Below are positions 1 to 64,000 of a DNA stretch of 64,000 nt, piece by piece. The translations under genes and the position numbers were made by a program. This DNA comes from Deltaproteobacteria bacterium. Its GTDB lineage: Bacteria; Myxococcota_A; UBA796; UBA2385. The stretch is taken from assembly GCA_016792625.1 (NCBI GenBank), contig JAEUKK010000044.1:34365-98364 (forward strand), written 5' to 3'. Within the stretch, counting starts at the first letter, position 1. Each line of letters begins with the position of its first letter. Below the pieces are notes generated by a model, which ran no database searches, was not told where the DNA came from, and was given only the letters and a program-made list of their open reading frames with translations.

Positions 1-664
1 CGGCGTCGTCGCAGTCGCCGCGGCAAGAGGCGAAGCCATCGCCGTCGGCGTCCCAGCCCTCGTCGCGATCACTGTCGCAGTCGTTGTCTTCGCCGTCGCA
101 GACCTCGTCGGCCGCCGGGTGTTTGGCCGGGTCGTCGTCGGCGCAGTCGCCCATACAGGGGGCCCAGCCGTCGCCGTCGGCGTCCCAGTCCTCGTCGACG
201 AGGCCGTCGCAGTCGTTGTCTTGGCCATCGCAGCGCTCAGGCTCACCTGGCGCGACGCCGGGCGCCGCGTCGTCGCAGTCGGCGCAGGCCCCGCGGCCGT
301 CGCCGTCCGCGTCGGGGTTGCCGAGGCCGATCTCGTCGATCTCGCCGTCGCAGTCGTCGTCTTCGCCGTCGCAGGCCTCGGGTGCGCCGGGGTAGACCGC
401 CGGGTCATCCGGCGCGCAGTCGTCGGCGTTGGCCACGCCGTCGCCGTCGCGGTCATCCTCGGGAGCGGCCTCTCCGCCGCTGTCTTCGGCGGGGGCCCCC
501 TCTTTGGGGCTGGGCGCGCAGGCCGCGCTGAGCAGGGCCCAGCCGAGGGCCGCCGCCCGCGGGCGCAGCGTCGCTGGGCGGATCCACGGCCAGCCCCACG
601 CTGCGGGCGGGCGCGCGCCGCCTGCCCCACGCGCCCTGCGGATGTCTCCGTGCCCCTCAGCCAT
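1..664 (-). CDS. Lipoprotein with repeated Cys/Asp-rich MopE-like putative metal-binding motifs (3' end runs off the window)
   Basis: Absent from the ORF track because there is no stop in the window. My reverse translation from the ATG at 664-662 (GGAGG 4 nt upstream) gives MAEGHGDIRR...ATLRPRAAALGWALLSAACAPSPKEG (lipobox LSAAC). This is followed by repeats of the form CDGxDNDCDGxxDE..WDADGDG..C.GDCDD. GC3 bias is strong. Confidence 0.7.
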   Translation of the reverse strand, partial: MAEGHGDIRRARGAGGARPPAAWGWPWIRPATLRPRAAALGWALLSAACAPSPKEGAPAEDSGGEAAPEDDRDGDGVANADDCAPDDPAVYPGAPEACDGEDDDCDGEIDEIGLGNPDADGDGRGACADCDDAAPGVAPGEPERCDGQDNDCDGLVDEDWDADGDGWAPCMGDCADDDPAKHPAADEVCDGEDNDCDSDRDEGWDADGDGFASCRGDCDDA

Positions 665-843
665 GCCGCCTCCGCCGGGGGAGGCCCCCGCCGCCTGCAG
701 CCTACCGCAGCCCCGCCGCCTGCCCCGCCCGCGGTCGCGCAGAGGTGGCCGGCCCCGCGGTGCGCCCAATTCTCCCCGAGCGGCCGGGGGCGCGGTCTAC
801 GCTGGGCGCGCCCCGGATCGGCGCGGGGCGCTGTGGAGGTCCC

Positions 844-2625
844 TTGCCCCGCCTGACCCGAGCCGCCTCGCTCTGCTGCCTGCCCCTGATCGGCGGCTGC
901 GCGGCCTTCCTCGACGCGGTCTCCGCCCCGGTCGAGGGCGGCGACACCGGCGCGCCGGTCGAGGCCCCGGTGGTCGACAGCGGCGGCCTCGCCGTCGATC
1001 CCGCCGATCACTGCGGGCCGGTGCGGGCCGACCAGACCTGGGGGCCGGCGGGCAGCTTGCACACGCTCAGCTGCGATGTGGACGTGCAGCAGGGCACCTT
1101 GACCTTGATGGAGGGGGTCGAGCTGCGGGTGGCCCCCGGCGCGGCCCTCACCGTGGGCATCGACGGCCCGGCCCGGCTGCGGGTGGACGGCGCGGCGGGC
1201 GCCCCGGTGCGGATCGGCGCGGCAGAGGGCGGCGGGCGCGGGGCTTGGGAGGGGCTGCAGCTCGGGCCGGGCGCGGCGGGCAGCGCCCTGCGGCACCTGC
1301 GGCTCAGCGGCGGAGGGCGGGCGCGGGGCGGCCTGCGCCTCGACGAGGTCGAGGTCGAGCTGCTGGACGTCGAGGTCAGCGGGGCGGAGGGCTGCGCGCT
1401 GGTGCTGGACGGCGCGGCGGGCCTCGCCCCGGGCAGCGGCGGCCTGCGCCTGCGCGGCAGCGGCGCCCCGGCCTGCGCCCCGGTCCGCGCGGCGGGGACC
1501 TTCCCGGGCGGCGACAGCGACTACAGCGGCAACGACGTCGATCAGGTGGTCTTGGAGGGCGAGGTGGTCTCGGCCTCGGCCAGCTGGGCGGCCCTGAACG
1601 TGCCCTACGCCCCGACCGACGACCTGCGGGTCGAGGGGGCCGAGGCGCCGACGCTCACGCTGAAGGCGGGGGTCCAGCTCTGGTTGGGGAGCGGAGCGGC
1701 CCTGCACGTGGGGCGGAGCGCGCCGGGCGCGCTGCGCGCGGAGGGAGAGGCGGGCGCGCCGGTCCTGATCACCGGCGCAGACGGCTGGGGTGGCCTGCGC
1801 CTGCACCCGTCTGCGGCCGAGAGCAGCCTGCAGCACGTCATCGTCGAGGGCGCGGCCGAGGCGGGCCTCGAGGTGGAGGGCGCGCTGGTCGAGGGCGCGC
1901 GGGTCGATGGGGCGGTGGTCGAGCTGCAGCAGGTCGAGCTGCGTGACAACGGCGGCCCGGGGCTGCTCCTGCACCCGGGGGCCGCCCTGCACCCCCACAG
2001 CCTGGGCCTGCGCTTGGTCGGCAACGCGCTGCCCCTGCGGGTGGCCCCGGCCCAGGTCGAGGGCCTGCTCGGCCTCGGGCTGGTCGCCGTCGACAATGAC
2101 GCGCAGGTCATCGAGGTCGCGGGCAGCGAGCGCCTCGACCGCGCGGCCCGCTGGCTCGATCTGGGCCTGCCCTACCAGCTCCCCGGGGACCTGCGGGTGG
2201 ACGGCGCCGACGGCGCGCCGGCGGTGCTGACCCTGGGCCCGGGCGCGCGGCTGCACTTTGGGGCGCGCGCGGCCCTCCTCGTCGGAGATGAGGGCCCAGC
2301 CGGCCTCATCGCCGAGGGGGCCGCGGGCCAGCGGGTGGAGCTCGGCCCCGCGGGGGAGGCGACCCCCGGCGCTTGGGGCGGGGTGCGCATCGGCGAGCAC
2401 GCGACGGAGGGGGTCTCGCTGCGGTCCTTCTCGCTGCGCTGGGCCGGCGGCGGCGGGCCGCGTGGGGCGCTGGAGCTGCGCGGGCCGGGGCCGCTGGTGG
2501 TGGCCAACGGCGAGGTCTCGGGCACCGCGCCTGGGGCCTGCGCGGTGGCGATCTACGCCGCCGAGGCCACCCTCGGAGATCTGGACCTGCGCGACAATCC
2601 AGGCGGAGACCTCTGCTGGCGCTGA
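844..2625 (+). CDS. Secreted lipoprotein with internally repeated Gly/Ala/Leu-rich segments, function unknown
   Basis: ORF track 745..2625. I prefer the in-frame TTG at 844 (GGAGG at 835-839), which gives the textbook lipoprotein signal MPRLTRAASLCCLPLIGGC. A segment of the type LRV.G..GAPV.I......W.GL.L recurs several times. Third-codon positions are G/C-rich. Confidence 0.75.
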   Translation: MPRLTRAASLCCLPLIGGCAAFLDAVSAPVEGGDTGAPVEAPVVDSGGLAVDPADHCGPVRADQTWGPAGSLHTLSCDVDVQQGTLTLMEGVELRVAPGAALTVGIDGPARLRVDGAAGAPVRIGAAEGGGRGAWEGLQLGPGAAGSALRHLRLSGGGRARGGLRLDEVEVELLDVEVSGAEGCALVLDGAAGLAPGSGGLRLRGSGAPACAPVRAAGTFPGGDSDYSGNDVDQVVLEGEVVSASASWAALNVPYAPTDDLRVEGAEAPTLTLKAGVQLWLGSGAALHVGRSAPGALRAEGEAGAPVLITGADGWGGLRLHPSAAESSLQHVIVEGAAEAGLEVEGALVEGARVDGAVVELQQVELRDNGGPGLLLHPGAALHPHSLGLRLVGNALPLRVAPAQVEGLLGLGLVAVDNDAQVIEVAGSERLDRAARWLDLGLPYQLPGDLRVDGADGAPAVLTLGPGARLHFGARAALLVGDEGPAGLIAEGAAGQRVELGPAGEATPGAWGGVRIGEHATEGVSLRSFSLRWAGGGGPRGALELRGPGPLVVANGEVSGTAPGACAVAIYAAEATLGDLDLRDNPGGDLCWR

Positions 2626-2667
2626 GCGGTCGGGCCCGGGCCGGATAGGCCGCCGGCCGGAGGCCCG

Positions 2668-3519
2668 ATGCTGGTCCACGACGTGCCGCTGCTGCAGTGC
2701 CCCGAGAGCCGCGCCCCCCTGCGCTTTCACGGCACGAACCTCGAAGGGCGCCTGCAAGATGGCGTGCTGGTCTGTGATCACACCAACGAGGCCTGGGCGG
2801 TCGAGCTGGGCCTGCCCAACCTCTGCCGGCCGGCCTGGCGCACGGGCAGCGACGCCGCGGCCGCCGCGCCCCAAGACGCCGCCCCCCTGCTGCTCGAGCC
2901 GGTCTTCGCGCTGAGCAGCCTGCTGATGGGGGCCGGCCGCGCGGCCAGCCTGCGCGACAAGGTGGCCCGGGCCCTGCGCCTGCGCGGCCTGGGCAAGGGC
3001 CGCCGGGCCCGCGTGCTCGAGATCAACGTCGGCACGGGCGCGCACATCGAGCCGGGTTTTGACCAAGCCGGCCCCGAGGCCGACCTGCACTGGTGGGGCG
3101 CCTCACTCTCGGTGGGGGCCCTGCGCACCTGCGCCGAGCGCGTGGCCCGCAACCCCGGCTGGGAGGACCGGGTGAGCCTGCTGCTCGCCGACGCCCACCA
3201 CCTGCCGCTGGCCACGGGCACCTTCGACCGGGTGCTGATGGTCGGGGCGGTCGACTGCCTGCGCGAGCCCCAGCGGGCCCTCGCCGAGCTGGCCCGGGTC
3301 TGCGCGCCCGACGGAGAGATCCTGCTCATCGACAAGCACATCGACCCGAGCCGGCCGATCAACCCGCTGGCCCGGGGCGTGGCCGCGGCGCTGGGCCGGG
3401 CGGCCAGCCAGCCCCAGCGCCCGCCGACCGCCGCCCTGCCCACCGGCTGCCGCAAGGTCGAGGTCGAGGAGCTGAGCCCGGTGCATTATTTGCTGCGGTT
3501 TCAACCACCTCGGCGCTGA
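2668..3519 (+). CDS. Class I SAM-dependent methyltransferase with N-terminal Trm112-like zinc-ribbon-type segment
   Basis: N-terminus LLQCPESRAPL...VLVCDHTNEAW. SAM motif I VLEINVGTGAHI. Post-I/II region LLLADAHHLPLATGTFDRVLMVGAV...L.E..RV..P.G.ILLID is typical of the Methyltransf_11/25 type. Confidence 0.85.
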   Translation: MLVHDVPLLQCPESRAPLRFHGTNLEGRLQDGVLVCDHTNEAWAVELGLPNLCRPAWRTGSDAAAAAPQDAAPLLLEPVFALSSLLMGAGRAASLRDKVARALRLRGLGKGRRARVLEINVGTGAHIEPGFDQAGPEADLHWWGASLSVGALRTCAERVARNPGWEDRVSLLLADAHHLPLATGTFDRVLMVGAVDCLREPQRALAELARVCAPDGEILLIDKHIDPSRPINPLARGVAAALGRAASQPQRPPTAALPTGCRKVEVEELSPVHYLLRFQPPRR

Positions 3520-3526
3520 GGGCGGC

Positions 3527-5893
3527 TCAGGGCACCAGCCGGAGCTGGTAGCTGCGCGAGGTCTCGCCGCGGATCTGCAGGGTTGCCCCGCCGAGATCGA
3601 CGTCCAGGTCGTCGCCTTCGACGGTGATCTCGACCGCCTCGGTCGGCGTGCCGACCAAGGTGTAGCTGGTGCCGTCGGCTTCGCGGAAGCTGCCCCCGGC
3701 GCCAAAAAGCACCACGGACCGGGCGCCGTCGACGGCCTCGAGGCCGCGCAGCTCCGGGTCGAGGCCGCCGGCCGGCGCCCAGGTGGTGTCGGGGGCCTCG
3801 ACCAGCAGGGGGACGATGCTCCCCTCGGCCAAAAACACGGGGATCTCCCCCACCGGGGCCTCGGCCCAGCCGCTCTCGGCGGGGCTCAGCGCCGGCCAGC
3901 GCAGCCAGCGGGGCCCCGGCGGCAGGGCCACCTCGCGCCCCTCGACCCCGGGCTCGACCACCGGCGCCACCAGCAGGGCCCCGCCCAACATCCAGGCGTC
4001 GACCCGGGCGGGGTCGTCGGCGGGGAAGACCAGGGCCGGCGGCAGCAGCACCGGCGGGCCGCCCGCGGCCGCGTCGGCGGCCAGGCCCATGCGGAAGGGC
4101 AGGAGCGCGGTGTGCGCGGCGGCGAGCGCGGTCCAGGCCTCGAGCAGCGCGGGATCACTGTCGATCTGCACGTTGTCGAGCGACTGGTTGCCGTGGTGGG
4201 TGCGCAAGATCGGCGAGTAGGCGCCCAGCGCGGCCCAGCGCAGCAGCAGCTCGGCGTCGCGCGGCGGGTTGGTGGCCGATTGGTAGCCGCCGACGTCATG
4301 GGTGAACAGCGGCACGCCCGAGGCGCCGGCCCCCAGGCCCATGGGGATGACGCTGGGCAGGCCGTCATCGACCTCCCAGCTCGTGCGCTGGTCACCCGCC
4401 CAGACCACCGGCGCGAGGCCAGGGGTCCGCACCCAGCCCGAGCGGGCGAAGAAGGCCACCCGGTCGCCGGCCGCGGCGCCCGCCGCGTGCGCCTGCTGCC
4501 ACCACTCGGGGTAGCGGTTGTGGGCCGCCTGCCCGGTGCGCCCGTCGGCCAGGGCCGCGTCGGTGGGCAGCCACTCGGCGAAGTCGGCCATCCAGCCGCC
4601 GATGCCCAGGGTCGCTGCCTCGGCGGTGCGCGCTTCGACGAAGGCCAAACCCGCCGGCCCGCTGAGGTCGACCACCGAGATCGGCTCAAGGAAGGGGCCG
4701 GGGAACAGCGAGGGCCCCCCGTCGGGCCCCTGCAGCACCGCGCCGGCCGCCTCGGCCTCGGCGTAGGTCTGGGTGCCGGTGGTCAAGAAGGGCGCGAAGT
4801 AGGCCAGCCAGCGGAAGCCCTGGGCGTCGAGCTCGTCGATCATGACGTCAGCGTCGGTGTAGAGCTCTTCTCCGAGGCCCCACTCGGGGCCCGGGTGGTA
4901 GCCGAAGACCGGCGAGTCGATCGCCCCGCGCCAGTCCTCGCTCCAGATGGCGCTGCTCGGCGCGCCGGCCGCGCGCAGGGTCGCCGCGTGGCCGCGCACC
5001 ACCTCGGGCCCGCGGATGGCGTCGTTCCAGGGGCCGAACACCCAGGGGTCGGGCAGCGGGGCGCGCCCGACCACCCCGGCTTGGCCGCGCAGCACGTCGC
5101 GGGGATCGTCGCCGACCACGATCACCAGCTCGACGGCGGCCGTGTCCCAGGCGAGCATGGAGAAGCGGCCGGCGTCGGCCGCGCAGAGGTCGAGATCGAC
5201 GCGCCCGTCGGCGTCGAGCAGCAGGCCGTGGTTGAGGTGCGGGCGCAGCAGCCAGGGCATGGGGAAGCTGCTGCTGTGGCGGGTGCCCTTGGTGAACCAG
5301 TCGTCGGGCGGCGCCTCGCTGTCGACCTTGCCGATGCCCGGCTCGCTGACCCAGAGGTAAAAGGCCTCGCCGACGTGATCAACGTCGAAGGCGTGCAGGC
5401 CCGCGCCGAGGAAGTGATCGGCGCTGGTGCAGTCGGCGGCGAAGCCGAGGCGATCATCGCCGCCCGCCCCGATCAGGCGCAGGCGCAGGCGCTGGGGGCC
5501 ATCTTCGCGCAGCTCGATCACGCCCGCCCCGGCCTCGAGGCGCAGGGCCTCGCCCTCGCGCCGCAGGGTGGTCAGCGGCTCTTCGTCGAGCTGGGCCTGC
5601 ACGTCGGTGAAGCGGTAACTTCCGACCCGCATCTCGACCGCCGCGCTGCCTGTGCCGCGCAGCAGGCGCAGGCCCTCGACCGGCTGGCCCCGCGGCCCCA
5701 CGAGATCGAGCGCGCCATCGGGGCGGAGCTGCGCCGTCCAACCGCCGAGGGTGGCCTCAGTCACGCTGTCTTCGGAGCCGCCGCCGGGCGCCTTCCCGCC
5801 CTCGCCGCAGCCGGCCGGACCAAAAGGGAGGGCGGAGACCAGGATCGCGCAGGGGAGGGGGCGCGCCGCGCGGCGCGAGGTGTTGGGGCGCAC
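3527..5893 (-). CDS. Glycoside hydrolase family 31 (alpha-glucosidase/xylosidase-like) lipoprotein
   Basis: C-terminal 788 aa of track ORF 3527..6799. GH31 hallmarks are present: GWMADFAEWLP, WAGDQRTSWE, THDVGGYQ and SPILRTHHG. The in-frame GTG at 5893 yields a lipoprotein signal (M)RPNTSRRAARPLPCAILVSALPFGPAGC. The part of the ORF upstream of 5893 is antisense to the acyltransferase gene. Confidence 0.9.
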   Translation of the reverse strand: MRPNTSRRAARPLPCAILVSALPFGPAGCGEGGKAPGGGSEDSVTEATLGGWTAQLRPDGALDLVGPRGQPVEGLRLLRGTGSAAVEMRVGSYRFTDVQAQLDEEPLTTLRREGEALRLEAGAGVIELREDGPQRLRLRLIGAGGDDRLGFAADCTSADHFLGAGLHAFDVDHVGEAFYLWVSEPGIGKVDSEAPPDDWFTKGTRHSSSFPMPWLLRPHLNHGLLLDADGRVDLDLCAADAGRFSMLAWDTAAVELVIVVGDDPRDVLRGQAGVVGRAPLPDPWVFGPWNDAIRGPEVVRGHAATLRAAGAPSSAIWSEDWRGAIDSPVFGYHPGPEWGLGEELYTDADVMIDELDAQGFRWLAYFAPFLTTGTQTYAEAEAAGAVLQGPDGGPSLFPGPFLEPISVVDLSGPAGLAFVEARTAEAATLGIGGWMADFAEWLPTDAALADGRTGQAAHNRYPEWWQQAHAAGAAAGDRVAFFARSGWVRTPGLAPVVWAGDQRTSWEVDDGLPSVIPMGLGAGASGVPLFTHDVGGYQSATNPPRDAELLLRWAALGAYSPILRTHHGNQSLDNVQIDSDPALLEAWTALAAAHTALLPFRMGLAADAAAGGPPVLLPPALVFPADDPARVDAWMLGGALLVAPVVEPGVEGREVALPPGPRWLRWPALSPAESGWAEAPVGEIPVFLAEGSIVPLLVEAPDTTWAPAGGLDPELRGLEAVDGARSVVLFGAGGSFREADGTSYTLVGTPTEAVEITVEGDDLDVDLGGATLQIRGETSRSYQLRLVP

Positions 5894-5995
5894 GGTCAGC
5901 TCCGTGGTCGGGTTTGCACAGGTTCGCTCTTCGCAACCGTTTGCGAGCAGGCTAATTACCTTTCGTTGACACAACCCCCACCGCAGGTCTCCGCG

Positions 5996-6772
5996 ATGTC
6001 CACCGCAGTCGCACCGCAGCGCGTCAACTACGCCCGGGCCGCGCTCAACTGGGGCCGGGTCGCCTTCCGCGTGCTCCTCTGGGGCAGCATGGCCCTGGTC
6101 GTCGACGTCTTCGCGCCCTTCTGGCGCCCGGCCCGCCGCGCCTCCCAGTGGATCATGTACATGTGGGCCAAGCGCTCCGCCTGGGGCCTGGGCATCCGCA
6201 GCCAGCTCATCGGCGCCGAGCACCTCGCGGCCGCGCCCCAGTGTGTGCTGGTCGCCAACCACTTGAGCTTGCTCGACGTGCTGATCCTCGGCGGCTACCT
6301 CAACCTCGACTATCGCTGGGTGGCCAAAGAGGGCGTGTTCAAGGTGCCGATCATGGGCCAGCACATGAAGTTGGCCGGGCACATCCCGGTGTACCGCAAA
6401 GAGCCCGAGAAGAACCGCAGCCTCCCCGTGCGGATCCACGAGGCCTGCAAGCAGGGCGCCTCCCTCTTCTTCTTCCCCGAGGGCACCCGCAGCCCCGACG
6501 GCCAGCTCCAGGCCTTCCGCGTCGGCGCCTTCCGCACCGCGGTCGACGAAGAGCTGCCGGTGGTGCCGATCATCCTCCGCGGCACCGACACGCTGCTGCG
6601 CAAGGGCAGCAAAGACCTGAGCATCGACGCCAGCTGCGTGTGCACGGTCGAGGTCCTGCCCCCGATCTACCCGCCGCCGGGCGACGACCCCAAGCAGCGG
6701 GCCGAGCGCATGCGCGACGAGGTCTGGCAGCTCTTCGCCGACCGCCTCGACCAGGGCCGCCTCGCCAGCTGA
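5996..6772 (+). CDS. 1-acyl-sn-glycerol-3-phosphate acyltransferase family (PlsC-type lysophospholipid acyltransferase)
   Basis: ATG at 5996, in frame with track ORF 4112..6772. Block I HxxxxD motif NHLSLLD and block III FPEGTRS are present, with an N-terminal hydrophobic segment. Confidence 0.9.
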   Translation: MSTAVAPQRVNYARAALNWGRVAFRVLLWGSMALVVDVFAPFWRPARRASQWIMYMWAKRSAWGLGIRSQLIGAEHLAAAPQCVLVANHLSLLDVLILGGYLNLDYRWVAKEGVFKVPIMGQHMKLAGHIPVYRKEPEKNRSLPVRIHEACKQGASLFFFPEGTRSPDGQLQAFRVGAFRTAVDEELPVVPIILRGTDTLLRKGSKDLSIDASCVCTVEVLPPIYPPPGDDPKQRAERMRDEVWQLFADRLDQGRLAS

Positions 6773-6849
6773 GCGCGGCTGGCGTCCTCGTGGTGTCAAA
6801 ACGGCCCACCCGGGCGGGTGCGGGCCGTGGCGGCGTGTAGCATCGGGGC

Positions 6850-8832
6850 ATGTCCCAGCGCCACGCCCGACCCGACCCCGACGCCCTCCGCCGCGCGGCC
6901 TGGGCGCAGCGCCTCATCACGGCGCTCGGGCTCGGGCTGCTCGGCCTGCAGGTCTGGCGGGCCCGGCCCTTCCTCACCGACGACACCTTCATCAGCCTGC
7001 GCTACGCGGCCCGGCTGCTCGACGACAAGGGCCTGACCTGGACCGACGGCGAAGCGGTGGAGGGCTACAGCAACCTGCTGTGGGTGCTGTTGATGGCCGC
7101 GGCCGGGCTGCTCGGCCTGCCCATGCACCACGCTGCGGTCGGCCTCGGCTTGGTCTGTGCGGTCGCGCTGATCGTCGTGGTGCAGCGCGCCCTGCGCCCG
7201 GCCGGCCCCTGGGCTGAGCTAGGCGGGGTCGTGGCGCTCGGGCTCTCGGCGCCCTTGGGGGCCTGGGCCCAAGCGGGCCTCGAAGCGCCGCTCTTCGCCT
7301 TGTTGGTCGGGGCGGCCGCCGCCGGGCTGCTCCCCGTGGTCGCCGAGGGCGCGCCCCGCCTGCGGGCCCTGCCCCTCGACGCCCTTCAGGGCCCGACCCT
7401 CCTGCTCTGCGCCGCCGTGCTGACCCGCCCCGACGCGCCGGTGGCGGTGGCCGGCCTCGCCGCGGGGCTCTGGCTGGCCGGGGGCCAAGACCTGCGCGCC
7501 GCCCGCATGGCCGCGGTGCTCAGCCTGCCACCTGCGTTGACTTTTGGCGCCCAGACGCTGTTTCGGTGGTTCACCTACGGCGCGCTGGTGCCCAATACCG
7601 CCCACGCCAAGCTCGGCGGCCCGCCGCTCGACGTGGCCGAGGCCGGCCTGCGCTACCTCTGGCCGTACCTCGCCGCCGGCGGCTACCTCTGGCTGGCCGG
7701 GCTGGTCGGCGCGGCCTTCGCCCCGCCGGCGCTGCGCGGGGCCCTGCGCCTGCTCCTGCCGCTCTGCGGGCTGTGGATGCTGTGGGTGCTGCGGGCGGGC
7801 GGTGACCACTTCCCCGCCTGGCGCGTTGTTTTGGTGCTTGAGCCGGCGCTGGCCCTGCTGGTGGGGGCGGCGAGCGCGGCCCTGGCCCAGCGGCTGCCCC
7901 CGGCGCTCGGCGGGCGGGCGCGGGCGGCCCCGCTCATCACCGCCCTGAGCGTGGGCCTGCTCGGCCTCTGGCATGAGCGGGCCCAAGAGCGGGCCCCGGC
8001 CATCGGCTTGGTGCGTTTTGGCGACGACTGGGCCCAGCGCATCGAGCCGGTGGGCAAGCTGCTCAAGGTGGCCTTCGGCCCGCACCAGCCGCTGCTCGCC
8101 ACCTGCGCGGCCGGCGCGCTGCCCTACTGGTCCGAGCTGCCCGCCCTCGACCCGCTGGGCCTGACCAACGCCCACATCGCCCGGCAGCGGCTGCGGCCCG
8201 ACCATCCCGGCATGCACGGCCACGAGGCAGGCGACACCGCCTACGTCGTCGCCCAGCGCCCCGACATCTACATCTTCTGCGCGCCCCGGGGCGGCGCCGA
8301 GGCCTGCCTGCCCCAAGAAGAAGAGCTGCTCGCCCACCCCGCGGTGCAGGCCGACTATGTCGTGCGCTGGATCGAGGGGCACGACCCGATGCCTTCACGC
8401 TCTGGGCCGCTGTTCTCGCTGACCAGCGAGCGCCTGGGCATCGAGCGCAGCGAGGCCGAGCTGCTGCTGCCCGGCTGGCTCTTCGCCGACGACCCGGCGC
8501 ACCCCGCGCGCCTCGACGCGGCGGGGCGGCTGGTGCTGCGCCGCGAGGCGGGGGCGGTGGCGCGCCTCGACAAGCTGCCGGTGCGCGGGCCCCAGTGGCG
8601 GGTGGCGGTCGAGACCAGCCCGCCGGGCGCGGCGGTGGTGGGCGAGGTTCAGGTCGATGGAGCCCGTCGCGCCGCGATCACCCTGCGCTTTGACGCGCCG
8701 GCCACCGTGGTCGCCGTGCGCCTCGAGGCGGTGCGGGCCGACGAAGGGGCGGCGGGGGCGGCCCCGGCGGGCGCGCAGCCCAGCGCCGCAGCCGAGGCCC
8801 CGCCCGGGGCGCTCAGAGCTTCATCGCGCTGA
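6850..8832 (+). CDS. Polytopic membrane protein, probable GT-C-fold glycosyltransferase (function tentative)
   Basis: 660 aa with more than 10 hydrophobic segments. An acidic motif sits in the first loop (FLTDDTFISLRYA), as in GT-C lipid-linked-sugar transferases, and the C-terminal domain is soluble. Its 3' end overlaps the convergent gene by 20 nt. Confidence 0.75.
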   Translation: MSQRHARPDPDALRRAAWAQRLITALGLGLLGLQVWRARPFLTDDTFISLRYAARLLDDKGLTWTDGEAVEGYSNLLWVLLMAAAGLLGLPMHHAAVGLGLVCAVALIVVVQRALRPAGPWAELGGVVALGLSAPLGAWAQAGLEAPLFALLVGAAAAGLLPVVAEGAPRLRALPLDALQGPTLLLCAAVLTRPDAPVAVAGLAAGLWLAGGQDLRAARMAAVLSLPPALTFGAQTLFRWFTYGALVPNTAHAKLGGPPLDVAEAGLRYLWPYLAAGGYLWLAGLVGAAFAPPALRGALRLLLPLCGLWMLWVLRAGGDHFPAWRVVLVLEPALALLVGAASAALAQRLPPALGGRARAAPLITALSVGLLGLWHERAQERAPAIGLVRFGDDWAQRIEPVGKLLKVAFGPHQPLLATCAAGALPYWSELPALDPLGLTNAHIARQRLRPDHPGMHGHEAGDTAYVVAQRPDIYIFCAPRGGAEACLPQEEELLAHPAVQADYVVRWIEGHDPMPSRSGPLFSLTSERLGIERSEAELLLPGWLFADDPAHPARLDAAGRLVLRREAGAVARLDKLPVRGPQWRVAVETSPPGAAVVGEVQVDGARRAAITLRFDAPATVVAVRLEAVRADEGAAGAAPAGAQPSAAAEAPPGALRASSR

Positions 8833-10180
8833 TGTTCCAGGTCAGGGTGCCCGCGTCGAGCGCGCCCAGCTTCTGCTTGGTGAAGGTGCGCGTCTCGGCG
8901 TTGAAGTCGTAGCGCTTGAGCTCGCGCTGGTCGTCGGCGGCGACGTAGAGCTCGATCTTGCCGTCGCCGTCGAGGTCGGCGGGGTAGGCGGCGTGCTCAA
9001 AACCGCTCGAGATGGCGTCGATGACCACCGGCGCGTCCCACACAAAACCGCCCTTGCCGTCGCTCTTGCCGTCGATGAAGTACAGGCCGGTCTTGAACGA
9101 GGCGGCGACCAGCTCATCAAAACCGTCGCCGTCGAAGTCGCCGACCACGAGGAAGCGGGTCTGGCGGTCTTGGATGGTCGCCACGGTCTGGTGGTCAAAG
9201 CCGCTGCCGTCGGCCTTCTTGGTGTAGCGGCGGATCTCGACCGGCTTCACGATGGTCTTGGCCGCGTCGATCTCGGCCTCGAGCACGCTGAAGACCTCGG
9301 ACTTGCCGTCGTGGTCGAGGTCGGTGGCGAGCACCTCTTTGGCGTGGGTGTGTGGCCCGCCGTCGATCACGCTGCGCGTGTACTTGCCGTCGGCGAAGGT
9401 GTACATGACGATCTCGCCGGCCTGGCTGGCGTTCGCCTTGTTGCGGTCGCTCGGCGTGGCGTAGAACTCCTTCTTGCCGTCGCCGTCCATGTCGCCGATC
9501 TCGATCTCGTGCACGAAGGTGTCGGCCTTGGCGTCGAGCTCGATGACCTCGGGCGGCGCGCCGCCCTCGCCGGGGTTGTAGACGACGATGACGCCGCCGT
9601 CGTGGGTGGCCATCACCAGCTCATCTTTGCCGTCACCGTCGACGTCGCCGATCTCGAGGTCGCGCAGGCGGTTGAACTGGCCGCCCCAGCCCTCGGGTTT
9701 GCCCCAGAGCAGCTCGCTCTGCCAGGCGCCGTCTTTGAGCGTCCACTTCTTGAGCAGGGCCTTCTCGGCGCCGATGGTCAGCAGGCCGCCATCGGGCGTG
9801 GGGATGGCCTTGTGAAAGACGTTGCTGTCGCCATCTTCGAGCTTGAGCGCCGACCAGCCGGCCGCGCCCTGGCGCCAGATCTGCAGGCGGGCCGGGCCCG
9901 GCTTCTGCTTGCCGTTCGCGTCTTTGTAAAACCACGCCTGGGACAGCAAGATCGCCGAGGCCTGGGGGCCCTCAATCTTGTCTTGCACCGGGGCCGGCGG
10001 GCCGCTGGCCGCCGCCGCGTCACCCTTGGCCTTGCCCTTGTCGGCCTGCGCCGCGGGCTTCGGCCCGTCGACGGGCTTGGGGGCCTCGCCGCTGCAGGCG
10101 TACAGGGTCAGCGAGGCCGCGACGCCGAGGGCGAGGACGCCGAGCAGCGCGCGAGAAGGGGAGGCGGAGGTGGAGGACAT
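8813..10180 (-). CDS. FG-GAP/VCBS-repeat lipoprotein
   Basis: Signal plus lipobox MSSTSASPSRALLGVLALGVAASLTLYAC. Repeated Ca-binding-loop-like motifs are present: GDVDGDGKDE, GDMDGDGKKE, TDLDHDGKSE, GDFDGDGFDE and ADLDGDGKIE. Confidence 0.9.
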   Translation of the reverse strand: MSSTSASPSRALLGVLALGVAASLTLYACSGEAPKPVDGPKPAAQADKGKAKGDAAAASGPPAPVQDKIEGPQASAILLSQAWFYKDANGKQKPGPARLQIWRQGAAGWSALKLEDGDSNVFHKAIPTPDGGLLTIGAEKALLKKWTLKDGAWQSELLWGKPEGWGGQFNRLRDLEIGDVDGDGKDELVMATHDGGVIVVYNPGEGGAPPEVIELDAKADTFVHEIEIGDMDGDGKKEFYATPSDRNKANASQAGEIVMYTFADGKYTRSVIDGGPHTHAKEVLATDLDHDGKSEVFSVLEAEIDAAKTIVKPVEIRRYTKKADGSGFDHQTVATIQDRQTRFLVVGDFDGDGFDELVAASFKTGLYFIDGKSDGKGGFVWDAPVVIDAISSGFEHAAYPADLDGDGKIELYVAADDQRELKRYDFNAETRTFTKQKLGALDAGTLTWNISAMKL

Positions 10181-10297
10181 CGGGGCTCCAGGGCAGGGGA
10201 TCGGCTTGGTGGCGCGGCTATCGCCGGCCCGCCTGCGCTACAAGGCGGAGGGCCCCGGCCCGTACCCCTGCTCACCAATTCCATTGGAGGACCCCAC

Positions 10298-11134
10298 ATG
10301 GATCCAGCCGCACCCCCTCCGGCCACGCCGGGCACCGCCGCCATCAACAGCCTCGCGGACAAGCTCGCGATGGGCGACAGCCCCGGCTGGCTCGTCGCCA
10401 TTGTGATCATCGTCGTCGGGCTCGTGATCGCCTCGATCGCCGGGGGCGCAGTCGAGCGCCTCACCAACAAGGCCGCGGTCGGCGGCGCGCGCGCCAAGTT
10501 CCTCGGCGGGTTGGTCCGCTGGCTGGTCACGGCGCTGGCCCTCCTCACCGGCCTCGAGCGGGTCGGGGTCGAGACCAGCAGCCTGCTCGCCGTGCTGGCC
10601 TCGGCCGGCCTCGCCGTCGGCCTCGCGCTCCAGGGCAGCCTCGCCCACTTCGCGAGCGGCGTGCTGCTGCTCATCTTCCGGCCCTTCGACCTCGGCGACA
10701 TCGTCTCGGTGGCCGGCCAGACCGGCGCGGTCGTCGACATCGGCGTGGTGGCCATCACGCTCGAGACGCCCGACCGCCAGCGGGTGGTCATCCCCAACAG
10801 CGTCGTGACCAGCGGTGTGCTGGTGAACCTCACCCGGGCGCCCCTGCGGCGGGTCGAGGTGCGGGTCGGCTTGGCTTATGGCGTGGACATCGCGCGCGCC
10901 GAGGCGGTGCTCATCGCCGCCGCCCGCTCGGTCTCCTTCGTCAAGGAGAACGAGCCCGTGGACGTCGTGATGGCGAACCTCGGCGGCAGCGCCGTCGAGG
11001 TGGTCGTGCGCGCCTGGGTGGCCGCGGTCGACCTCGTGCCCGCCGACCCCGCGGTGCGCCGGCAGGTGCTGCTGGCCCTGCGTGAGGCAGGCATCGAGAT
11101 CCCCTACCAGCAGATCGTCGTGCACCAGCGCTGA
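10298..11134 (+). CDS. Small-conductance mechanosensitive channel (MscS family)
   Basis: ATG at 10298 with GGAGG at 10286-10290, in frame with track ORF 8657..11134. Three TM segments are followed by the MscS beta-domain signature FRPFDLGDIVSVAGQTGAVVDIGVVAITLETPDRQRVVIPNS. Confidence 0.9.
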   Translation: MDPAAPPPATPGTAAINSLADKLAMGDSPGWLVAIVIIVVGLVIASIAGGAVERLTNKAAVGGARAKFLGGLVRWLVTALALLTGLERVGVETSSLLAVLASAGLAVGLALQGSLAHFASGVLLLIFRPFDLGDIVSVAGQTGAVVDIGVVAITLETPDRQRVVIPNSVVTSGVLVNLTRAPLRRVEVRVGLAYGVDIARAEAVLIAAARSVSFVKENEPVDVVMANLGGSAVEVVVRAWVAAVDLVPADPAVRRQVLLALREAGIEIPYQQIVVHQR

Positions 11135-11144
11135 GCGACGGGGC

Positions 11145-12032
11145 TCAGGGCAGGCGCACCACGCGCAGGTTCACCAGGGCCGCGCCCCCGCCCATGCCGA
11201 GCACGCCCGGGTTCTCGACCTGGAGCGTGCCGGCCTGGGCCAGGGTGCAGCGCAGCTCGGCGCTGGTGCCCTCGGGCGACAGGCAGCCGGCCTCGTCGCC
11301 CACCTTGACGCCCTCGAAGCTGACCTCGACGCCCTGGTCGCTGCCGGCGGTCACGAGGTAGCTGCCCGGCTCGAGCGGCAGGCCGAAGGACTTGCTGTCG
11401 TCGACCGGCACGGCCTTGCGCACCGCGACCTCTTCGCTGATCTCGACCTCGACCGTGCCGATCTTGTCGCCGATGATCGCCTTGATGCTGGCCTTGCCGC
11501 GGCGCAGCGCGGTGACCGAGCCGCCCTCGCCGACCTTGATGATGTTCGGGTCAGACGGCGTGACCGCCAGGGGCGCGCCGAGGATGGGCTGGCCATCGAG
11601 GCCGATGACCTCAAAGGTGAACGGCCCGATCGAGGCGGGCTGGACCACGCCGGCGGCGTCGGGCACCAGGGTGGTGGCCAGGGTCGGCGGGTTGGCCTTG
11701 ACCTCGGCGATGAGCATGCACTCGATGACCACGTCGTGCTTGACGCTGCCTGCGATGAGCGTGGCCGAGCCGGTGCCGTAGCGCTGGCACTGCAGCTCGC
11801 CGTTGTTGCCGAGCTTGAGCAGGGTCGGGTCGCTGACCGCGCTGACCGTGGCGTGCAGCTCGGGCAGGGGCTCGCCGGCGGCATTCAGCACCTTGGCGTC
11901 GATGCGCAGCAGGCTGGCGTCGCCTTGGGTGAGCTTGGCGGGGGCCTCGATCTTGGCGGGAGCGCTGTCGGCGCAGCCGATCAAGGCGGAGAGGGCGGAG
12001 GAGGCGAGGGTCAGGCGGAGGTGCGCGCGCAT
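11145..12032 (-). CDS. Lipoprotein, possibly Ig-like (Big_2-type) domains, function unknown
   Basis: MRAHLRLTLASSALSALIGC lipobox. The sequence is beta-rich and the codon bias is good. Confidence 0.75.
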   Translation of the reverse strand: MRAHLRLTLASSALSALIGCADSAPAKIEAPAKLTQGDASLLRIDAKVLNAAGEPLPELHATVSAVSDPTLLKLGNNGELQCQRYGTGSATLIAGSVKHDVVIECMLIAEVKANPPTLATTLVPDAAGVVQPASIGPFTFEVIGLDGQPILGAPLAVTPSDPNIIKVGEGGSVTALRRGKASIKAIIGDKIGTVEVEISEEVAVRKAVPVDDSKSFGLPLEPGSYLVTAGSDQGVEVSFEGVKVGDEAGCLSPEGTSAELRCTLAQAGTLQVENPGVLGMGGGAALVNLRVVRLP

Positions 12033-12262
12033 GAGGGCTCCCGGGAGCAGGCGGGGCGGGCGGACTATCGCGGGCGACGGCGCGCACCAGCCGCGGTCGC
12101 GCTGCCCGTGCGCCCTCCCCGCGCGTTAGCGGGCCGTCATCGGCGGCAGACCTCGCCCACGCGGGCGCGCCCGAACGCCGTGGACCGGGGCTGAGCCCCC
12201 TCGCGCCGCGCGCCGCCCCTGGCCCGCGCCTGGCGCCTCGCGCCGAGCGCGCCGGAGCCCCC

Positions 12263-14140
12263 GTGAGCTTCTACTACACCCGCGAGGCCGGCCCCTCGGG
12301 GCAGATCTTGATGGACGATGGCCTCGCGCCGGCGGTGGTCCTGCCCGAGCTGCTGCGCCACGGCCCCGTCCCCATGCGCGCGGCGATGGAGCTCGTGGCC
12401 GCCGTCGCCGACATCCTCACCATCTCGGTCGAAGATCGGGTGGTGCACGGCTGCCTCGACCCCCGCTCGGTCGCGGTCGACGAGCAGGGCAACGTCAGCG
12501 TGAACGGCTGGGGCGCGCCCCGCCAGGGCACGCCGGCGCCCGAGCCGGTGGCGGTGGGCGTCGAGACCGACGTCTATGGCCTCGGCACCGTGATGGTCGC
12601 CGCGCTCTCGGCCCAGAGCCTGGGCTCGGTGCCCGCTGACATTGACCTGCACGACGAGTTCGTGGCCAGCCGCCTGCTCGAGCTCGACTGGACGCCCCTG
12701 CGCGGCAAGCGCTGGCTCGACGATGTGCTCCGCTTCTTGTGCTCGATGCTGAGCTTTACGCCCGGTGAGCGCCCCGCTCCCCTCGATGTGGCCAACCTGC
12801 TGCTCGGCGTGGCCAGCCAGGTCGAGGGCGAAGACCTCGTGGCCTGGGCCGACCGCGTGGTCGGGCTGGCCCCGCCCGCCGCGCCGCCGGTCGCCGCCGC
12901 GCCCGAAGAGGAAGAAGAGGACCTCGGCGGCCCCCAGTCCCTCGGCAGCCCTCTGCAGGCCACCGCGGCGATGAAGCTGCGCAAGGCGGCCAGCGCCAAG
13001 GGCGAGAGCACCGCGTTCTGGTCCCGCGACCGGATCAACGAGCTGCTCAATGATGACGACGAGGACGAGGCGCCCGCCGCCGCCCAGCCGGTGCGCGCGA
13101 AGTTCGTGCCCGGCGCGCGGCCGGGCGGCCGCCCCGAGCCCGAGCCGGTGCGCCCGAGCGCCCCGCCGGCCCAGGGTTGGGACGATCCGGGCGAAGAGCG
13201 CCCCCAGCCGCGGCCCGCCGCCCCCTCGTGGAGCGACGCCCCTGCGCCCCCCGCGCCGCCCGCCGGCCGCGCCGCCCCGCCGAGCCCGCAGCCCGCCTGG
13301 TCGCCGCCGGCCCCCGCCGCGCCCGCCCAGCCCGCGGCGCCGCCCCCGTCCTGGGGGCAGCCCCAGCCCGCGCCGTCCTCGCCGCCGTCCTGGGGGCAGG
13401 CCCAGCCTCCGCCGGCCATCCAGGCGGGCGCGCCCGCCCACGCGCCTCCGCCCCGCAGCCCTCCGCCCCCGGCCGAGCCCAGCGGCGGCGGCCCTGGCAA
13501 GATCATCCTCGTCGTCTTTGGCCTGCTGTTCCTGCTCTGTGCGGGCGGCGGGGTCGCCGGCGGCGCTTGGTACATGCTGCGCGGCGGCGGGGCAGCGCTC
13601 ACGGCCGGCGAGGCCCCGGCGCCCACCGATCCGCCGGCCCCCGAGGCAACGCCCGCGCCCGCGCCGACCCAAGACCCGGCCCTGGCCGGCAACGACACTG
13701 GCGCGCCCCCCGGCAAGGCGAAGGCCAAAGCCAAAGCCAAGGCCAAGGCCAAGGCGCGCGAGGCCAACGAGGCCGCGCCGGCCCCCAAGCCCAAGCCGGC
13801 GCCCAAGCCGGAGTCGGGCCCCAAGCCCGCGCCCGCGCCGAAGCCCGCGCCCAACCCCAAGCCGGCCCCCGCGCCCAAGCCCGCGCCGGCGCCCGCCCCG
13901 GCCGCCGGCGGCTTCCCCGCCGCGGTGAAGTTCAGCGTCACGGGCAGCGCCGGCGAGGCCAAGATCTCCTGCGGTGACGGCCAGCGCGCCTCTTTCGTGG
14001 GCAGCAAGCGCATGGACTTCGCCGAGGTCACCTCCTGCCGCATCGAGACCGAAGTGGGCAAGGCGGCGGTGACCGTGCGCGGCGGCGGCACGGTGAGCTG
14101 CGCGGTGGCCGGCGGCGCGCTCTCCTGCAAGGGCCCCTGA
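12263..14140 (+). CDS. Membrane-anchored pseudokinase-like protein with Pro-rich and (AK)n/(PKPA)n low-complexity linkers
   Basis: GTG start. There are degenerate Ser/Thr kinase C-lobe motifs: VVHGCLDPRSVAV (HRDLKPxN-like, catalytic Asp lost), NGWG in place of DFG, and ETDVYGLGTVMVAALS (subdomain IX). These are followed by a Pro-rich region, one TM segment (IILVVFGLLFLLCAGGGVAGGAWY), AKAKAKAKAKAKA, PKPAPAPKP repeats and a C-terminal beta domain. Confidence 0.75.
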   Translation: MSFYYTREAGPSGQILMDDGLAPAVVLPELLRHGPVPMRAAMELVAAVADILTISVEDRVVHGCLDPRSVAVDEQGNVSVNGWGAPRQGTPAPEPVAVGVETDVYGLGTVMVAALSAQSLGSVPADIDLHDEFVASRLLELDWTPLRGKRWLDDVLRFLCSMLSFTPGERPAPLDVANLLLGVASQVEGEDLVAWADRVVGLAPPAAPPVAAAPEEEEEDLGGPQSLGSPLQATAAMKLRKAASAKGESTAFWSRDRINELLNDDDEDEAPAAAQPVRAKFVPGARPGGRPEPEPVRPSAPPAQGWDDPGEERPQPRPAAPSWSDAPAPPAPPAGRAAPPSPQPAWSPPAPAAPAQPAAPPPSWGQPQPAPSSPPSWGQAQPPPAIQAGAPAHAPPPRSPPPPAEPSGGGPGKIILVVFGLLFLLCAGGGVAGGAWYMLRGGGAALTAGEAPAPTDPPAPEATPAPAPTQDPALAGNDTGAPPGKAKAKAKAKAKAKAREANEAAPAPKPKPAPKPESGPKPAPAPKPAPNPKPAPAPKPAPAPAPAAGGFPAAVKFSVTGSAGEAKISCGDGQRASFVGSKRMDFAEVTSCRIETEVGKAAVTVRGGGTVSCAVAGGALSCKGP

Positions 14141-15015
14141 TGCGCGGCGCGACGGCGCACGAGGCCCGCGTGGTCGCCGAGGCGGCGGCCCGGGCGGGCG
14201 GCGCGGTGATCCGGGCGGCGCTCGAGCGGCGCGAGGTCGCCGCGGTCACCCACAAGTCAGCCATTGATCTCGTCACTGAGGTCGATCTCGCCGCCGAGGC
14301 GGCCATCTGCGAAGAGCTGCAGCGCCGGTCGCCCGGCGTGCCCGTGCTGGCCGAAGAGCGGGGCGGGGCCCGCGGCGGCGCCACCCGCTGGATCGTCGAC
14401 CCGCTCGACGGCACCACCAATTTCGTGCACGGCTTCCCCGCCTTCTGCGTGTCGGTGGGCCTCGAGGTCGACGGCGAGCTGCTGGCCGGCGCCATTTACG
14501 AGCCGCTGCTCGACCGCCTCACCAGCGCGGCGGCGGGCCTCGGGGCCCGGCAAGGCGGCCACCCCCTGCGGGTGAGCGGCTGCGCGGCGCTCAGCGGCGC
14601 CCTGACCCTGACCGGCTTCGCCTACGACCGGCGCGAGCGGGCCGACTTCTACCTGCACTTCGTCAAACACTTCCTCGAGCGCAGCCAGGGCGTGCGGCGA
14701 GCCGGCTCGGCGGCGCTCGACCTCTGCCACATCGCCGCGGGGCGGGCCGACGCCTACTGGGAATTCAACCTGCAGCCCTGGGATGTGGCCGCCGGGGCGC
14801 TGATCGTGCGCGAGGCGGGGGGCGTGGTCACCGCGGCCGACGGCGGCCCGCTGCGCCTCGACGCGCCGCAGGTGCTCGCCAGCAATGGCCTGCTGCACGA
14901 TGAGATGGTGGGGGCGCTGCGGCTTCTGTTAGAGTCCGCGCCGGGCGGCGGGGGGTGGTCCCTCGCGGGGCTCGGCGGCCAGGGTGGCGACGCCGAGGCG
15001 CGCCGGGGCCGGTGA
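14140..15015 (+). CDS. Inositol monophosphatase family protein
   Basis: The ATG overlaps the upstream stop (TGATG). IMPase motifs WIVDPLDGTTNFVHG and the WDVAAGALIVREAGG type are present. Confidence 0.9.
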   Translation: MRGATAHEARVVAEAAARAGGAVIRAALERREVAAVTHKSAIDLVTEVDLAAEAAICEELQRRSPGVPVLAEERGGARGGATRWIVDPLDGTTNFVHGFPAFCVSVGLEVDGELLAGAIYEPLLDRLTSAAAGLGARQGGHPLRVSGCAALSGALTLTGFAYDRRERADFYLHFVKHFLERSQGVRRAGSAALDLCHIAAGRADAYWEFNLQPWDVAAGALIVREAGGVVTAADGGPLRLDAPQVLASNGLLHDEMVGALRLLLESAPGGGGWSLAGLGGQGGDAEARRGR

Positions 15016-15085
15016 GAGCGCGCGCCGGCGGGGCGCATGGGCAGCGGGTCGGGCGCAGCGCGCCCCGCGCCGCAGGGGGGGCCCG

Positions 15086-16648
<1,563 letters not shown>

Positions 16649-16733
16649 GGAGAGGGTGCCGGCCGGGCGCGGGGGCGCCGGCCGACCAGACCAGACCCGG
16701 CGCTGAGCAGGCGCCGGGCACGCAGGAGGGACG

Positions 16734-17306
16734 ATGGACGCGCAACAAAGGTTCGCGGTGGAGATCGAGACGCTGGCCGAGCTCCTGCCCGAGCTCGACT
16801 ACTACCGCATCCTGCTGGTCGACAAGAACGCCGACCAAGAGGCGGTGGGCGAGGCCTTTCGGCGCGAGTCCCGGCGCCTGCACCCCGACCGCAGCGCGAC
16901 GCTGAGCGACGAGGTGGTCAAAGACAAGGCCAATGACGTCTACCGGCTGATCAACGAGGCCTGGCGGGTGCTCAAAGACCCCGAGGGCCGGGCGCGCTAC
17001 GACCTGCTGCTCGCCGACGGCGTGCTGCGCATGACCGATGACGCCAAGGCCGGCGCGGCCAGCGACAAGCGGGCGGGCGACCCCGAGTCGGCGGTCACCC
17101 ACCCCAAGGCCGAGAAGTATTGGAAGATGGCCCTGCGCGACTTCAACGACGGGCAGTTCAAGTCCTGCGTGATGAACATCCAGTTCGCGCTGAACTTCGA
17201 GCCAGGCAACGAGGTGATGAAAGAGTACCTCGAGAAGGCGACCAAGTCCCGCGACGAAGAAGAGTCCAAGAAGGAGAAGAACCCCTACAAGCTGCGGATC
17301 ATGTGA
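16734..17306 (+). CDS. J-domain (DnaJ-like) co-chaperone with TPR-like C-terminal helix pair
   Basis: DYYRILLVDKNADQEAVGEAFRRESRRLHPDR...INEAWRVLKDPEGRARYD, with the HPD motif present. Confidence 0.9.
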   Translation: MDAQQRFAVEIETLAELLPELDYYRILLVDKNADQEAVGEAFRRESRRLHPDRSATLSDEVVKDKANDVYRLINEAWRVLKDPEGRARYDLLLADGVLRMTDDAKAGAASDKRAGDPESAVTHPKAEKYWKMALRDFNDGQFKSCVMNIQFALNFEPGNEVMKEYLEKATKSRDEEESKKEKNPYKLRIM

Positions 17307-18139
17307 GCCGAGGGTCTGGTGCGCCCGCCGCGGCGGCGCTGGCCCAGGACCGGCGCGCGCCGCGAGATCCACGCCTGCGCGGGGTGGTCGAGCGGCTGTG
17401 GGTGGCGCCAGGGCGCGGGCTCGGCCCCGTCGAGCGGGTGCTGCCCACCGGCCGTGCGCACCTCGTGTGGCGGGTCGGCGCCACGGCGGGGCCTGCCGAG
17501 GGCCACCGCTGGGCTGAGGGCGTGCTCGGGGGACCCCGATCGACCGGCTACGAGCGGGGCACAGCCGACGGGCTGACGATTGGGGTAGTGCTATATCCAG
17601 GCGCGCTGGGGTGCCTCGTCGCTGGACCGGCCGAGGTGTTGGCTGAGGCACACCATGGTCTGTCCGCGCTGTGGGGGGCGGCCGCGGCGGGCCGGGCCGC
17701 GGCGCAGCTTGAAGAGAGACCTGAACTTGACGTGCTGGAGGCGATCCTCATTGAGCGGCTGCGGGAATGGGCGCCACCTGCGGGTCTCGCGCTGGCGGTC
17801 GAGGCGCTCGACGCCGGCCAATCCGTGGGGGTCGCCGCGGCCCGCGCGGGCCGGACTCCGCGGCGTCTGCACAGCTGGTTTCGCGATGCGGTCGGCCTGA
17901 GCCCCAGCCGCTGGGCCGCGGTGCAGCGGGTGCAGCGGGTCCTGCGCCTCGCCGAAGGTGAGCCCGACGGGGCGCGGCTCGCCCAGCTCGCCGGCTTCGC
18001 GGACCAGTCGCACCTCTGCCGCGACTTGCAGGCGGTGTGCGGGTTGACCCTCAGCGCTTGGCGCCGCGGGCGCCGACCCGACGCGCCGATGCACGTGGCG
18101 CTTCCGATCGATCCAAGGCGAGGCGGAGGCGGCGGATAG
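17303..18139 (+). CDS. AraC-family transcriptional regulator
   Basis: The GTG at 17303 overlaps the J-protein stop (GTGA). The N-terminus is the P.p.L.g.V..lW type. The C-terminal double HTH reads AAARAGRTPRRLHSWFRDAVGLSPSRW...LAQLAGFADQSHLCRDLQAVCGLTLSAWR. Confidence 0.8.
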   Translation: MSRGSGAPAAAALAQDRRAPRDPRLRGVVERLWVAPGRGLGPVERVLPTGRAHLVWRVGATAGPAEGHRWAEGVLGGPRSTGYERGTADGLTIGVVLYPGALGCLVAGPAEVLAEAHHGLSALWGAAAAGRAAAQLEERPELDVLEAILIERLREWAPPAGLALAVEALDAGQSVGVAAARAGRTPRRLHSWFRDAVGLSPSRWAAVQRVQRVLRLAEGEPDGARLAQLAGFADQSHLCRDLQAVCGLTLSAWRRGRRPDAPMHVALPIDPRRGGGGG

Positions 18140-18166
18140 CGTGGGGGGCCACTCCACGGAGGTCCC

Positions 18167-18610
18167 ATGCCCACCCACGAGCTCTTCCCCTACCTGCGCG
18201 TCAGCGATGGCGACGCGGCCATTCGCTGGTACTGCGCGGTGTTCTCGGCCACCGAGCGCATGCGCCTGACCGACCCGTCCGACGGCCGCGTCGGCCACGC
18301 CGAGCTTGAGCTGGCCCCCGGCGTCGTGCTCATGCTCTCTGCCGCCTACCCTGAGCTGGGCATCGGCGCGCCGAACGGCCCCCAGGGTGCCAGCCTGCAC
18401 CTGCATGTCGACGATGCAGACGCCATCTTCGACAAGGCGGTGGCCGCCGGTGCGACCCCGCTGCGGCCCGTGCGCGACCAGTTCTATGGCGAACGCGGGG
18501 GCGCCTTTCGTGACCCCTTCGGCCACGAGTGGCTGGTGGGGCACAGCATCGAAGAGCTCAGCCCGGCCGAGATGCAGCGCCGGTGGGATGAGATGGCCCG
18601 CGGCGGCTGA
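18167..18610 (+). CDS. VOC/glyoxalase-fold protein (PhnB-like)
   Basis: FPYLRVSDGDAAIRWY...GRVGHAELEL...LHLHVDDADAIFDKAVAAGATPLRPVRDQFYGERGGAFRDPFGHEWLV. Confidence 0.9.
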   Translation: MPTHELFPYLRVSDGDAAIRWYCAVFSATERMRLTDPSDGRVGHAELELAPGVVLMLSAAYPELGIGAPNGPQGASLHLHVDDADAIFDKAVAAGATPLRPVRDQFYGERGGAFRDPFGHEWLVGHSIEELSPAEMQRRWDEMARGG

Positions 18611-18665
18611 GCGCGGCCTCGGGCCCCGCGGCCCGCGCAGCATCGCCACTCCCCAGAGCTGCCCC

Positions 18666-19232
18666 ATGTCCCTGCGCACCCCGCTCGCCGCCGCCCTCGC
18701 CCTCCTCGGCCTCGCCGCCCCAGGCCTCGCCGCCGCCGCCTGCCCCCAGATCCCCGCCCCGGCGCTGGGCGTCGACGCCGAGCTGCTCGAGCTCGAGGGC
18801 CCGCTCCAGGCGGTCGATCCGGTCGGGCGCACGATCACCGTGCTCGGCACCTGCGTCGATGTGCCCGTGGGCATGCTGCTCGACACCAGCGGCGATGGCG
18901 TCGGTGACATCACCCTCGAGCAGCTCGCCGCCACCACCCCGCGCACGGCGCTGGGCGGCACCATCGCGCTGACCGGCGCGGGCGTGGTCGCTCCGGGCGG
19001 CCTCATCTCCTACGCCGCCGACGCGATCTACTTTGAGTTCGCCGAGCACGTCGTGGTGGGCCCCCTGCTCAACTTCGACGCCGCGGCCGGCACCTTCCTC
19101 GTCGGTGGCACCACCGTGCGCATGAACACCGACCCGCGGGTGCCCGCCGACGTGATCGACGCCGGCGCCAATGTCATCAGCTTTGCCGACCTCGCCGACG
19201 CGATCGGCACCAGCGTGGCCGTCGAGGGTTAA
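18666..19232 (+). CDS. Secreted protein with DUF5666-like beta repeats (possibly the 5' part of a split gene)
   Basis: ATG at 18666, in frame with track ORF 18306..19232. Signal peptide MSLRTPLAAALALLGLAAPGLAAAAC. Segments of the type VD.vG.tItVLG..V.V recur. Confidence 0.7.
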   Translation: MSLRTPLAAALALLGLAAPGLAAAACPQIPAPALGVDAELLELEGPLQAVDPVGRTITVLGTCVDVPVGMLLDTSGDGVGDITLEQLAATTPRTALGGTIALTGAGVVAPGGLISYAADAIYFEFAEHVVVGPLLNFDAAAGTFLVGGTTVRMNTDPRVPADVIDAGANVISFADLADAIGTSVAVEG

Positions 19233-19243
19233 TCGAGGGCGGC

Positions 19244-19588
19244 GTGCTCTACGCCAAGATCGTCGAGACCGAGCTGATCTTGACCGAGCCGGGCGTCGAC
19301 GCGGTGGCGATCACCCGCGCTGACTTCCGGGCCGCCCGCGGCGAGCTCGAGGTGCGTGGTCAGACCACCCCGCAAGAGGTCACCGGCTTTGTGACCACCA
19401 CGGTCACCCTCGATGTGCAGTGTGATGGTCTCGACCTGGTCGCCGTGCCCGTGACCCCCAACGCTGACGCGCCGGGCGGGATCTTCACCTACCGCAGCCC
19501 CCGCAACCGCTTCCCGGCCAGCTCGACCCGCGTCTGCGTCACCTCGCCGCTGGGCGGGGCCGACGAGCGGGCGCTGAGCATCCGCTGA
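19244..19588 (+). CDS. Hypothetical protein, possibly the 3' part of the preceding gene after a 1-nt frame change
   Basis: The GC3-rich ORF starts 12 nt after the upstream TAA. Its frame read upstream gives ...GLIEGGVLYAKIVE, which continues smoothly from ...SVAVEG of the previous ORF. Confidence 0.6.
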   Translation: MLYAKIVETELILTEPGVDAVAITRADFRAARGELEVRGQTTPQEVTGFVTTTVTLDVQCDGLDLVAVPVTPNADAPGGIFTYRSPRNRFPASSTRVCVTSPLGGADERALSIR

Positions 19589-19740
19589 GCTTGCGCTGAG
19601 CCTGCGCTGAGCGTCCGGCGCGCCTCGGCCGCGGTCGGCTGCCCTTCGGCGGGGGGGCTGCGCCGCTGGCCCTGCGCTGCGGCGCGCTGGTGCTGCGGGG
19701 GCCCTCTTTTGTCGCGCGCTGTGGTCCCGCGCGCCCACCC

Positions 19741-19880
19741 GCCCCGCGCCCGGCCGACCGCGGGGCGGGCCGCAGGCCCGGTCGGCCCTGCCGACCGAGC
19801 CGGGCGGGTCCCGAGCCCGCCGCAGGCGGCGCGGGACCCGGGGCCCCGGCGAGCCCAGGCGGGGGGCCGAAGGCGCCCAG
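19741..19880 (+). repeat. Diverged copy of a dispersed GC-rich intergenic repeat family (REP-like) with hairpin core
   Basis: Aligns by eye to 43906-44050, sharing blocks such as cccggtcg..cgaccgagccgggcgg, gcccgccgcaggcggcgcg and ggggccccggcgagc. Hairpin GGTCGGC-CCT-GCCGACC at 19780-19796. Confidence 0.7.
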
Positions 19881-20049
19881 CTCGAGCTACAGATGGGTTG
19901 CCTGCTTCAGCGGCGGGCACGACGCCTTCGACGGGAGGGGGCAGCGGCCGCCCGCGCGGCGCCCAGCCCGGCCTGCGGCCTTTCACCAGATCGCAAGGGG
20001 GGCCGATCGGCGCCTGCCCGGGGTTAGGCGCGCGCGCGGGAGGTCCGCC

Positions 20050-21342
20050 ATGTCCCCACGGTGTGCTGCGCAGGTGTTGGCAATCTGGCGTCGATATGGG
20101 GGGCGCCCAATCGACCGTGGCGCCCGGGTGGGTCGCGCGGCTGCCGCGGCGCTGCTGGCGCTTGGCCTCGGCGCGCGCGGGGCGCAGGCCGGCGCTGACG
20201 GTGTTGTGGCCTTGGCTGTGCCGTCCTCGCCCTCAGTTGACCCCCCGCCGTCGGCTGCGCCGAGCGACCCCGCGGCGAGAGCAGCGCTGGTGGTCGAGCT
20301 GCGGGCCTGCCTCGTCGCTGCGACGGCCGCGCGAGAGGCAGAGGCCGCGGCCCGCTGGGCGGCGCTCGAGGGGCTGTGGGCGCAGCCGGGGGCGGTGGCC
20401 CGGGCGGCGGCGCGGGGGCAGGTGGCCCAGCTCGTGGCCGAGCTCGAGGGGGCCAAGGTGCGCTGCGCGAACGCGGCGGGGGTCCAGGTGCGCGCGGTCA
20501 GCCCACCCGCGCTGGAGCAGGCCCGGGCCTGGCTGGCAGCGCCGCGCCCGACCCTCTCGCCGACCGATACCGGGGCGCGGGTCGAAGGCCCGATGGGGTA
20601 CCCAACCCGTCTGGTGCCCGCCGGCACCTACACCATCGGCTGCACCCCCGGTCAGCAGCCGGACTGTGGGGGTGACGAGCAGCCGACCCGCGAGCTGACC
20701 CTCAGCCGGTGGCTCTTCGTCGGCGAGGTCGAGGTGACCCAGGGCCTCTACGCCCAGCTGATGGGCCGAAACCCTGCCTTTCACGCCGGTTGCGGCGAGC
20801 GTTGCCCGGTTGAGCAAGTGAGCTGGTTCGACGCGCTGCTCTTCGCCAACGCGCTGTCGAAGGCCGAGGGCCTCGAAGAGTGCTACCGCATCAAGCAGAA
20901 CCACGTGGTGTGGCCACAGGGCACCGCGTGCTTGGGCTACCGCCTGCCCACCGAAGCCGAGTGGGAGGTCGCCGCGCGCGGCGGCCAAGACCAGCGCTTC
21001 GCCGGCGCCGCCGAAGCCGACCCCGTCGCCTGGACCTTGACCAACAGCGGCGGTGCGCCACACCCCGTGGCCCAGAAGGCGCCCAACGGGTATGGTCTGT
21101 TCGATATGAGCGGCAACCTGACCGAATGGGTGTGGGACACGTACGCCGCGACGACCTACGCCGAGGGGCCGGTGACCGACCCGCAGGGGCCCAGCGGGCC
21201 GACCGGCAGCGGCCGGCGGGTGCTGCGCGGCGGCAGCTGGCGCCTCGAGCCTGAGGCGGCGCGGCTGGCCAACCGCAATGACGGCCCGGCGGCGGGCTTG
21301 AGCAAACACCTGGGCTTTCGGTTGGTGCGCACGGCGGGGTAG
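20050..21342 (+). CDS. Formylglycine-generating-enzyme (SUMF1/FGE-sulfatase) domain protein
   Basis: ATG at 20050, in frame with track ORF 19690..21342, with a signal-like N-terminus. The C-terminal FGE-type domain carries EVTQGLYAQLMG, VSWFDALLFANALS, GYRLPTEAEWEVAARGG, NGYGLFDMSGNLTEWVWD, RVLRGGSW and GFRLVR. Confidence 0.85.
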   Translation: MSPRCAAQVLAIWRRYGGRPIDRGARVGRAAAAALLALGLGARGAQAGADGVVALAVPSSPSVDPPPSAAPSDPAARAALVVELRACLVAATAAREAEAAARWAALEGLWAQPGAVARAAARGQVAQLVAELEGAKVRCANAAGVQVRAVSPPALEQARAWLAAPRPTLSPTDTGARVEGPMGYPTRLVPAGTYTIGCTPGQQPDCGGDEQPTRELTLSRWLFVGEVEVTQGLYAQLMGRNPAFHAGCGERCPVEQVSWFDALLFANALSKAEGLEECYRIKQNHVVWPQGTACLGYRLPTEAEWEVAARGGQDQRFAGAAEADPVAWTLTNSGGAPHPVAQKAPNGYGLFDMSGNLTEWVWDTYAATTYAEGPVTDPQGPSGPTGSGRRVLRGGSWRLEPEAARLANRNDGPAAGLSKHLGFRLVRTAG

Positions 21343-21349
21343 GCCCGGG

Positions 21350-21985
21350 TCAATCCGCCCCGGTGGCTTCGCCGCCGCCGACCAGCCCGACCAGCGCCCG
21401 CAGCGTGTTCAGGTTCCGCGCGGTGAACGGCGCGCCCCGCACCACCCGGTCAAGGCGCTCGGCCAGCTTCGAGCGGCCGAAGCCATCGGGCGCGTGCATC
21501 CAGACCACGCCCGGGCAGGCGACCAGCTCTTCGCCCGGCGCGCGCAGCTCGGCCACCCGCACCTCGTCGATGGTGATCGGTCCGAACAACATCAGGCCGT
21601 GCACCAGCTTGCCCTCGGTTGGGGTGAAGGGGCAAGTCGCCACCCGGTCGCGCAGGCCCGCTGCGGTCAGCACCAAGCAGGGCACCTCGACGCCGGTCTC
21701 GGCGCGCAGCGCCGCCTCGAGGGCCGCCCCCAGCGCGGCTTCGGCGCCGGTCGCGCGAAAGAGCAGGTTGCCCGAGGCGATGTGGGTGCGCACCGCCTGC
21801 CAGCCCAAGCTTGCCGCCAGCGCGCGCAGGCGGTCCATCTTGAGGGTGAGCCCGCCGACGTTGACCGCGCGCAGCAGGGCGATGTGGTCTGTGGGGCCGG
21901 GTTCGGCGCCGCCGGCCGCCGCCGGCCGCTGTTCGGCCTCGACGGGCGCTGTCGGCGCGGGCGCGGCCTTGGCTCTGGGGGGCAC
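21350..21985 (-). CDS. DUF1697 domain protein
   Basis: 3' part of track ORF 21350..23005. HIALLRAVNVGG..LKM..LRALAASLGW..VRTHIASGNLLF is typical of DUF1697. I chose the GTG at 21985, preceded by AGGAGGA. The ORF upstream of that is Arg/Pro/Gly shadow sequence. Confidence 0.8.
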   Translation of the reverse strand: MPPRAKAAPAPTAPVEAEQRPAAAGGAEPGPTDHIALLRAVNVGGLTLKMDRLRALAASLGWQAVRTHIASGNLLFRATGAEAALGAALEAALRAETGVEVPCLVLTAAGLRDRVATCPFTPTEGKLVHGLMLFGPITIDEVRVAELRAPGEELVACPGVVWMHAPDGFGRSKLAERLDRVVRGAPFTARNLNTLRALVGLVGGGEATGAD

Positions 21986-22024
21986 GGGTCCTCCTGCGCG
22001 GGTGGGCCGCGGCGGGGGCCCCCT

Positions 22025-22130
22025 ATCCCTTGGGCGCCCCGCCGGCGCAGGCGCCGGCGTCGACCCTCCGCCGGGCTCGGCGCGTCCCGCGCCTCGGTCG
22101 GCTGCGCCGACCCGCGTGCCGCGGCCCTCT
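22025..22130 (-). repeat. Diverged inverted-orientation copy of the dispersed intergenic repeat family
   Basis: cccttgggcgcc..., gccgggctcgg... and the hairpin GGTCGGC-TGC-GCCGACC at 22096-22112 match the reverse complement of the 43906-44050 element. Confidence 0.55.
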
Positions 22131-22547
22131 GTCCGGTCTGGCGCGCGCGAGGCGCCCCCTGCAGCGCCCGCGCCCTCGTTCCACGCGCCACCCCTGCCAA
22201 AGCCCCCGCCTGCGCGCGCACTTCCGGGGCGCCGCCCCGCGCCGATCCGGTACGCACGCCGGGGCCGCGGGCCCGCCGCTGCGGTGGTCCTTTGAGCTGC
22301 CCGCCGCTGATCTCGGCCCGCTGCGCTGCGCGGCCGCGGGGTCGGGCTCGCCCACCCTGACCCTCGGCCGGGCGCGGCCCTGCCCGCCGGCGCGGCGCTC
22401 TCCGCCGCCCATGATCGGCGCGAGCTCCAGCCCCAGGTCCTCCGCTGGACGCCCTGCCCCTGGGGCGCGGCGCCCTGAGCGCGCGCGGCGCCGCCGTGGA
22501 CCTGCGCCGGGGCGCCCGTTAGCGCCGGGCTCCGCCTTGGAGCGCCT

Positions 22548-24137
22548 GTGCCCCGCCTGACCGCCCCGCCCGCCGCCGCCCTTGGCCTGGCCCTGCTCTC
22601 GTGCGGGGGCCCCCCCGCGCTGCCCGATGAGCCCCAGTTCGTGCGCGGCGGGCTCATTGTGCCCGCGGGCGCGGCGCCGGCCGGGGCGGGCCAGCCGCTG
22701 GCCGACGGGCGGGTGCTGCTGACCCAGCCGTGGGTGCCCGGCGCCCCGGTTGAGCTGGCCGGCCCAGGCGGCGCGGTTCGCGGCACCGCCCCGCTCGTGC
22801 CCGAGTGTGCCGCGCTCATTCGTGTGCCGCTCGGTGATCTGCGCGCGGCGGCCGCCCGCGGCGCGCCCGCTCCCGACACGGCGCTGGGCTTCTCGCCCGA
22901 TGGCCGCTGGCTGGCCGTGGGCACCGCCGACGGCACCCTGCTCGTGGTCGACGGCTGGACGGGCGCCGCGCGCGCGCGCCGCCGCCTGCCCGAGGCGATG
23001 GTCAAGGGCCTCGCCTGGTCGGCCGACGGGGCCGCGCTCTATGTGGCCGAGCAGAGCCCCGAGGCCACGCTGCGGGCCGTCGATCCGGCGACCCTGGCCG
23101 ACCGGTGGGCGCTGCGGCTCGCCGACCGGGTCGAGCCCAGCGCCGCCCCCGCCGGCGAGGACCTTTTTGGCGTCTACAGCCTGCCGGCCGGCTTTGGCCT
23201 CGACCGGCTGCCCGATGGCGCGCTGCTGGTCGCCGCCGCGCACTCTTGGCGGGCCGACGGTGCGCACCGCAACCTGAGCCAACTGCTCAAGATCAGCCCC
23301 GACGGCGTCATTCTCGACCAGTGGCCCGCCGCTCCGGTCGACGCCACCCTGCTCCACCCCCGCGCCTCAGCCGACGGCAGCGCGCTGGCGCTGGTGGTGG
23401 GGCGCTCGGCCGAGGGCCCGCCGCCCAGCGACCTGCCCATCCCCGCGGTCGCCCTGCTCTCGGCCGCGCCGCTGGGCGCGCCGCGCTTCGTGCAGACCCC
23501 CGCGCTCGGGCCCTGGTTCAGCGCCGCGCTGGTGTGGGAGGCGCTGGCCCTCGACGTCGAGGCCGACGTGCTGGCCATTGGCTTCGCCGACGGCCGGGTG
23601 GCCCTGCACCACGCCGATGGGCGCCCGCGGGCCCTGCTCTCGCCCGGCGCGCCCGTGCTCGCCGGTGAGCTGCCGCTGGCCGCCAGCGTGGGCGCGGTGC
23701 GCATCGGCCCCGGTCAGGTCGTGTTCACCACGACCTATACCCAGATCCCTTTTGGGGCCGCGGCCCCCGACCTGCGCCCCACGGGCGTGCACCCCGCCGA
23801 GAACACCCTGTGGTCGGTCAACCTCGACGGCTCCACCCGCTGGCGCTGGGCGGGCGGGCACCGCTTAGAGGCCCTGGCCCGGGGCCCGGGGCCCCTGCTC
23901 GCCGCCGCCGCGGGCGCCCGTACCGCTGATGACCGCCGCGACCTCTTTGGCGTGCTGGTCTTCGATCTCGATACGCCGGCCGGCGGCGACCCGCTGGCCT
24001 TGCGCTGCCCCACCGCCAGCCCGGTCACCTTCGCGCCGGCCTGGGCGCCCGACGGCCGCATCGCCGTCGCCACCCACCCCGCCAAGGGCGCCGATGGGCA
24101 AGCCTTTGGCGACTATGACCTGCTGGTGCTGCGCTGA
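22548..24137 (+). CDS. Beta-propeller-like (WD40/PQQ-like) lipoprotein
   Basis: GTG start. MPRLTAPPAAALGLALLSCGG lipobox. Blade-like segments LGFSPDGRWLAVGTADGTLLVVD, GLAWSADGAALYVAE and FAPAWAPDGRIAVAT. Confidence 0.8.
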   Translation: MPRLTAPPAAALGLALLSCGGPPALPDEPQFVRGGLIVPAGAAPAGAGQPLADGRVLLTQPWVPGAPVELAGPGGAVRGTAPLVPECAALIRVPLGDLRAAAARGAPAPDTALGFSPDGRWLAVGTADGTLLVVDGWTGAARARRRLPEAMVKGLAWSADGAALYVAEQSPEATLRAVDPATLADRWALRLADRVEPSAAPAGEDLFGVYSLPAGFGLDRLPDGALLVAAAHSWRADGAHRNLSQLLKISPDGVILDQWPAAPVDATLLHPRASADGSALALVVGRSAEGPPPSDLPIPAVALLSAAPLGAPRFVQTPALGPWFSAALVWEALALDVEADVLAIGFADGRVALHHADGRPRALLSPGAPVLAGELPLAASVGAVRIGPGQVVFTTTYTQIPFGAAAPDLRPTGVHPAENTLWSVNLDGSTRWRWAGGHRLEALARGPGPLLAAAAGARTADDRRDLFGVLVFDLDTPAGGDPLALRCPTASPVTFAPAWAPDGRIAVATHPAKGADGQAFGDYDLLVLR

Positions 24138-24292
24138 GGTGGGGGCGGCGCGCCGGGGCCGCGGGCGCGGCCGCCCTGCTCTGCGGCTGCGGGCCGCTGG
24201 CCCCGCCGGCCGCCCGGTGGACCGCCGAGGGCGTCGAGCTGCAGGCTGAGGATGCCCTGCTGCGCGTCGAGCTCGTCGATCCACATGGGCAA

Positions 24293-25900
24293 GTGCACGC
24301 CCGCTTGCGGCCCGCGCCGGGGGTTCGGGCCCTGCTGCTGCCGGTGCCTGACCAGCCCGCCGGCGCCTGGACCGCCGGGCTCACCACCACAGAGGGGGTC
24401 TATGCCCTGCCTTTTGAGGTGCCCGCCGACTCGCCGGCGCTGACCCTCTCTCTGTCTGCGCCGGTGGGGCAGCCCCCGGCCACGGTCTATCCCGGTGACG
24501 AGATCGCGGTCTCGCTGCTCGACGGCGCCCCGGCCCCGGTCGCGTTGACCGTCTCTCCGCGGCGGGCGGGCCCGCTGGTGGTCTCGCGCGACGGCGCGCC
24601 GCTCTGGTCGGGAGAGGCGGCGGCCGGCGCGCCCGTGCTCGTGCAGTGGACGCTGCAGGACGATGATCAGGTCGAGGTGACGCTCGGCGGGCTGTCGACC
24701 GCGCTGCGCCTGCGCGCCCAGCCCCTGCCCCGCGCCCAGGCCCAGGCGGCGGTCGCGGTGCGGGCGCTGCACCTGCCCGCCGACCCCCGCGGCGCGCCCC
24801 GACCCGGGCGCAGCCCTGACCGCCTGCACCTGCCCGCCCCCTGGTGGCGGGCGGCGCTGGGGGCGCTGGGCCTGGGCACCGCCGCGCGGGACCCCTGGGC
24901 CCCCTTCGCTTATGCGGGGGTCGAGGTGCACAACAGCGGCCCGCACGACCTTCAGCTATCGGTCTCGCTGCGGGTCGAGGACGGCGGCGGCCAGCCCGCC
25001 CCGGCCTTCCGCCCCCGCCTGCGCGGCGGCGAGGCCGAGACCGGCGCGGTGCGGGCCCTGCTGCGGGTGCCGGCCGGCGGCGCGGCGGTGGCCGCCTTGC
25101 CCATCTACCTCGACGAGGGCGCCCTGCCCGAGGGTGAAGGCGCGCTGCTGCAGCAGGCGGTGGTCGAGCTGCGGGCGCTGGGCGGCCCCGCCCTGCTGCA
25201 CAGCGCGCGGCGGCCCTTCGCCCTGGCCCGCGGCTCGACCTGGGCCAGCGCGGGCCTCGCGCTGGCCTTGGGGGCGGGCGCGGCGGGGGCCCTGCTCATC
25301 GCCCTGCGCCTGCGGGCCTGGCTGCGGCTGCCGACCGGGACCTTGATGACCATCGCGCTGTTCTCGTCGCTCTCGCTGATCGTGAGCGCCGGCGCGCGGC
25401 TCTTCGCCACGGGCCTAGCCAGCCTGCTTGGGCCCCTGTCGGTGTTGGTCTCGGGCCTCGTGGATGACGTGCTGCGCGTCACCTTGCTCGCCACGCTGCT
25501 CATGTTGTGCCCGCGGCGCGGGGTGGCCGCCCTGCACGCCCTGGTCGGCTGGCTGCTCGGCGGGGTGGTGCTCGGCGACTTCTCGCCCACTGACGTCATC
25601 CTCGTCGGAGGGCGTGCGCTGTGGCTCGAGCTCGGCGCCGCGCTCAGCGGCCTGAGCGCCGGCCCCGCCTGGACCCAGGGCGGGCGCCTCTCGCGCTGGC
25701 TGCGCCTGAGCCTGGGTCTGGGCCTCGCCCAGCTCGGGGCCAGCGCCGCGGGCGTGGCCCTGCACACAACCCTCTACCGGCTGTTTATGGCCGATTGGTA
25801 CGTCATCCTCGTGCTGGCGGGGCCGGGCTTCCTCTATGTGGCGCTGGCCGCCGCCCTCTCGCTGCCCTTCGCTGAGGCCCTGCGCCGGGTGCAGCGTTGA
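24293..25900 (+). CDS. Membrane protein: ~330-aa extracytoplasmic N-domain plus C-terminal 5-6 TM bundle (possible substrate-capture component of the downstream ECF-type transporter)
   Basis: Track ORF. The frame is open from 24119 and the upstream in-frame peptide (L)RWGRRAGAAGAAALLCGCGP looks like a lipoprotein signal, so the true start may be the CTG at 24134. The stop overlaps the next gene. Confidence 0.7.
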   Translation: MHARLRPAPGVRALLLPVPDQPAGAWTAGLTTTEGVYALPFEVPADSPALTLSLSAPVGQPPATVYPGDEIAVSLLDGAPAPVALTVSPRRAGPLVVSRDGAPLWSGEAAAGAPVLVQWTLQDDDQVEVTLGGLSTALRLRAQPLPRAQAQAAVAVRALHLPADPRGAPRPGRSPDRLHLPAPWWRAALGALGLGTAARDPWAPFAYAGVEVHNSGPHDLQLSVSLRVEDGGGQPAPAFRPRLRGGEAETGAVRALLRVPAGGAAVAALPIYLDEGALPEGEGALLQQAVVELRALGGPALLHSARRPFALARGSTWASAGLALALGAGAAGALLIALRLRAWLRLPTGTLMTIALFSSLSLIVSAGARLFATGLASLLGPLSVLVSGLVDDVLRVTLLATLLMLCPRRGVAALHALVGWLLGGVVLGDFSPTDVILVGGRALWLELGAALSGLSAGPAWTQGGRLSRWLRLSLGLGLAQLGASAAGVALHTTLYRLFMADWYVILVLAGPGFLYVALAAALSLPFAEALRRVQR

Positions 25901-28473
25901 GCGGAGTGATGGAGATATCGGGAGAGGAGGGGGCGCTGCTGCGCCTCGTCGATGCGGGCTACCGCTATCCATCGGCGGAGGCGCCGCAGCTCGCAGGGGT
26001 CTCCCTCAGCCTTCGACCCGGAGAGCTCGTGCTGCTCACCGGCCCCACCGGCTGCGGCAAGTCGACCCTGCTGCGCCTCGCCGCGGGCCTGCTCAGCGGC
26101 GAGGGCGGGGGGCAGGCCACCGGCGGCATGTGGCTGGGCGACGCGCCGCTCGAGGCCCTCGGCCCGGCCGAACGGGCACGACGGGTGGCCTTTGTGGGCC
26201 AAGAGCCCCATGACCAACTGCTGACCGCAACGGTGGGTGATGAGCTCTGCTTCGGGCCGGCCAGCGTCGGCGCCCCACCCGCGGCCCAGCGCGCGCTGAT
26301 CGCGCCCGCGCTGACCGCCGCCGGCCTGCCACAGGACGCAGCGCGCCCCGTCGTGGCCCTCTCGGGCGGGCAAGTCCAGCGCCTGATCACCGCCGCGGCC
26401 GCGGCCGCCGGCGCCCCCCTGCTGCTGCTCGACGAACCCCTGGCCCACCTCGACCCGGCGGGGGCCCGCGCGCTCTGCGCCGACCTGCGGCGGCGGGCCG
26501 AGGCCGGCGCCGCCGTGCTCATCGTCGAGCACCGCTTAGAGGCGGCCCTGCCGGTGGCGGATCGGGTGCTCACCATGGTCGGCGGTCGCCTGCTGCGCGA
26601 GGACCGCGGGATTGGCCCCGGGCACGCCGTCCTCGAGGTCTGGCGAGGCCTGGGCCTGAGCCTGCCAGTCGAGCTGCAGCTCGCCGACCGCCTGGGTCTG
26701 CCCATCGAGGGCCTGGATGCGGCGCTCTGCGGTGCCGCGGGCCTGCCCAGCCGACCCGAGGGCGGGGCGGAGGGGGCGGCGCATCGCGCCTGGGACCTCG
26801 GGCCGCAGCGCCACACCCACCCCGGCGGGGGCGGCGTGGACCTGAGCGGCCTGCGCCTCGGCCCGGGCGCGCGGGTGGCCTTGCTCGGCGGCAACGGCGC
26901 GGGGAAAAGCACGCTCATCGGGCTGCTCTCGGGGCGGCTCGGCCCGGCGCGCCGGGCGGGCCCCCGGGCCCTCGAGGTGCCCCAAGACCCGGACCTGAGC
27001 CTGTTCTGCCCGACGGTGGCCGAGGAGCTGGCCTACGGCGCCCGGGCCCGCGGCGCGCCCCCCGACCCTGCGGTCCTAGCGGCGGCAGAGGCCCTCTCGG
27101 TCACAGCGCTGCTCGAGGCCGCGCCCCACGCCCTCAGCCGCGGCCAGCGCCTGCGGGTGGCGGTCGCCGCCGCGCTCTGCGCCGGGCCCGCCCTGCTGCT
27201 GCTCGATGAGCCGACCAGCGGCCAAGACGAGGCCCAGGTCGAGGCGCTGATGGCCGCCTTGGCCCGGGCCGCCGCTGGCCGCCCGCCAGGTGACCCCCTC
27301 GGGGATGGCCCGCTGGCCGTCGTCTTCGCCACTCACGACATCGGGGTGGCCCTGCGCCACGCCGACCGCTGGCTGGTGCTCGACCGGGGTCGCCTCGTCT
27401 ACGATGGCCCGCCCGCCGATGGTCTCGCCGCGCTGCCCGCCGCCCTGCCGCTGCCGCCCCTGCTCGCGCGCTGCCGCCGCCTGGGCCTGCCCGCCCGCGC
27501 GGCGCTGGCCCTGCTCGAGGCTGCCCGAGAGGGGGGCGCGGCGCAGCTCGACCCTCTGCGCAGCCCCGAGGGGCGCCTGCCCGCGGGCGCGCTCGCCGCA
27601 GAGACCCCTCCTGTGGGGAGCAGGGGGGCCTCGCCCGCGCGCGACGACGAAACAGACCCCCCTCTGTCGCGCGCGGGTGGTCTCGACCCCCGGGCCCGCG
27701 TGGTGCTGGTGCTCACCGCAGGGGTGGCCGCGCTGTGCCTCGAGCGCCCCGCCGCGCTCGCCGCCCTGACCCTGGCCTGCGCGGCCCCGCTGGCCAGCGC
27801 GCCCCGGCCCCTGCGCGCCTTGGGCCAAGCCGCGCTGCTCGTGGCCTTCTTGGTCTGGAGCACGATGCTCTCGCAGGGGCTGTTCTACGGGGATGAGCCC
27901 CGCAGCGCGCTCTTCGTGCTGCCGGTGGTCGAGGCGCCGGTCTGGCGCGAGGGCCTGCGCTGGGGCGCGGCCCAGGCCCTGCGCTTCGCCGCGATGACCC
28001 TGGCCGGCCTCAGCCTGAGCCTGCACACACCGGCCGCCGCCCTGCAGCGGGGCCTCGTCGGCCTCGGCTGCCCGCCCGCGCTGGCCTTGCTCGTCGCCAC
28101 CGCCCTGCGCGCCTTGCCCACCCTGCGCGATGAGCTGGTCGCCGTGCGCGCCGCCCAGCGCAGCCGGGGCGGTCGCCTGGCCCGGCACCCCCGCGCGGCC
28201 CTGCAGACCCTGCTGCCGGTGGTCGCCCGGTCGGCCCGCCGCGCCTGGACCCTCGCCGAGAGCCTGCGCGCGCGGGGCTTCGACCCCGATCAGCCAAGGG
28301 TCGAACGAGAGCCCCTGCGCCTCGACGCCCGCGACGCCCTGGTGCTCGCCGCCTGCGCGCTGGTGGCCGGCGGCCTGCTCGCCGCGCGGGGCCTCTACCT
28401 GCTCTACACCGCGGAGATCTGGGCGCACCCCGCGACCCTTCCCCTGCTCGACCTCGTGCGCCGCTGGCTGTAG
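25897..28473 (+). CDS. Fused ECF-type transporter: two ABC ATPase domains (EcfA-EcfA') plus C-terminal EcfT/CbiQ-like transmembrane domain
   Basis: First ATPase: Walker A GPTGCGKST, signature LSGGQVQRL, Walker B LLLLDEP. Second ATPase: GGNGAGKST, LSRGQRLRV, LLLLDEPTSGQD. The C-terminal ~270 aa is polytopic with CbiQ-like Arg-containing coupling helices (ALRALPTLRDELVAVRAAQRSRGG). The start could be TTG 25897, GTG 25906 or ATG 25909. Confidence 0.85.
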   Translation: MSGVMEISGEEGALLRLVDAGYRYPSAEAPQLAGVSLSLRPGELVLLTGPTGCGKSTLLRLAAGLLSGEGGGQATGGMWLGDAPLEALGPAERARRVAFVGQEPHDQLLTATVGDELCFGPASVGAPPAAQRALIAPALTAAGLPQDAARPVVALSGGQVQRLITAAAAAAGAPLLLLDEPLAHLDPAGARALCADLRRRAEAGAAVLIVEHRLEAALPVADRVLTMVGGRLLREDRGIGPGHAVLEVWRGLGLSLPVELQLADRLGLPIEGLDAALCGAAGLPSRPEGGAEGAAHRAWDLGPQRHTHPGGGGVDLSGLRLGPGARVALLGGNGAGKSTLIGLLSGRLGPARRAGPRALEVPQDPDLSLFCPTVAEELAYGARARGAPPDPAVLAAAEALSVTALLEAAPHALSRGQRLRVAVAAALCAGPALLLLDEPTSGQDEAQVEALMAALARAAAGRPPGDPLGDGPLAVVFATHDIGVALRHADRWLVLDRGRLVYDGPPADGLAALPAALPLPPLLARCRRLGLPARAALALLEAAREGGAAQLDPLRSPEGRLPAGALAAETPPVGSRGASPARDDETDPPLSRAGGLDPRARVVLVLTAGVAALCLERPAALAALTLACAAPLASAPRPLRALGQAALLVAFLVWSTMLSQGLFYGDEPRSALFVLPVVEAPVWREGLRWGAAQALRFAAMTLAGLSLSLHTPAAALQRGLVGLGCPPALALLVATALRALPTLRDELVAVRAAQRSRGGRLARHPRAALQTLLPVVARSARRAWTLAESLRARGFDPDQPRVEREPLRLDARDALVLAACALVAGGLLAARGLYLLYTAEIWAHPATLPLLDLVRRWL

Positions 28474-28630
28474 CCTTCGGGTCTCTCGGGGTTGGGGCCG
28501 CGTTGGGCGGCAGGGACCGCGTCGTGAGCAGGCGTCGGCGCGCGCCGCTTCGATCTGTGCGCCGCGCACCGGGGGCGTTGCGGGGGCGGCGCCCCCGCCC
28601 ATCGAAGGATTGGACGCTGGGCATGACCGG

Positions 28631-29230
28631 TCAGTAGACGGGGCCCAAGATCAGCCGTGGATCGGGGTAGTGGGCCAGCGCCGCCGCCCGGTCGGCCAGG
28701 GCCACCGCGCCGGGCAGGTCGTGGGTCTGGGGGCGCTCCCAGCAGAGCTGGACGTGCACATGGGGCGGCCAGCCGCCGTTCTCGTGGCGTTCGCCCAACC
28801 AGCCGAGCACGGCGCCGGCCTCGAAGCGGCGACCGACCGGGCTGCGGCGCAGGCTCTCGGCGCTCAGGTGGCCGAGCAGCACGTAGAGCACGCGATTGTC
28901 GACGAGGTGGGCGCAGACCAACACGTGCCCATAGTCGCCGTCGGCCGGGTTGTAGCCGGCCTGCTCGACCCAGCCCGGGGCCCAGGCGTGCACGGCGATC
29001 CCCGCCGGACCCCCGAGGTCGACACCCACGTGCAGGTTGCGCGGCGCTGGCCCATTGGTGAACAGCGGCGTGGTGTAGATGCCGCGCAGCTCGTCATACC
29101 GGCCGATCTGCCATGGGTGGTCAGGCAGCACGAGCGCAGCGGGGGGAGGAGAGAGGTCGACCACCACCGCGTGCGGCGGCAGCAAAACGACCGGGTGGGG
29201 TGAGGGGATCAGGGTCGGTGGGCGGTCCAT
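28631..29230 (-). CDS. M23-family metallopeptidase-like protein
   Basis: HxxxD motif HVGVDL, GHL, and HxH motif HVHVQL in the expected order. Confidence 0.8.
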   Translation of the reverse strand: MDRPPTLIPSPHPVVLLPPHAVVVDLSPPPAALVLPDHPWQIGRYDELRGIYTTPLFTNGPAPRNLHVGVDLGGPAGIAVHAWAPGWVEQAGYNPADGDYGHVLVCAHLVDNRVLYVLLGHLSAESLRRSPVGRRFEAGAVLGWLGERHENGGWPPHVHVQLCWERPQTHDLPGAVALADRAAALAHYPDPRLILGPVY

Positions 29231-29732
29231 GGGGCCTCGGGTGGGAGCGTGGGGCGCCGGCGGCCCCCCTCCGCGCCCGGCCGCGTAGCCCGTCGGGGGC
29301 GCCGCCGTGCTCGCCGACCGAATGACCCGCCAATGGCGGGCTTTTTCCTCCTACGGCCTCCCTGTTCGCGATGGGGACCTGGCGGGTTTGGCAGAGCTTC
29401 GTTGAGGACCTCCGCGTTGCCATCCGGGGCTACCTGCGCAGCCAACCAATTCAGCGGGCTCAGAGTAGGGCTGCGTTCCGCTTCCCAGAAGCCAGGAGGA
29501 AGCTACGATGTCAACGAATATCGAAGGCCCCCTTGGATGGGTCAATGTTAGCGCCTATGCCCCTCGGCGGCGGGTCGCTGCGCTCAGGTCGCTGGTCGGC
29601 CCCGCCGGGCCGTGCTTGATGCCAGATCGACGCGGAGGGCGCTGCACCGCTCCCCCTCCCTGGGCCGGCCCGGCCCCGGCGGCCAAAGGCCGGGCATGGA
29701 CCGGCCCGATCTGAAGGTGCGCGCTCAGCAGC

Positions 29733-30446
29733 TCAGCGCAGCGGCACGCCGAGGCGCCGCGCGCGCTCGAGCAGCCGCGGGGTGATGATCCGCACCAGGC
29801 CCATGCACAGGGGGACCTCGAGGAGGGACATGGCGTACTCCAAGGACACAACGCACATAAAACTGAGGGTCACATCCGAGGTGACCAGCGCGGTCAGGAG
29901 GAAGCCGGCGATCATCTTGGTGGTGAAGGTGCCCATGGCGTTGGCCGCCCACCACAGGCCCAGGCGCAGGCGCCACCCTTGGTCCGTGGCCGGTGCGTCG
30001 ATTGGCCCTTCGGGGTCGCTGGCCTGCATGAGCGCCTTCATGGACTGGTGGGGCCAGAGCAGGTTGGCGTAGGGCACGAAAAAGCCGACGACGGTCAGAC
30101 CTGGCCCGCGGGGCTGCGGGGCCGTGCGCAAGGCCTGTGCCGCCCGGACCGCGCGGTACACCCATAGGTAGAGCACGACCGCGTTGGCCATCGAGGCGAA
30201 AGTTCGGGGGAACCAAAGGGCGTACGCATCATCCATCGACGTGTGCAAATTGTCGGACCCGGCACCCAAGCCCGAGAGGAGAGTGAGGCACATCAGCGCG
30301 GTGAACCAGACCTGCGCGCACCCCGTGACCATGACCCAGGGGACCAGGTGGCCGATCGCCTGGAGCGTGTCGGGGCCCCGAGCGGCGTCGAGCTCTGCCC
30401 GCGGCGGGGTGAAGGGGTTGGGATCGCCGGTGGGGCCCTCGGTCAT
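29733..30446 (-). CDS. DUF4328-like membrane protein (tandem paralogue A)
   Basis: N-terminal NPFTPPRAEL, four or more TM segments, W.YRA..A..L motif, C-terminal LERARRLGVPLR. The ATG overlaps the upstream paralogue's stop (ATGA). Confidence 0.8.
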   Translation of the reverse strand: MTEGPTGDPNPFTPPRAELDAARGPDTLQAIGHLVPWVMVTGCAQVWFTALMCLTLLSGLGAGSDNLHTSMDDAYALWFPRTFASMANAVVLYLWVYRAVRAAQALRTAPQPRGPGLTVVGFFVPYANLLWPHQSMKALMQASDPEGPIDAPATDQGWRLRLGLWWAANAMGTFTTKMIAGFLLTALVTSDVTLSFMCVVSLEYAMSLLEVPLCMGLVRIITPRLLERARRLGVPLR

Positions 30447-31129
30447 CGCAGCGGCACGCCGAGGCGCCGCGCGCGCTCGAGCATGCGGGTGGTGATCGTC
30501 GCCACGACCCAGATCGAGAGCGGCACCTCGATCAAGTTCGCGCAGTCGCCGACCAGGTCGAGCATGACCAACGCACCGTCGAGCGCAATCTCAGGGCGAA
30601 GGCTCATGCGCATATAGGCCTGCCCGGCCGCGGCGCTGATGACGTGCGCGCCCCACCACAACAAGATGCGGGTGCTCGTCGGATCGCCCGCAAAAGGCAC
30701 GTCGAAGCCGTCTTCGGGGGCGCTCGCCTGAAACAGCGCCTTGACCGACTGGTAGGGCCAAAACAGGCTCACGATGGGCAAGAAGAAGGACGCGACCGTC
30801 ATGCCTGGGCCGCGGGGCTGCGGGGCCTCGCGCAGGGTCTGGGCCGCCTTGACCGCCCGGTACACCCAGATGTACAGCAGAAGGCCGTTGGCCAGCAGCG
30901 CAAGGAGCATCGGGATCGAGACGAGGGCGTCGATGAGCGCCAGGGCGCTCTCGGGGTCGTCCTCTGCGCCGGCGAGGGTCAGCAGCATCGTGACCACGGT
31001 GAAGCCGACTTGGGCATAGCCGGTGCCCCGTATCCACGGGACCAAGCTGCCGATGGCCTTGAGCGCGTCGGCCGGCGGCGTCGCCTTGAGCTCGGCCTCG
31101 GGCGGGGCAAAGGGGTTGGGATCGCGCAT
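30443..31129 (-). CDS. DUF4328-like membrane protein (tandem paralogue B)
   Basis: Same architecture as paralogue A: NPFAPPEAEL, YIWVYRAVKAAQTLREAPQPRGPGMTV, C-terminal LERARRLGVPLR. Confidence 0.8.
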   Translation of the reverse strand: MRDPNPFAPPEAELKATPPADALKAIGSLVPWIRGTGYAQVGFTVVTMLLTLAGAEDDPESALALIDALVSIPMLLALLANGLLLYIWVYRAVKAAQTLREAPQPRGPGMTVASFFLPIVSLFWPYQSVKALFQASAPEDGFDVPFAGDPTSTRILLWWGAHVISAAAGQAYMRMSLRPEIALDGALVMLDLVGDCANLIEVPLSIWVVATITTRMLERARRLGVPLR

Positions 31130-31197
31130 GGGGTGCCCCGCGGGTCCTGGGTGAGCGACCCCAGCTTAGCACACGCGCCGGGCGGTCAACTCAGCCT

Positions 31198-32496
31198 TTA
31201 CCCTCTGCGTCGCCGCCACCCCACCACCAGCGCGAGCAGCCCCAGCAACCCGGCCCCGAGGCCCTGCCCGGGCCCGCTCGCGCAGCCCTCGCAGCGGCTC
31301 TTGGGCTCGTCCGTGCCTTCGAGATCAGCGATGTCGGCGCCCTCGTCCTCACAGAAGCGGCAGCCGCTGTCCTCGGGCGGCGGCGCTTCGGTGGTGACGG
31401 TGAAGGTCGCGTCTGCGGCCAGCACCCCGCCGAGGCGGTCGGGCAGGCCGGCGCGCACGGTCACGACCAGCTCGGCGTCGGTGGGCCAGGGCTCGACCGG
31501 CACGAGGTGCACGATGTGGCTATCGGTGCCGTAGAAGAGCCAGGTCTGCACCGCTAGCGGGCCCTCAGGCCCCTCGACGAGGAAGGCCTCGGGTACGATG
31601 TCGTCGCTGTGCAGGCTGCGGCGGAAGGTGATGGTGATGCGGCTGTCGGGGCTCTCGGGGTCGGTGCTCGGCACCCAGCCGCCCTCGGCGGGGTGGGTGT
31701 GGAGGATCACGTCCTCGGGCTGCAGATCGTGCAGGCGCCCCCAGACCTCGGCCCAGTAGAGCGCGATGACCTCGGCCTCACGGGCCGGGGTGCCGGGCAG
31801 GTCGGGGTCTTGCATGTGGCTGGTCGCCCAGGGGAAGCCCTCGCGGTGGCGCACGAGGCCCTCTTCTGCCTGGCTGCCGAGGCCGACGAGGCCGATGGCC
31901 AGCTCAAGCAGGTCTTGGCCCTCGTCGAGGGTGGCCTCATCGACGTCGATCCCGCGCTCCGCGAAGACCTCGACCAGGGTGGCCGCGGGCACGAAGCGCT
32001 CGGGCACCTCTTGGGGGCCGGTCAGCCAGGCCCACTCAAAGTCGGTGGCCTCGTCCATGCTGTCGCCGGCGGCCCAGCCGAGCGCGCCGTCGTAGCCCTG
32101 GCTGCGGTTCTGGTAGTGGGCGTCAAAGGTCTGGTCGGCCATGCCGTGGCTGGCCAGCCCGAGTAAGAAGGCGACGTGCTGGCGGGCCTCTTCGTCATCA
32201 TAGGGTGGGCCGTAGGTGCGGCGGATCCACGCGAGGTAGGCGCCTTGAAAGGGCTCCCAGTGGGCGGCCTCGCCGTAGGGGTGGCCGAGCGGGTAGCCGC
32301 CGTCGGGGAACATGGTGCCGTGCACGAGGGCGGCCTCGAGGGCCGGGTCGCGCACAAGGTCGCCCAGCGCGCCATCGGCGACGAGCTGCCGGGCCTCGCG
32401 GCTGATCCAGACGTGCGTGGTCTGGCCGTTGGCCCAGGCCGCGGGGCTGGCCAGGGCCACCAGCGCGGCGGCGAGGGGGCGGGCGGATGGGCGCAT
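31198..32496 (-). CDS. Secreted zinc-dependent phospholipase C-like protein with MYXO-CTERM sorting tail (enzyme family tentative)
   Basis: Signal peptide MRPSARPLAAALVALASPAAWA. His-rich metal-ligand-like motifs THVWIS, HGTMFPD, HWEPF and HGMADQTFDAHY. C-terminus CEGCASGPG...GLLGLLALVVGWRRRRG, i.e. Cys-containing motif, TM segment and Arg cluster. Confidence 0.75.
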   Translation of the reverse strand: MRPSARPLAAALVALASPAAWANGQTTHVWISREARQLVADGALGDLVRDPALEAALVHGTMFPDGGYPLGHPYGEAAHWEPFQGAYLAWIRRTYGPPYDDEEARQHVAFLLGLASHGMADQTFDAHYQNRSQGYDGALGWAAGDSMDEATDFEWAWLTGPQEVPERFVPAATLVEVFAERGIDVDEATLDEGQDLLELAIGLVGLGSQAEEGLVRHREGFPWATSHMQDPDLPGTPAREAEVIALYWAEVWGRLHDLQPEDVILHTHPAEGGWVPSTDPESPDSRITITFRRSLHSDDIVPEAFLVEGPEGPLAVQTWLFYGTDSHIVHLVPVEPWPTDAELVVTVRAGLPDRLGGVLAADATFTVTTEAPPPEDSGCRFCEDEGADIADLEGTDEPKSRCEGCASGPGQGLGAGLLGLLALVVGWRRRRG

Positions 32497-32652
32497 CGGA
32501 CCTCCAGCCCGGGGCGGCTAACGCCGGGGAGGGCGTCCAGCGCGGCGCCCTGACGGGGATCTGGCGACAGGCCCAAGGCAGCCCGGCGCCGAGCCGATAG
32601 ACGGCGCCCTTGCCCCACCCGGTCAGGCCCCGACCACAGCCCTGGAGACCCG

Positions 32653-34422
32653 ATGCTCAAGTACACGCCGCCCCTCGACGACATCCGCTTCAACCTCGAG
32701 GTCTTCGGCTACCCGGCGCTGATCGCGGCGCTGCCCAAGCTCGCCGACTTCGACCTCGACACCGCCATGGCCCTGCTCGGCGAGTACAGCAACTACTGCG
32801 CCAACGTGCTCTACCCGCTCAACCAGAAGGCCGACCAGCAGGGCCTTCATTTCGACGGCGCCACCGGCGCGGTCACCACGCCCGACGGCTTCAAAGAGGC
32901 CTACAAGGGCTGGGTCGACGCCGGCTTTGGCGGCTTGGCCCACAGCGCCGAGCACGGCGGCGGCGGGGCCCCCTTCACCCTCGCGGTGCTGGGCTCTGAG
33001 ATCTTGATCGCCTGCAACAAGTCGTTCTCGATGTGCCCGGGCCTGACCACCGGCCTCATCGACGCGCTCGAGGCCCACGGCACCGACGAGCAGAAGCACC
33101 GCTTCCTCGGCAAGCTCATCACCGGCGAGTGGTCGGGCACCATGTGCTTGACCGAGCCCCAGTGCGGCACCGATCTCGGCCTGCTGACCACCCGCGCCGA
33201 GCCCCGCGGCGACGGCAGCTACACCCTGCGCGGCACCAAGATCTGGATCACCTTCGGCGAGCACGACCTGACCGAGAACATCGTGCACCTCGTGCTGGCC
33301 CGCCTGCCCGACGCGCCCCCGGGCATCAAGGGCATCAGCGCCTTCCTCGTGCCCAAGCTCCTCGACGACGGCAGCTTCAACCACATCTCCTGCGGCGGCC
33401 TCGAGCACAAGATGGGCATCCACGCGAGCCCGACCTGCGTGATCAACATCGACGGCGCCCAGGGCTGGATGCTCGGCGAGGCCCACAAGGGCATGCGGTC
33501 GATGTTCGTGATGATGAACGCCGCGCGGCTCAACGTGGGCATCGAGGGCGTGGCCCTGGCCGAGGCGGCTTACCAAGCGGCGCTCACCTTCGCGAAAGAT
33601 CGGCGCCAGAGCCGCTCGCTCAACCCGGCCCGCCAAGAGGCCGGCCAGGCCGCCGACAACATCCTCGTGCACCCCGACGTGCGCCGCATGCTGCTGAACA
33701 TCAAGGCGACCAACGAGGCCCTGCGCGGGCTCGTCGCCATGATCGCGCTGGCCTACGACACCATGCTCCACCACCCCGACGCCGCCGAGCGCGCGGCGGC
33801 CGAAGACCGGGTGGCCCTGATGACGCCGATCATCAAGTCCTTCGGCAGCGAGCGCGGCTTCCTCAACGTCAGCGAGGCCATGCAGGTGATGGGCGGCGCG
33901 GGCTTCACCACCGACTGGCCGGTCGAGCAGCACCTGCGCGACGTGCGCATCGCCATGATCTACGAGGGCACCAACCACATCCAGGCCCTCGACCTGGTCG
34001 GCCGCAAGCTGCCGCTGGGCGGCGGCCGCCTGCTGCAGCAGTTCGCCGCCGAGGTGACCGCGACCATCGAGCAGGCCAGCGCGGTGCCCAGCCTCGCGGC
34101 CTACGCCCAGGCCCTGGGCAAAGAGGCCGGCCGCCTGACCAACACCACGATGGAGCTCATGGGCAAGGCGATGGCCGACGCCGAAGAGGTCGGCGCGGCG
34201 GCGAGCAACTACCTGAACCAGGTCGCGATCAACACGCTCGGCTACGTCTGGCTCAAGCAGCTGCTCTACCTCGAGGGCCAGCCCGACTCGGCCCAGAAGC
34301 GCGGCAAACACCAGACCGCGCGCTGGTTCTTCGAGGGCGTGCTGCCCGAGGCCGCGCTCTACGCCAAGCGCGTCAGCGTCGGCAAGGCCCCCCTAATGGA
34401 CGCCGACGTCGACCTGCTCTGA
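32653..34422 (+). CDS. Long-form acyl-CoA dehydrogenase (FadE-like, with extra C-terminal helical domain)
   Basis: GTMCLTEPQCGTDLG, GTKIWITFGEHD, PGIKGISAFLVPK, QVMGGAGFTTDWPVEQHLRDVRIAMIYEGTN. Confidence 0.95.
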   Translation: MLKYTPPLDDIRFNLEVFGYPALIAALPKLADFDLDTAMALLGEYSNYCANVLYPLNQKADQQGLHFDGATGAVTTPDGFKEAYKGWVDAGFGGLAHSAEHGGGGAPFTLAVLGSEILIACNKSFSMCPGLTTGLIDALEAHGTDEQKHRFLGKLITGEWSGTMCLTEPQCGTDLGLLTTRAEPRGDGSYTLRGTKIWITFGEHDLTENIVHLVLARLPDAPPGIKGISAFLVPKLLDDGSFNHISCGGLEHKMGIHASPTCVINIDGAQGWMLGEAHKGMRSMFVMMNAARLNVGIEGVALAEAAYQAALTFAKDRRQSRSLNPARQEAGQAADNILVHPDVRRMLLNIKATNEALRGLVAMIALAYDTMLHHPDAAERAAAEDRVALMTPIIKSFGSERGFLNVSEAMQVMGGAGFTTDWPVEQHLRDVRIAMIYEGTNHIQALDLVGRKLPLGGGRLLQQFAAEVTATIEQASAVPSLAAYAQALGKEAGRLTNTTMELMGKAMADAEEVGAAASNYLNQVAINTLGYVWLKQLLYLEGQPDSAQKRGKHQTARWFFEGVLPEAALYAKRVSVGKAPLMDADVDLL

Positions 34423-34439
34423 GCCCGCGCGGGCCCGTT

Positions 34440-34565
34440 CGGCCCTGAGCCTGGGGCGCCCCGCCTGCGGCGGCGGCCCCCCTCCCGGCGCGGCGCTGCG
34501 CGCCTTGGTCGCTGCGCGACCGGGCCTGCGGCCCGCCGTCCGGTCGGCCTGGCGCGGGGGTGGTC
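34440..34565 (-). repeat. Inverted-orientation copy of the dispersed intergenic repeat family
   Basis: ggtcgctgcgcgaccgggcctgcggcccgcc...ggtcgg matches the reverse complement of 43920-43965. Hairpin GGTCGC-TGC-GCGACC at 34507-34521. Confidence 0.6.
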
Positions 34566-35159
34566 TGGTGCGGGGAGGGGGCGCGCGCACGTCCTGCGCT
34601 TCTGAGAGCGGGGCGGAGGGGTGCACAGGCCTCGCTCGCCCAGCCACGGGGCCCACCGTGCGACCGGCCTTTGGGTTGCCGCGGCAGGCGGGAGCTTAGC
34701 GCGTCGCCAGTGCAGCTTCGTAGCCCACCTCAATGGTCGCTTCGTCGGGGCTGAGCGCCTCACCGCGGTCGTGCTTCGCCAGCAGCGCGGCGAGGCGGCC
34801 GGGCCCCGTCAGCGGCGCGCCGTCCGCAGCGCGCAGCGTCCGTCGCAAGACCCCGCGCGCGACCGGAGGCGCGCTCGGCCTCGGCCAGCATGGCGGCCGG
34901 GCCGTCGCGCTGGGGCACGCCCGGGCGTGCGTCGGCCAAATTGGGCGTCAGGGAGCAACCGCCCACCCAGGGCGGCCAACGTCACCGGTGGCGCAGCCGC
35001 CAGGGCCCGCCGCGCACCGGCCGCCAAGGCGGGGGCGCGCCGGGCAGCGCCGCCGCGGCGATATTGAAAAGGTCGCGCTCGGTGGCGGCGGTCAGCAGCG
35101 CAGGCATCGCTCGGCTACGTGGAGCGGCCGGTTAACCTGGAGGGGGTGCGGTGGGCGGA

Positions 35160-35843
35160 TCAAGCGGTCGCGTACGGCCGTCGCGGGGTGGGGCCTCGCG
35201 TGCCCTGAAGCAGGAAGGGCCAGCGATCCCCGTCATCTGCGGTGTTTGGAACGAGTTGGGCATCGCGGATGAGGTGCCGTGAGAACTCCGCGCTCCCCTC
35301 GAGCGGGGGGCTCGGAGGGCCGGTACGCGGGTTCCGCTGGTACGGCTCCTGACGGATGTGGCCCTCGAACCGGTCACCCTCACTCCCGTTCGCGAGGGTG
35401 CGAAAGTCGGCCCGCATCAAGGTCAGAAGGACGGGCTGTTGGCCCTCGTTGACGCGCAGCCAACCCTCAACGTTGCGCGTCGACCGCTCACGGAGGCCGG
35501 CAAGGCACTCCTTGGTCGTCGGGCTTGACCAAAATTCTTGTAGCGCACGCTCAAAGGACTCTTTCGACGTGTAGATCCGGTTGTACATCTGCACGCTCTC
35601 TTCGCTTGGGTAAGCAGCGATGAGTGAGATGCGTGTCTCGGCCTGCTTCCAAGGCCATACGAGCACTTCCCAGCCCCCAGCGACCGGGGTGCGGCGCACG
35701 GTAGCCTCGATTTCTCCGGGGTGGATGACTTCGATCCCCTGGGCCAGCTCTTTGAGCAAGTCGTAGTACTTCTTTGCATAGTCTGGCGGTTCGGCCTCGG
35801 CGTTAAGGTCGGCGTCCCGCTTCATGTACTCAAGCAAGCTCAT
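35160..35843 (-). CDS. Hypothetical protein (partner of the EEP enzyme; no motif recognised)
   Basis: 227-aa ORF in a visibly lower-GC stretch. Its ATG overlaps the stop of the upstream EEP gene (ATGA at 35840-35843). Confidence 0.7.
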   Translation of the reverse strand: MSLLEYMKRDADLNAEAEPPDYAKKYYDLLKELAQGIEVIHPGEIEATVRRTPVAGGWEVLVWPWKQAETRISLIAAYPSEESVQMYNRIYTSKESFERALQEFWSSPTTKECLAGLRERSTRNVEGWLRVNEGQQPVLLTLMRADFRTLANGSEGDRFEGHIRQEPYQRNPRTGPPSPPLEGSAEFSRHLIRDAQLVPNTADDGDRWPFLLQGTRGPTPRRPYATA

Positions 35844-37012
35844 GTGGTCTCCGTGAATCGATGAACAAGGGGGATGACGAGCTCGACGGGCAGGTGATCC
35901 GAGTAGGGCACCTCGGCAGCAAGAGAGCCGCCCAGCTTTGCCCGCTTTTTTGCTGAAGGCCTCGCCCTGGGGGCCCCGTCACCGCTAAAGCTTATGTGCC
36001 TGCTGAGGTCTGGCACCAGCCGCAATTTCCCTCCCTCCAGGAAGCGGTTTGCGGCGTCGGCGTTCAGAACGAACTGATCGTAAAGCTTCCATCGGTCGGC
36101 GCGTGTCGCTTCGCCCCAATAGAAGTAGGTCCCGGCAGGATGAGCCCCCACGGCACTTTGGCACAACGACCACGAGGGGTTGTAAAACGACGCCGGGATA
36201 CGGGATCGGTAGCCCCGGTTCAGCTCGCCGGCAGAGCGCGCTGCCCCCAGAAAGGCGACCCCGCTGAGCTCGTCAGACCACGGCTCGGCGTTCCAGTCGC
36301 CGCCGGCGATGACCAAGCTGACCCCTTGCTCTCTCTGGATGAGGTCCTTGATGGCCGCGCTCGTCACGAGCGCTCGCGTAAGGCGGTCCAGTCCCTCGGC
36401 GGCGGTGAGCTGGCTTGTGGCATGCACGTTTACAACGAGGACGAGCGTCGTTGATCCGATGTCAGGGTCGGTAATCTCCAGAGTCACCCAGCAGATTTCG
36501 CTGATTTTGGGGCGGCGGTCAAGCTTCTCTGGCGGCTCAGCTGACCTACGCAGGCTGATTGGCCACGATGCGTCGCCAGGCTTGCGGGTTCGAGCCAGGA
36601 TGACGGATCGACGCCCGTTCGCTCCTGGACCGTCGGTCGCCGCGCCAAGCTCCCAGCCGCGGGCTTCCAGAGCACCCGCCACTTTGGTGATGGACTTAAG
36701 GTCGGCCTCGACGGTTGTGCGGAAGCTCTCTCGGCCCTGCTCGGCGTCACGAGTCGGCCCAGCTGGGGCTCCCTCCTGGTTAGCCGCCGGCTCTGGTTCT
36801 GCGTCCGCAACCTCTGCCGCCGGCGCTGCATCCACCGGTTGCACCACTTTCGGTTCGGGCCACTCCTGGACCAGCACTGCGCCCCAAGGGCAAGTTGGTT
36901 CAAGGAGACGCGCTGCAAGAGCACCGAGCGCCTCGCGGTCGCGGTTCAAGTTCCAGGTCAAGATGGCCAGCGGGGTGGTGTTGTGGGGCGTCACCGGGGC
37001 GTTGTCTGGCAT
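35840..37012 (-). CDS. Endonuclease/exonuclease/phosphatase (EEP, DNase I-like) family protein
   Basis: N-terminal ILTWNLN, central VVNVHATS, GGDWNAEPW and C-terminal SDHLPVEL are the canonical EEP catalytic motifs in the right order. A ~100-aa acidic/Pro-rich insert is present. GC is lower than in the neighbours. Confidence 0.85.
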   Translation of the reverse strand: MPDNAPVTPHNTTPLAILTWNLNRDREALGALAARLLEPTCPWGAVLVQEWPEPKVVQPVDAAPAAEVADAEPEPAANQEGAPAGPTRDAEQGRESFRTTVEADLKSITKVAGALEARGWELGAATDGPGANGRRSVILARTRKPGDASWPISLRRSAEPPEKLDRRPKISEICWVTLEITDPDIGSTTLVLVVNVHATSQLTAAEGLDRLTRALVTSAAIKDLIQREQGVSLVIAGGDWNAEPWSDELSGVAFLGAARSAGELNRGYRSRIPASFYNPSWSLCQSAVGAHPAGTYFYWGEATRADRWKLYDQFVLNADAANRFLEGGKLRLVPDLSRHISFSGDGAPRARPSAKKRAKLGGSLAAEVPYSDHLPVELVIPLVHRFTETT

Positions 37013-37079
37013 TCGAAGCCTCGCGGGGGGGGCTAACTCGTCAGGGCTCGTTTGCCAGCCGGTCTCGTGCTGCGTGCTG

Positions 37080-37400
37080 TCCCCTCGCCCGTTCTGAGAA
37101 GCACGCCGGGCCCTCCGAGACCCCCCTCCCCCGTTCTGAGAAGCACGCTGGGCCCTCCGAGACCCCCCTCCCCCGTTCTGAGAAGCACGCCGGGCCCTCC
37201 CACACCCCCCTCGCCCGTTCTGAGAAGCACGCCGGGCCCTCCCACACCCCCCTCGCTCGTTCTGAGAAGCACGAGGGGACCTCCGAGACCCCCCTCGCCC
37301 GTTCTGAGAAGCACGAGGGGCCCTCCCACACCCCCCACGCCCGCTCTGAGAAGCACGCCGGGCCCTCCCACACCCCCACGCCCGCTCTGAGAAACGCCGG
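37080..37400. repeat. Tandem array: about 7.5 copies of a 42-bp unit with inverted-repeat core TTCT-G-AGAA
   Basis: The core GTTCTGAGAAGCAC (GCTCTGAGAAGCAC in unit 7) starts at 37091, 37133, 37175, 37217, 37259, 37301 and 37343, exactly 42 nt apart. A degenerate unit starts at 37384. The segment between cores switches between a few variants (..ccgagacccccctcccc / ..cccacacccccctcgcc). Confidence 0.95.
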
Positions 37401-37448
37401 CCCGCCCGCGCGTGGGCCGACCGGCGCCGGCGCGCGACCCGCGGCCGC

Positions 37449-38234
37449 TCAGCCGGGCTCGCCCTCGCCCGCGGGCTCGTCGCCCTCGGCGCCGCCGCGG
37501 GGGGTGCGGCGGCGGGTGGCCTCTTGCTCCTCCAGGATGGGCCGCAGCAGGCGCTGGGCCAGGGCCGGGTCGCCCTCGGACACCACGAGGGCGTGGGCGA
37601 CGAGGTGGCAGAGGCCGTCGTGGGCCTCGGCGGCGGCCGCGCGCAGGTCGGCGTAGCTCAGCTCGCCGGCCTCGCGGCGGGCGGCGGCGTAGCGGAGCTC
37701 GAAGCGGTCGATGGCCGCGAGCAGCGGGCGGAGGATCGGGCCGAGGCGGGCGGCCTCGAGGTCGGCGGCCCAGGCCTCGCTGCGCAGCAAGGCGGCGAGC
37801 GCGGCGTTGTGGGTGCGCTGCTCGGCGAAGGGCGCGCTGACGTGGCCGATGAGCCCGCCGGGGAAGGCCGCCTCGAGCAGCCGGTGGGCGAGCTGGCCCT
37901 CGGGCTCTTCGAGGCCATAGGCGCCGAGGTCGGCGACGAGCTTGCGGTGCAGGCGCCCCACATAGGCGTCGACCGCCGCGTCATCGGCGACGAGATCGGG
38001 GGTGCTGGCCAGCGCTTCGGTGACCGCGCGGGTGGCGCCCGCGCCGCGCTGCCGGTCCCAGCTCGCCTGCAGGCCGCGCAGCCGCTCGGCCACGCCCCGC
38101 TGGCGGGCGATGGCCGAGCGCAGGCCCTCAAGCCCGAGATCGGCGCTCGCGGCGGCGTCATCCATCATGTCAAGGGCGGTGAGCTGCCGCTCGGCGGACA
38201 GGCGGTGCAGCTTGACGAGCGCGGTGGCCAACAT
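37449..38234 (-). CDS. Hypothetical all-helical protein
   Basis: 3' part of track ORF 37449..38663. ATG at 38234 preceded by GGAGGGG. Codon bias is good and no motif was recognised. The upstream part of the ORF runs through simple repeats. Confidence 0.65.
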   Translation of the reverse strand: MLATALVKLHRLSAERQLTALDMMDDAAASADLGLEGLRSAIARQRGVAERLRGLQASWDRQRGAGATRAVTEALASTPDLVADDAAVDAYVGRLHRKLVADLGAYGLEEPEGQLAHRLLEAAFPGGLIGHVSAPFAEQRTHNAALAALLRSEAWAADLEAARLGPILRPLLAAIDRFELRYAAARREAGELSYADLRAAAAEAHDGLCHLVAHALVVSEGDPALAQRLLRPILEEQEATRRRTPRGGAEGDEPAGEGEPG

Positions 38235-38392
38235 GGTCCCCTCCAGGGGTGCGGGTGGGTCGGGCCCGACGGCGCCGCCGGGCTCCCCGGAGCCTACCGT
38301 GGGGCGCGCGGTGACACCCGGTGCCGACGCAGGGCCTCGGCGAGAGCCCGCGCGGGCACGGGCAGACGACCGGGGTGGTCCGGGGCGGGCGC

Positions 38393-38515
38393 TGGCGCGG
38401 TGCGGGCGGCGCGGGTGGCGCGGGCGGCGCGGGCGCCGCAGGGGCGCGGGCGGCGCGGGCGGCGCGGGATGCGCGGGATGCGCGGGATGCGCGGGCGCCG
38501 CAGGGGCGCGGCGCT
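38393..38515. repeat. 9-bp microsatellite GCGCGGG(C/T/A)(G/T), about 12 units, with an embedded 23-nt duplication
   Basis: gcgcgggtg gcgcgggcg gcgcgggcg ... gcgcgggat x3. The string gcgcgggcgccgcaggggcgcgg occurs twice. The array lies in the divergent intergenic region between 38234(-) and 38662(+). Confidence 0.85.
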
Positions 38516-38661
38516 CCGAGACCCAGGGGCGCGGCGCAGGGCCTTGGGCAGCGCGGTCTCGCGAAGCGGGCCGCGACCAGACCCGCGGGGTCGACGCTCT
38601 GGACCACCGGGGCGGTCCTGTGCCCCGCGTGCTAGAGCGGCACCTCTGGGGAGTGTGCCGC

Positions 38662-39876
38662 ATGCCGTTGCTGACCGCGCTGCACCTGAAGGACTACAAG
38701 GTCTTCGACCACGAGGTCACGCTGCCGCTGGCGCCCCTGACGGTGGTCATCGGGCCCAACAGCGCGGGCAAGAGCGCGGCGGTGCGCGCGCTCGCCATCC
38801 TTGAGCGCTCGCTGGCCGAAGAGAACCGCAGCGTGTGGCGCGCCGACGAGGCGGATGGGCCGGGCCGGGGCGCCTCCTTCGCCAGCTTCCCGCGGGATGG
38901 TGAACGGCCTCGGCGCTTTGAGGTGGGCCTGGGGTGGGCGGATGGGTCCGCCGACCGCTTCACGCTGGCCCAGACGCCTCCCTCTGTCTTCGGGTTCCTC
39001 AAGCAGGTCTCGACCAGCGAGGGCGTGGAGCGAAAGCACCGCGTCGACGACGACTGGGAGGATGAGCAGGGCGCGCCCATCGCGCCGCCGCGCTTTGAGG
39101 GGCTCTGCCCGGCAGAGGGCGAGCTCGCGCTGGCTCCGCTGCGGGAGCGGTTGCGCGGCCTGCGCGGCCGGGTGCAGTGGCTGAGCGGCTCGCGGGCCGC
39201 CGCGGCTTTTGAGGTGCAGCGGCGGCAGGTCGGGCCCCGCCTCGCCCCAGACGGCGGCGACGTCGCGCTGCGCCTCGTCGACGCCGGCGCCGGACCAGTG
39301 CGGGACGGGGTCAACCAGTTCCTGCGCGAGGCCTTCGGCCACGGCGCGATCGACGTCCACGACCTCAGCGCCGAGAAGGTCCAGCTGCGCGTGGGGCGCC
39401 TCCGGGGCACGCCCTTGCCCTTGGCCCTGGTGGGCGATGGTGTGGGCAAGTCGCTGCCGGTGGTCGTCGCCGCGCACCTGCTCCACCAGGCTCCGGCCGA
39501 GCGCTCAGGGGTGGTGCTCATCGAGGACCCAGAGGCGCACCTGCACGACGACGCGATCCGGGCACTGGCCCTGCACCTCGCGCAGCTCGCTGGCCGTTGG
39601 CAGCCCGGCCGGTCGCTGGTCTTGGAGACCCACTCGCGCACGCTCGTGCTCGCCGTCCAGCTCGCCGTCCGGCGGGGGCTGATCACCCCCGACCGGGTGG
39701 CGCTCGTGTGGGCCGGCGGCCGAGACGAGCCGGTCCTCGAGCGCATCGCGATAGACGCGAGTGGTGCGCCCCAGGGCACGCGCCTGCGGGGCGCCTTCGC
39801 GGAGGACGCCCGTCTGGCGGCAGAGATCGCTGGGCTCGACGCGGGGCGGGCCCCCGCCCCGACCGGGGCCGTCTGA
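38662..39876 (+). CDS. AAA_15/AAA_21-type (ABC-like, OLD/AriA-type) ATPase
   Basis: ATG at 38662, in frame with track ORF 38002..39876. Walker A VVIGPNSAGKSA, Walker B plus D-loop region VVLIEDPEAHLHDD, and ETHS (H-loop). Confidence 0.85.
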   Translation: MPLLTALHLKDYKVFDHEVTLPLAPLTVVIGPNSAGKSAAVRALAILERSLAEENRSVWRADEADGPGRGASFASFPRDGERPRRFEVGLGWADGSADRFTLAQTPPSVFGFLKQVSTSEGVERKHRVDDDWEDEQGAPIAPPRFEGLCPAEGELALAPLRERLRGLRGRVQWLSGSRAAAAFEVQRRQVGPRLAPDGGDVALRLVDAGAGPVRDGVNQFLREAFGHGAIDVHDLSAEKVQLRVGRLRGTPLPLALVGDGVGKSLPVVVAAHLLHQAPAERSGVVLIEDPEAHLHDDAIRALALHLAQLAGRWQPGRSLVLETHSRTLVLAVQLAVRRGLITPDRVALVWAGGRDEPVLERIAIDASGAPQGTRLRGAFAEDARLAAEIAGLDAGRAPAPTGAV

Positions 39877-39877
39877 G

Positions 39878-41035
39878 ATGCGGGTCGTCCTTGACCCCAC
39901 GGCCTTCTCCCAGCCGCTCGACCTGCTGGCGCTGCTCGCGGCCTGCGCCCGCGCGCAGCACGGCCTCGCCGCGCCCATCGCTGCCCGTGACGGATGGCTC
40001 GACACGCTGGGGGCCCTGGCTGGGCCGCTCGGCGCGCTCTTCGACGCGCTCGCCGCCCGCTACACGCTGCACCCCGCGACGGCCGCAACCATCACGGTGC
40101 GCTGCGCCGGCGGCTCAAACTGGCCCACCGCGGCGCTCGAGCCTGGCGACGCGGCCGCCCTGCTCGCCCAGCCCTTAGAGCTGCTGGTCGAGAACGAGCG
40201 CGCAGACTTTGCCTTTCTGCGGCGCATCGCGCACCCCCACCAGCGCGCCCAGCTCGACGCCGCCGTCGCCGCCGGCGCGCTGCGGGTGCGGCAAGGCGGG
40301 GGCATCACCGAGGTGAAGAAGAGCGTCGAGGCCCTCCGGCCCCAGGGCAGCGGTCCGGGCGAGGCGGATCGACGGGTGCGCCGCTTGCGGACGGTGGTCC
40401 TCTACGACCGCGACGCGCAGCTCACCGACCACCGCCTGCCGGGGCGAGATGCGACGGACCTCGATCAGCAGCTCGCCGACCCGGTGGCGAACGACCCCTG
40501 GCCGTGGTGGGGGCACCGCCTGCGTCGTCGGCACATCGAGTCCTACGTCCCTGTCGAGGTGCTCGAGGGCTGGCAGAAGGGTGACCAAGACACAGGGATT
40601 ACCCCACACACCACCCAGCAGCATCAGGCTGCCGCCGCGGTCATCGTGGCGCTTCGCAGCGCCAGCGGCGCGCAGCGAAGCATCGCGCATGCGCTCCCCA
40701 TGAAGGGCGGCCTTCTGAGCGTGGTGTCCAAGGCGCAGCGCAGCGCCCTCCCCCAACTTGCCCCGAATGCGGGCGCACAACAGCGGATGGCGGTCGAGAA
40801 CGCCGTGGCTCAGGCGCTCAATGGCGCGTGGCCTCCACCTTTCGATCAGCTCTCGCCGGCGCACCGGGCCGACCTGCTCGTCGGGTGGGGCCGCTGCTTG
40901 CAGGACGTCTTCTCAAGTGCCGCCCCCCGATGGGACCAGAGCTTCTGGGACGAGTTCGACCGGGACCTCGATCCCACCGACCCGGGCGACCTCGCAGCCC
41001 TCGCCCTCGTCGACACACTTCTGGAGCGGCTCTGA
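39878..41035 (+). CDS. DUF4435/TOPRIM-like (OLD-family nuclease-like, AriB/AbiLii-like) protein
   Basis: The ATG is 1 nt after the ATPase stop. LELLVENERADFAFL (TOPRIM Glu), VRQGGGITEVKK, VVLYDRDAQ (DxD) and HIESYVP (IENYL-like) occur in the order expected for split OLD-type TOPRIM proteins. The N-terminal ~100 aa and the C-terminal ~150 aa are unassigned. Confidence 0.65.
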   Translation: MRVVLDPTAFSQPLDLLALLAACARAQHGLAAPIAARDGWLDTLGALAGPLGALFDALAARYTLHPATAATITVRCAGGSNWPTAALEPGDAAALLAQPLELLVENERADFAFLRRIAHPHQRAQLDAAVAAGALRVRQGGGITEVKKSVEALRPQGSGPGEADRRVRRLRTVVLYDRDAQLTDHRLPGRDATDLDQQLADPVANDPWPWWGHRLRRRHIESYVPVEVLEGWQKGDQDTGITPHTTQQHQAAAAVIVALRSASGAQRSIAHALPMKGGLLSVVSKAQRSALPQLAPNAGAQQRMAVENAVAQALNGAWPPPFDQLSPAHRADLLVGWGRCLQDVFSSAAPRWDQSFWDEFDRDLDPTDPGDLAALALVDTLLERL

Positions 41036-41038
41036 CCC

Positions 41039-42730
41039 ATGGCTGACCTGTTCGACCAGCCCGCCATCGTCAAGCTCGGGGCGCTCCTCGACAACCTGCG
41101 CACGGGCTCGCTGCTCATCCCCGACTTCCAGCGCCGCTTTGTGTGGACGGACGAGCAGCGCCTCAACCTGCTCCGCTCGATCGCCGACGGCCTGCCCATC
41201 GGCTCGCTGCTCGTGTGGAGCAGCAACGACCCCGATGTGGCCACCGTCGACGCGCTTGGCCCCCACGCCCTCCCTGGCCGCGCTGCCCAGGGGCCATGGC
41301 TCTACCTCATCGACGGCCTGCAGCGGCTGACGACCCTCTTCTTGGCGTTGACGCCTCCCCCCGAGGAGCGCCATGCACCGAGCCGCACCCCACAAGAGCT
41401 GCTCCCGTGGGGCGATGATGGCGGGCCTTTTGATGACGACGCCGGGGCGGAGACCGCGGCCGCCGAGCCGCCGCGCCGCATCCTCATCGACCTCAACGCG
41501 ACGGCGGACCAGCGCTTCGTGCTCGAGGCGCGGCACACCCGCGTGAGCCCGACCCGCGTGCCGGCCGAGGTGCTGTTGAGCCGCCGCGCGCTCTACGCGG
41601 CGCAGAAGGCGCTCTGGGCCGAGTCCAAGAACCGCGAGGCGGACGCCATCGAGGCGCTCGCCGACCGCTTCCAAGACTACCAAGTGCCGGTGATGCGGCT
41701 GTTCACGAGCAACGTGGAGGACGTGGCCCGGGCCTTCGCGCGCATCAACTCGGGCGGCACCAAGATGACGGAGGCCGACCTCGCCGCGGCGCTCGCCTAC
41801 CGCCGCCTGCCGCTGGCGCAGGAGCTCGACGCCCTCGCGAGCAGCCTCCGCGAGGCGGGCTGGCACGACATCGACCGGGGCGCGCTGCTCGACCTGCTCA
41901 AGCTGCGCTTCGGCCTCGACGTGTACCGCAGCGAGCTGCCTGCGCTTCTGGAGCAGCTCGGCGCAGGACGAGGCGCGGGGGCAGATGCCCCGGAGCGGCG
42001 GGCGCGGTTCAATGTGATCATCGACGAACTCAGCCGCTCCGTGTGGTTGGCGGTGGCTGGTCTTCAACGGCTCGGCGTGCGTGGCAGCCACGCGCTGCCG
42101 TACCGCTTCCAGCTGCTGGTGCTCGCTGAGGCGCTGAGGCGCTACTCACCACCAGGGAGACTGGGCCACCTCAGGACGCAATACGCGATGGAGCGGTGGC
42201 TCCCAAGGGTGGAGCTCTGGTTCTGGCAAACCACCTTGCTTGAGCGGTTCACCGGCGCGACCGGACGCACCATCATGGTCGCCCTCGACGGGCTGGTGGG
42301 CGTGCTCACCGGCGAGTCCTCGCCATACTCCGGGCAGGCGGTCGTCCCGAGCCGGCGGCACCAACGCTTCGGCGCGGTGAGGACCCGCGCGCGGCTGCTC
42401 GCGCTGATCGCGGACGACGAGGTCGCGCAGGAGCACCTTGCTCTCGCCGGGCCTGACGCCATCGTTCGCATCGATCCGGCTGCGCCCAAAGAGCTGCCCG
42501 GCAGCTGGCTGGTGGCCACCCGGCACGACGTCCAGGAGGTCCGGGATGCGCTGTCTGCGGGCGCGCCCCCGAGCCGCACCAGCTTGGCCGCCCGGCAGCT
42601 GTCCCCGGCGGCCAAAGGGGCCCTCGCGCGGGGCGACGTCGCGGCCGCGGTCGAGGCCCAGTGCGCCCACATGGAGGAGATCGAGCGTCGGCTCATCCGC
42701 GAGGCGCAGCTGGAGCTGAGCGAAGGTTGA
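41039..42730 (+). CDS. DUF262 (ParB/Srx-fold, GmrSD/SspE N-domain-like) protein with unassigned ~300-aa C-terminal region
   Basis: The ATG is 3 nt after the upstream stop. LLIPDFQRRFVW, LIDGLQRLTTLF and FARINSGGTKMTEADL are the DUF262 signature blocks. I saw no DUF1524/HNH His-Me motif in the C-terminal half. Confidence 0.85.
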   Translation: MADLFDQPAIVKLGALLDNLRTGSLLIPDFQRRFVWTDEQRLNLLRSIADGLPIGSLLVWSSNDPDVATVDALGPHALPGRAAQGPWLYLIDGLQRLTTLFLALTPPPEERHAPSRTPQELLPWGDDGGPFDDDAGAETAAAEPPRRILIDLNATADQRFVLEARHTRVSPTRVPAEVLLSRRALYAAQKALWAESKNREADAIEALADRFQDYQVPVMRLFTSNVEDVARAFARINSGGTKMTEADLAAALAYRRLPLAQELDALASSLREAGWHDIDRGALLDLLKLRFGLDVYRSELPALLEQLGAGRGAGADAPERRARFNVIIDELSRSVWLAVAGLQRLGVRGSHALPYRFQLLVLAEALRRYSPPGRLGHLRTQYAMERWLPRVELWFWQTTLLERFTGATGRTIMVALDGLVGVLTGESSPYSGQAVVPSRRHQRFGAVRTRARLLALIADDEVAQEHLALAGPDAIVRIDPAAPKELPGSWLVATRHDVQEVRDALSAGAPPSRTSLAARQLSPAAKGALARGDVAAAVEAQCAHMEEIERRLIREAQLELSEG

Positions 42731-42864
42731 GGGGCGGACCCGCCGCGGGGGCGCGCGCCCGCAGACTGGTGCCCCGGGGGCGCCAATCGCGCGGGCGACA
42801 GGGCCGCGGCGGTGGCTAGAGCGATAGCAACCGTCGCCCCCGAAACCCCGCACCGAGGTGCCCG

Positions 42865-43893
42865 ATGAGCAGCCCCACCCCGATCATTGGCCAGACGCCC
42901 CTGCGCGGCATGCACTGGCCGACCATCGACCCCTTCTTGTTCTGCGCCCACCACGTCGACCATTACCCTGCCGGCGACGCGCGCATGGCGCCCAAGGCTG
43001 ACCTCTCGGGTCGCAACTTGGGCAGCGACTTTTCGGGCAAAGACGGCTTTAGCATGTACCACGGGCAGGGCGCGCCGGGCTTCCCCCAGCACCCCCACCG
43101 CGGTTTTGAGACCGTGACCCTGGCCCGCAGCGGCTTTATCGACCACAGCGACTCGATGGGCGCCCAGGCGCGTTTTGGTCAGGGTGACGTGCAGTGGATG
43201 ACCGCCGGCCGCGGCGTGGTGCACGCCGAGATGTTCCCGCTCATCCAGGCTGAGGGGCCGAACCCCGCCGAGCTCTTCCAGCTGTGGATGAACCTGCCCG
43301 CCCACGACAAGATGGTCGAGCCGAGCTTCCGCATGTTGTGGAGCGAGCAGATCCCCCGCCACCGCGTGGTCGACGCCGAGGGCCGGATCGCCGAGCTGAA
43401 CGTGATGGCCGGGGCCTACGGCGGCCTGCAGCCGCCCGCGCCGCCGCCGAACTCGTGGGCCGCCAAGGCCGAGAACAACGTCGCGATCTGGACGCTGGCG
43501 CTCAGCGCCGGCGCGCGCTTCACCCTGCCCCCGGCGCCGCCCCAGGCCGAGCGGGTGGTCTACCTCTTCGCCGGCAGCGCCGCCCTGGTCGCCGGTGAGC
43601 GGGTCAGCCTGCCCGCGGCGGTGCAGCTGCGGGCCGACCGCGCGGTCGAGGTGGTGGCGGTCGACGGGCCGGTCGAGCTGCTGCTGCTGCAGGGCAACCC
43701 CATCCGCGAGCCGGTGGCCCAGCAGGGGCCCTTTGTGATGAACACCCAGGCCGAGCTGCAGCAGGCCTTCGCCGACTACCGGCGCACCCGTTTTGGGGGC
43801 TGGCCCTGGCCGAGCGACGACCCGACGCACCCGCGGGCCGAGGGGCGTTTTGCCCGGCACGCCGACGGTCGGCGCGAGCGGCCGACCGCCTGA
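42865..43893 (+). CDS. Pirin-family protein
   Basis: GFPQHPHRGFETVTL and QWMTAGRGVVHAEMFP, in a two-cupin architecture. Confidence 0.95.
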   Translation: MSSPTPIIGQTPLRGMHWPTIDPFLFCAHHVDHYPAGDARMAPKADLSGRNLGSDFSGKDGFSMYHGQGAPGFPQHPHRGFETVTLARSGFIDHSDSMGAQARFGQGDVQWMTAGRGVVHAEMFPLIQAEGPNPAELFQLWMNLPAHDKMVEPSFRMLWSEQIPRHRVVDAEGRIAELNVMAGAYGGLQPPAPPPNSWAAKAENNVAIWTLALSAGARFTLPPAPPQAERVVYLFAGSAALVAGERVSLPAAVQLRADRAVEVVAVDGPVELLLLQGNPIREPVAQQGPFVMNTQAELQQAFADYRRTRFGGWPWPSDDPTHPRAEGRFARHADGRRERPTA

Positions 43894-43905
43894 GCGCAGC
43901 GGGTG

Positions 43906-44100
43906 CCCCCCGCGCCCGCCCGACCGCAGCGCGGGGCGCAGCCCCGGTCGCGCAGCGACCGAGCCGGGCGGCCGGCGCGCCCGCCGCAGGCGGCGCGTGG
44001 GCCGGGGCCCCGGCGAGCGCGGAGGGGGGGCTTGGGCGCCCAAGGCGCGGAGACTGACCTGCTGCGGGTCGCTCTTGAGGTCAGCGCGCCGCGGCGGCCT
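43906..44100 (+). repeat. Left copy of a near-identical ~180-195-nt direct repeat (member of the dispersed repeat family)
   Basis: 43906-44026 is identical base for base to 48094-48214. I count 4 mismatches over 43906-44085 versus 48094-48273. Hairpin GGTCGC-GCA-GCGACC at 43946-43960. The right end contains the stop codon of the reverse-strand TPR gene. Confidence 0.95.
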
Positions 44101-46651
44101 CGGCTGCCCAGGCCGCGGCCTCGTCTGCGAGCCCGGCCGCTGCGGCCAGCGCGGCCGCGCGCTCCAGCACCGCGGCGAGGCTGGGCCGGCTGTCTCGGGC
44201 GGTCGGCCAGCGGGCGCGCCAGGCCCGCGCGTGATCGACCGCAGCCCGCGCGGCGTCCAGGGCGGCGGGCAGGGCGCCCTGGGCCGCGGCGGCCTGCGCG
44301 GCGTGGTCGTGCAGGGTGATGCGGGCCTCGGCGGCGCGCAATGCGGGGGGCTGGCCGTCGAGGGGGGCGTCCAGCGCGGCGAGGCCGGCGGCCGCTGACC
44401 GTGCGGCCGCGGCCGGCGCGCCCAAGGCGAGGTCGGCCGCCGCTGCCACCGCGTGCGCCTCGGCCGAGAACAGCGCCGCCCGGGGCGCGGGGCCGCCGTT
44501 GGCCGCCCAGCGATCGACGAGGGTCAGCGCCTCGGCGGCGGCCTCTCGGGCCGGGGCAGCCTCGCCCGCGTCGAGCGAGAGCCGGGCGCGGAGCGTGAGG
44601 GCCTCGGCCAGATCAGCGATCAGCTCGGGCATCTCTGCGGTGAAGGCCTGCAGCTCGCGGTACAGGGCCAGCGCTTCGTCGGCGGCGGCGCGGGCCGCGG
44701 AGTGCTCGCCCTGCGCCTGGGCCGCCGCGGCGCGGCGCTCGAGGGCCAGGGCGAGGTCGCGGGTGGTGTCGGGCAGGGCGCCGCGGGTGGCCCGCAGGGC
44801 GCGGGCGTGGTCGACGGCTTCGCGGGCGGCCTCGCCTGCGGCGGCGGGCGCGGGGAGGAACAGCCCCACCTCGGCCTGCATGGCGCGTGCAAAGAGGCGC
44901 TCCCGCAGGCCATCGGGGCCGCTGTTCGTGGCGCGTTGCGGTCCCTCGCGCAGCTCGACCAGCTCGGCGGTGTGCGCAGCGGCCTCGGTGAGCTGACCCG
45001 CGTCGAGCTGCGCGGCACAGAGCTGCGCGAGGCTGGTCGCCAGGGCCCGCTGCGCCCTGGCCGGCCCGTGCGCCCCGCGGCAGAGCGCGACCCCCTCCGC
45101 TGCGGCGTTGACCGCCGTGGTCAGCGCGCCTTGCGCGAGCTCGGCCACGCTCTGCAGGTGGAGGGCGGTCGCGCAGCCCCAGCGCAGGTCAAGGTCGGCC
45201 CCGGCGCCCGGCCGGCCCATGGCAGCGCGGTAGACCTCGGCGGCCTCTCGGGCGGCGGCGCCGGCGCGCGCCCAGGCGTGCCCGGCGCGGTGCACCTCGG
45301 CCAAGCACCAGAGGGCCTCGCCCAGGGCCGCAGGACGGTCTGGGGCCTCGACTTGGCGCGCCAGCGCGACCGCCTGCTCGGCTGCCCGCTGCGCCTCGGT
45401 CAGCCCGCCCCGTGCGATCTGCGCGCGGCTGAGGGTGATCAGCGCGCCGCGCTCGGCCGCTGCGCGCGCCTGGCCCAGCGGGCCGCCCCCCTTCGCCTTC
45501 TGCGCGTACTTGACCGCCTCTTGCGCGGCGACCACCGCTGCGTCGAGCGCGCCGCGGCTGCGCTCGACCGCAGACAGCACGCTGAGGGCGAGCGCCAAGG
45601 GGCCGACCGCGCCGAGGACCGGGCCCACCCGCGCGAGGTAGGCGCGGCCCTCGTTGATCGCTGCGCCGAGGTGGCGTGCGGCCACGTCGAGAGCACCCTG
45701 TTGCGCAGCGATCTCGCCTTGCAGCTGGGACGTCAAGGCGCCCCGTCGCAGCGCCTCGTCCGGGTCGGGCACCCGCGCCGCCCAGCTCCGCGCCTCAGCG
45801 GCCGCAGCTGCCGCCGGGGCGGTCGCGCCGGCCCGGTGGTGCTGGTTGGCCAGCCGGATCAGGGCGGCCCAGGCCAAGGTCGGGGCGAGGGCCTCGCGCG
45901 CCTCGGCCGCGCTGCGCTCGAGCAGCGGCAGGGCCTCGTCCGCGCGCCCCTGAACCGTGAGGGCCTCGGCGGCCCGCAGCGCGGCCAGGGCCGCGTCGGC
46001 GGGGGCGCTCGCCTTGCGGAGGGCGTCGTCGGCGCGCGTGTAGGCCTCGTCGGCCTTGCCGGCCTCCAGCGCGCGCAGGGCGTCGTCGAGCAGCGCCCGG
46101 ACCGCCGCGCTGCGCCCGCCGCCGGCGGTGAACAGCCCCGCCTCGTGCGCCTGCAGGTGGGGGAGGCTCAGCCGCGGGGGCACCGGGGCCGCCTCATCGA
46201 TGGGCGCGGGGCGGGGCGCGAGCTCGATGAGCAGGCTGCGGGCCGACCAGAGGTCGGGCGCCGCGTCGCGGGCCGCGATCTTCAGCGCGGGCGGCCCGAC
46301 CAAGACGAGGCCGCCGGGGCTGTTGCGGCGCACCAGCTCGCGGCGCTCGTTGAGGCGCAGGTGGAGGGTGCTCCACAGGCGTGCGCCCTCGTCGCCGGCG
46401 GCGCGCAGGCGCGCCCAGCTCAGCCGCGGCGAGGCCTCGCCGAAGGACTCCAGCGCCGCGCGCAGTGAGGCCTCGTCGTCGATGGGCAGGTCGAGGAGCG
46501 CTTGGCCCTGTGCCGCCACCGCCGCGGCCGTGCGTTGCCGCAGCGCGGCCTCATCGGGGCCCGCTTCGACAAAGAGCCAGCCGAGCCAGAACTGGTCGGA
46601 CCAGTCGATCTGCTGGGCGAGCTCACGCCAGGCCGCGTCGAGGTCGGTCAC
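44081..46651 (-). CDS. Large Ala-rich TPR-repeat protein with a ~150-aa non-TPR N-domain
   Basis: 856-aa ORF. The GTG start overlaps the stop of the upstream ATPase (GTGA). Dozens of helix-turn-helix TPR-like units are present (e.g. ADEALPLLERSAAEAREAL, EALWCLAEVHRAGHAWARA). No catalytic motif was recognised. Confidence 0.8.
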   Translation of the reverse strand: MTDLDAAWRELAQQIDWSDQFWLGWLFVEAGPDEAALRQRTAAAVAAQGQALLDLPIDDEASLRAALESFGEASPRLSWARLRAAGDEGARLWSTLHLRLNERRELVRRNSPGGLVLVGPPALKIAARDAAPDLWSARSLLIELAPRPAPIDEAAPVPPRLSLPHLQAHEAGLFTAGGGRSAAVRALLDDALRALEAGKADEAYTRADDALRKASAPADAALAALRAAEALTVQGRADEALPLLERSAAEAREALAPTLAWAALIRLANQHHRAGATAPAAAAAAEARSWAARVPDPDEALRRGALTSQLQGEIAAQQGALDVAARHLGAAINEGRAYLARVGPVLGAVGPLALALSVLSAVERSRGALDAAVVAAQEAVKYAQKAKGGGPLGQARAAAERGALITLSRAQIARGGLTEAQRAAEQAVALARQVEAPDRPAALGEALWCLAEVHRAGHAWARAGAAAREAAEVYRAAMGRPGAGADLDLRWGCATALHLQSVAELAQGALTTAVNAAAEGVALCRGAHGPARAQRALATSLAQLCAAQLDAGQLTEAAAHTAELVELREGPQRATNSGPDGLRERLFARAMQAEVGLFLPAPAAAGEAAREAVDHARALRATRGALPDTTRDLALALERRAAAAQAQGEHSAARAAADEALALYRELQAFTAEMPELIADLAEALTLRARLSLDAGEAAPAREAAAEALTLVDRWAANGGPAPRAALFSAEAHAVAAAADLALGAPAAAARSAAAGLAALDAPLDGQPPALRAAEARITLHDHAAQAAAAQGALPAALDAARAAVDHARAWRARWPTARDSRPSLAAVLERAAALAAAAGLADEAAAWAAEAAAAR

Positions 46652-47994
46652 GCGCTCTGCGCCGGGGGCAGGGGGTTGCGCGCCACCATCGCTCTGGCCT
46701 CGTCAATGACCAGGGGGTGGGCGTTTACCCACTCCTTTCCGTTGCGATAGGTCATCACCAGCAGGTTGTCATAGAGCCGGGCGAGCTTGCCCAGGCGCGC
46801 GGTGTCGCTGAGGTCAATGGCGTGGGTGTCGGCGATGTTCACAAGCCAGCGCGCATCTTCGACCGTGATCGGCAGGTAACTGTTGCGCAGTTCGTCGATC
46901 ACGCGCTTGATGACGTCATCTTGAACCGGCAGCATGTCGCTCCGCGCGTGGCGCAGCGTCGACTGGATGAGCCGAAACAGGTCGCGCAGGTATCCCCCGC
47001 TGGCCAGCGAGAGCCTGTCGAGGGCGGCCCGGTCGGCGAAGAGCCTGTCCCACGCGGGCATGCGCCGCGCGACCAGCTCGGCGAGCGCGTCGAGGCCGGG
47101 TTGGAAGGGCTGCCCGTGGCGGTCCTTCACCTTCACGCAGGGGATCTGCTGGAAGCCGTGGAAGCGCGCGCCGATCGCCGGCGCGCGTACCTTGAGCCAA
47201 GGCGGGACCGTGTAGACGACATGGACGCCGGGCAAGTGCAGCTTCTCGGCGTGGATCTGAAAGAGGTTGACCGCGGAGGCCTCGACCTCTGTCGCATTGG
47301 CGAACGTCCCGGCCAGCTGTTCGAGGCTGTCGAACAGCACGACCAGCTGCCAGTCCGGGCCCCAGCCCGACCGCACCCGCCTGACACATTCTCTGATGAA
47401 TTCATGCACCTCTTTGGTCAGCGCGCCGAGGTGACCTGCCATCTGCGTTTGCAGGCGCTGCTTGAACGTGGGGTCGGCCTTCAGGTTGGCTTTGATGCTG
47501 ATGCCCATGTCTTTGACATTGGGAGACAGCCCAAGCTCGCTGAGGTCGACCTGGGTCTTGACCAAAAAATGAGCGATGCGGGTCCATACGCTCTCTGAGG
47601 AGACCCTCTCTGCGAGCCGGTCGCCCGTGGCGAGCTCGTCGTCGATGGCCCCGGCGGCGGCAAACAAGAAGTCGCTGACGTCGATGGGGGTGCTCAGGTT
47701 CAAGTAGCTCTGCGTGTCGATGTGCAGCACCACGAAGTGCGCGCCGTCTGCGGTCAGCTCGCGCTTGAGCCGCTTGAGCTCAGTGGTCTTTCCCGTCCCC
47801 CGAAACCCACTGAACAGCTGGTAGGACTCGCCTTTGGCCCAGCTGATGGTCGTCAACAGCTCGTCGACCGGATCGGCGGCGGACAGCTCGCGGCGCGAGT
47901 AAAACGGGAGGTACTCGGCGTCGCCTGCAGCGGTACCAATCGGGTCGAACTGGCGGTACATCGAGCGGAGAAAGTCGAGGTCGCCGGTCGTCAT
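46648..47994 (-). CDS. AAA+ ATPase, ORC/Cdc6-like or STAND-like P-loop NTPase
   Basis: ATG at 47994, in frame with track ORF 46648..48390. Walker A SGFRGTGKTTELKRL, Walker B QLVVLFDSLEQL, and a sensor-2-like SGGYLRDLFRLIQSTL resembling the GDAR.ALDLLR of Cdc6. GC is visibly lower than in the partner TPR gene. Confidence 0.85.
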   Translation of the reverse strand: MTTGDLDFLRSMYRQFDPIGTAAGDAEYLPFYSRRELSAADPVDELLTTISWAKGESYQLFSGFRGTGKTTELKRLKRELTADGAHFVVLHIDTQSYLNLSTPIDVSDFLFAAAGAIDDELATGDRLAERVSSESVWTRIAHFLVKTQVDLSELGLSPNVKDMGISIKANLKADPTFKQRLQTQMAGHLGALTKEVHEFIRECVRRVRSGWGPDWQLVVLFDSLEQLAGTFANATEVEASAVNLFQIHAEKLHLPGVHVVYTVPPWLKVRAPAIGARFHGFQQIPCVKVKDRHGQPFQPGLDALAELVARRMPAWDRLFADRAALDRLSLASGGYLRDLFRLIQSTLRHARSDMLPVQDDVIKRVIDELRNSYLPITVEDARWLVNIADTHAIDLSDTARLGKLARLYDNLLVMTYRNGKEWVNAHPLVIDEARAMVARNPLPPAQSA

Positions 47995-48024
47995 CGGTCG
48001 TCGGTCCTGGGTGTTTGCCGTGGG

Positions 48025-48050
48025 CAGCGACGGTTTGCGTATCGTCGCTG
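48025..48050. promoter_or_regulatory. Perfect 8-bp inverted repeat CAGCGACG-N10-CGTCGCTG, flanked by direct TGGGCA repeats (candidate operator or 5'-UTR hairpin of the ATPase-TPR operon)
   Basis: Read directly at 48021-48056. It lies 31-56 nt upstream of the ATPase start on the reverse strand. Confidence 0.3.
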
Positions 48051-48093
48051 TGGGCACGCGGCCACGGGGGCGGCTCCTAACCGCCGCGCCCGG

Positions 48094-48288
48094 CCCCCCG
48101 CGCCCGCCCGACCGCAGCGCGGGGCGCAGCCCCGGTCGCGCAGCGACCGAGCCGGGCGGCCGGCGCGCCCGCCGCAGGCGGCGCGTGGGCCGGGGCCCCG
48201 GCGAGCGCGGAGGGCGGGCTTGGGCGCCCAAGGCTCGGAGAGTGACCTGCTGCGGGTCGCTCTCGAGGTCAGCCGGCGGCGGCGGCCT
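48094..48288 (+). repeat. Right copy of the near-identical direct repeat
   Basis: See 43906-44100. Hairpin at 48134-48148. The right end contains the stop codon of the reverse-strand radical SAM gene. Confidence 0.95.
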
Positions 48289-49726
48289 GCTCGCGGCGCA
48301 GCAGGCCCGCGCCGAGGGTGGGCAGGTCGGGCAGCACGCTCCAGAGGCCGGCGGCCATCTGCATCGCGTCGATGGTGCGCACATGAACAAGCTGCCGCGC
48401 GATCATCTGGGGCCGCAGGTAGAACTGCGCGGTCGCCCGGCGCAGGGCCTCGAGCAGCTGCTTGGGGCTCTGGACCTCGGACACGATGACGATGCGCTCT
48501 TGGTCGGGGTTGAACGTGGTGTAGTTCTCCCAGTCGCGGCGGTTGAGCTTGCCGTCTTTGGCCATCTGGGCGTAGATCTCGCTGCCGGGGAAGGGCACGG
48601 TGATGGCGAACTTGGCGAAGTCGAGCTCGAGGCTGCAGGCGTAATCGATGGTCGCCTGGGTCTGGGCGGGGTTCTCGCCGGGCATGCCGATCATGAACAG
48701 GCCCACCGTCGTGATGCCCAGCTCGCGGCACCAGGCGATCGTCTGCCGTGAGCGGTCGGCGGTGTTGCGCTTGTGCACGGCCTTGAGCAGCGCGTCGTCG
48801 CCGCTCTCGATGCCGAAGACCAGGCGCCGGCAGCCGCTCTTCTTCATCCACACCAGCGACTCGCGGTCGACGCTGTCGGTGCGCAGCTCGCTGAGCCAGA
48901 CGAGCTTCTCGTGCAGCCCGCGGCGGATCATCTCGCGGGAGATCTCGATCGCCGCCTTGGGCCCCATGGGGAAGATGGGGTCCATGAACCCCACTTGGCG
49001 CACGCCGAACTGGCGCACATCGCGCTCGAGCTCGTCGCAGACGTTGCTCACGCTGCGCTTGCGGTAGGTCTTGCCCTGGTTCTCGAGCGCGCAGTAGCTG
49101 CAGCGAAAAGGGCAGCCCCGGCTGGCCGCCACCGCGACGATCGGCCGGGCCACGGTGCCCAGCGGCAGCAGGCTGTAGCGCTCATACGGCAGCAGCCCCC
49201 AGTCGGGGAAGGGGAAGGCGTCGAGGTTGGGGTCAAGCGCCCGCGGCGGGCCCTTCTCGAGGTTCTCGCCGTCGATCACGGTGACCCCGGCGATGCCCGC
49301 GCCGCTGCGCCCCGCCTGCCAGGCGGCGAGCAGCTCGACCGCCGCGTGCTCACCCTCGCCATGCACCGCCGCGTCGGCCAGACCGATGAGCTCGTCGGGG
49401 AAGAGGTCGGCGTGGATGTTCCCGGCGAAGATCTTCATGCCCGGGTACTGCGCGCGCAGGCGCTTGAGCAGGCCGTAGACCGCCGTGGCCACGGGCGTGA
49501 GGATCGAGACGCCAAAAGCGTGCGGCCGGAAGCGGTCGATGAGCGCGATCACCGCCTCGTCGCCGCCGCGCAGAGCGAAGTCGTCCCAGACCTGGACCTC
49601 GTGGCCAGCCTCTTGCAAGAAAGTGGCCACGTACGCGATGCCCACGCAGGGCATGGCCTCGAGCAGCGGGGCGAAGCGCCCAAACTGCTCGGCCTTGATG
49701 CTGGGGTTCAGCAGGACGACGCGCAT
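48269..49726 (-). CDS. B12-binding-domain radical SAM enzyme
   Basis: ATG at 49726, in frame with track ORF 48269..51184. N-terminal Rossmann-like B12-binding domain (MRVVLLNPS...VGIAYVATFLQEAGHEVQVWDD). CX3CX2C motif GCPFRCSYC, and a GIESG box. Confidence 0.9.
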   Translation of the reverse strand: MRVVLLNPSIKAEQFGRFAPLLEAMPCVGIAYVATFLQEAGHEVQVWDDFALRGGDEAVIALIDRFRPHAFGVSILTPVATAVYGLLKRLRAQYPGMKIFAGNIHADLFPDELIGLADAAVHGEGEHAAVELLAAWQAGRSGAGIAGVTVIDGENLEKGPPRALDPNLDAFPFPDWGLLPYERYSLLPLGTVARPIVAVAASRGCPFRCSYCALENQGKTYRKRSVSNVCDELERDVRQFGVRQVGFMDPIFPMGPKAAIEISREMIRRGLHEKLVWLSELRTDSVDRESLVWMKKSGCRRLVFGIESGDDALLKAVHKRNTADRSRQTIAWCRELGITTVGLFMIGMPGENPAQTQATIDYACSLELDFAKFAITVPFPGSEIYAQMAKDGKLNRRDWENYTTFNPDQERIVIVSEVQSPKQLLEALRRATAQFYLRPQMIARQLVHVRTIDAMQMAAGLWSVLPDLPTLGAGLLRREQAAAAG

Positions 49727-49795
49727 CTTCGGCTCCGTCGGCCACCGCTCGGGCGCCGTGACAGTCAGCGACGTCGAGAGGATATCCCAGCGCCC

Positions 49796-51331
49796 ATGCG
49801 CGCACGCCCCGACCCGATGCCATCCGGTCCGCTGCCCGCCCTCGCGGCGCTGGTCGTGGTGCTCAGCGCCCCGGGCCCGCTGGTCAGCCCCGACGGGCTG
49901 GCCATGCGCTGGCAGCTCAGCGAGGGCCCGCTCACGCTCTTGCGCAGCGGCTGGCCGCCGCTCTGGCCGCTGCTCTCGGCGCTCGCCGACCTGCTGCTCG
50001 GCCCCCGGGTCGGCGCCTGGGCCCTCGGCGTGGCCTGCACCGCCGGGGCCGTGCTGCTCGCCGCCCGCCTTGGCCGCCTGCTCGGGGGGCCCGTGGCCGG
50101 GGCCGGCGCCGCCCTGCTGCTCGCGCTGCTGCCCACGGTCGCCGATCACGCCGCGGTGCTCGACGCCCGCCCCCTCGGCGGCCTGCTTTTTGTGGCCACC
50201 CTGACCCTGATCGTGGGGGCCGGGGCCGGCGGCCGCCCGCTGCAGGCCGCCCTTCCGCTGGCCGCCCTCGCGGGCCTCTGCCGCGACGAAGGCGCCGTGC
50301 TGCTGCCCCTTGTGGTCGGCCTCGGGCTGCTCGCCCCGGGCCTGCGCCGCCGCCCGCTCGGGTCCTTCTTGCTGCGCGCCGCGGCCTGGGCCGCCCCGGG
50401 CCTGCTGTGGAGGGCCCTGCGCGCCGACCGCCTCGCCTGGGAGGGCCTCTGGGCCGACTGGGCCGCCACCTGGTCCGCCGACGACTTCATCGCGCTGATG
50501 GGCCCCGCCGACGCGCCGAGCCCCGTGCGGGCCCTGGCCTTGCGGGCGATCGAGGCCGGCCTTGAGCCGCGGCCCGGCCTGCTGCCCCTGCTGCGCGGCG
50601 CGGTGCCCGGCGCCCCCGCGCTCATCGAGAATGGCCTGCATGTCGTCTTTGGCGTCGCTGGCCTGCCCTGGCTGGGGCTCGGGCTGGGCGCCTGTTTGGT
50701 CGCCGGTCTGGTCGGCCCGGGGCCCCGCGCCCTGCGCCTGCTGCTGCTCGGCTTGCTGGTCGGGCTGACCGCCGGCCTCGGCCTGCTGCCCATGGCCTGG
50801 AGCCAGTCCACCGCCGCGGCCAACCTGCAATTCTTGCTGCCCTTGGCCGCTGCCCTGTGTTTTGGCGGGCTCGGCCTGCTGCCCCGGGCGGCCCGGCACG
50901 CCGCGGCGGGCGCCCTGCTGCTCGGCCTCGGGCTCGGGGCCCACCGCAACCTGCAGGCCGAGGCGGCGCCCTTCTTCGTCGAAGAGAGCGACGCCGCCTT
51001 GCTCGCCCAGCGCTGGATGGCCGCCCACCCGCCGCCGACCGGCACCGTCTGGTGCACCTGGACGGGCCGGCCGATCGTCGCCGCCGCCGGCCTGCGCCCC
51101 GCGCTCATCCCCCCGCGGGGTCTCGGCTGGGCGCCCGCCCCCGGGGATGGCCTGCTGGTCGGCGCGATCGACCTCTCGGCCCACACGGGCGGGCGCGCGC
51201 TCGGCGTGCTCAGCGACCCGGGGTGGAGCCTGCGGCGCCTCAGCGACGACAGCGAGACCGCCCCGACCGACCGCGGGCGGGCGCCCGGGGCCTGGTTCGC
51301 CTACTTTGAGCGGGCCCCGCGCGGGCGCTGA
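49796..51331 (+). CDS. Polytopic membrane protein, GT-C/ArnT-PMT-like glycosyltransferase candidate
   Basis: ATG at 49796, in frame with track ORF 48773..51331 (an alternative ATG lies 7 codons downstream). There are more than 10 hydrophobic segments and a soluble C-terminal domain. It is divergent from the rSAM gene. Confidence 0.7.
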   Translation: MRARPDPMPSGPLPALAALVVVLSAPGPLVSPDGLAMRWQLSEGPLTLLRSGWPPLWPLLSALADLLLGPRVGAWALGVACTAGAVLLAARLGRLLGGPVAGAGAALLLALLPTVADHAAVLDARPLGGLLFVATLTLIVGAGAGGRPLQAALPLAALAGLCRDEGAVLLPLVVGLGLLAPGLRRRPLGSFLLRAAAWAAPGLLWRALRADRLAWEGLWADWAATWSADDFIALMGPADAPSPVRALALRAIEAGLEPRPGLLPLLRGAVPGAPALIENGLHVVFGVAGLPWLGLGLGACLVAGLVGPGPRALRLLLLGLLVGLTAGLGLLPMAWSQSTAAANLQFLLPLAAALCFGGLGLLPRAARHAAAGALLLGLGLGAHRNLQAEAAPFFVEESDAALLAQRWMAAHPPPTGTVWCTWTGRPIVAAAGLRPALIPPRGLGWAPAPGDGLLVGAIDLSAHTGGRALGVLSDPGWSLRRLSDDSETAPTDRGRAPGAWFAYFERAPRGR

Positions 51332-51352
51332 GCGGGCCGGCGGTGGTGTTGC

Positions 51353-52039
51353 TCAGCCCCGCGGCAGCAGCGCCCAGGCGAAGATGTCGCTCTGGTCGGT
51401 GACCTCGCAGCTCGCGCCCGGGCCGAGGCGCTCGGCCTGCACCGCCACCGCCCGCAGGGCCGCCCCCTCGACCTCGATCGGCGCCTGGTCGAAGGGCTGC
51501 AGCTCGACCGGGCCGCCGTCGCCGACAAAACGCAGCGCGCGCAGGCTGCGGGTCTCGCACTCTTCGCGCACCACGTCGAACTCGGCGCCGGCCCGCACCT
51601 CGACCGCGACGTCGTCTTCATCGAGCGCGCCGCCCCAGGTGCCCTCGTCGAAGGCGGCGAGCAGCGCGCCGGCCTCGTCGCGCACCACGAGGCCCGCGCC
51701 CTGGCCCCAGCCGCCGCGGCGCCGGGCGAGCACCTCGACCGTGTCGCCGATGGCCACCGGCAGCTCCCAGTCGAGCAGGCTGAAGTCGGGGCGCTGCAGG
51801 TTGACCCCAAACTGGTGCTCGACGCCGTCCTCGTCGCGCAGGGTCAGCCCGCCGCCGCAGCCGGAGTCGCGGGCCTCGCGGGCGACGAAGCGGGCGCGCA
51901 GGCGCAGCTCTTCGTCGCCGGTCTCGGGGTCGGCCTGCAAGCCCTCGGGCAGGCAGAGGCCGAGGCTGCCCGTGTCGGGCGCGCACGCGGGCAGCAGGGC
52001 GGCGAGGGCGGCGCAAAAGAGCAGGGCGGTGGCGCGCAT
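51353..52039 (-). CDS. Lipoprotein, function unknown
   Basis: ATG at 52039. MRATALLFCAALAALLPAC lipobox. Codon bias is good. Confidence 0.75.
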   Translation of the reverse strand: MRATALLFCAALAALLPACAPDTGSLGLCLPEGLQADPETGDEELRLRARFVAREARDSGCGGGLTLRDEDGVEHQFGVNLQRPDFSLLDWELPVAIGDTVEVLARRRGGWGQGAGLVVRDEAGALLAAFDEGTWGGALDEDDVAVEVRAGAEFDVVREECETRSLRALRFVGDGGPVELQPFDQAPIEVEGAALRAVAVQAERLGPGASCEVTDQSDIFAWALLPRG

Positions 52040-52189
52040 CGGGGGCTCCAAGCAGGGGGTGGGCCGGTGTGTGCTGGGGCGGTGAGCAAGAGCTGGGCCA
52101 ACGCGCAGGATGCCCTCCAGCACGTCAACTCGCTGCGTCCAGGCCCCCGCGCGGCGCCCGGGCCGCGACACCGGCGCCGCACCGCCCCT

Positions 52190-52876
52190 TTAGCCGCAGG
52201 CCGAGCCGCCGGGCGCGAGGCCGCCGAGCAGGTCAGCGACGGTGTGGCGCAGCACGTCGCGGTTGACGTTGCCGTAGAGGACGGCGCGCCCGCCGTCAAA
52301 GACCCAGGTGGGCGAGCCCTGCAGGCGCTGGCGCTGGCGCTCGTCCTCGTCCTCGGCGACGCGGGCGAGGCCGCGGCCGCTGTCGAGGCCGGCCCGCAGG
52401 CGGTCGGGGTCGAGGCCCGCCTCGGCGGCGACCTCGAGCTGCACGCCCCGGGCGCTGATGTCGCGGGCGTCGACGAAGAAGGCCCGCCGCAGGGCGCGTT
52501 GGTAGGCGGCGCCAGAGCCGGGCGCCTCTTCACCGGCCTGCTCGGCGTCAAAAGTGAGCTTGATCGCCGCGCCGACCGCCCAGGTCGAGGTGGGCTGCAC
52601 CCGCTCCCAGACCGCGCCGTCGACCTCGGGGTGGCCGTGCGCGGCGGCGACCTGGGCGGTGGCGGCGACCCGGGCGGCGACCCCGCCGGAGGCCCAGCTG
52701 CCCGCGCGAAAGCGGTGGATGATGCTGCCGAAGACCGGGATGACGTGGTGGTCGACGTCGAGGCGGTCAGGGTGGGCGGCGAGCAGGTCGTCGAGGGCGT
52801 CCTCGGCCACGAAGGCCCAGATGCAGAAGGGGTCAGACCACCAGGCGAAGCGCAGGCGGGGCAGGGGAGAGGTCAT
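52190..52876 (-). CDS. DsbA-family (FrnE/HCCA-isomerase-like) thioredoxin-fold protein with degenerate active site
   Basis: ATG at 52876. WWSDPFCIWAF stands in place of the CxxC. The C-terminal GSPTWVFDGGRAVLYG is typical of the family. Confidence 0.75.
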   Translation of the reverse strand: MTSPLPRLRFAWWSDPFCIWAFVAEDALDDLLAAHPDRLDVDHHVIPVFGSIIHRFRAGSWASGGVAARVAATAQVAAAHGHPEVDGAVWERVQPTSTWAVGAAIKLTFDAEQAGEEAPGSGAAYQRALRRAFFVDARDISARGVQLEVAAEAGLDPDRLRAGLDSGRGLARVAEDEDERQRQRLQGSPTWVFDGGRAVLYGNVNRDVLRHTVADLLGGLAPGGSACG

Positions 52877-53210
52877 GGGGGCTCCAGCGCAGCAGGGGGC
52901 GGCCACCGGGCCGCGCCAGCGCCGATGCCGGGGAGCCGACCGCGCCGCGGGCCCCACCACGGGCCCTGACCAAGATCAGGGCCGGCTCGGGCGCGCCCCT
53001 CCGCTGCGCTGCGGGTCGGCCCCCCGCCCGGGTCGCGGGCTGGCTCCGCCGCGGCCAAGGTCCGCGGCGGGCCCGCTCCGCCGCTGCGCGGCCGGCCTGC
53101 GGCCGCCGGCCGGGGCGCCTCGCGCGGGGCACCCGCCCGCTCCCTCCACCCCAAAACACGACCGGCCGACGGGGCGCAAACCCCGCCGGCCGGCCCTCCC
53201 CCAGCCCTTC

Positions 53211-56200
53211 TCAGGCGCCGCGGCGCCGCCGCAGGCCCAGCGCGCCCAGCAGCAGGGGCAGCAGCCCCGCGCCGCCCGCCGCGCCGCTCGTGGAGCAGCC
53301 GGCGCCCGCCTCGGACACGCTGGCGCTGTCCGCCGAGGCGTCGGCCGACGACACTCCCTCCGCCTCCCCGGTCGAGCCCGCGCTGCCCGCAGACCCCTCC
53401 GACGCCGCCTCGGTCGCCGCGAAGGCCGCCGCGGTCGACCGCACCACCGTCCGACCCGCCGAGGTGTTGCCCACCGCGTCGACCGAGCAGACCCGGACCC
53501 CATACGAGGTGGCGGCGGTCAGGCCGGTCAGCTCGCGGCTGAGCTCGGTCACCCCGGTGATGCGGGTCACCCCGGTGGCGACCGCGCAGGTGGTCGGGGC
53601 CGAGGTGCTCGCCCGGTAGGCGATGGTGTAGCTGGCCAGACCCGCGCCGCCGCTGTTGTCGGTCGCCGCCGCCCAGCTCAACGAGAGCGTCGTCGCGCCG
53701 GCCGTGGCGGTCAACGCGGCCGCTGCGCCGTCGGTGGGTGCGGTGGTGTCGAGCGTGATGGTGTCGGAGAAGGGCCCGCTGAGGTTGTTGTTGTTGTCCT
53801 TAAACCAGACGTTGACCGTCTTGCTACCCGAGCCGCTGGTGAGCGCGTGCGTGCGGGTGGCGGCATAGGTCACGAACGAGGTGCAGGTCGTGGTGTTGCT
53901 CACGCACATCTGGGCCACGGTGCCCACGTCGTCGGTGGCCGAGAGCCCGAGGCTGACCGAGGTCGTGCCGCTGTGGGTCGCCCCGCTGGCGATGACCACC
54001 GTGCCCGTCGGCGCGGTCTGGTCGGCGCCGGGGGTCTCGGTGGCCACCGCGCCGGTGCTGACGTTGCCCGCGTTGTCGACGGCGCAGATGCGGAAGCTGT
54101 ATTGGGAGCCGTCAACGAGGCCGCTCACGCTCAGGCTGGTGCCAGTGTGGAGGGCGGCAGCGACCGTCCCCGTCGCGCAGGTGCTGGGCGCCGTGGCTGA
54201 ACGCGCGTACACCACTTTATATCCTGCGACGCCGGCGAAGGTGTCGACGCCCGCCGTCCAACTCAGGTCGATGGTGCCCGCGCTGCCGGTCGCCGAGGCG
54301 ACGGTGTTGGTGGGCTTGACCGTGTCGAGCTTGATGGTGTCGCGGAGCGTGGTGACGGTGGCCGTGCTGGTCGAGGACCGGAAGTGCGCGAAGACGGTCT
54401 GGGCGATGTTGGTGGTGGGCAGGCTGAAGGTGCGTGTGGTGCCGCTGATGGTGGTGAACGAGCAGCTCGGGGTCGAGGTGGTGCTCAGGCACATCTGGTT
54501 GGTGCCGGCGGGCGCGCTGTAGCGCACGGTGACCGCGCGGTTGTTGGCCCACTCGGCGTTGTTGTTGACCACGGCGAAGTGGTTGGCCGTGGCGTCGAGG
54601 TAGTCGCGCACGCCGTCATAGTCGGCGTCGCCGCGGCCCTCGGCCACCACGCCGTCGCTGTCGTCGTCGGGGGTGCAGTCGTTGCCGCCGTCGGTCGCCT
54701 CGAGGTCACCACCGACCCCGTCGCCGTCTTGGTCGTCGGTGAGCTGATCGCCGACCCCATCACAGTTACTGTCGACCAGATCTCCGCAGGTCTCGGTCGC
54801 GCCGGGGTAAACCGCGGCGACGCCGTCGCTGCAGTCGCCGCCGCGGGCGACCCTGCCCGGGGGCTGGGCACAGGCGCCGGTGGTGTCGCTCGGGTCGCCG
54901 TAGGTGTCGGCGTCGGCGTCGGCGTACCAGGTCGTCGGGCCGCCCACGGCGGCCGAGCTGTCGTCGCAGTCACTGTCGTCACTCACCGTGCCCACGGGGG
55001 CGCCGGTGCAGCTCGAGCTGGGGGCGGCAGGGTTCCCCAGACCATCGCCGTCGGCGTCGGCGTAGTAGACATCGGCCACGCCGACCCCATCGCTGGTGTC
55101 GTCGCAGTCGTCACCGACGGCGAAGAAGCGGCCGGTCGAGGCCAGATCGAGGCAAGAGTGAAGCGACCAGCTGGGGTCACCGTGGCCGTCGCGGTCCCAG
55201 TCGAGGTACCAGGTGGTCGGGTCGCCGACCAGCTCATCGGCGTCGTCGCAGTCGTCGTCGTTGCTGGCGAGGCCAGGGGTGCCCGGGCAGGCCACGGTGG
55301 GGTCTGCGCTGCCAAAGCCGTCGTTGTCGGTGTCGACGTAGAAGGTCGACGCGGCTCCCACGGCGTCGTCTTCATCATCGCAGTCCTGCGGGCCGTCGCC
55401 GCCGACGTAGAAGCCGTCCCCGTCTTCGTCTTCGCGGCAGTTGGTGACACAGTGGCCGTGGTGGACGTACGCGACGCCCGCCCAGGTGAGCCCGCTATGG
55501 GTGTAGAAGGGCGCCCCGAAGATGATGTCGGCGAAACCGTCGCCGTTGACGTCACCCGCACCCGCGGCCGCGTGCCCGACGTTCATTCGGGCCGCTGTCC
55601 CTGTAATCATGGCGCTTGGGGTCGTGGACACGCCGCTCGATGAGCCGGGATAAATGCTGACCGCCCCAGCATCGACGTGCGCGCTGGTGTCCCAACGGAC
55701 GTGCCCAATCACAACATCGTCGTAGCCGTCGTTGTTGACGTCGCCCGCCCCGTCTGCGCGGAAGCCCAAGAGCTCGTCCGTCTGGCTCCCGGTCAGGGTG
55801 CGGCTCGGGCTCGCCGAGATCCCGCTCGCCCCGCCGTGGTGAATGACCGCCGCGCCCGCGCCGGTCACGGTCGTCGAATTGCGGTAGGGTACGCCATAGA
55901 TGATATCGTCGTAGCCGTCGCCGTTCACGTCACCCGCGCCGGCGACCGGCTCGCCGATCCGCTCGTTCGCGCTCGCCCCCCGCAAGGTGATGGCCGCGGT
56001 CGACGATACCCCGCTCGCTGAGCCGTGGTGGACGCTCACGGCGCCGGTGTCGGGTGCGACACCGTCGGCATGCACGGCCGAGATGGCCACGTCGTCGTAG
56101 CCATCCCCGTTCACATCGCCTGCGCCCGCGACAAAGTAGCCAAAGAGGTCACCCGCTTCACTGCCAAGCAGCGTGCGGCTGACCGTAGACGAGACCCCGC

Positions 56201-57539
56201 TTGATGTGCCGTGGTAGATGTAGGCAGCGCCGGCGTCGACCTTCGGGCCATTCTCAGCATAAACCGCCCCAATGATGACGTCATCGAAGCCGTCCTGATC
56301 GACGTCGCCCGCGCTGTCGACGCTGAACCCGAAGTAGTCGTTTGTGACGCCGCCGCGCAATGTGAGGTTCGGCGCCGCCGCAACCCCGCTCGACGATCCG
56401 TGAAAGAGATAGGCCGCACCGGCCGTGGCGATGGAGCCATTCGCAGCGCCCGGCGCGCCGACGATGATGTCGTCGTAGCCATCGCCGTTGACGTCGCCCG
56501 CGCCACCCACCGCGATGCCGAAGTAGCTCTGTGCGCCCTCACCGTGGAGCGTACGGCTGGCGGTCGCCGACACGCCGCTGGCCGAGCCGTGGTGGATGTA
56601 GGCCGCCCCCGCGTCGACGATAGAGCCGTGGTCGGCGCCCCAGGCACCCACGACGACGTCGTCATAGCCATCCCCGTTGACATCACCCGCGCCTGCGACA
56701 AGGTGGAGGAGGTCGTACGCCGCTGCACCGGAGATCGTCGTGGTCGCCGCGCTCAGCACGGGGTCGACCGTCACCGGGTACACCGCGCCTTGGGCGTCGA
56801 CAACGACCACCAGCGCATCGCCCTCGACCTCTAGCCAGGCGGGCAGCGGCGCGCCGTCCGCACCCCAGGCCAGCGCGCCCGAGACCGTCCAGGTCTCACC
56901 TGCAGCGTCGATCAGCTCAGCACCCTCACCAGAGGCCTCGACCCAGTCGGCGCCCTCGACCTGCATGGTAAAGGTCAGCCCGCCGTCGCCCTCGGCCGGC
57001 GGGGCGGCCACCGTCCAGCCGAACTCGACGCCGCGGTCGAGGCCCACCCACCATGCGGTCACGCCCTCATGCGCGTACTCGAGCTGGCGGGCGCAGTCGC
57101 CCTCGGGCAGCGTCTCGCGCAGACAGTCGCCGAGCATGGGCGCCACCGGCTGCACGGGGCGCTCGGCCCCCGCCGGGCCCCAGGACGCGAAGCGCAGGCG
57201 CATGGGCTCATCGGCGCCGACTTCGCCCAGAATCAGCCCCTCGTCGGTGAAGTGGGCGACCGCCTCGTGGCCGGGCAGGGCGGATTGGAAGCCCCCGGTC
57301 GCGGGCGTGATCACCCGGGCGTTGGCGGCGATGCTGGACTGTACGGTGGCGAGCCAGCCCGGGCCGCCGATCGTCGGCTGCGCGGCTGCGGCGGGGGCGC
57401 CGGTGTCGACCAGGTCAGCGGGCGCAGCGCCCTTCTCGGCGGGGGCGCAGGCGGCGAGCACGCTGAGGGGCAGCAGCGCGCAGAGGCTGCGGCGGGCCAG
57501 CGCGGATGTCCGCGGGGGGGCGGGGGTGGATGCCAGCAT
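53211..57539 (-). CDS. Giant surface protein: lipoprotein signal, ~7 FG-GAP (integrin-alpha-like) repeats, MopE-like metal-binding motifs, TSP3-like Asp-rich loops, Fn3-like domains, MYXO-CTERM tail
   Basis: LSVLAAC lipobox. GDVNGDGYDD(V/I)(V/I)(V/I)GA occurs about 7 times. FYVDTDNDGFGS, WYLDWDRDGHGDP, YYADADGDGLGNP and WYADADADTYGDP are present. Fn3-like LSWTAG...YSFRICAVDNAGNVS and LSWAAA...YGVRVCSVDAVGNTS. The C-terminus reads GAGCSTSGAAGGAGLLPLLLGALGLRRRRGA. Confidence 0.9.
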   Translation of the reverse strand: MLASTPAPPRTSALARRSLCALLPLSVLAACAPAEKGAAPADLVDTGAPAAAAQPTIGGPGWLATVQSSIAANARVITPATGGFQSALPGHEAVAHFTDEGLILGEVGADEPMRLRFASWGPAGAERPVQPVAPMLGDCLRETLPEGDCARQLEYAHEGVTAWWVGLDRGVEFGWTVAAPPAEGDGGLTFTMQVEGADWVEASGEGAELIDAAGETWTVSGALAWGADGAPLPAWLEVEGDALVVVVDAQGAVYPVTVDPVLSAATTTISGAAAYDLLHLVAGAGDVNGDGYDDVVVGAWGADHGSIVDAGAAYIHHGSASGVSATASRTLHGEGAQSYFGIAVGGAGDVNGDGYDDIIVGAPGAANGSIATAGAAYLFHGSSSGVAAAPNLTLRGGVTNDYFGFSVDSAGDVDQDGFDDVIIGAVYAENGPKVDAGAAYIYHGTSSGVSSTVSRTLLGSEAGDLFGYFVAGAGDVNGDGYDDVAISAVHADGVAPDTGAVSVHHGSASGVSSTAAITLRGASANERIGEPVAGAGDVNGDGYDDIIYGVPYRNSTTVTGAGAAVIHHGGASGISASPSRTLTGSQTDELLGFRADGAGDVNNDGYDDVVIGHVRWDTSAHVDAGAVSIYPGSSSGVSTTPSAMITGTAARMNVGHAAAGAGDVNGDGFADIIFGAPFYTHSGLTWAGVAYVHHGHCVTNCREDEDGDGFYVGGDGPQDCDDEDDAVGAASTFYVDTDNDGFGSADPTVACPGTPGLASNDDDCDDADELVGDPTTWYLDWDRDGHGDPSWSLHSCLDLASTGRFFAVGDDCDDTSDGVGVADVYYADADGDGLGNPAAPSSSCTGAPVGTVSDDSDCDDSSAAVGGPTTWYADADADTYGDPSDTTGACAQPPGRVARGGDCSDGVAAVYPGATETCGDLVDSNCDGVGDQLTDDQDGDGVGGDLEATDGGNDCTPDDDSDGVVAEGRGDADYDGVRDYLDATANHFAVVNNNAEWANNRAVTVRYSAPAGTNQMCLSTTSTPSCSFTTISGTTRTFSLPTTNIAQTVFAHFRSSTSTATVTTLRDTIKLDTVKPTNTVASATGSAGTIDLSWTAGVDTFAGVAGYKVVYARSATAPSTCATGTVAAALHTGTSLSVSGLVDGSQYSFRICAVDNAGNVSTGAVATETPGADQTAPTGTVVIASGATHSGTTSVSLGLSATDDVGTVAQMCVSNTTTCTSFVTYAATRTHALTSGSGSKTVNVWFKDNNNNLSGPFSDTITLDTTAPTDGAAAALTATAGATTLSLSWAAATDNSGGAGLASYTIAYRASTSAPTTCAVATGVTRITGVTELSRELTGLTAATSYGVRVCSVDAVGNTSAGRTVVRSTAAAFAATEAASEGSAGSAGSTGEAEGVSSADASADSASVSEAGAGCSTSGAAGGAGLLPLLLGALGLRRRRGA

Positions 57540-57964
57540 GAGTACAACTCCGGAGGACCCTGGGGTTCAAGGGGCGCGGTCCTGCGCCTGAGGGTATCAC
57601 TGGACCCTCCGCGTCAGCGCGGGCCTCTCGTCCCCCGCCGCCCGCCGAGGGCGTCCACACAGCGAATTTGCACACACGACCTCAAGGGTGCCGCGGCGGG
57701 ATGACCCCTTTGGGGCGGGTGGCTGCACCGTAGGGGCCAGCAGCTTTGGGCGCCTCGCCGGCCGGTGGCCGCCGGCGGCCCTCCTGCGGGCGCGGGCTGC
57801 GCCCTTGGCCGCGCCCAGGGGCGCGTCCGGCGCTGCGCGCCGCCCTCCGGCCGGCCTGGCGCGCGCGAGGCGGACTTGGGCGGGGTCGCGCGCCCCTCGG
57901 CGCGGCCTGCGGTGGGCGGGCCCGGCGCGGCCGGGCGCGCCCCGCGGCGACCTCGGGCGGCGCG

Positions 57965-58120
57965 CCATCCACAAGCCTTGACCTGTCAATCCACAACCCT
58001 GAACACACATCATCCACAGCGCTGAACGGGCCTGTGGAACGTCATCTTCGCCGACGCCTCTTTGGACTTATCCCCAGGCTGGGCCCCGGTTCCCCACAGT
58101 TGTCCCCAGAGTTATCCACA
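57965..58120 (+). promoter_or_regulatory. Cluster of same-orientation DnaA-box-like 9-mers (one perfect TTATCCACA)
   Basis: Boxes: CCATCCACA 57965-57973, CAATCCACA 57987-57995, TCATCCACA 58010-58018, TTATCCCCA 58068-58076, TTCCCCACA 58090-58098, TTGTCCCCA 58100-58108, TTATCCACA 58112-58120. Several start-to-start spacings are 22-23 nt. The region is locally less GC-rich. Confidence 0.4.
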
Positions 58121-58214
58121 GGTGTGGGGGCAGGCTGGGGGTAGGTCGGACCTGGGGATGGGCGGGGCCAACGCAGGCGGGGCCAACGCGGGAGGCGCCC
58201 ACCCCCGCCTCGCG

Positions 58215-58335
58215 CGCGCCACCCCGACCGCAGCGCCGGCCGCAGGCCGGGTCGCGCAGCGACCGAGGGCGATCGCCCGAGCGCGCAGGGCGGGGGCCGG
58301 CGGCCCGCGGCCGCCGGGGCGCCCAACCATAAGCC
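58215..58335 (+). repeat. Partial copy of the dispersed intergenic repeat family
   Basis: cccgaccgcagcgc..ggtcgcgcagcgaccgag...ggggcgcccaa aligns with 43918-44042. Hairpin at 58250-58264. Confidence 0.6.
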
Positions 58336-58346
58336 GGCAGGGTATC

Positions 58347-58805
58347 TCAGTGCGTGCAGAGCACCGGGACAGGGCTGGTGCGCACGACCCGCTCGGTGAC
58401 CGAGCCCAGCAGGGCCCGCTGCAGGCCGGTGCGGCCCAGCGTGCCCATCACCACCAGATCGTGCCCGTTGGCCTTGACCTCGGCGATGATCTCGTCAGGG
58501 GCGTAGCCCTCGCGCACGAGCAGGGTGCGGCTGAGGCCGGCGGGCAGGTGGTCCTCGGCGAGCTGCTGCAGCTTGGCCAGCTGCTCTTTGTTGACCTCGG
58601 CGCTGAGCTGGGCGAAGAGCGGCCCGCTGGCGCCAGCGAAGCCATACTCGGACGCGACCAGGTGCGGCACCACTCCGACGTGCAGCAGCGTGATCTGGCC
58701 GCCGGGGCGCACCAGCCGCAGGCCCAGCGCCAGCGCGTGCAGCGAGGCGTCAGAGAAGTCAGTGGGGACGAGCACGCTGGCGAAGAGGGGGCTCTCGGTG
58801 GTCAT
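58347..58805 (-). CDS. Universal stress protein (UspA family)
   Basis: VLVPTDFSDAS...LLHV...DLVVMGTLGRTGLQRALLGSVTERVVRTSPVPVL. Confidence 0.9.
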   Translation of the reverse strand: MTTESPLFASVLVPTDFSDASLHALALGLRLVRPGGQITLLHVGVVPHLVASEYGFAGASGPLFAQLSAEVNKEQLAKLQQLAEDHLPAGLSRTLLVREGYAPDEIIAEVKANGHDLVVMGTLGRTGLQRALLGSVTERVVRTSPVPVLCTH

Positions 58806-58910
58806 GGGCTCTCCAGGGGCCGGCGGGGCCGGCGGGGTTGGCGCCGGGAGTATCCCGGCCGGATCGTGAGAAGTGACTGCAGTACGTTGTGATTGGCACG
58901 CAGCGCGGGC

Positions 58911-59570
58911 TCAGGGCTGGGCCAGGGCCACCCGCCCACCGAGGCTCAGCGCCCCGAGGAGCAGCACGCCCAGCGCCAACGCGCGCCGGTGGGCCGGGCT
59001 GCGGACGGCGAGGCGCTGCACCCCGCCCGCCACGAGCGCCAGCGCCGGCGTCGTGCCCAGGCCAAAGGCGAACATGCTCAGCGCGCCGCCCGCCGCGCCG
59101 CCGGACACCAGCGGGGCCGAGAGGGCCGCCCAGACCAGACCGCAGGGCAAGAGGCCGGTCAGCGCGCCAAAGCCGAGGCGGGCGAGGGTGCCCGGCCGCC
59201 GCAGCAGGGCCGCTGCAGCGGCTCCCAGGCGGGCGAGCGGGCCGCGGGCGGGCAAGGCGGGCAGCAGGCCGCCGAGCTGCAGGCTGAGAAGCAGCAGCGC
59301 CGCGCCAGCGAGGGCCGTGCCCAGCCAGCCCGGCCCGGGCAGCCGGGCCCCCAGCGCGCCGACCGCCGCCCCGAGCGCGCTGTAGGTGAGCAGGCGGCCC
59401 AGAGTCCAGGCGGCAAAACCTTGGGCGCCGCCGGCGGCGCAGCCAAAACCCCCGCACATGCCCACGCAGTGCGGGCTGCCGATGAGGCCCGAGAGCGCGG
59501 CCGCGCCGACCGCGCCGGCCAGGGGTGCGGCGGCGAGCAGTACGCCCACGGGAGGGCCGAGCTCGATCAC
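58911..59570 (-). CDS. DsbD_2 / TauE-like membrane protein of the type found in cbb3 oxidase assembly clusters
   Basis: The GTG start overlaps the upstream stop (GTGA). HCVGMCGGFG motif in TM1, and six hydrophobic segments. Confidence 0.8.
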   Translation of the reverse strand: MIELGPPVGVLLAAAPLAGAVGAAALSGLIGSPHCVGMCGGFGCAAGGAQGFAAWTLGRLLTYSALGAAVGALGARLPGPGWLGTALAGAALLLLSLQLGGLLPALPARGPLARLGAAAAALLRRPGTLARLGFGALTGLLPCGLVWAALSAPLVSGGAAGGALSMFAFGLGTTPALALVAGGVQRLAVRSPAHRRALALGVLLLGALSLGGRVALAQP

Positions 59571-59899
59571 GGGCCATCCCCGCCGTTGCCTTCACCACCC
59601 TGGGGGCGGAGGCGAATGAACTCGGCGGCGATGAGCACGAGGCCACCCGTGCTGTGCACGAGGCGCAGGTTCAGCGCCGGGTAGCCCAAGGCCACGAGGC
59701 GGCCCCGCAGCCGCTCGCGCAGGGCCTCGGGCTCACCGGGCACGGCCAGGGTGAGGCCGACCAGCTCGTCGCGGCGCCCGCGGGTGACGTCGGCGAGGTT
59801 CTGGTGGAGGGCGGACAGCGCGTCGTCGTCGGGCGACGGCGCGCGGTCTACAGGGTGGGCGGTGGGCGCTGGCCCGGCCTGCGCGAAGAGTGGACGCAC
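59567..59899 (-). CDS. Hypothetical small protein
   Basis: 110-aa ORF with a GTG start, 4-nt overlap with the downstream membrane protein gene, and GC3-rich codons. No motif recognised. Confidence 0.5.
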   Translation of the reverse strand: MRPLFAQAGPAPTAHPVDRAPSPDDDALSALHQNLADVTRGRRDELVGLTLAVPGEPEALRERLRGRLVALGYPALNLRLVHSTGGLVLIAAEFIRLRPQGGEGNGGDGP

Positions 59900-60167
59900 G
59901 GGACCTCCGACCTGGGCCTTGGCAAGGGGTGTGCCAGGGGCCCCGGGGCGGCGAACCCCCGTCTATAAGACGCGGAGTATTCCGGGTTGTAGTCGCGCGC
60001 CCCCCGCCCGCGCCCCCCGCCCGCCTGGGCGCAGCCGGGTGCCCGCCGCGCTGCCCGTGTGGGTTGGCCCCCTGAGGGTGTGGCAAATGCCACGGGTGTG
60101 GGGCAGATCGGGCGGCCCCCCGGGGGGCTTGCCCCGAGATTGGCGTGCCACGGCACCATCGGGTGGG

Positions 60168-60186
60168 TTGGCACGGAATGTGCCAA
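60168..60186 (+). promoter_or_regulatory. Perfect palindrome TTGGCAC-GGAAT-GTGCCAA, which also reads as a sigma-54 -24/-12-like element (TGGCACG-N4-GTGC)
   Basis: Lies 85 nt upstream of the ccoN ATG. Related palindromes are GTGGCA-AA-TGCCAC at 60080-60093 and TGGC-GT-GCCA at 60141-60150. Confidence 0.35.
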
Positions 60187-60270
60187 GGCGGGGTTCGGGA
60201 GGTCGTACCCGTGTCTTCACTTCAATCTGCACCGCACAACAGCGGCCTGGCGCACGGGGGGTCGAACGCC

Positions 60271-61686
<1,416 letters not shown>

Positions 61687-61785
61687 GCGGCCCGGCGCGA
61701 GAGAGCCCCCGCTCTCGCCGCGCCCTGGTCTGCCCCGCCTCTTGGTCTGCCCCTCTCCTGGCCCACCTCTCCCTCTGAGGCCAAT

Positions 61786-62625
61786 ATGAGCACCCACGAC
61801 TCCAACTCTCCCTCGGGCCGCCCCGAAGACTCCTGGCACCGCAAGCTGCTGGAAGGGCGCGCCGGTCTCTTCGCCGTGGTCACCACAGTCGGGATCTCCA
61901 TCGGCGGCATCGCTGAGATCGTCCCGATGTACACCATCGCCGCGGGCCCCGAGGTCCTCGAGGACGTCAAGCCCTACACCCCGCTCGAGGTCGCCGGCCG
62001 CGACATCTACAGCCGCGAGGGCTGCGTCCAGTGCCACAGCCAGATGATCCGCCCCTTCCGGGCCGAGACCCTGCGCTACGGCACGTGGTCCCGCGCCGGT
62101 GAGTACGCCTTCGACCGGCCCTTCCTGCTCGGCTCGCGGCGCATCGGCCCCGACCTGCACCGGGTCGGCGGCAAGTACCCCAACGCCTGGCACTTCGAGC
62201 ACATGCGCGACCCCCGCGCGACCTCGCCAGGCAGCATCATGCCGCCCTACTCCTGGCTGCACGAGGACAGCTACACCAAGGCCGACGTGCAGGCGAGCAT
62301 CACCGCCCTCTCGACCTTGGGTGTGCCCTACAGCGCGGCCGACCAGGCCGATGTCGGGCCCTCGATCGACAAGCAGGCCGGTGAGATCGTCGCCGACCTG
62401 GCCAAGGCGGGCATCCAGACCCAGCCCGACAAAGAGATCGTCGCGCTCATCGCCTACCTGCAGCGCCTGGGCACCGACGGCAAGGCGGCCCTCGCCGCCC
62501 GTGAGGCGGGGGGTGGCACCGCCCCCGCCGACACCGCGCCCACCACCCCGGTGGCCCCGGCCCCGGTCGAGGCCGCCGCGGCCGCGCCGGTGACCCTGGC
62601 CGACGCCGCCCCCGCGGCGCAGTGA
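61786..62625 (+). CDS. ccoO: cbb3-type cytochrome c oxidase subunit II (monoheme), with Ala/Pro-rich C-terminal extension
   Basis: TM anchor, EGCVQCHSQMIRP heme site, GPDLHRVGGKY, HFEHMRDPR. Confidence 0.95.
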   Translation: MSTHDSNSPSGRPEDSWHRKLLEGRAGLFAVVTTVGISIGGIAEIVPMYTIAAGPEVLEDVKPYTPLEVAGRDIYSREGCVQCHSQMIRPFRAETLRYGTWSRAGEYAFDRPFLLGSRRIGPDLHRVGGKYPNAWHFEHMRDPRATSPGSIMPPYSWLHEDSYTKADVQASITALSTLGVPYSAADQADVGPSIDKQAGEIVADLAKAGIQTQPDKEIVALIAYLQRLGTDGKAALAAREAGGGTAPADTAPTTPVAPAPVEAAAAAPVTLADAAPAAQ

Positions 62626-62632
62626 GGCGGCG

Positions 62633-62824
62633 ATGAACCCCCTCATCGAGGCGGCCAAGGACGGCCTGACCCAGGGCTGGCTGATGGGCGTCATGACCAT
62701 CTTCTTCCTCTCGACCTTCGTGGGCTGGGCGATCTGGGCCTGGGCCCCCTTCAACCGCAAGCTGATGGAGGCCGCAGCGGGCATGCCGCTCGACGACAGC
62801 CTCCCGTCTCGAGGTGACGCATGA
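62633..62824 (+). CDS. ccoQ: cbb3-type oxidase small subunit CcoQ/FixQ-like
   Basis: 63 aa with a single TM segment. GWLMGVMTIFFLSTFVGWAIWAWAPFNRKLMEAAAGMPLDD resembles FixQ. Its stop overlaps the ccoP start (ATGA). Confidence 0.8.
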   Translation: MNPLIEAAKDGLTQGWLMGVMTIFFLSTFVGWAIWAWAPFNRKLMEAAAGMPLDDSLPSRGDA

Positions 62825-63330
62825 GCACGTACAAAGAGGACGTCGTCCTCGGTCACGCTGACGAGGCCGACGGCATCGACGAGTATGACAACCGCCTGCC
62901 CCGCTGGTGGCTGGGTCTCTTCTACGGCTGCGTCGCCTGGGCCGGGGTCTATCTCGTGTGGTTTCACGTCATCGAGGACACGAGCCAGGCCAAGATGTAC
63001 GACGAAGAGGTGGCCGCGGCCGAGGTGCAGTGGCCCAAGCCGACGGCCGAGCAGGCCCTGGCCAAGGCCGCCACGCCCGAGGCGATCGCCGCGGGCAAGG
63101 TGATCTACCAGAGCAACTGCATTGGCTGCCACGGCCCCGAGCTCAAGGGGGGCATCGGCCCCGACCTGACCGACGGCACGTGGATCCATGGCGGCGGCCT
63201 CGCCGACATCAACAAGACGGTCAGCGAGGGTGTGCCAGCCAAGGGCATGCTCGCCTGGGGCCCCATCCTCGGGCCCGAGAAGGTCGCCCAGGTCGCTGCT
63301 TTCGTCCATAGCAGCGGCGGCGGCTCCTGA
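62821..63330 (+). CDS. ccoP: cbb3-type oxidase subunit III, short monoheme form
   Basis: FixP N-terminal motif DGIDEYDNRLPRWWLGLFY, one TM segment, and a single CIGCHG heme c site. Only 169 aa. Confidence 0.85.
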   Translation: MSTYKEDVVLGHADEADGIDEYDNRLPRWWLGLFYGCVAWAGVYLVWFHVIEDTSQAKMYDEEVAAAEVQWPKPTAEQALAKAATPEAIAAGKVIYQSNCIGCHGPELKGGIGPDLTDGTWIHGGGLADINKTVSEGVPAKGMLAWGPILGPEKVAQVAAFVHSSGGGS

Positions 63331-63421
63331 GCTTGCCCGGGGCCTTCGGGCCCCACCGCGCCCTGTCCCCTCTCCCGCCGCTCGGCGCCCCTGCGCCGGC
63401 GGCCGCGCCTTGGAGCCCCCC

Positions 63422-63616
63422 ATGCGCAGCCCCACCGCCCCGACCGTGGCCCCAGACCCCCAGCGCGAGGCCGATGCCCGCGCTGGCAAGGCCCTGATGA
63501 TCGGCCTGCTCGTGCTCTTCTTCGGCATGGCCTTCACCGCCAACGGCCTCATCGTCTATATGTCCAGCCGCTCGCCGAACCCCATCGTCGAGTCCTACAC
63601 CACCGAGCGGCGCTGA
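63422..63616 (+). CDS. Small membrane protein resembling only the N-terminal TM region of FixH/CcoH
   Basis: ATG at 63422, in frame with track ORF 63188..63616. GKALMIGLLVLFFGMAFTANGLIVYMS. 64 aa. Confidence 0.5.
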   Translation: MRSPTAPTVAPDPQREADARAGKALMIGLLVLFFGMAFTANGLIVYMSSRSPNPIVESYTTERR

Positions 63617-63617
63617 G

Positions 63618-64000
63618 ATGCCCGCCCCGCGCCCGCCGGCGGCCCGCCCGGCCTCTGTGCCCTGCGCCCACTGCGGCACGCCGATCGAGCTCGCCGGTCA
63701 GGCCTCGGACTACTGCTGCAGCGGCTGTGAGACCGCCGCGGCGATCATCCGCGGCGCGGGCCTCGATCAGTACTACGCCGAGCGCGAGGCCAGGCCCGAC
63801 CGACCCGGCGGGGTCGTGGTGCGCGGCTGGGACAGCGTTCCCGTCGTGCCCGCCGCCGACGGCACGGTCGAGGCCACCCTGCGCCTCGACGGCCTGCACT
63901 GCGCCAGTTGCGTCTGGGTCACCGAGCAGCTGATGGCCCGGGCCGAGGGTGTGCACGATGCCCAGGTGTCTTATGGGTCGGGCAAGGTCAGCCTGCGCTT
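63618..64000 (+). CDS. ccoI: Copper-translocating P1B-type ATPase CcoI/FixI, N-terminal part (runs off the window)
   Basis: Absent from the track because there is no stop. The ATG is 1 nt after the upstream TGA. N-terminal metal-binding domain CAHCGTPI...YCCSGCETAAAIIRGAGLDQYY, then HMA-like LRLDGLHCASCVWVTEQ. Confidence 0.85.
   Translation, partial: MPAPRPPAARPASVPCAHCGTPIELAGQASDYCCSGCETAAAIIRGAGLDQYYAEREARPDRPGGVVVRGWDSVPVVPAADGTVEATLRLDGLHCASCVWVTEQLMARAEGVHDAQVSYGSGKVSLR

Follow-up and report, generated by a model that had tools for sequence, protein, structure and literature searches.

Three closely packed genes at positions 38662-42730 of a 64,000-nucleotide stretch of deltaproteobacterial DNA, called the window here, raise the question of whether an ABC-type ATPase, a putative Toprim nuclease and a DUF262 protein together form a defence system, and whether such a system is new. 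The author of an earlier note on this DNA was not aware of any described system that combines the three.

The operon and its catalogued relative

All three genes lie on the plus strand. Gene 1 (38662-39876) is an open reading frame of 404 aa for a PDC-M55A-like ABC-type ATPase; gene 2 (39878-41035; 385 aa) encodes a PDC-M55B-like protein, and gene 3 (41039-42730; 563 aa) a PDC-M55C-like protein that is also GmrSD/BrxU-like. Coordinates and junctions are exactly as previously claimed: genes 1 and 2 are separated by 1 nt (TGAgATG, 39874-39880), and genes 2 and 3 by 3 nt (TGAcccATG, 41033-41041). With a GC3 of 0.86-0.90, against about 74% GC for the window, and with full-length homologues of each, the three are real genes. 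Close packing is kept in nine independent related loci, with -4 to +9 nt between neighbouring genes. The proposal that the trio forms a single operon is supported. The divergent intergenic stretch 5' of gene 1 (38237..38661) is the presumed promoter region; a GGGCGGCGC-type 9-nt tandem array occupies 38383-38511 of it. The minus-strand gene on its other side probably starts at an ATG near 38234, judging from the translation. A sigma-70 consensus was sought in 38237..38661 and none was found, a result of little weight at 74% GC.

Each of the three proteins has its counterpart in PADLOC, where genes 1, 2 and 3 match the models PDC-M55A, PDC-M55B and PDC-M55C (4e-28, 5e-13 and 8e-44, respectively). 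PDC-M55 comes from a study entitled 'New antiviral defences are genetically embedded within prokaryotic immune systems', the consulted part of which gives it as a three-family candidate cassette, FAM_00005>>FAM_02935>>FAM_00004, in family codes and without domain analysis or mechanism, and calls such candidates untested (Payne et al., bioRxiv 10.1101/2024.01.29.577857). The family came to light because it lies inside BREX, DISARM or type I RM systems. In our literature search, we found no experimental test of PDC-M55, and no mention of it in papers beyond the candidate listing. In PDC-M55, as in the trio, the gene for an ABC ATPase comes first, that for a hypothetical protein second and that for a GmrSD-like protein third. 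Since all three proteins match in this same order, we conclude from sequence comparison that the trio is a new, divergent member of a catalogued phage-defence candidate, and not an undescribed system; PADLOC already lists the combination, and Menshen comes close to it in parts. The divergence is apparent in gene 2, whose match to PDC-M55B spans only model positions 88-215 of 315.

Motifs and predicted structures of the three proteins

Gene 1 matches AAA_21 (4e-17) and AAA_15 (9e-13) in Pfam. In PADLOC it matches PDC-M55A across its full length (4e-28) and fits the Menshen NsnB model equally well (2e-28), while AriA models give a partial match in the C-terminal half (3e-17). A sequence search of the PDB returned the OLD nuclease 6p74, at the N-terminus; matches to SMC_N and RecF are weak, and DUF3696 was sought in this protein and not detected. 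The invariant residues, taken from an alignment of eight orthologues, comprise a Walker A motif, G31-x-N-x-x-G-K37-S38 (GPNSAGKS); R168 in the Q-loop region; G258-x-G260, which replaces the signature motif; a Walker B motif, E288-D-P-E..H293-L-H295 (IEDPEAHLH); and, following it, E322-T-H-S325 (ETHS). The C-terminal helix, AFxED..LAAE(L/I)AGL, is also conserved. By its motifs and matches, gene 1 belongs to the type of AAA_15/AAA_21 ABC ATPase that is paired with OLD-type nucleases, as had been proposed; the motifs quoted for it were likewise recovered, except that Walker B reads E-D where D-E had been claimed.

Gene 2 had been assigned to the DUF4435/TOPRIM proteins, and this part of the earlier reading is supported in part only. 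Pfam yielded no match, neither to DUF4435 nor to the Toprim families, for gene 2, for 136 members of its family or for the family consensus. The PADLOC models for AriB, HEC-01B and Old, as well as the NsnC models, did not match gene 2, and hhalign gave no signal between gene 2 and P2 Old. That is, sequence profiles place gene 2 in no Toprim family. Its sole PADLOC match is PDC-M55B, which 135 of the 136 family members also match; four of the 136 give weak matches to RloB.

The motifs quoted for gene 2 are nevertheless all present, in a Toprim-like core (aa ~98-235) that carries E105, D110, GGG140-142, D177-x-D179 and E221, the last within HIESY219-223. E105, D177, D179 and E221 are invariant among the 136 sequences and D110 is nearly so, and the acidic set agrees motif by motif with that read from the sequence of P2 Old (VEGKTE / DGKG / ADCD / DIEAVY). 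The core is preceded by a small alpha/beta domain (aa 1-~88), which we suspect from secondary structure to be inPIN-like, and the C-terminal domain after it (aa ~247-384) is helical and carries a conserved MKxGL motif (K276, G278). The AF2 model (pLDDT 89.7) has the predicted beta-alpha-beta order. Its best Foldseek match in the PDB, a weak one (E 0.015, TM about 0.2), is 8ux9_A, a 306-residue chain of a PARIS complex that is taken from its length to be AriB; the OLD C-terminal region appears at ranks 4 and 19, also weakly. The invariant acidic residues, the predicted strand order and the weak AriB and OLD matches together lead us to call gene 2 a candidate Toprim nuclease.

Gene 3 matches GmrSD_N in Pfam (2e-25) and, besides PDC-M55C (8e-44), the PADLOC models HEC-05 (BrxU-like; 6e-17) and, with its N-terminus only, NsnA (1e-11). 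The motifs DFQRRFVW, DGLQR and FARINSGGTKMTEADL, reported earlier, are all present. They belong to a ParB-fold DUF262 domain (aa 14-252) whose motif set is intact (Q31-R32..W36, D92-G-L-Q95-R96, F233-x-R-x-N237..G240) and ~100% conserved in the family. The AF2 model (pLDDT 85.5) matches BrxU (7p9k_A; E 9.5e-10, probability 1.0) over its whole length in Foldseek, which also returns ParB/Noc; the DUF262 part resembles BrxU by sequence as well. Beyond a disordered insert (aa 111-142), the protein has a helical middle region (aa ~255-425) and, at its C-terminus (aa ~445-555), a degenerate DUF1524/HNH remnant that aligns with HNH-bearing relatives. The roughly 300 C-terminal residues that had been left unassigned thus consist of a GmrSD/BrxU-type helical region and a degenerate DUF1524 domain. 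In the latter, V476-R477-I-D-P480 stands for the (D/H)-H-I-x-P motif and S489 for Asn. By these residues, with the catalytic His replaced by Arg, the HNH of this copy is dead, in keeping with the earlier view that this DUF262 protein lacks a functional HNH half. In the family, the same column holds His in 26 of 81 sequences; the proteins that retain it, about a third, may still cut DNA themselves, and tasks may therefore be shared out differently from clade to clade.

Genomic context and proposed function

The gene 3 protein is virtually always accompanied by the ATPase and the Toprim-like gene. Of the 80 species-representative genomes with a gene 3 relative, 72 have all three genes in the order A->B->C on the same strand, and in a further 5 the trio is interrupted by a contig end. 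Taxa with the trio include Myxococcota, Actinomycetota, Gamma- and Betaproteobacteria, Verrucomicrobiota, Bacteroidota and Acidobacteriota. At least 137 gene 3 relatives were confirmed in a scan of 185,579 species genomes, a lower bound because the scan was seeded on one peptide pattern. In 11 actinobacterial (Micromonosporaceae-type) genomes the trio lies between pglW and pglX of BREX type 2; the embedding of PDC-M55 in BREX is thereby independently reproduced, and the trio is associated with a defence system. Two copies are on plasmids, a mobilizable Paracoccus plasmid and an IncFII Leclercia plasmid, where they adjoin a recombinase and a RelE/ParE pair. Other copies are disrupted (an IS1 insertion, a frameshift, a degraded locus). 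The distribution is patchy, and the flanking genes vary between loci.

PDC-M55 was found embedded in defence systems, whereas the copy in this window stands alone, neither inside nor beside any recognised one. Around it lie genes for an acyl-CoA dehydrogenase, a pirin and a B12/radical-SAM enzyme, besides unknowns, and the accessory-looking stretch beside nuclease-like and NTPase genes described before is not supported; none of the five flanking proteins scanned matches a PADLOC defence model. There is no tRNA in the window, and no integrase match or att-like flanking repeats around the trio were seen in it.

Our preferred explanation, which we consider probable, is that this divergent stand-alone PDC-M55 copy is an anti-phage or anti-mobile-DNA system. 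By analogy, gene 3, with its DUF262 nucleotide-binding motifs kept and its HNH residues lost, would be a DNA-binding sensor, e.g., of modified or foreign DNA. The NsnB-like ATPase would hold or gate the gene 2 protein, and would couple sensing to nucleotide binding or hydrolysis. Gene 2, as a two-metal Toprim nuclease, would be the effector that, once released or activated, cuts nucleic acid (DNA or, as in PARIS, tRNA), and the phage would be stopped either directly or by abortion of the infected cell. That the three proteins interact is assumed on the same analogy. Control of a nuclease in this manner has been proposed for Menshen and demonstrated for PARIS. The PARIS-like logic of ATPase plus Toprim protein suggested earlier is plausible.

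A variant of this explanation, with another target and outcome, is modification-dependent (type IV-like) restriction, in which gene 3 reads modified DNA in the manner of GmrSD and BrxU, the Toprim protein replaces the lost HNH and cuts incoming DNA, and the ATPase is a motor or clamp, with no abortive infection. The likeness of gene 3 to BrxU, across the whole fold and by sequence in the DUF262 part, is consistent with this, as is the BREX association of both BrxU and the cassette; moreover, with the HNH of this copy dead, a different nuclease has to do the cutting. However, AriB, the closest structural relative of gene 2, cuts tRNA in abortive infection (PMC11464382), and most Menshen effectors are predicted RNases; we regard this variant as possible, on the unlikely side.

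More doubtful still is a toxin-antitoxin or addiction module, or a weapon in mobile-element competition, that stabilises plasmids or islands and is not anti-phage, with the Toprim protein as toxin and the ATPase and/or the DUF262 protein as inhibitor. The recombinase and RelE/ParE pair beside the plasmid copies, the annotation of AAA_21 as an 'AbiEii toxin, type IV TA' family and the movement of the cassette among unrelated contexts point this way, but copies are mostly chromosomal, 11 lie inside BREX type 2 operons, and the nearest relatives of all three components are in phage-defence systems; toxin-antitoxin and abortive-infection functions can also coexist. Proteins of chromosome maintenance include ones with ParB-fold, SMC/RecF-like ATPase and Toprim domains, and the weak SMC_N/RecF matches of gene 1, the ParB/Noc matches of gene 3 and the ordinary metabolic genes nearby would suit a housekeeping role in repair or segregation, with a RecF/RecN-like ATPase, a RecR-like Toprim protein and a ParB-like protein. 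Such a role seems highly improbable in view of the patchy distribution, flanks that differ in every genome, the count of gene 3 relatives (at least 137 in 185,579 species genomes, from a one-pattern seed), the existence of IS1-disrupted, frameshifted and degraded copies, and the embedding in BREX.

Comparison with known systems

With the type IV enzymes GmrSD, BrxU and SspE, gene 3 shares the whole GmrSD-like fold (BrxU 7p9k, E 9.5e-10) and the QR..W, DGxQR and FxxxN motifs, and BrxU is BREX-associated, like the PDC-M55 cassette in actinobacteria. Gene 3 differs from them in the replacement of the HNH His by Arg and of Asn by Ser, and in being tied to an ATPase and a Toprim gene.

PARIS is triggered by Ocr, and its substrate is tRNA-Lys. 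In PARIS (AriA/AriB), AbiL and OLD-family class 4, an ABC ATPase gene is followed by a separate Toprim nuclease gene, as in the trio. The acidic pattern of gene 2 (E105, D110, D177, D179, E221) resembles the five acidic residues of AriB, E26, D30, D88, E90 and E122 (PMC11464382), and the C-terminal half of gene 1 matches AriA models (3e-17), but gene 1 resembles NsnB more than AriA, no HMM assigns gene 2 to DUF4435, gene 2 has an extra N-terminal domain, and the trio has a third, obligatory DUF262 gene.

Menshen consists of NsnA-NsnB-NsnC (Millman et al. 2022; Li et al. NAR 2025, PMC12065111). In Menshen the DUF262 gene is first, whereas in the trio it is last; gene 3, at 563 aa and with its DUF1524 remnant, has the size of BrxU and is not NsnA-like, its NsnA match (1e-11) being N-terminal, gene 2 matches no NsnC model, and DUF3696 is not detected in gene 1. 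However, the Toprim fold does occur among NsnC effectors (RloB, DUF4276), and gene 1 deviates from the canonical motifs as NsnB does, with an Arg in the Q-loop region, GxG for the signature and a Glu-first Walker B (PMC12065111). The adjacency of ATPase and then effector is kept, the gene order of the trio is a cyclic permutation of NsnA-B-C, and three roles are common to both: a ParB-fold DUF262 protein that has no functional nuclease, an ABC ATPase of the AAA_15 type and, as a protein of its own, the effector.

The cassette and its setting in the window

The locus consists of three open reading frames arranged head to tail on the forward strand, namely gene 1 (38662-39876, 404 aa), an ABC ATPase; gene 2 (39878-41035, 385 aa), a Toprim-like protein; and gene 3 (41039-42730, 563 aa), a DUF262 protein of the GmrSD/BrxU type. 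The junctions read TGAgATG between genes 1 and 2 and TGAcccATG between genes 2 and 3, i.e., gaps of 1 and 3 nt, and match exactly those quoted in the earlier note. The GC3 of the trio (0.86-0.90) is that usual for real genes in this sequence, in which G+C is about 74%, and full-length relatives were found elsewhere for each of the three proteins; the reading of the trio as genuine, tightly packed genes is thus confirmed. This packing is kept in nine independent related loci, with spacings anywhere between -4 and +9 nt.

Starting from genes that lie inside BREX, DISARM and type I RM systems, Payne et al. (bioRxiv 10.1101/2024.01.29.577857) catalogued 145 phage defence candidates, which they present as candidates only. 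Their supplement lists the cassette CAS_00179, FAM_00005>>FAM_02935>>FAM_00004, with the entry 'Assign as candidate PDC-M55' and a count of 47. We judged membership of this kind on model matches together with gene order and strand. The trio matches all three PADLOC models, PDC-M55A, PDC-M55B and PDC-M55C, and its genes follow the order A>>B>>C without a change of strand. We therefore consider it very likely that the trio is a PDC-M55-type cassette; it belongs to a catalogued candidate kind and not, as had been supposed from sequence reading, to an undescribed system. A literature search returned no mention of PDC-M55 by name, and no combination of DUF262 protein, ABC ATPase and Toprim protein beyond Menshen, PARIS and the PDC catalogue. 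As a catalogued candidate, PDC-M55 leaves real room for discovery at the bench.

The surroundings of the window copy are ordinary. The neighbours include an M23 peptidase (28631-29350) and a PLC-like/Big_5 protein (31198-32496), both adjoining two tandem DUF4328 genes on the reverse strand (29733-31129), as well as an acyl-CoA dehydrogenase, a pirin, three unknowns and an 856-aa protein without known function. Also present are a P-loop NTPase (580 aa) and a B12-binding radical-SAM protein (971 aa), encoded on the reverse strand at 46648-51184, with the NTPase overlapping the start of the radical-SAM gene; the NTPase has only sub-threshold Pfam matches of the AAA_22/AAA_16 type and no PADLOC match. 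PADLOC gave no match for the five nearest large neighbours of the trio. The idea that the trio sits in an accessory-looking stretch beside nuclease and NTPase genes is not supported, and a defence-island setting was rejected for this window. The window contains no tRNA, the scanned neighbours no integrase match, and no repeat flanks the trio, whose base composition is not conspicuous. The window copy is a stand-alone chromosomal one and, taken by itself, simply adds to the copies of a catalogued candidate, among non-defence neighbours.

Two repeat tracts lie nearby. A 42-nt tandem array (7.9 copies, 91% identity) occupies 37081-37407, between reverse-strand genes at 35840-37012 and approximately 37449-38236; it is not CRISPR-like, because it is without spacers. 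At 38383-38511, within a divergent region of about 425 bp upstream of gene 1, there is a 9-nt repeat of the GGGCGGCGC type in about 14 copies (or a 62-nt unit repeated twice). For the long reverse-strand open reading frame at 37449-38663, the true start is probably the ATG near 38234, and the repeat stretch would therefore be non-coding.

Domain assignments of the three proteins

The protein encoded by gene 1 matches AAA_21 (4e-17) and AAA_15 (9e-13) in Pfam. In PADLOC it scores best with NsnB, which is the ATPase of Menshen (2e-28), and with PDC-M55A (4.1e-28), the latter over the full length (aa 4-384 to model positions 3-404 of 421), with AriA, HEC-01A, GajA and Old following far below. In an alignment with seven orthologues, the Walker A motif G-x-N-x-x-G-K-S, R168, H293/H295 and E-T-H-S at 322-325 are invariant, as is G258-x-G260 at the site of the ABC ATPase signature motif. 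E288 is invariant at the Walker B position and is followed by D or Q. The motifs quoted for the trio in the earlier note are all present, but the Walker B order given for gene 1 was wrong; the protein reads I-E-D-P-E-A-H-L-H, that is, Glu-Asp and not Asp-Glu. Deviations of the same kind are found in NsnB, where the Q-loop residue is Arg, SGG is replaced by GxG, and the DE dyad by EN (PMC12065111). NsnB has a DUF3696 tail. In gene 1, Pfam detected no DUF3696; a C-terminal helix is present and kept in the orthologues.

Gene 2 was characterized by deep alignment and structure prediction. While a word-indexed search recovered only seven relatives, a profile search against 1.84 billion cluster representatives yielded 815 family clusters at E<=1e-3, from which 136 sequences were aligned. 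The sole invariant residues in this alignment are E105, D177, D179 and E221; conservation is 90% or higher at D110, G141, G142, R171, R217, R218, Y223, K276 and G278. The AlphaFold2 model (pLDDT 89.7) comprises a small alpha/beta domain (aa 1 to about 88), a Toprim-like core and a helical domain (aa 247-384). In this model E105 lies at the end of strand 100-104, the GGG motif follows strand 135-139, D177-x-D179 follows strand 172-176, and E221 comes directly after strand 211-214, which is the layout of Toprim proteins. Of the fold-level hallmarks in a beta-alpha-beta core, the model has both the Glu that follows strand 1 and the DxD that follows strand 3, and both motifs are invariant (n=136). 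The residues E26/D30/D88/E90/E122 of AriB, the PARIS nuclease, parallel E105/D110/D177/D179/E221 of gene 2 (PMC11464382), and the motifs VEGKTE, DGKG, ADCD and DIEAVY, read from the P2 Old sequence, line up with those of gene 2 one by one. The top Foldseek match in the PDB is weak (E 0.015, probability 0.66) and is to chain A of the PARIS complex 8ux9, which from its length of 306 residues we take to be AriB; the C-terminal region of OLD appears at ranks 4 and 19, also weakly (E 0.25-0.9). Thus, gene 2 very probably encodes a Toprim-fold two-metal nuclease.

The sole PADLOC match of gene 2 is PDC-M55B (E 5.2e-13, aa 90-235 to model positions 88-215 of 315), which is matched by 135 of its 136 relatives as well (best 2e-40). 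Gene 2 has no Pfam match even at E<=1 and, in NCBIfam, one irrelevant sub-threshold match (E 0.005). Among the 136 relatives, Pfam gave no DUF4435 match and four weak matches to RloB (best E 0.018), and PADLOC at E<=10 showed no trend to AriB, HEC-01B, Old or GajA; the family consensus and the isolated Toprim and N-terminal segments had no relevant Pfam match. Profile searches of PDB sequences with alignments of 8 and 136 sequences returned no Toprim protein, hhalign gave no signal between the family and the P2 Old C-terminus as a single sequence (a homologue search to deepen the Old alignment found only 4 matches), and Foldseek against viral structures gave nothing meaningful. By these searches, no sequence profile ties the family to DUF4435, OLD-Toprim, RloB or DUF4276, and gene 2 falls outside DUF4435 as that family is defined. 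The assignment to DUF4435/TOPRIM proposed earlier is only partly supported: no HMM matches gene 2 to DUF4435, and the Toprim call draws on the invariant acidic residues, the predicted beta-alpha-beta order and the weak Foldseek matches to 8ux9 and OLD.

Gene 3 matches GmrSD_N (DUF262) in Pfam (2e-25, aa 14-252) and, in PADLOC, PDC-M55C (7.6e-44), followed by the BrxU-like model HEC-05 (6e-17) and by NsnA, the Menshen DUF262 protein (1e-11, N-terminus only). Across the family there is little or no variation in the DUF262 motifs Q31-R32..W36, D92-G-x-Q95-R96 and F233-x-R-x-N237. The AlphaFold2 model (pLDDT 85.5) has a helical middle region and matches BrxU (7p9k) over its whole length in Foldseek (E 9.5e-10), and also 9jfl, a DUF262 protein of the DndBCDE-DndI system (9e-4). 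The C-terminal part of about 300 residues, previously left unassigned, can therefore be described as a GmrSD-type helical region with a DUF1524-like end. GmrSD_C (DUF1524) itself is not matched by gene 3. For comparison of the HNH site we used three distant relatives, P0181-P0183, which carry H-H-I-(F/Y)-P ... N, one of them (P0182) with a weak GmrSD_C match. Aligned to these, gene 3 has V476-R477-I-D-P480, a six-residue deletion, and S489 at the Asn position. With R477 and S489 at the His and Asn sites, the nuclease domain of the window copy is dead, which agrees with the earlier note, where gene 3 was described as a DUF262 protein in which no DUF1524/HNH half was seen. Of 81 distinct family members, 26 have His in the His column, 22 have Arg and the others a different residue; in the Asn column, 72 have Asn. 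Across the family the HNH domain is under no consistent selection, and the DUF262 site is strictly kept. That all family members are nuclease-dead was rejected, since 26 of 81 keep the His; the claim applies to the window copy and to most clades.

In a Magnetococcales MAG (L084:9947-15205), the gene 3-like reading frame continues for about 1750 aa, suggestive of fusion to a large extension at the C-terminus.

Distribution and insertion in BREX type 2

Species-representative genomes were scanned with the gene 3 family, which gave 80 loci, and an HMM of each of the three families was then run on the six-frame ORFs of these loci. Complete cassettes, A->B->C on one strand, are present in 72; another five are cut by a contig end with B still present, one (L028) is degraded, and two (L020 and L073) have C alone. 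The genome scan had found no loci when seeded with gene 2 peptides, whose patterns were too strict; the gene 3 seed worked. On plasmids, too, gene 2 retrieved no match by tblastn, and the copies there came up via gene 3. The loci come from taxa that include Myxococcota (Nannocystaceae, Kofleriaceae, Archangium, Chondromyces, Pyxidicoccus), in many Actinomycetota, in Thiomargarita- and Beggiatoa-type Gammaproteobacteria, and in Betaproteobacteria, Verrucomicrobiota, Bacteroidota and Thermoanaerobaculia. The flanking genes differ at each locus examined. Plasmids carry both intact and disrupted cassettes: on pYEE5 of Paracoccus yeei an intact one lies beside a recombinase and a RelE/ParE pair, and on a conjugative IncFII plasmid of Leclercia adecarboxylata (L011:4250-5968) the Toprim gene of the cassette is split by IS1, with a tyrosine recombinase directly upstream.

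Several loci show individual features. Chondromyces apiculatus DSM 436 has two cassettes (L007/L048:7014-8778; L032), one of them with its ATPase gene in two pieces, either frameshifted or a pseudogene; a Thiomargarita MAG has two complete ones (L017, L019), and a Myxococcota MAG has one complete (L026) besides the degraded one. The solitary gene 3-like proteins of L020 and L073 have no adjacent ATPase or Toprim genes, and that of L020 is also without the HNH His. In another MAG (L005:2974-4612), another AAA_21/AAA_15 ATPase gene, accompanied by one for a 162-aa partner, lies about 3 kb upstream of the trio; the two may form a further ATPase-based system.

The PglW and PglX models each match four of the 69 large flanking proteins taken from 24 loci and the window. 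Scans of single proteins place the trio between PglW and PglX (PglW -> A-B-C -> PglX) in Solwaraspora (L049) and Micromonospora (L062). By tblastn, 11 loci from Micromonosporaceae-type genomes have the trio placed between the pglW and pglX genes of BREX type 2 (Pgl), on the same strand in four (L047, L049, L058, L062) and on the opposite strand in seven (L063, L064, L069, L074, L075, L076, L089). In L002, whose proteins are 41-44% relatives of those in the window, tblastn places a PglX-like start directly after the trio. 'Guilt by embedding' is here independently reproduced for BREX type 2 (Pgl).

Proposed mechanism and comparison with known systems

In PARIS, an ABC ATPase scaffold has been shown experimentally to keep a Toprim nuclease inactive until a trigger frees it (PMC11464382), and for Menshen a sensor-transducer-effector scheme has been proposed (PMC12065111). 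The parts of the trio map onto both (PMC12065111; PMC11464382). In our proposal, the DUF262 site and GmrSD-like body of the gene 3 protein would bind DNA and nucleotide; its own nuclease lost, this protein would signal foreign DNA and, like BrxU and GmrSD, might respond to modified DNA. The gene 1 ATPase would couple this sensing to ATP binding or hydrolysis, and the gene 2 nuclease would be freed or activated to cut DNA or RNA. The outcome could be direct restriction or abortive infection. An arrangement in which sensing falls to the ATPase, as it does to AriA, and gene 3 only directs the complex to DNA would be an equal alternative. That the trio is a defence system seems to us probable; that sensing by gene 3, transduction by the ATPase and cutting by the Toprim protein is its mechanism is a tentative proposal, with the odds somewhat against it.

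A more far-reaching reading, which we regard as rather unlikely, is that PDC-M55 is a working defence and a missing link between type IV restriction (GmrSD/BrxU), Menshen and PARIS, in which a nuclease-less, BrxU-derived sensor of foreign (e.g., hypermodified) DNA acts through an NsnB-like ATPase on a Toprim family outside Pfam. Given its repeated insertion between pglW and pglX, PDC-M55 would then be a second line of defence, against phages that evade BREX type 2 through modified DNA or anti-BREX proteins. If PDC-M55 is shown to work, a validated three-component system would be added, in which the GmrSD/BrxU restriction scaffold has been turned into a sensor and the cutting passed to an ATPase-gated Toprim nuclease, and which would help to find out what BREX type 2 (Pgl) alone fails to stop. 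Beyond the catalogue entry, the present analysis adds domain assignments for the three proteins, residues to mutate, 72 complete loci from diverse phyla, and natural 'embedded' and 'solo' versions to compare.

Among known systems, Menshen has the gene order NsnA, NsnB, NsnC, whereas the trio, as in 72 of the 80 related loci, runs ATPase, effector, DUF262 protein (B-C-A in Menshen terms). NsnA consists of ParB-DUF262 and a ParBDB helical domain without nuclease; gene 3 has a DUF262 domain and a helical middle region, but it also carries a degenerate DUF1524 remnant and is closer to BrxU and HEC-05. NsnC has an inactive PIN-like N-domain and a C-terminal effector; the model of gene 2 has its small alpha/beta domain before the Toprim-like core, and gene 2 matches no NsnC model. 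Because of the order B-C-A, the missing NsnC match and a protein C that is BrxU-like rather than NsnA-like, the trio is not Menshen as defined.

The earlier note had likened genes 1 and 2 to a PARIS/AbiL pair. The logic of ATPase plus Toprim protein is plausible, but the effector of PARIS and AbiL is a DUF4435 (PF14491) Toprim protein, and neither gene 2 nor its relatives or consensus match DUF4435 or AriB at E<=10. Moreover, PARIS and AbiL have two genes, whereas here a third, the DUF262 gene, is linked in those same 72 loci. Lacking DUF4435 and having three genes, the trio is neither PARIS nor AbiL. With GmrSD and BrxU, gene 3 has in common the N-terminal DUF262 domain with QR..W, DGxQR and FxxxN; where their C-terminal DUF1524 HNH domain has (D/E)H..P ... 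N, gene 3 has the V476-R477-I-D-P and S489 already described, and because its HNH site is dead, the trio is not a GmrSD enzyme. In its working logic, the trio lies between Menshen, PARIS and GmrSD.
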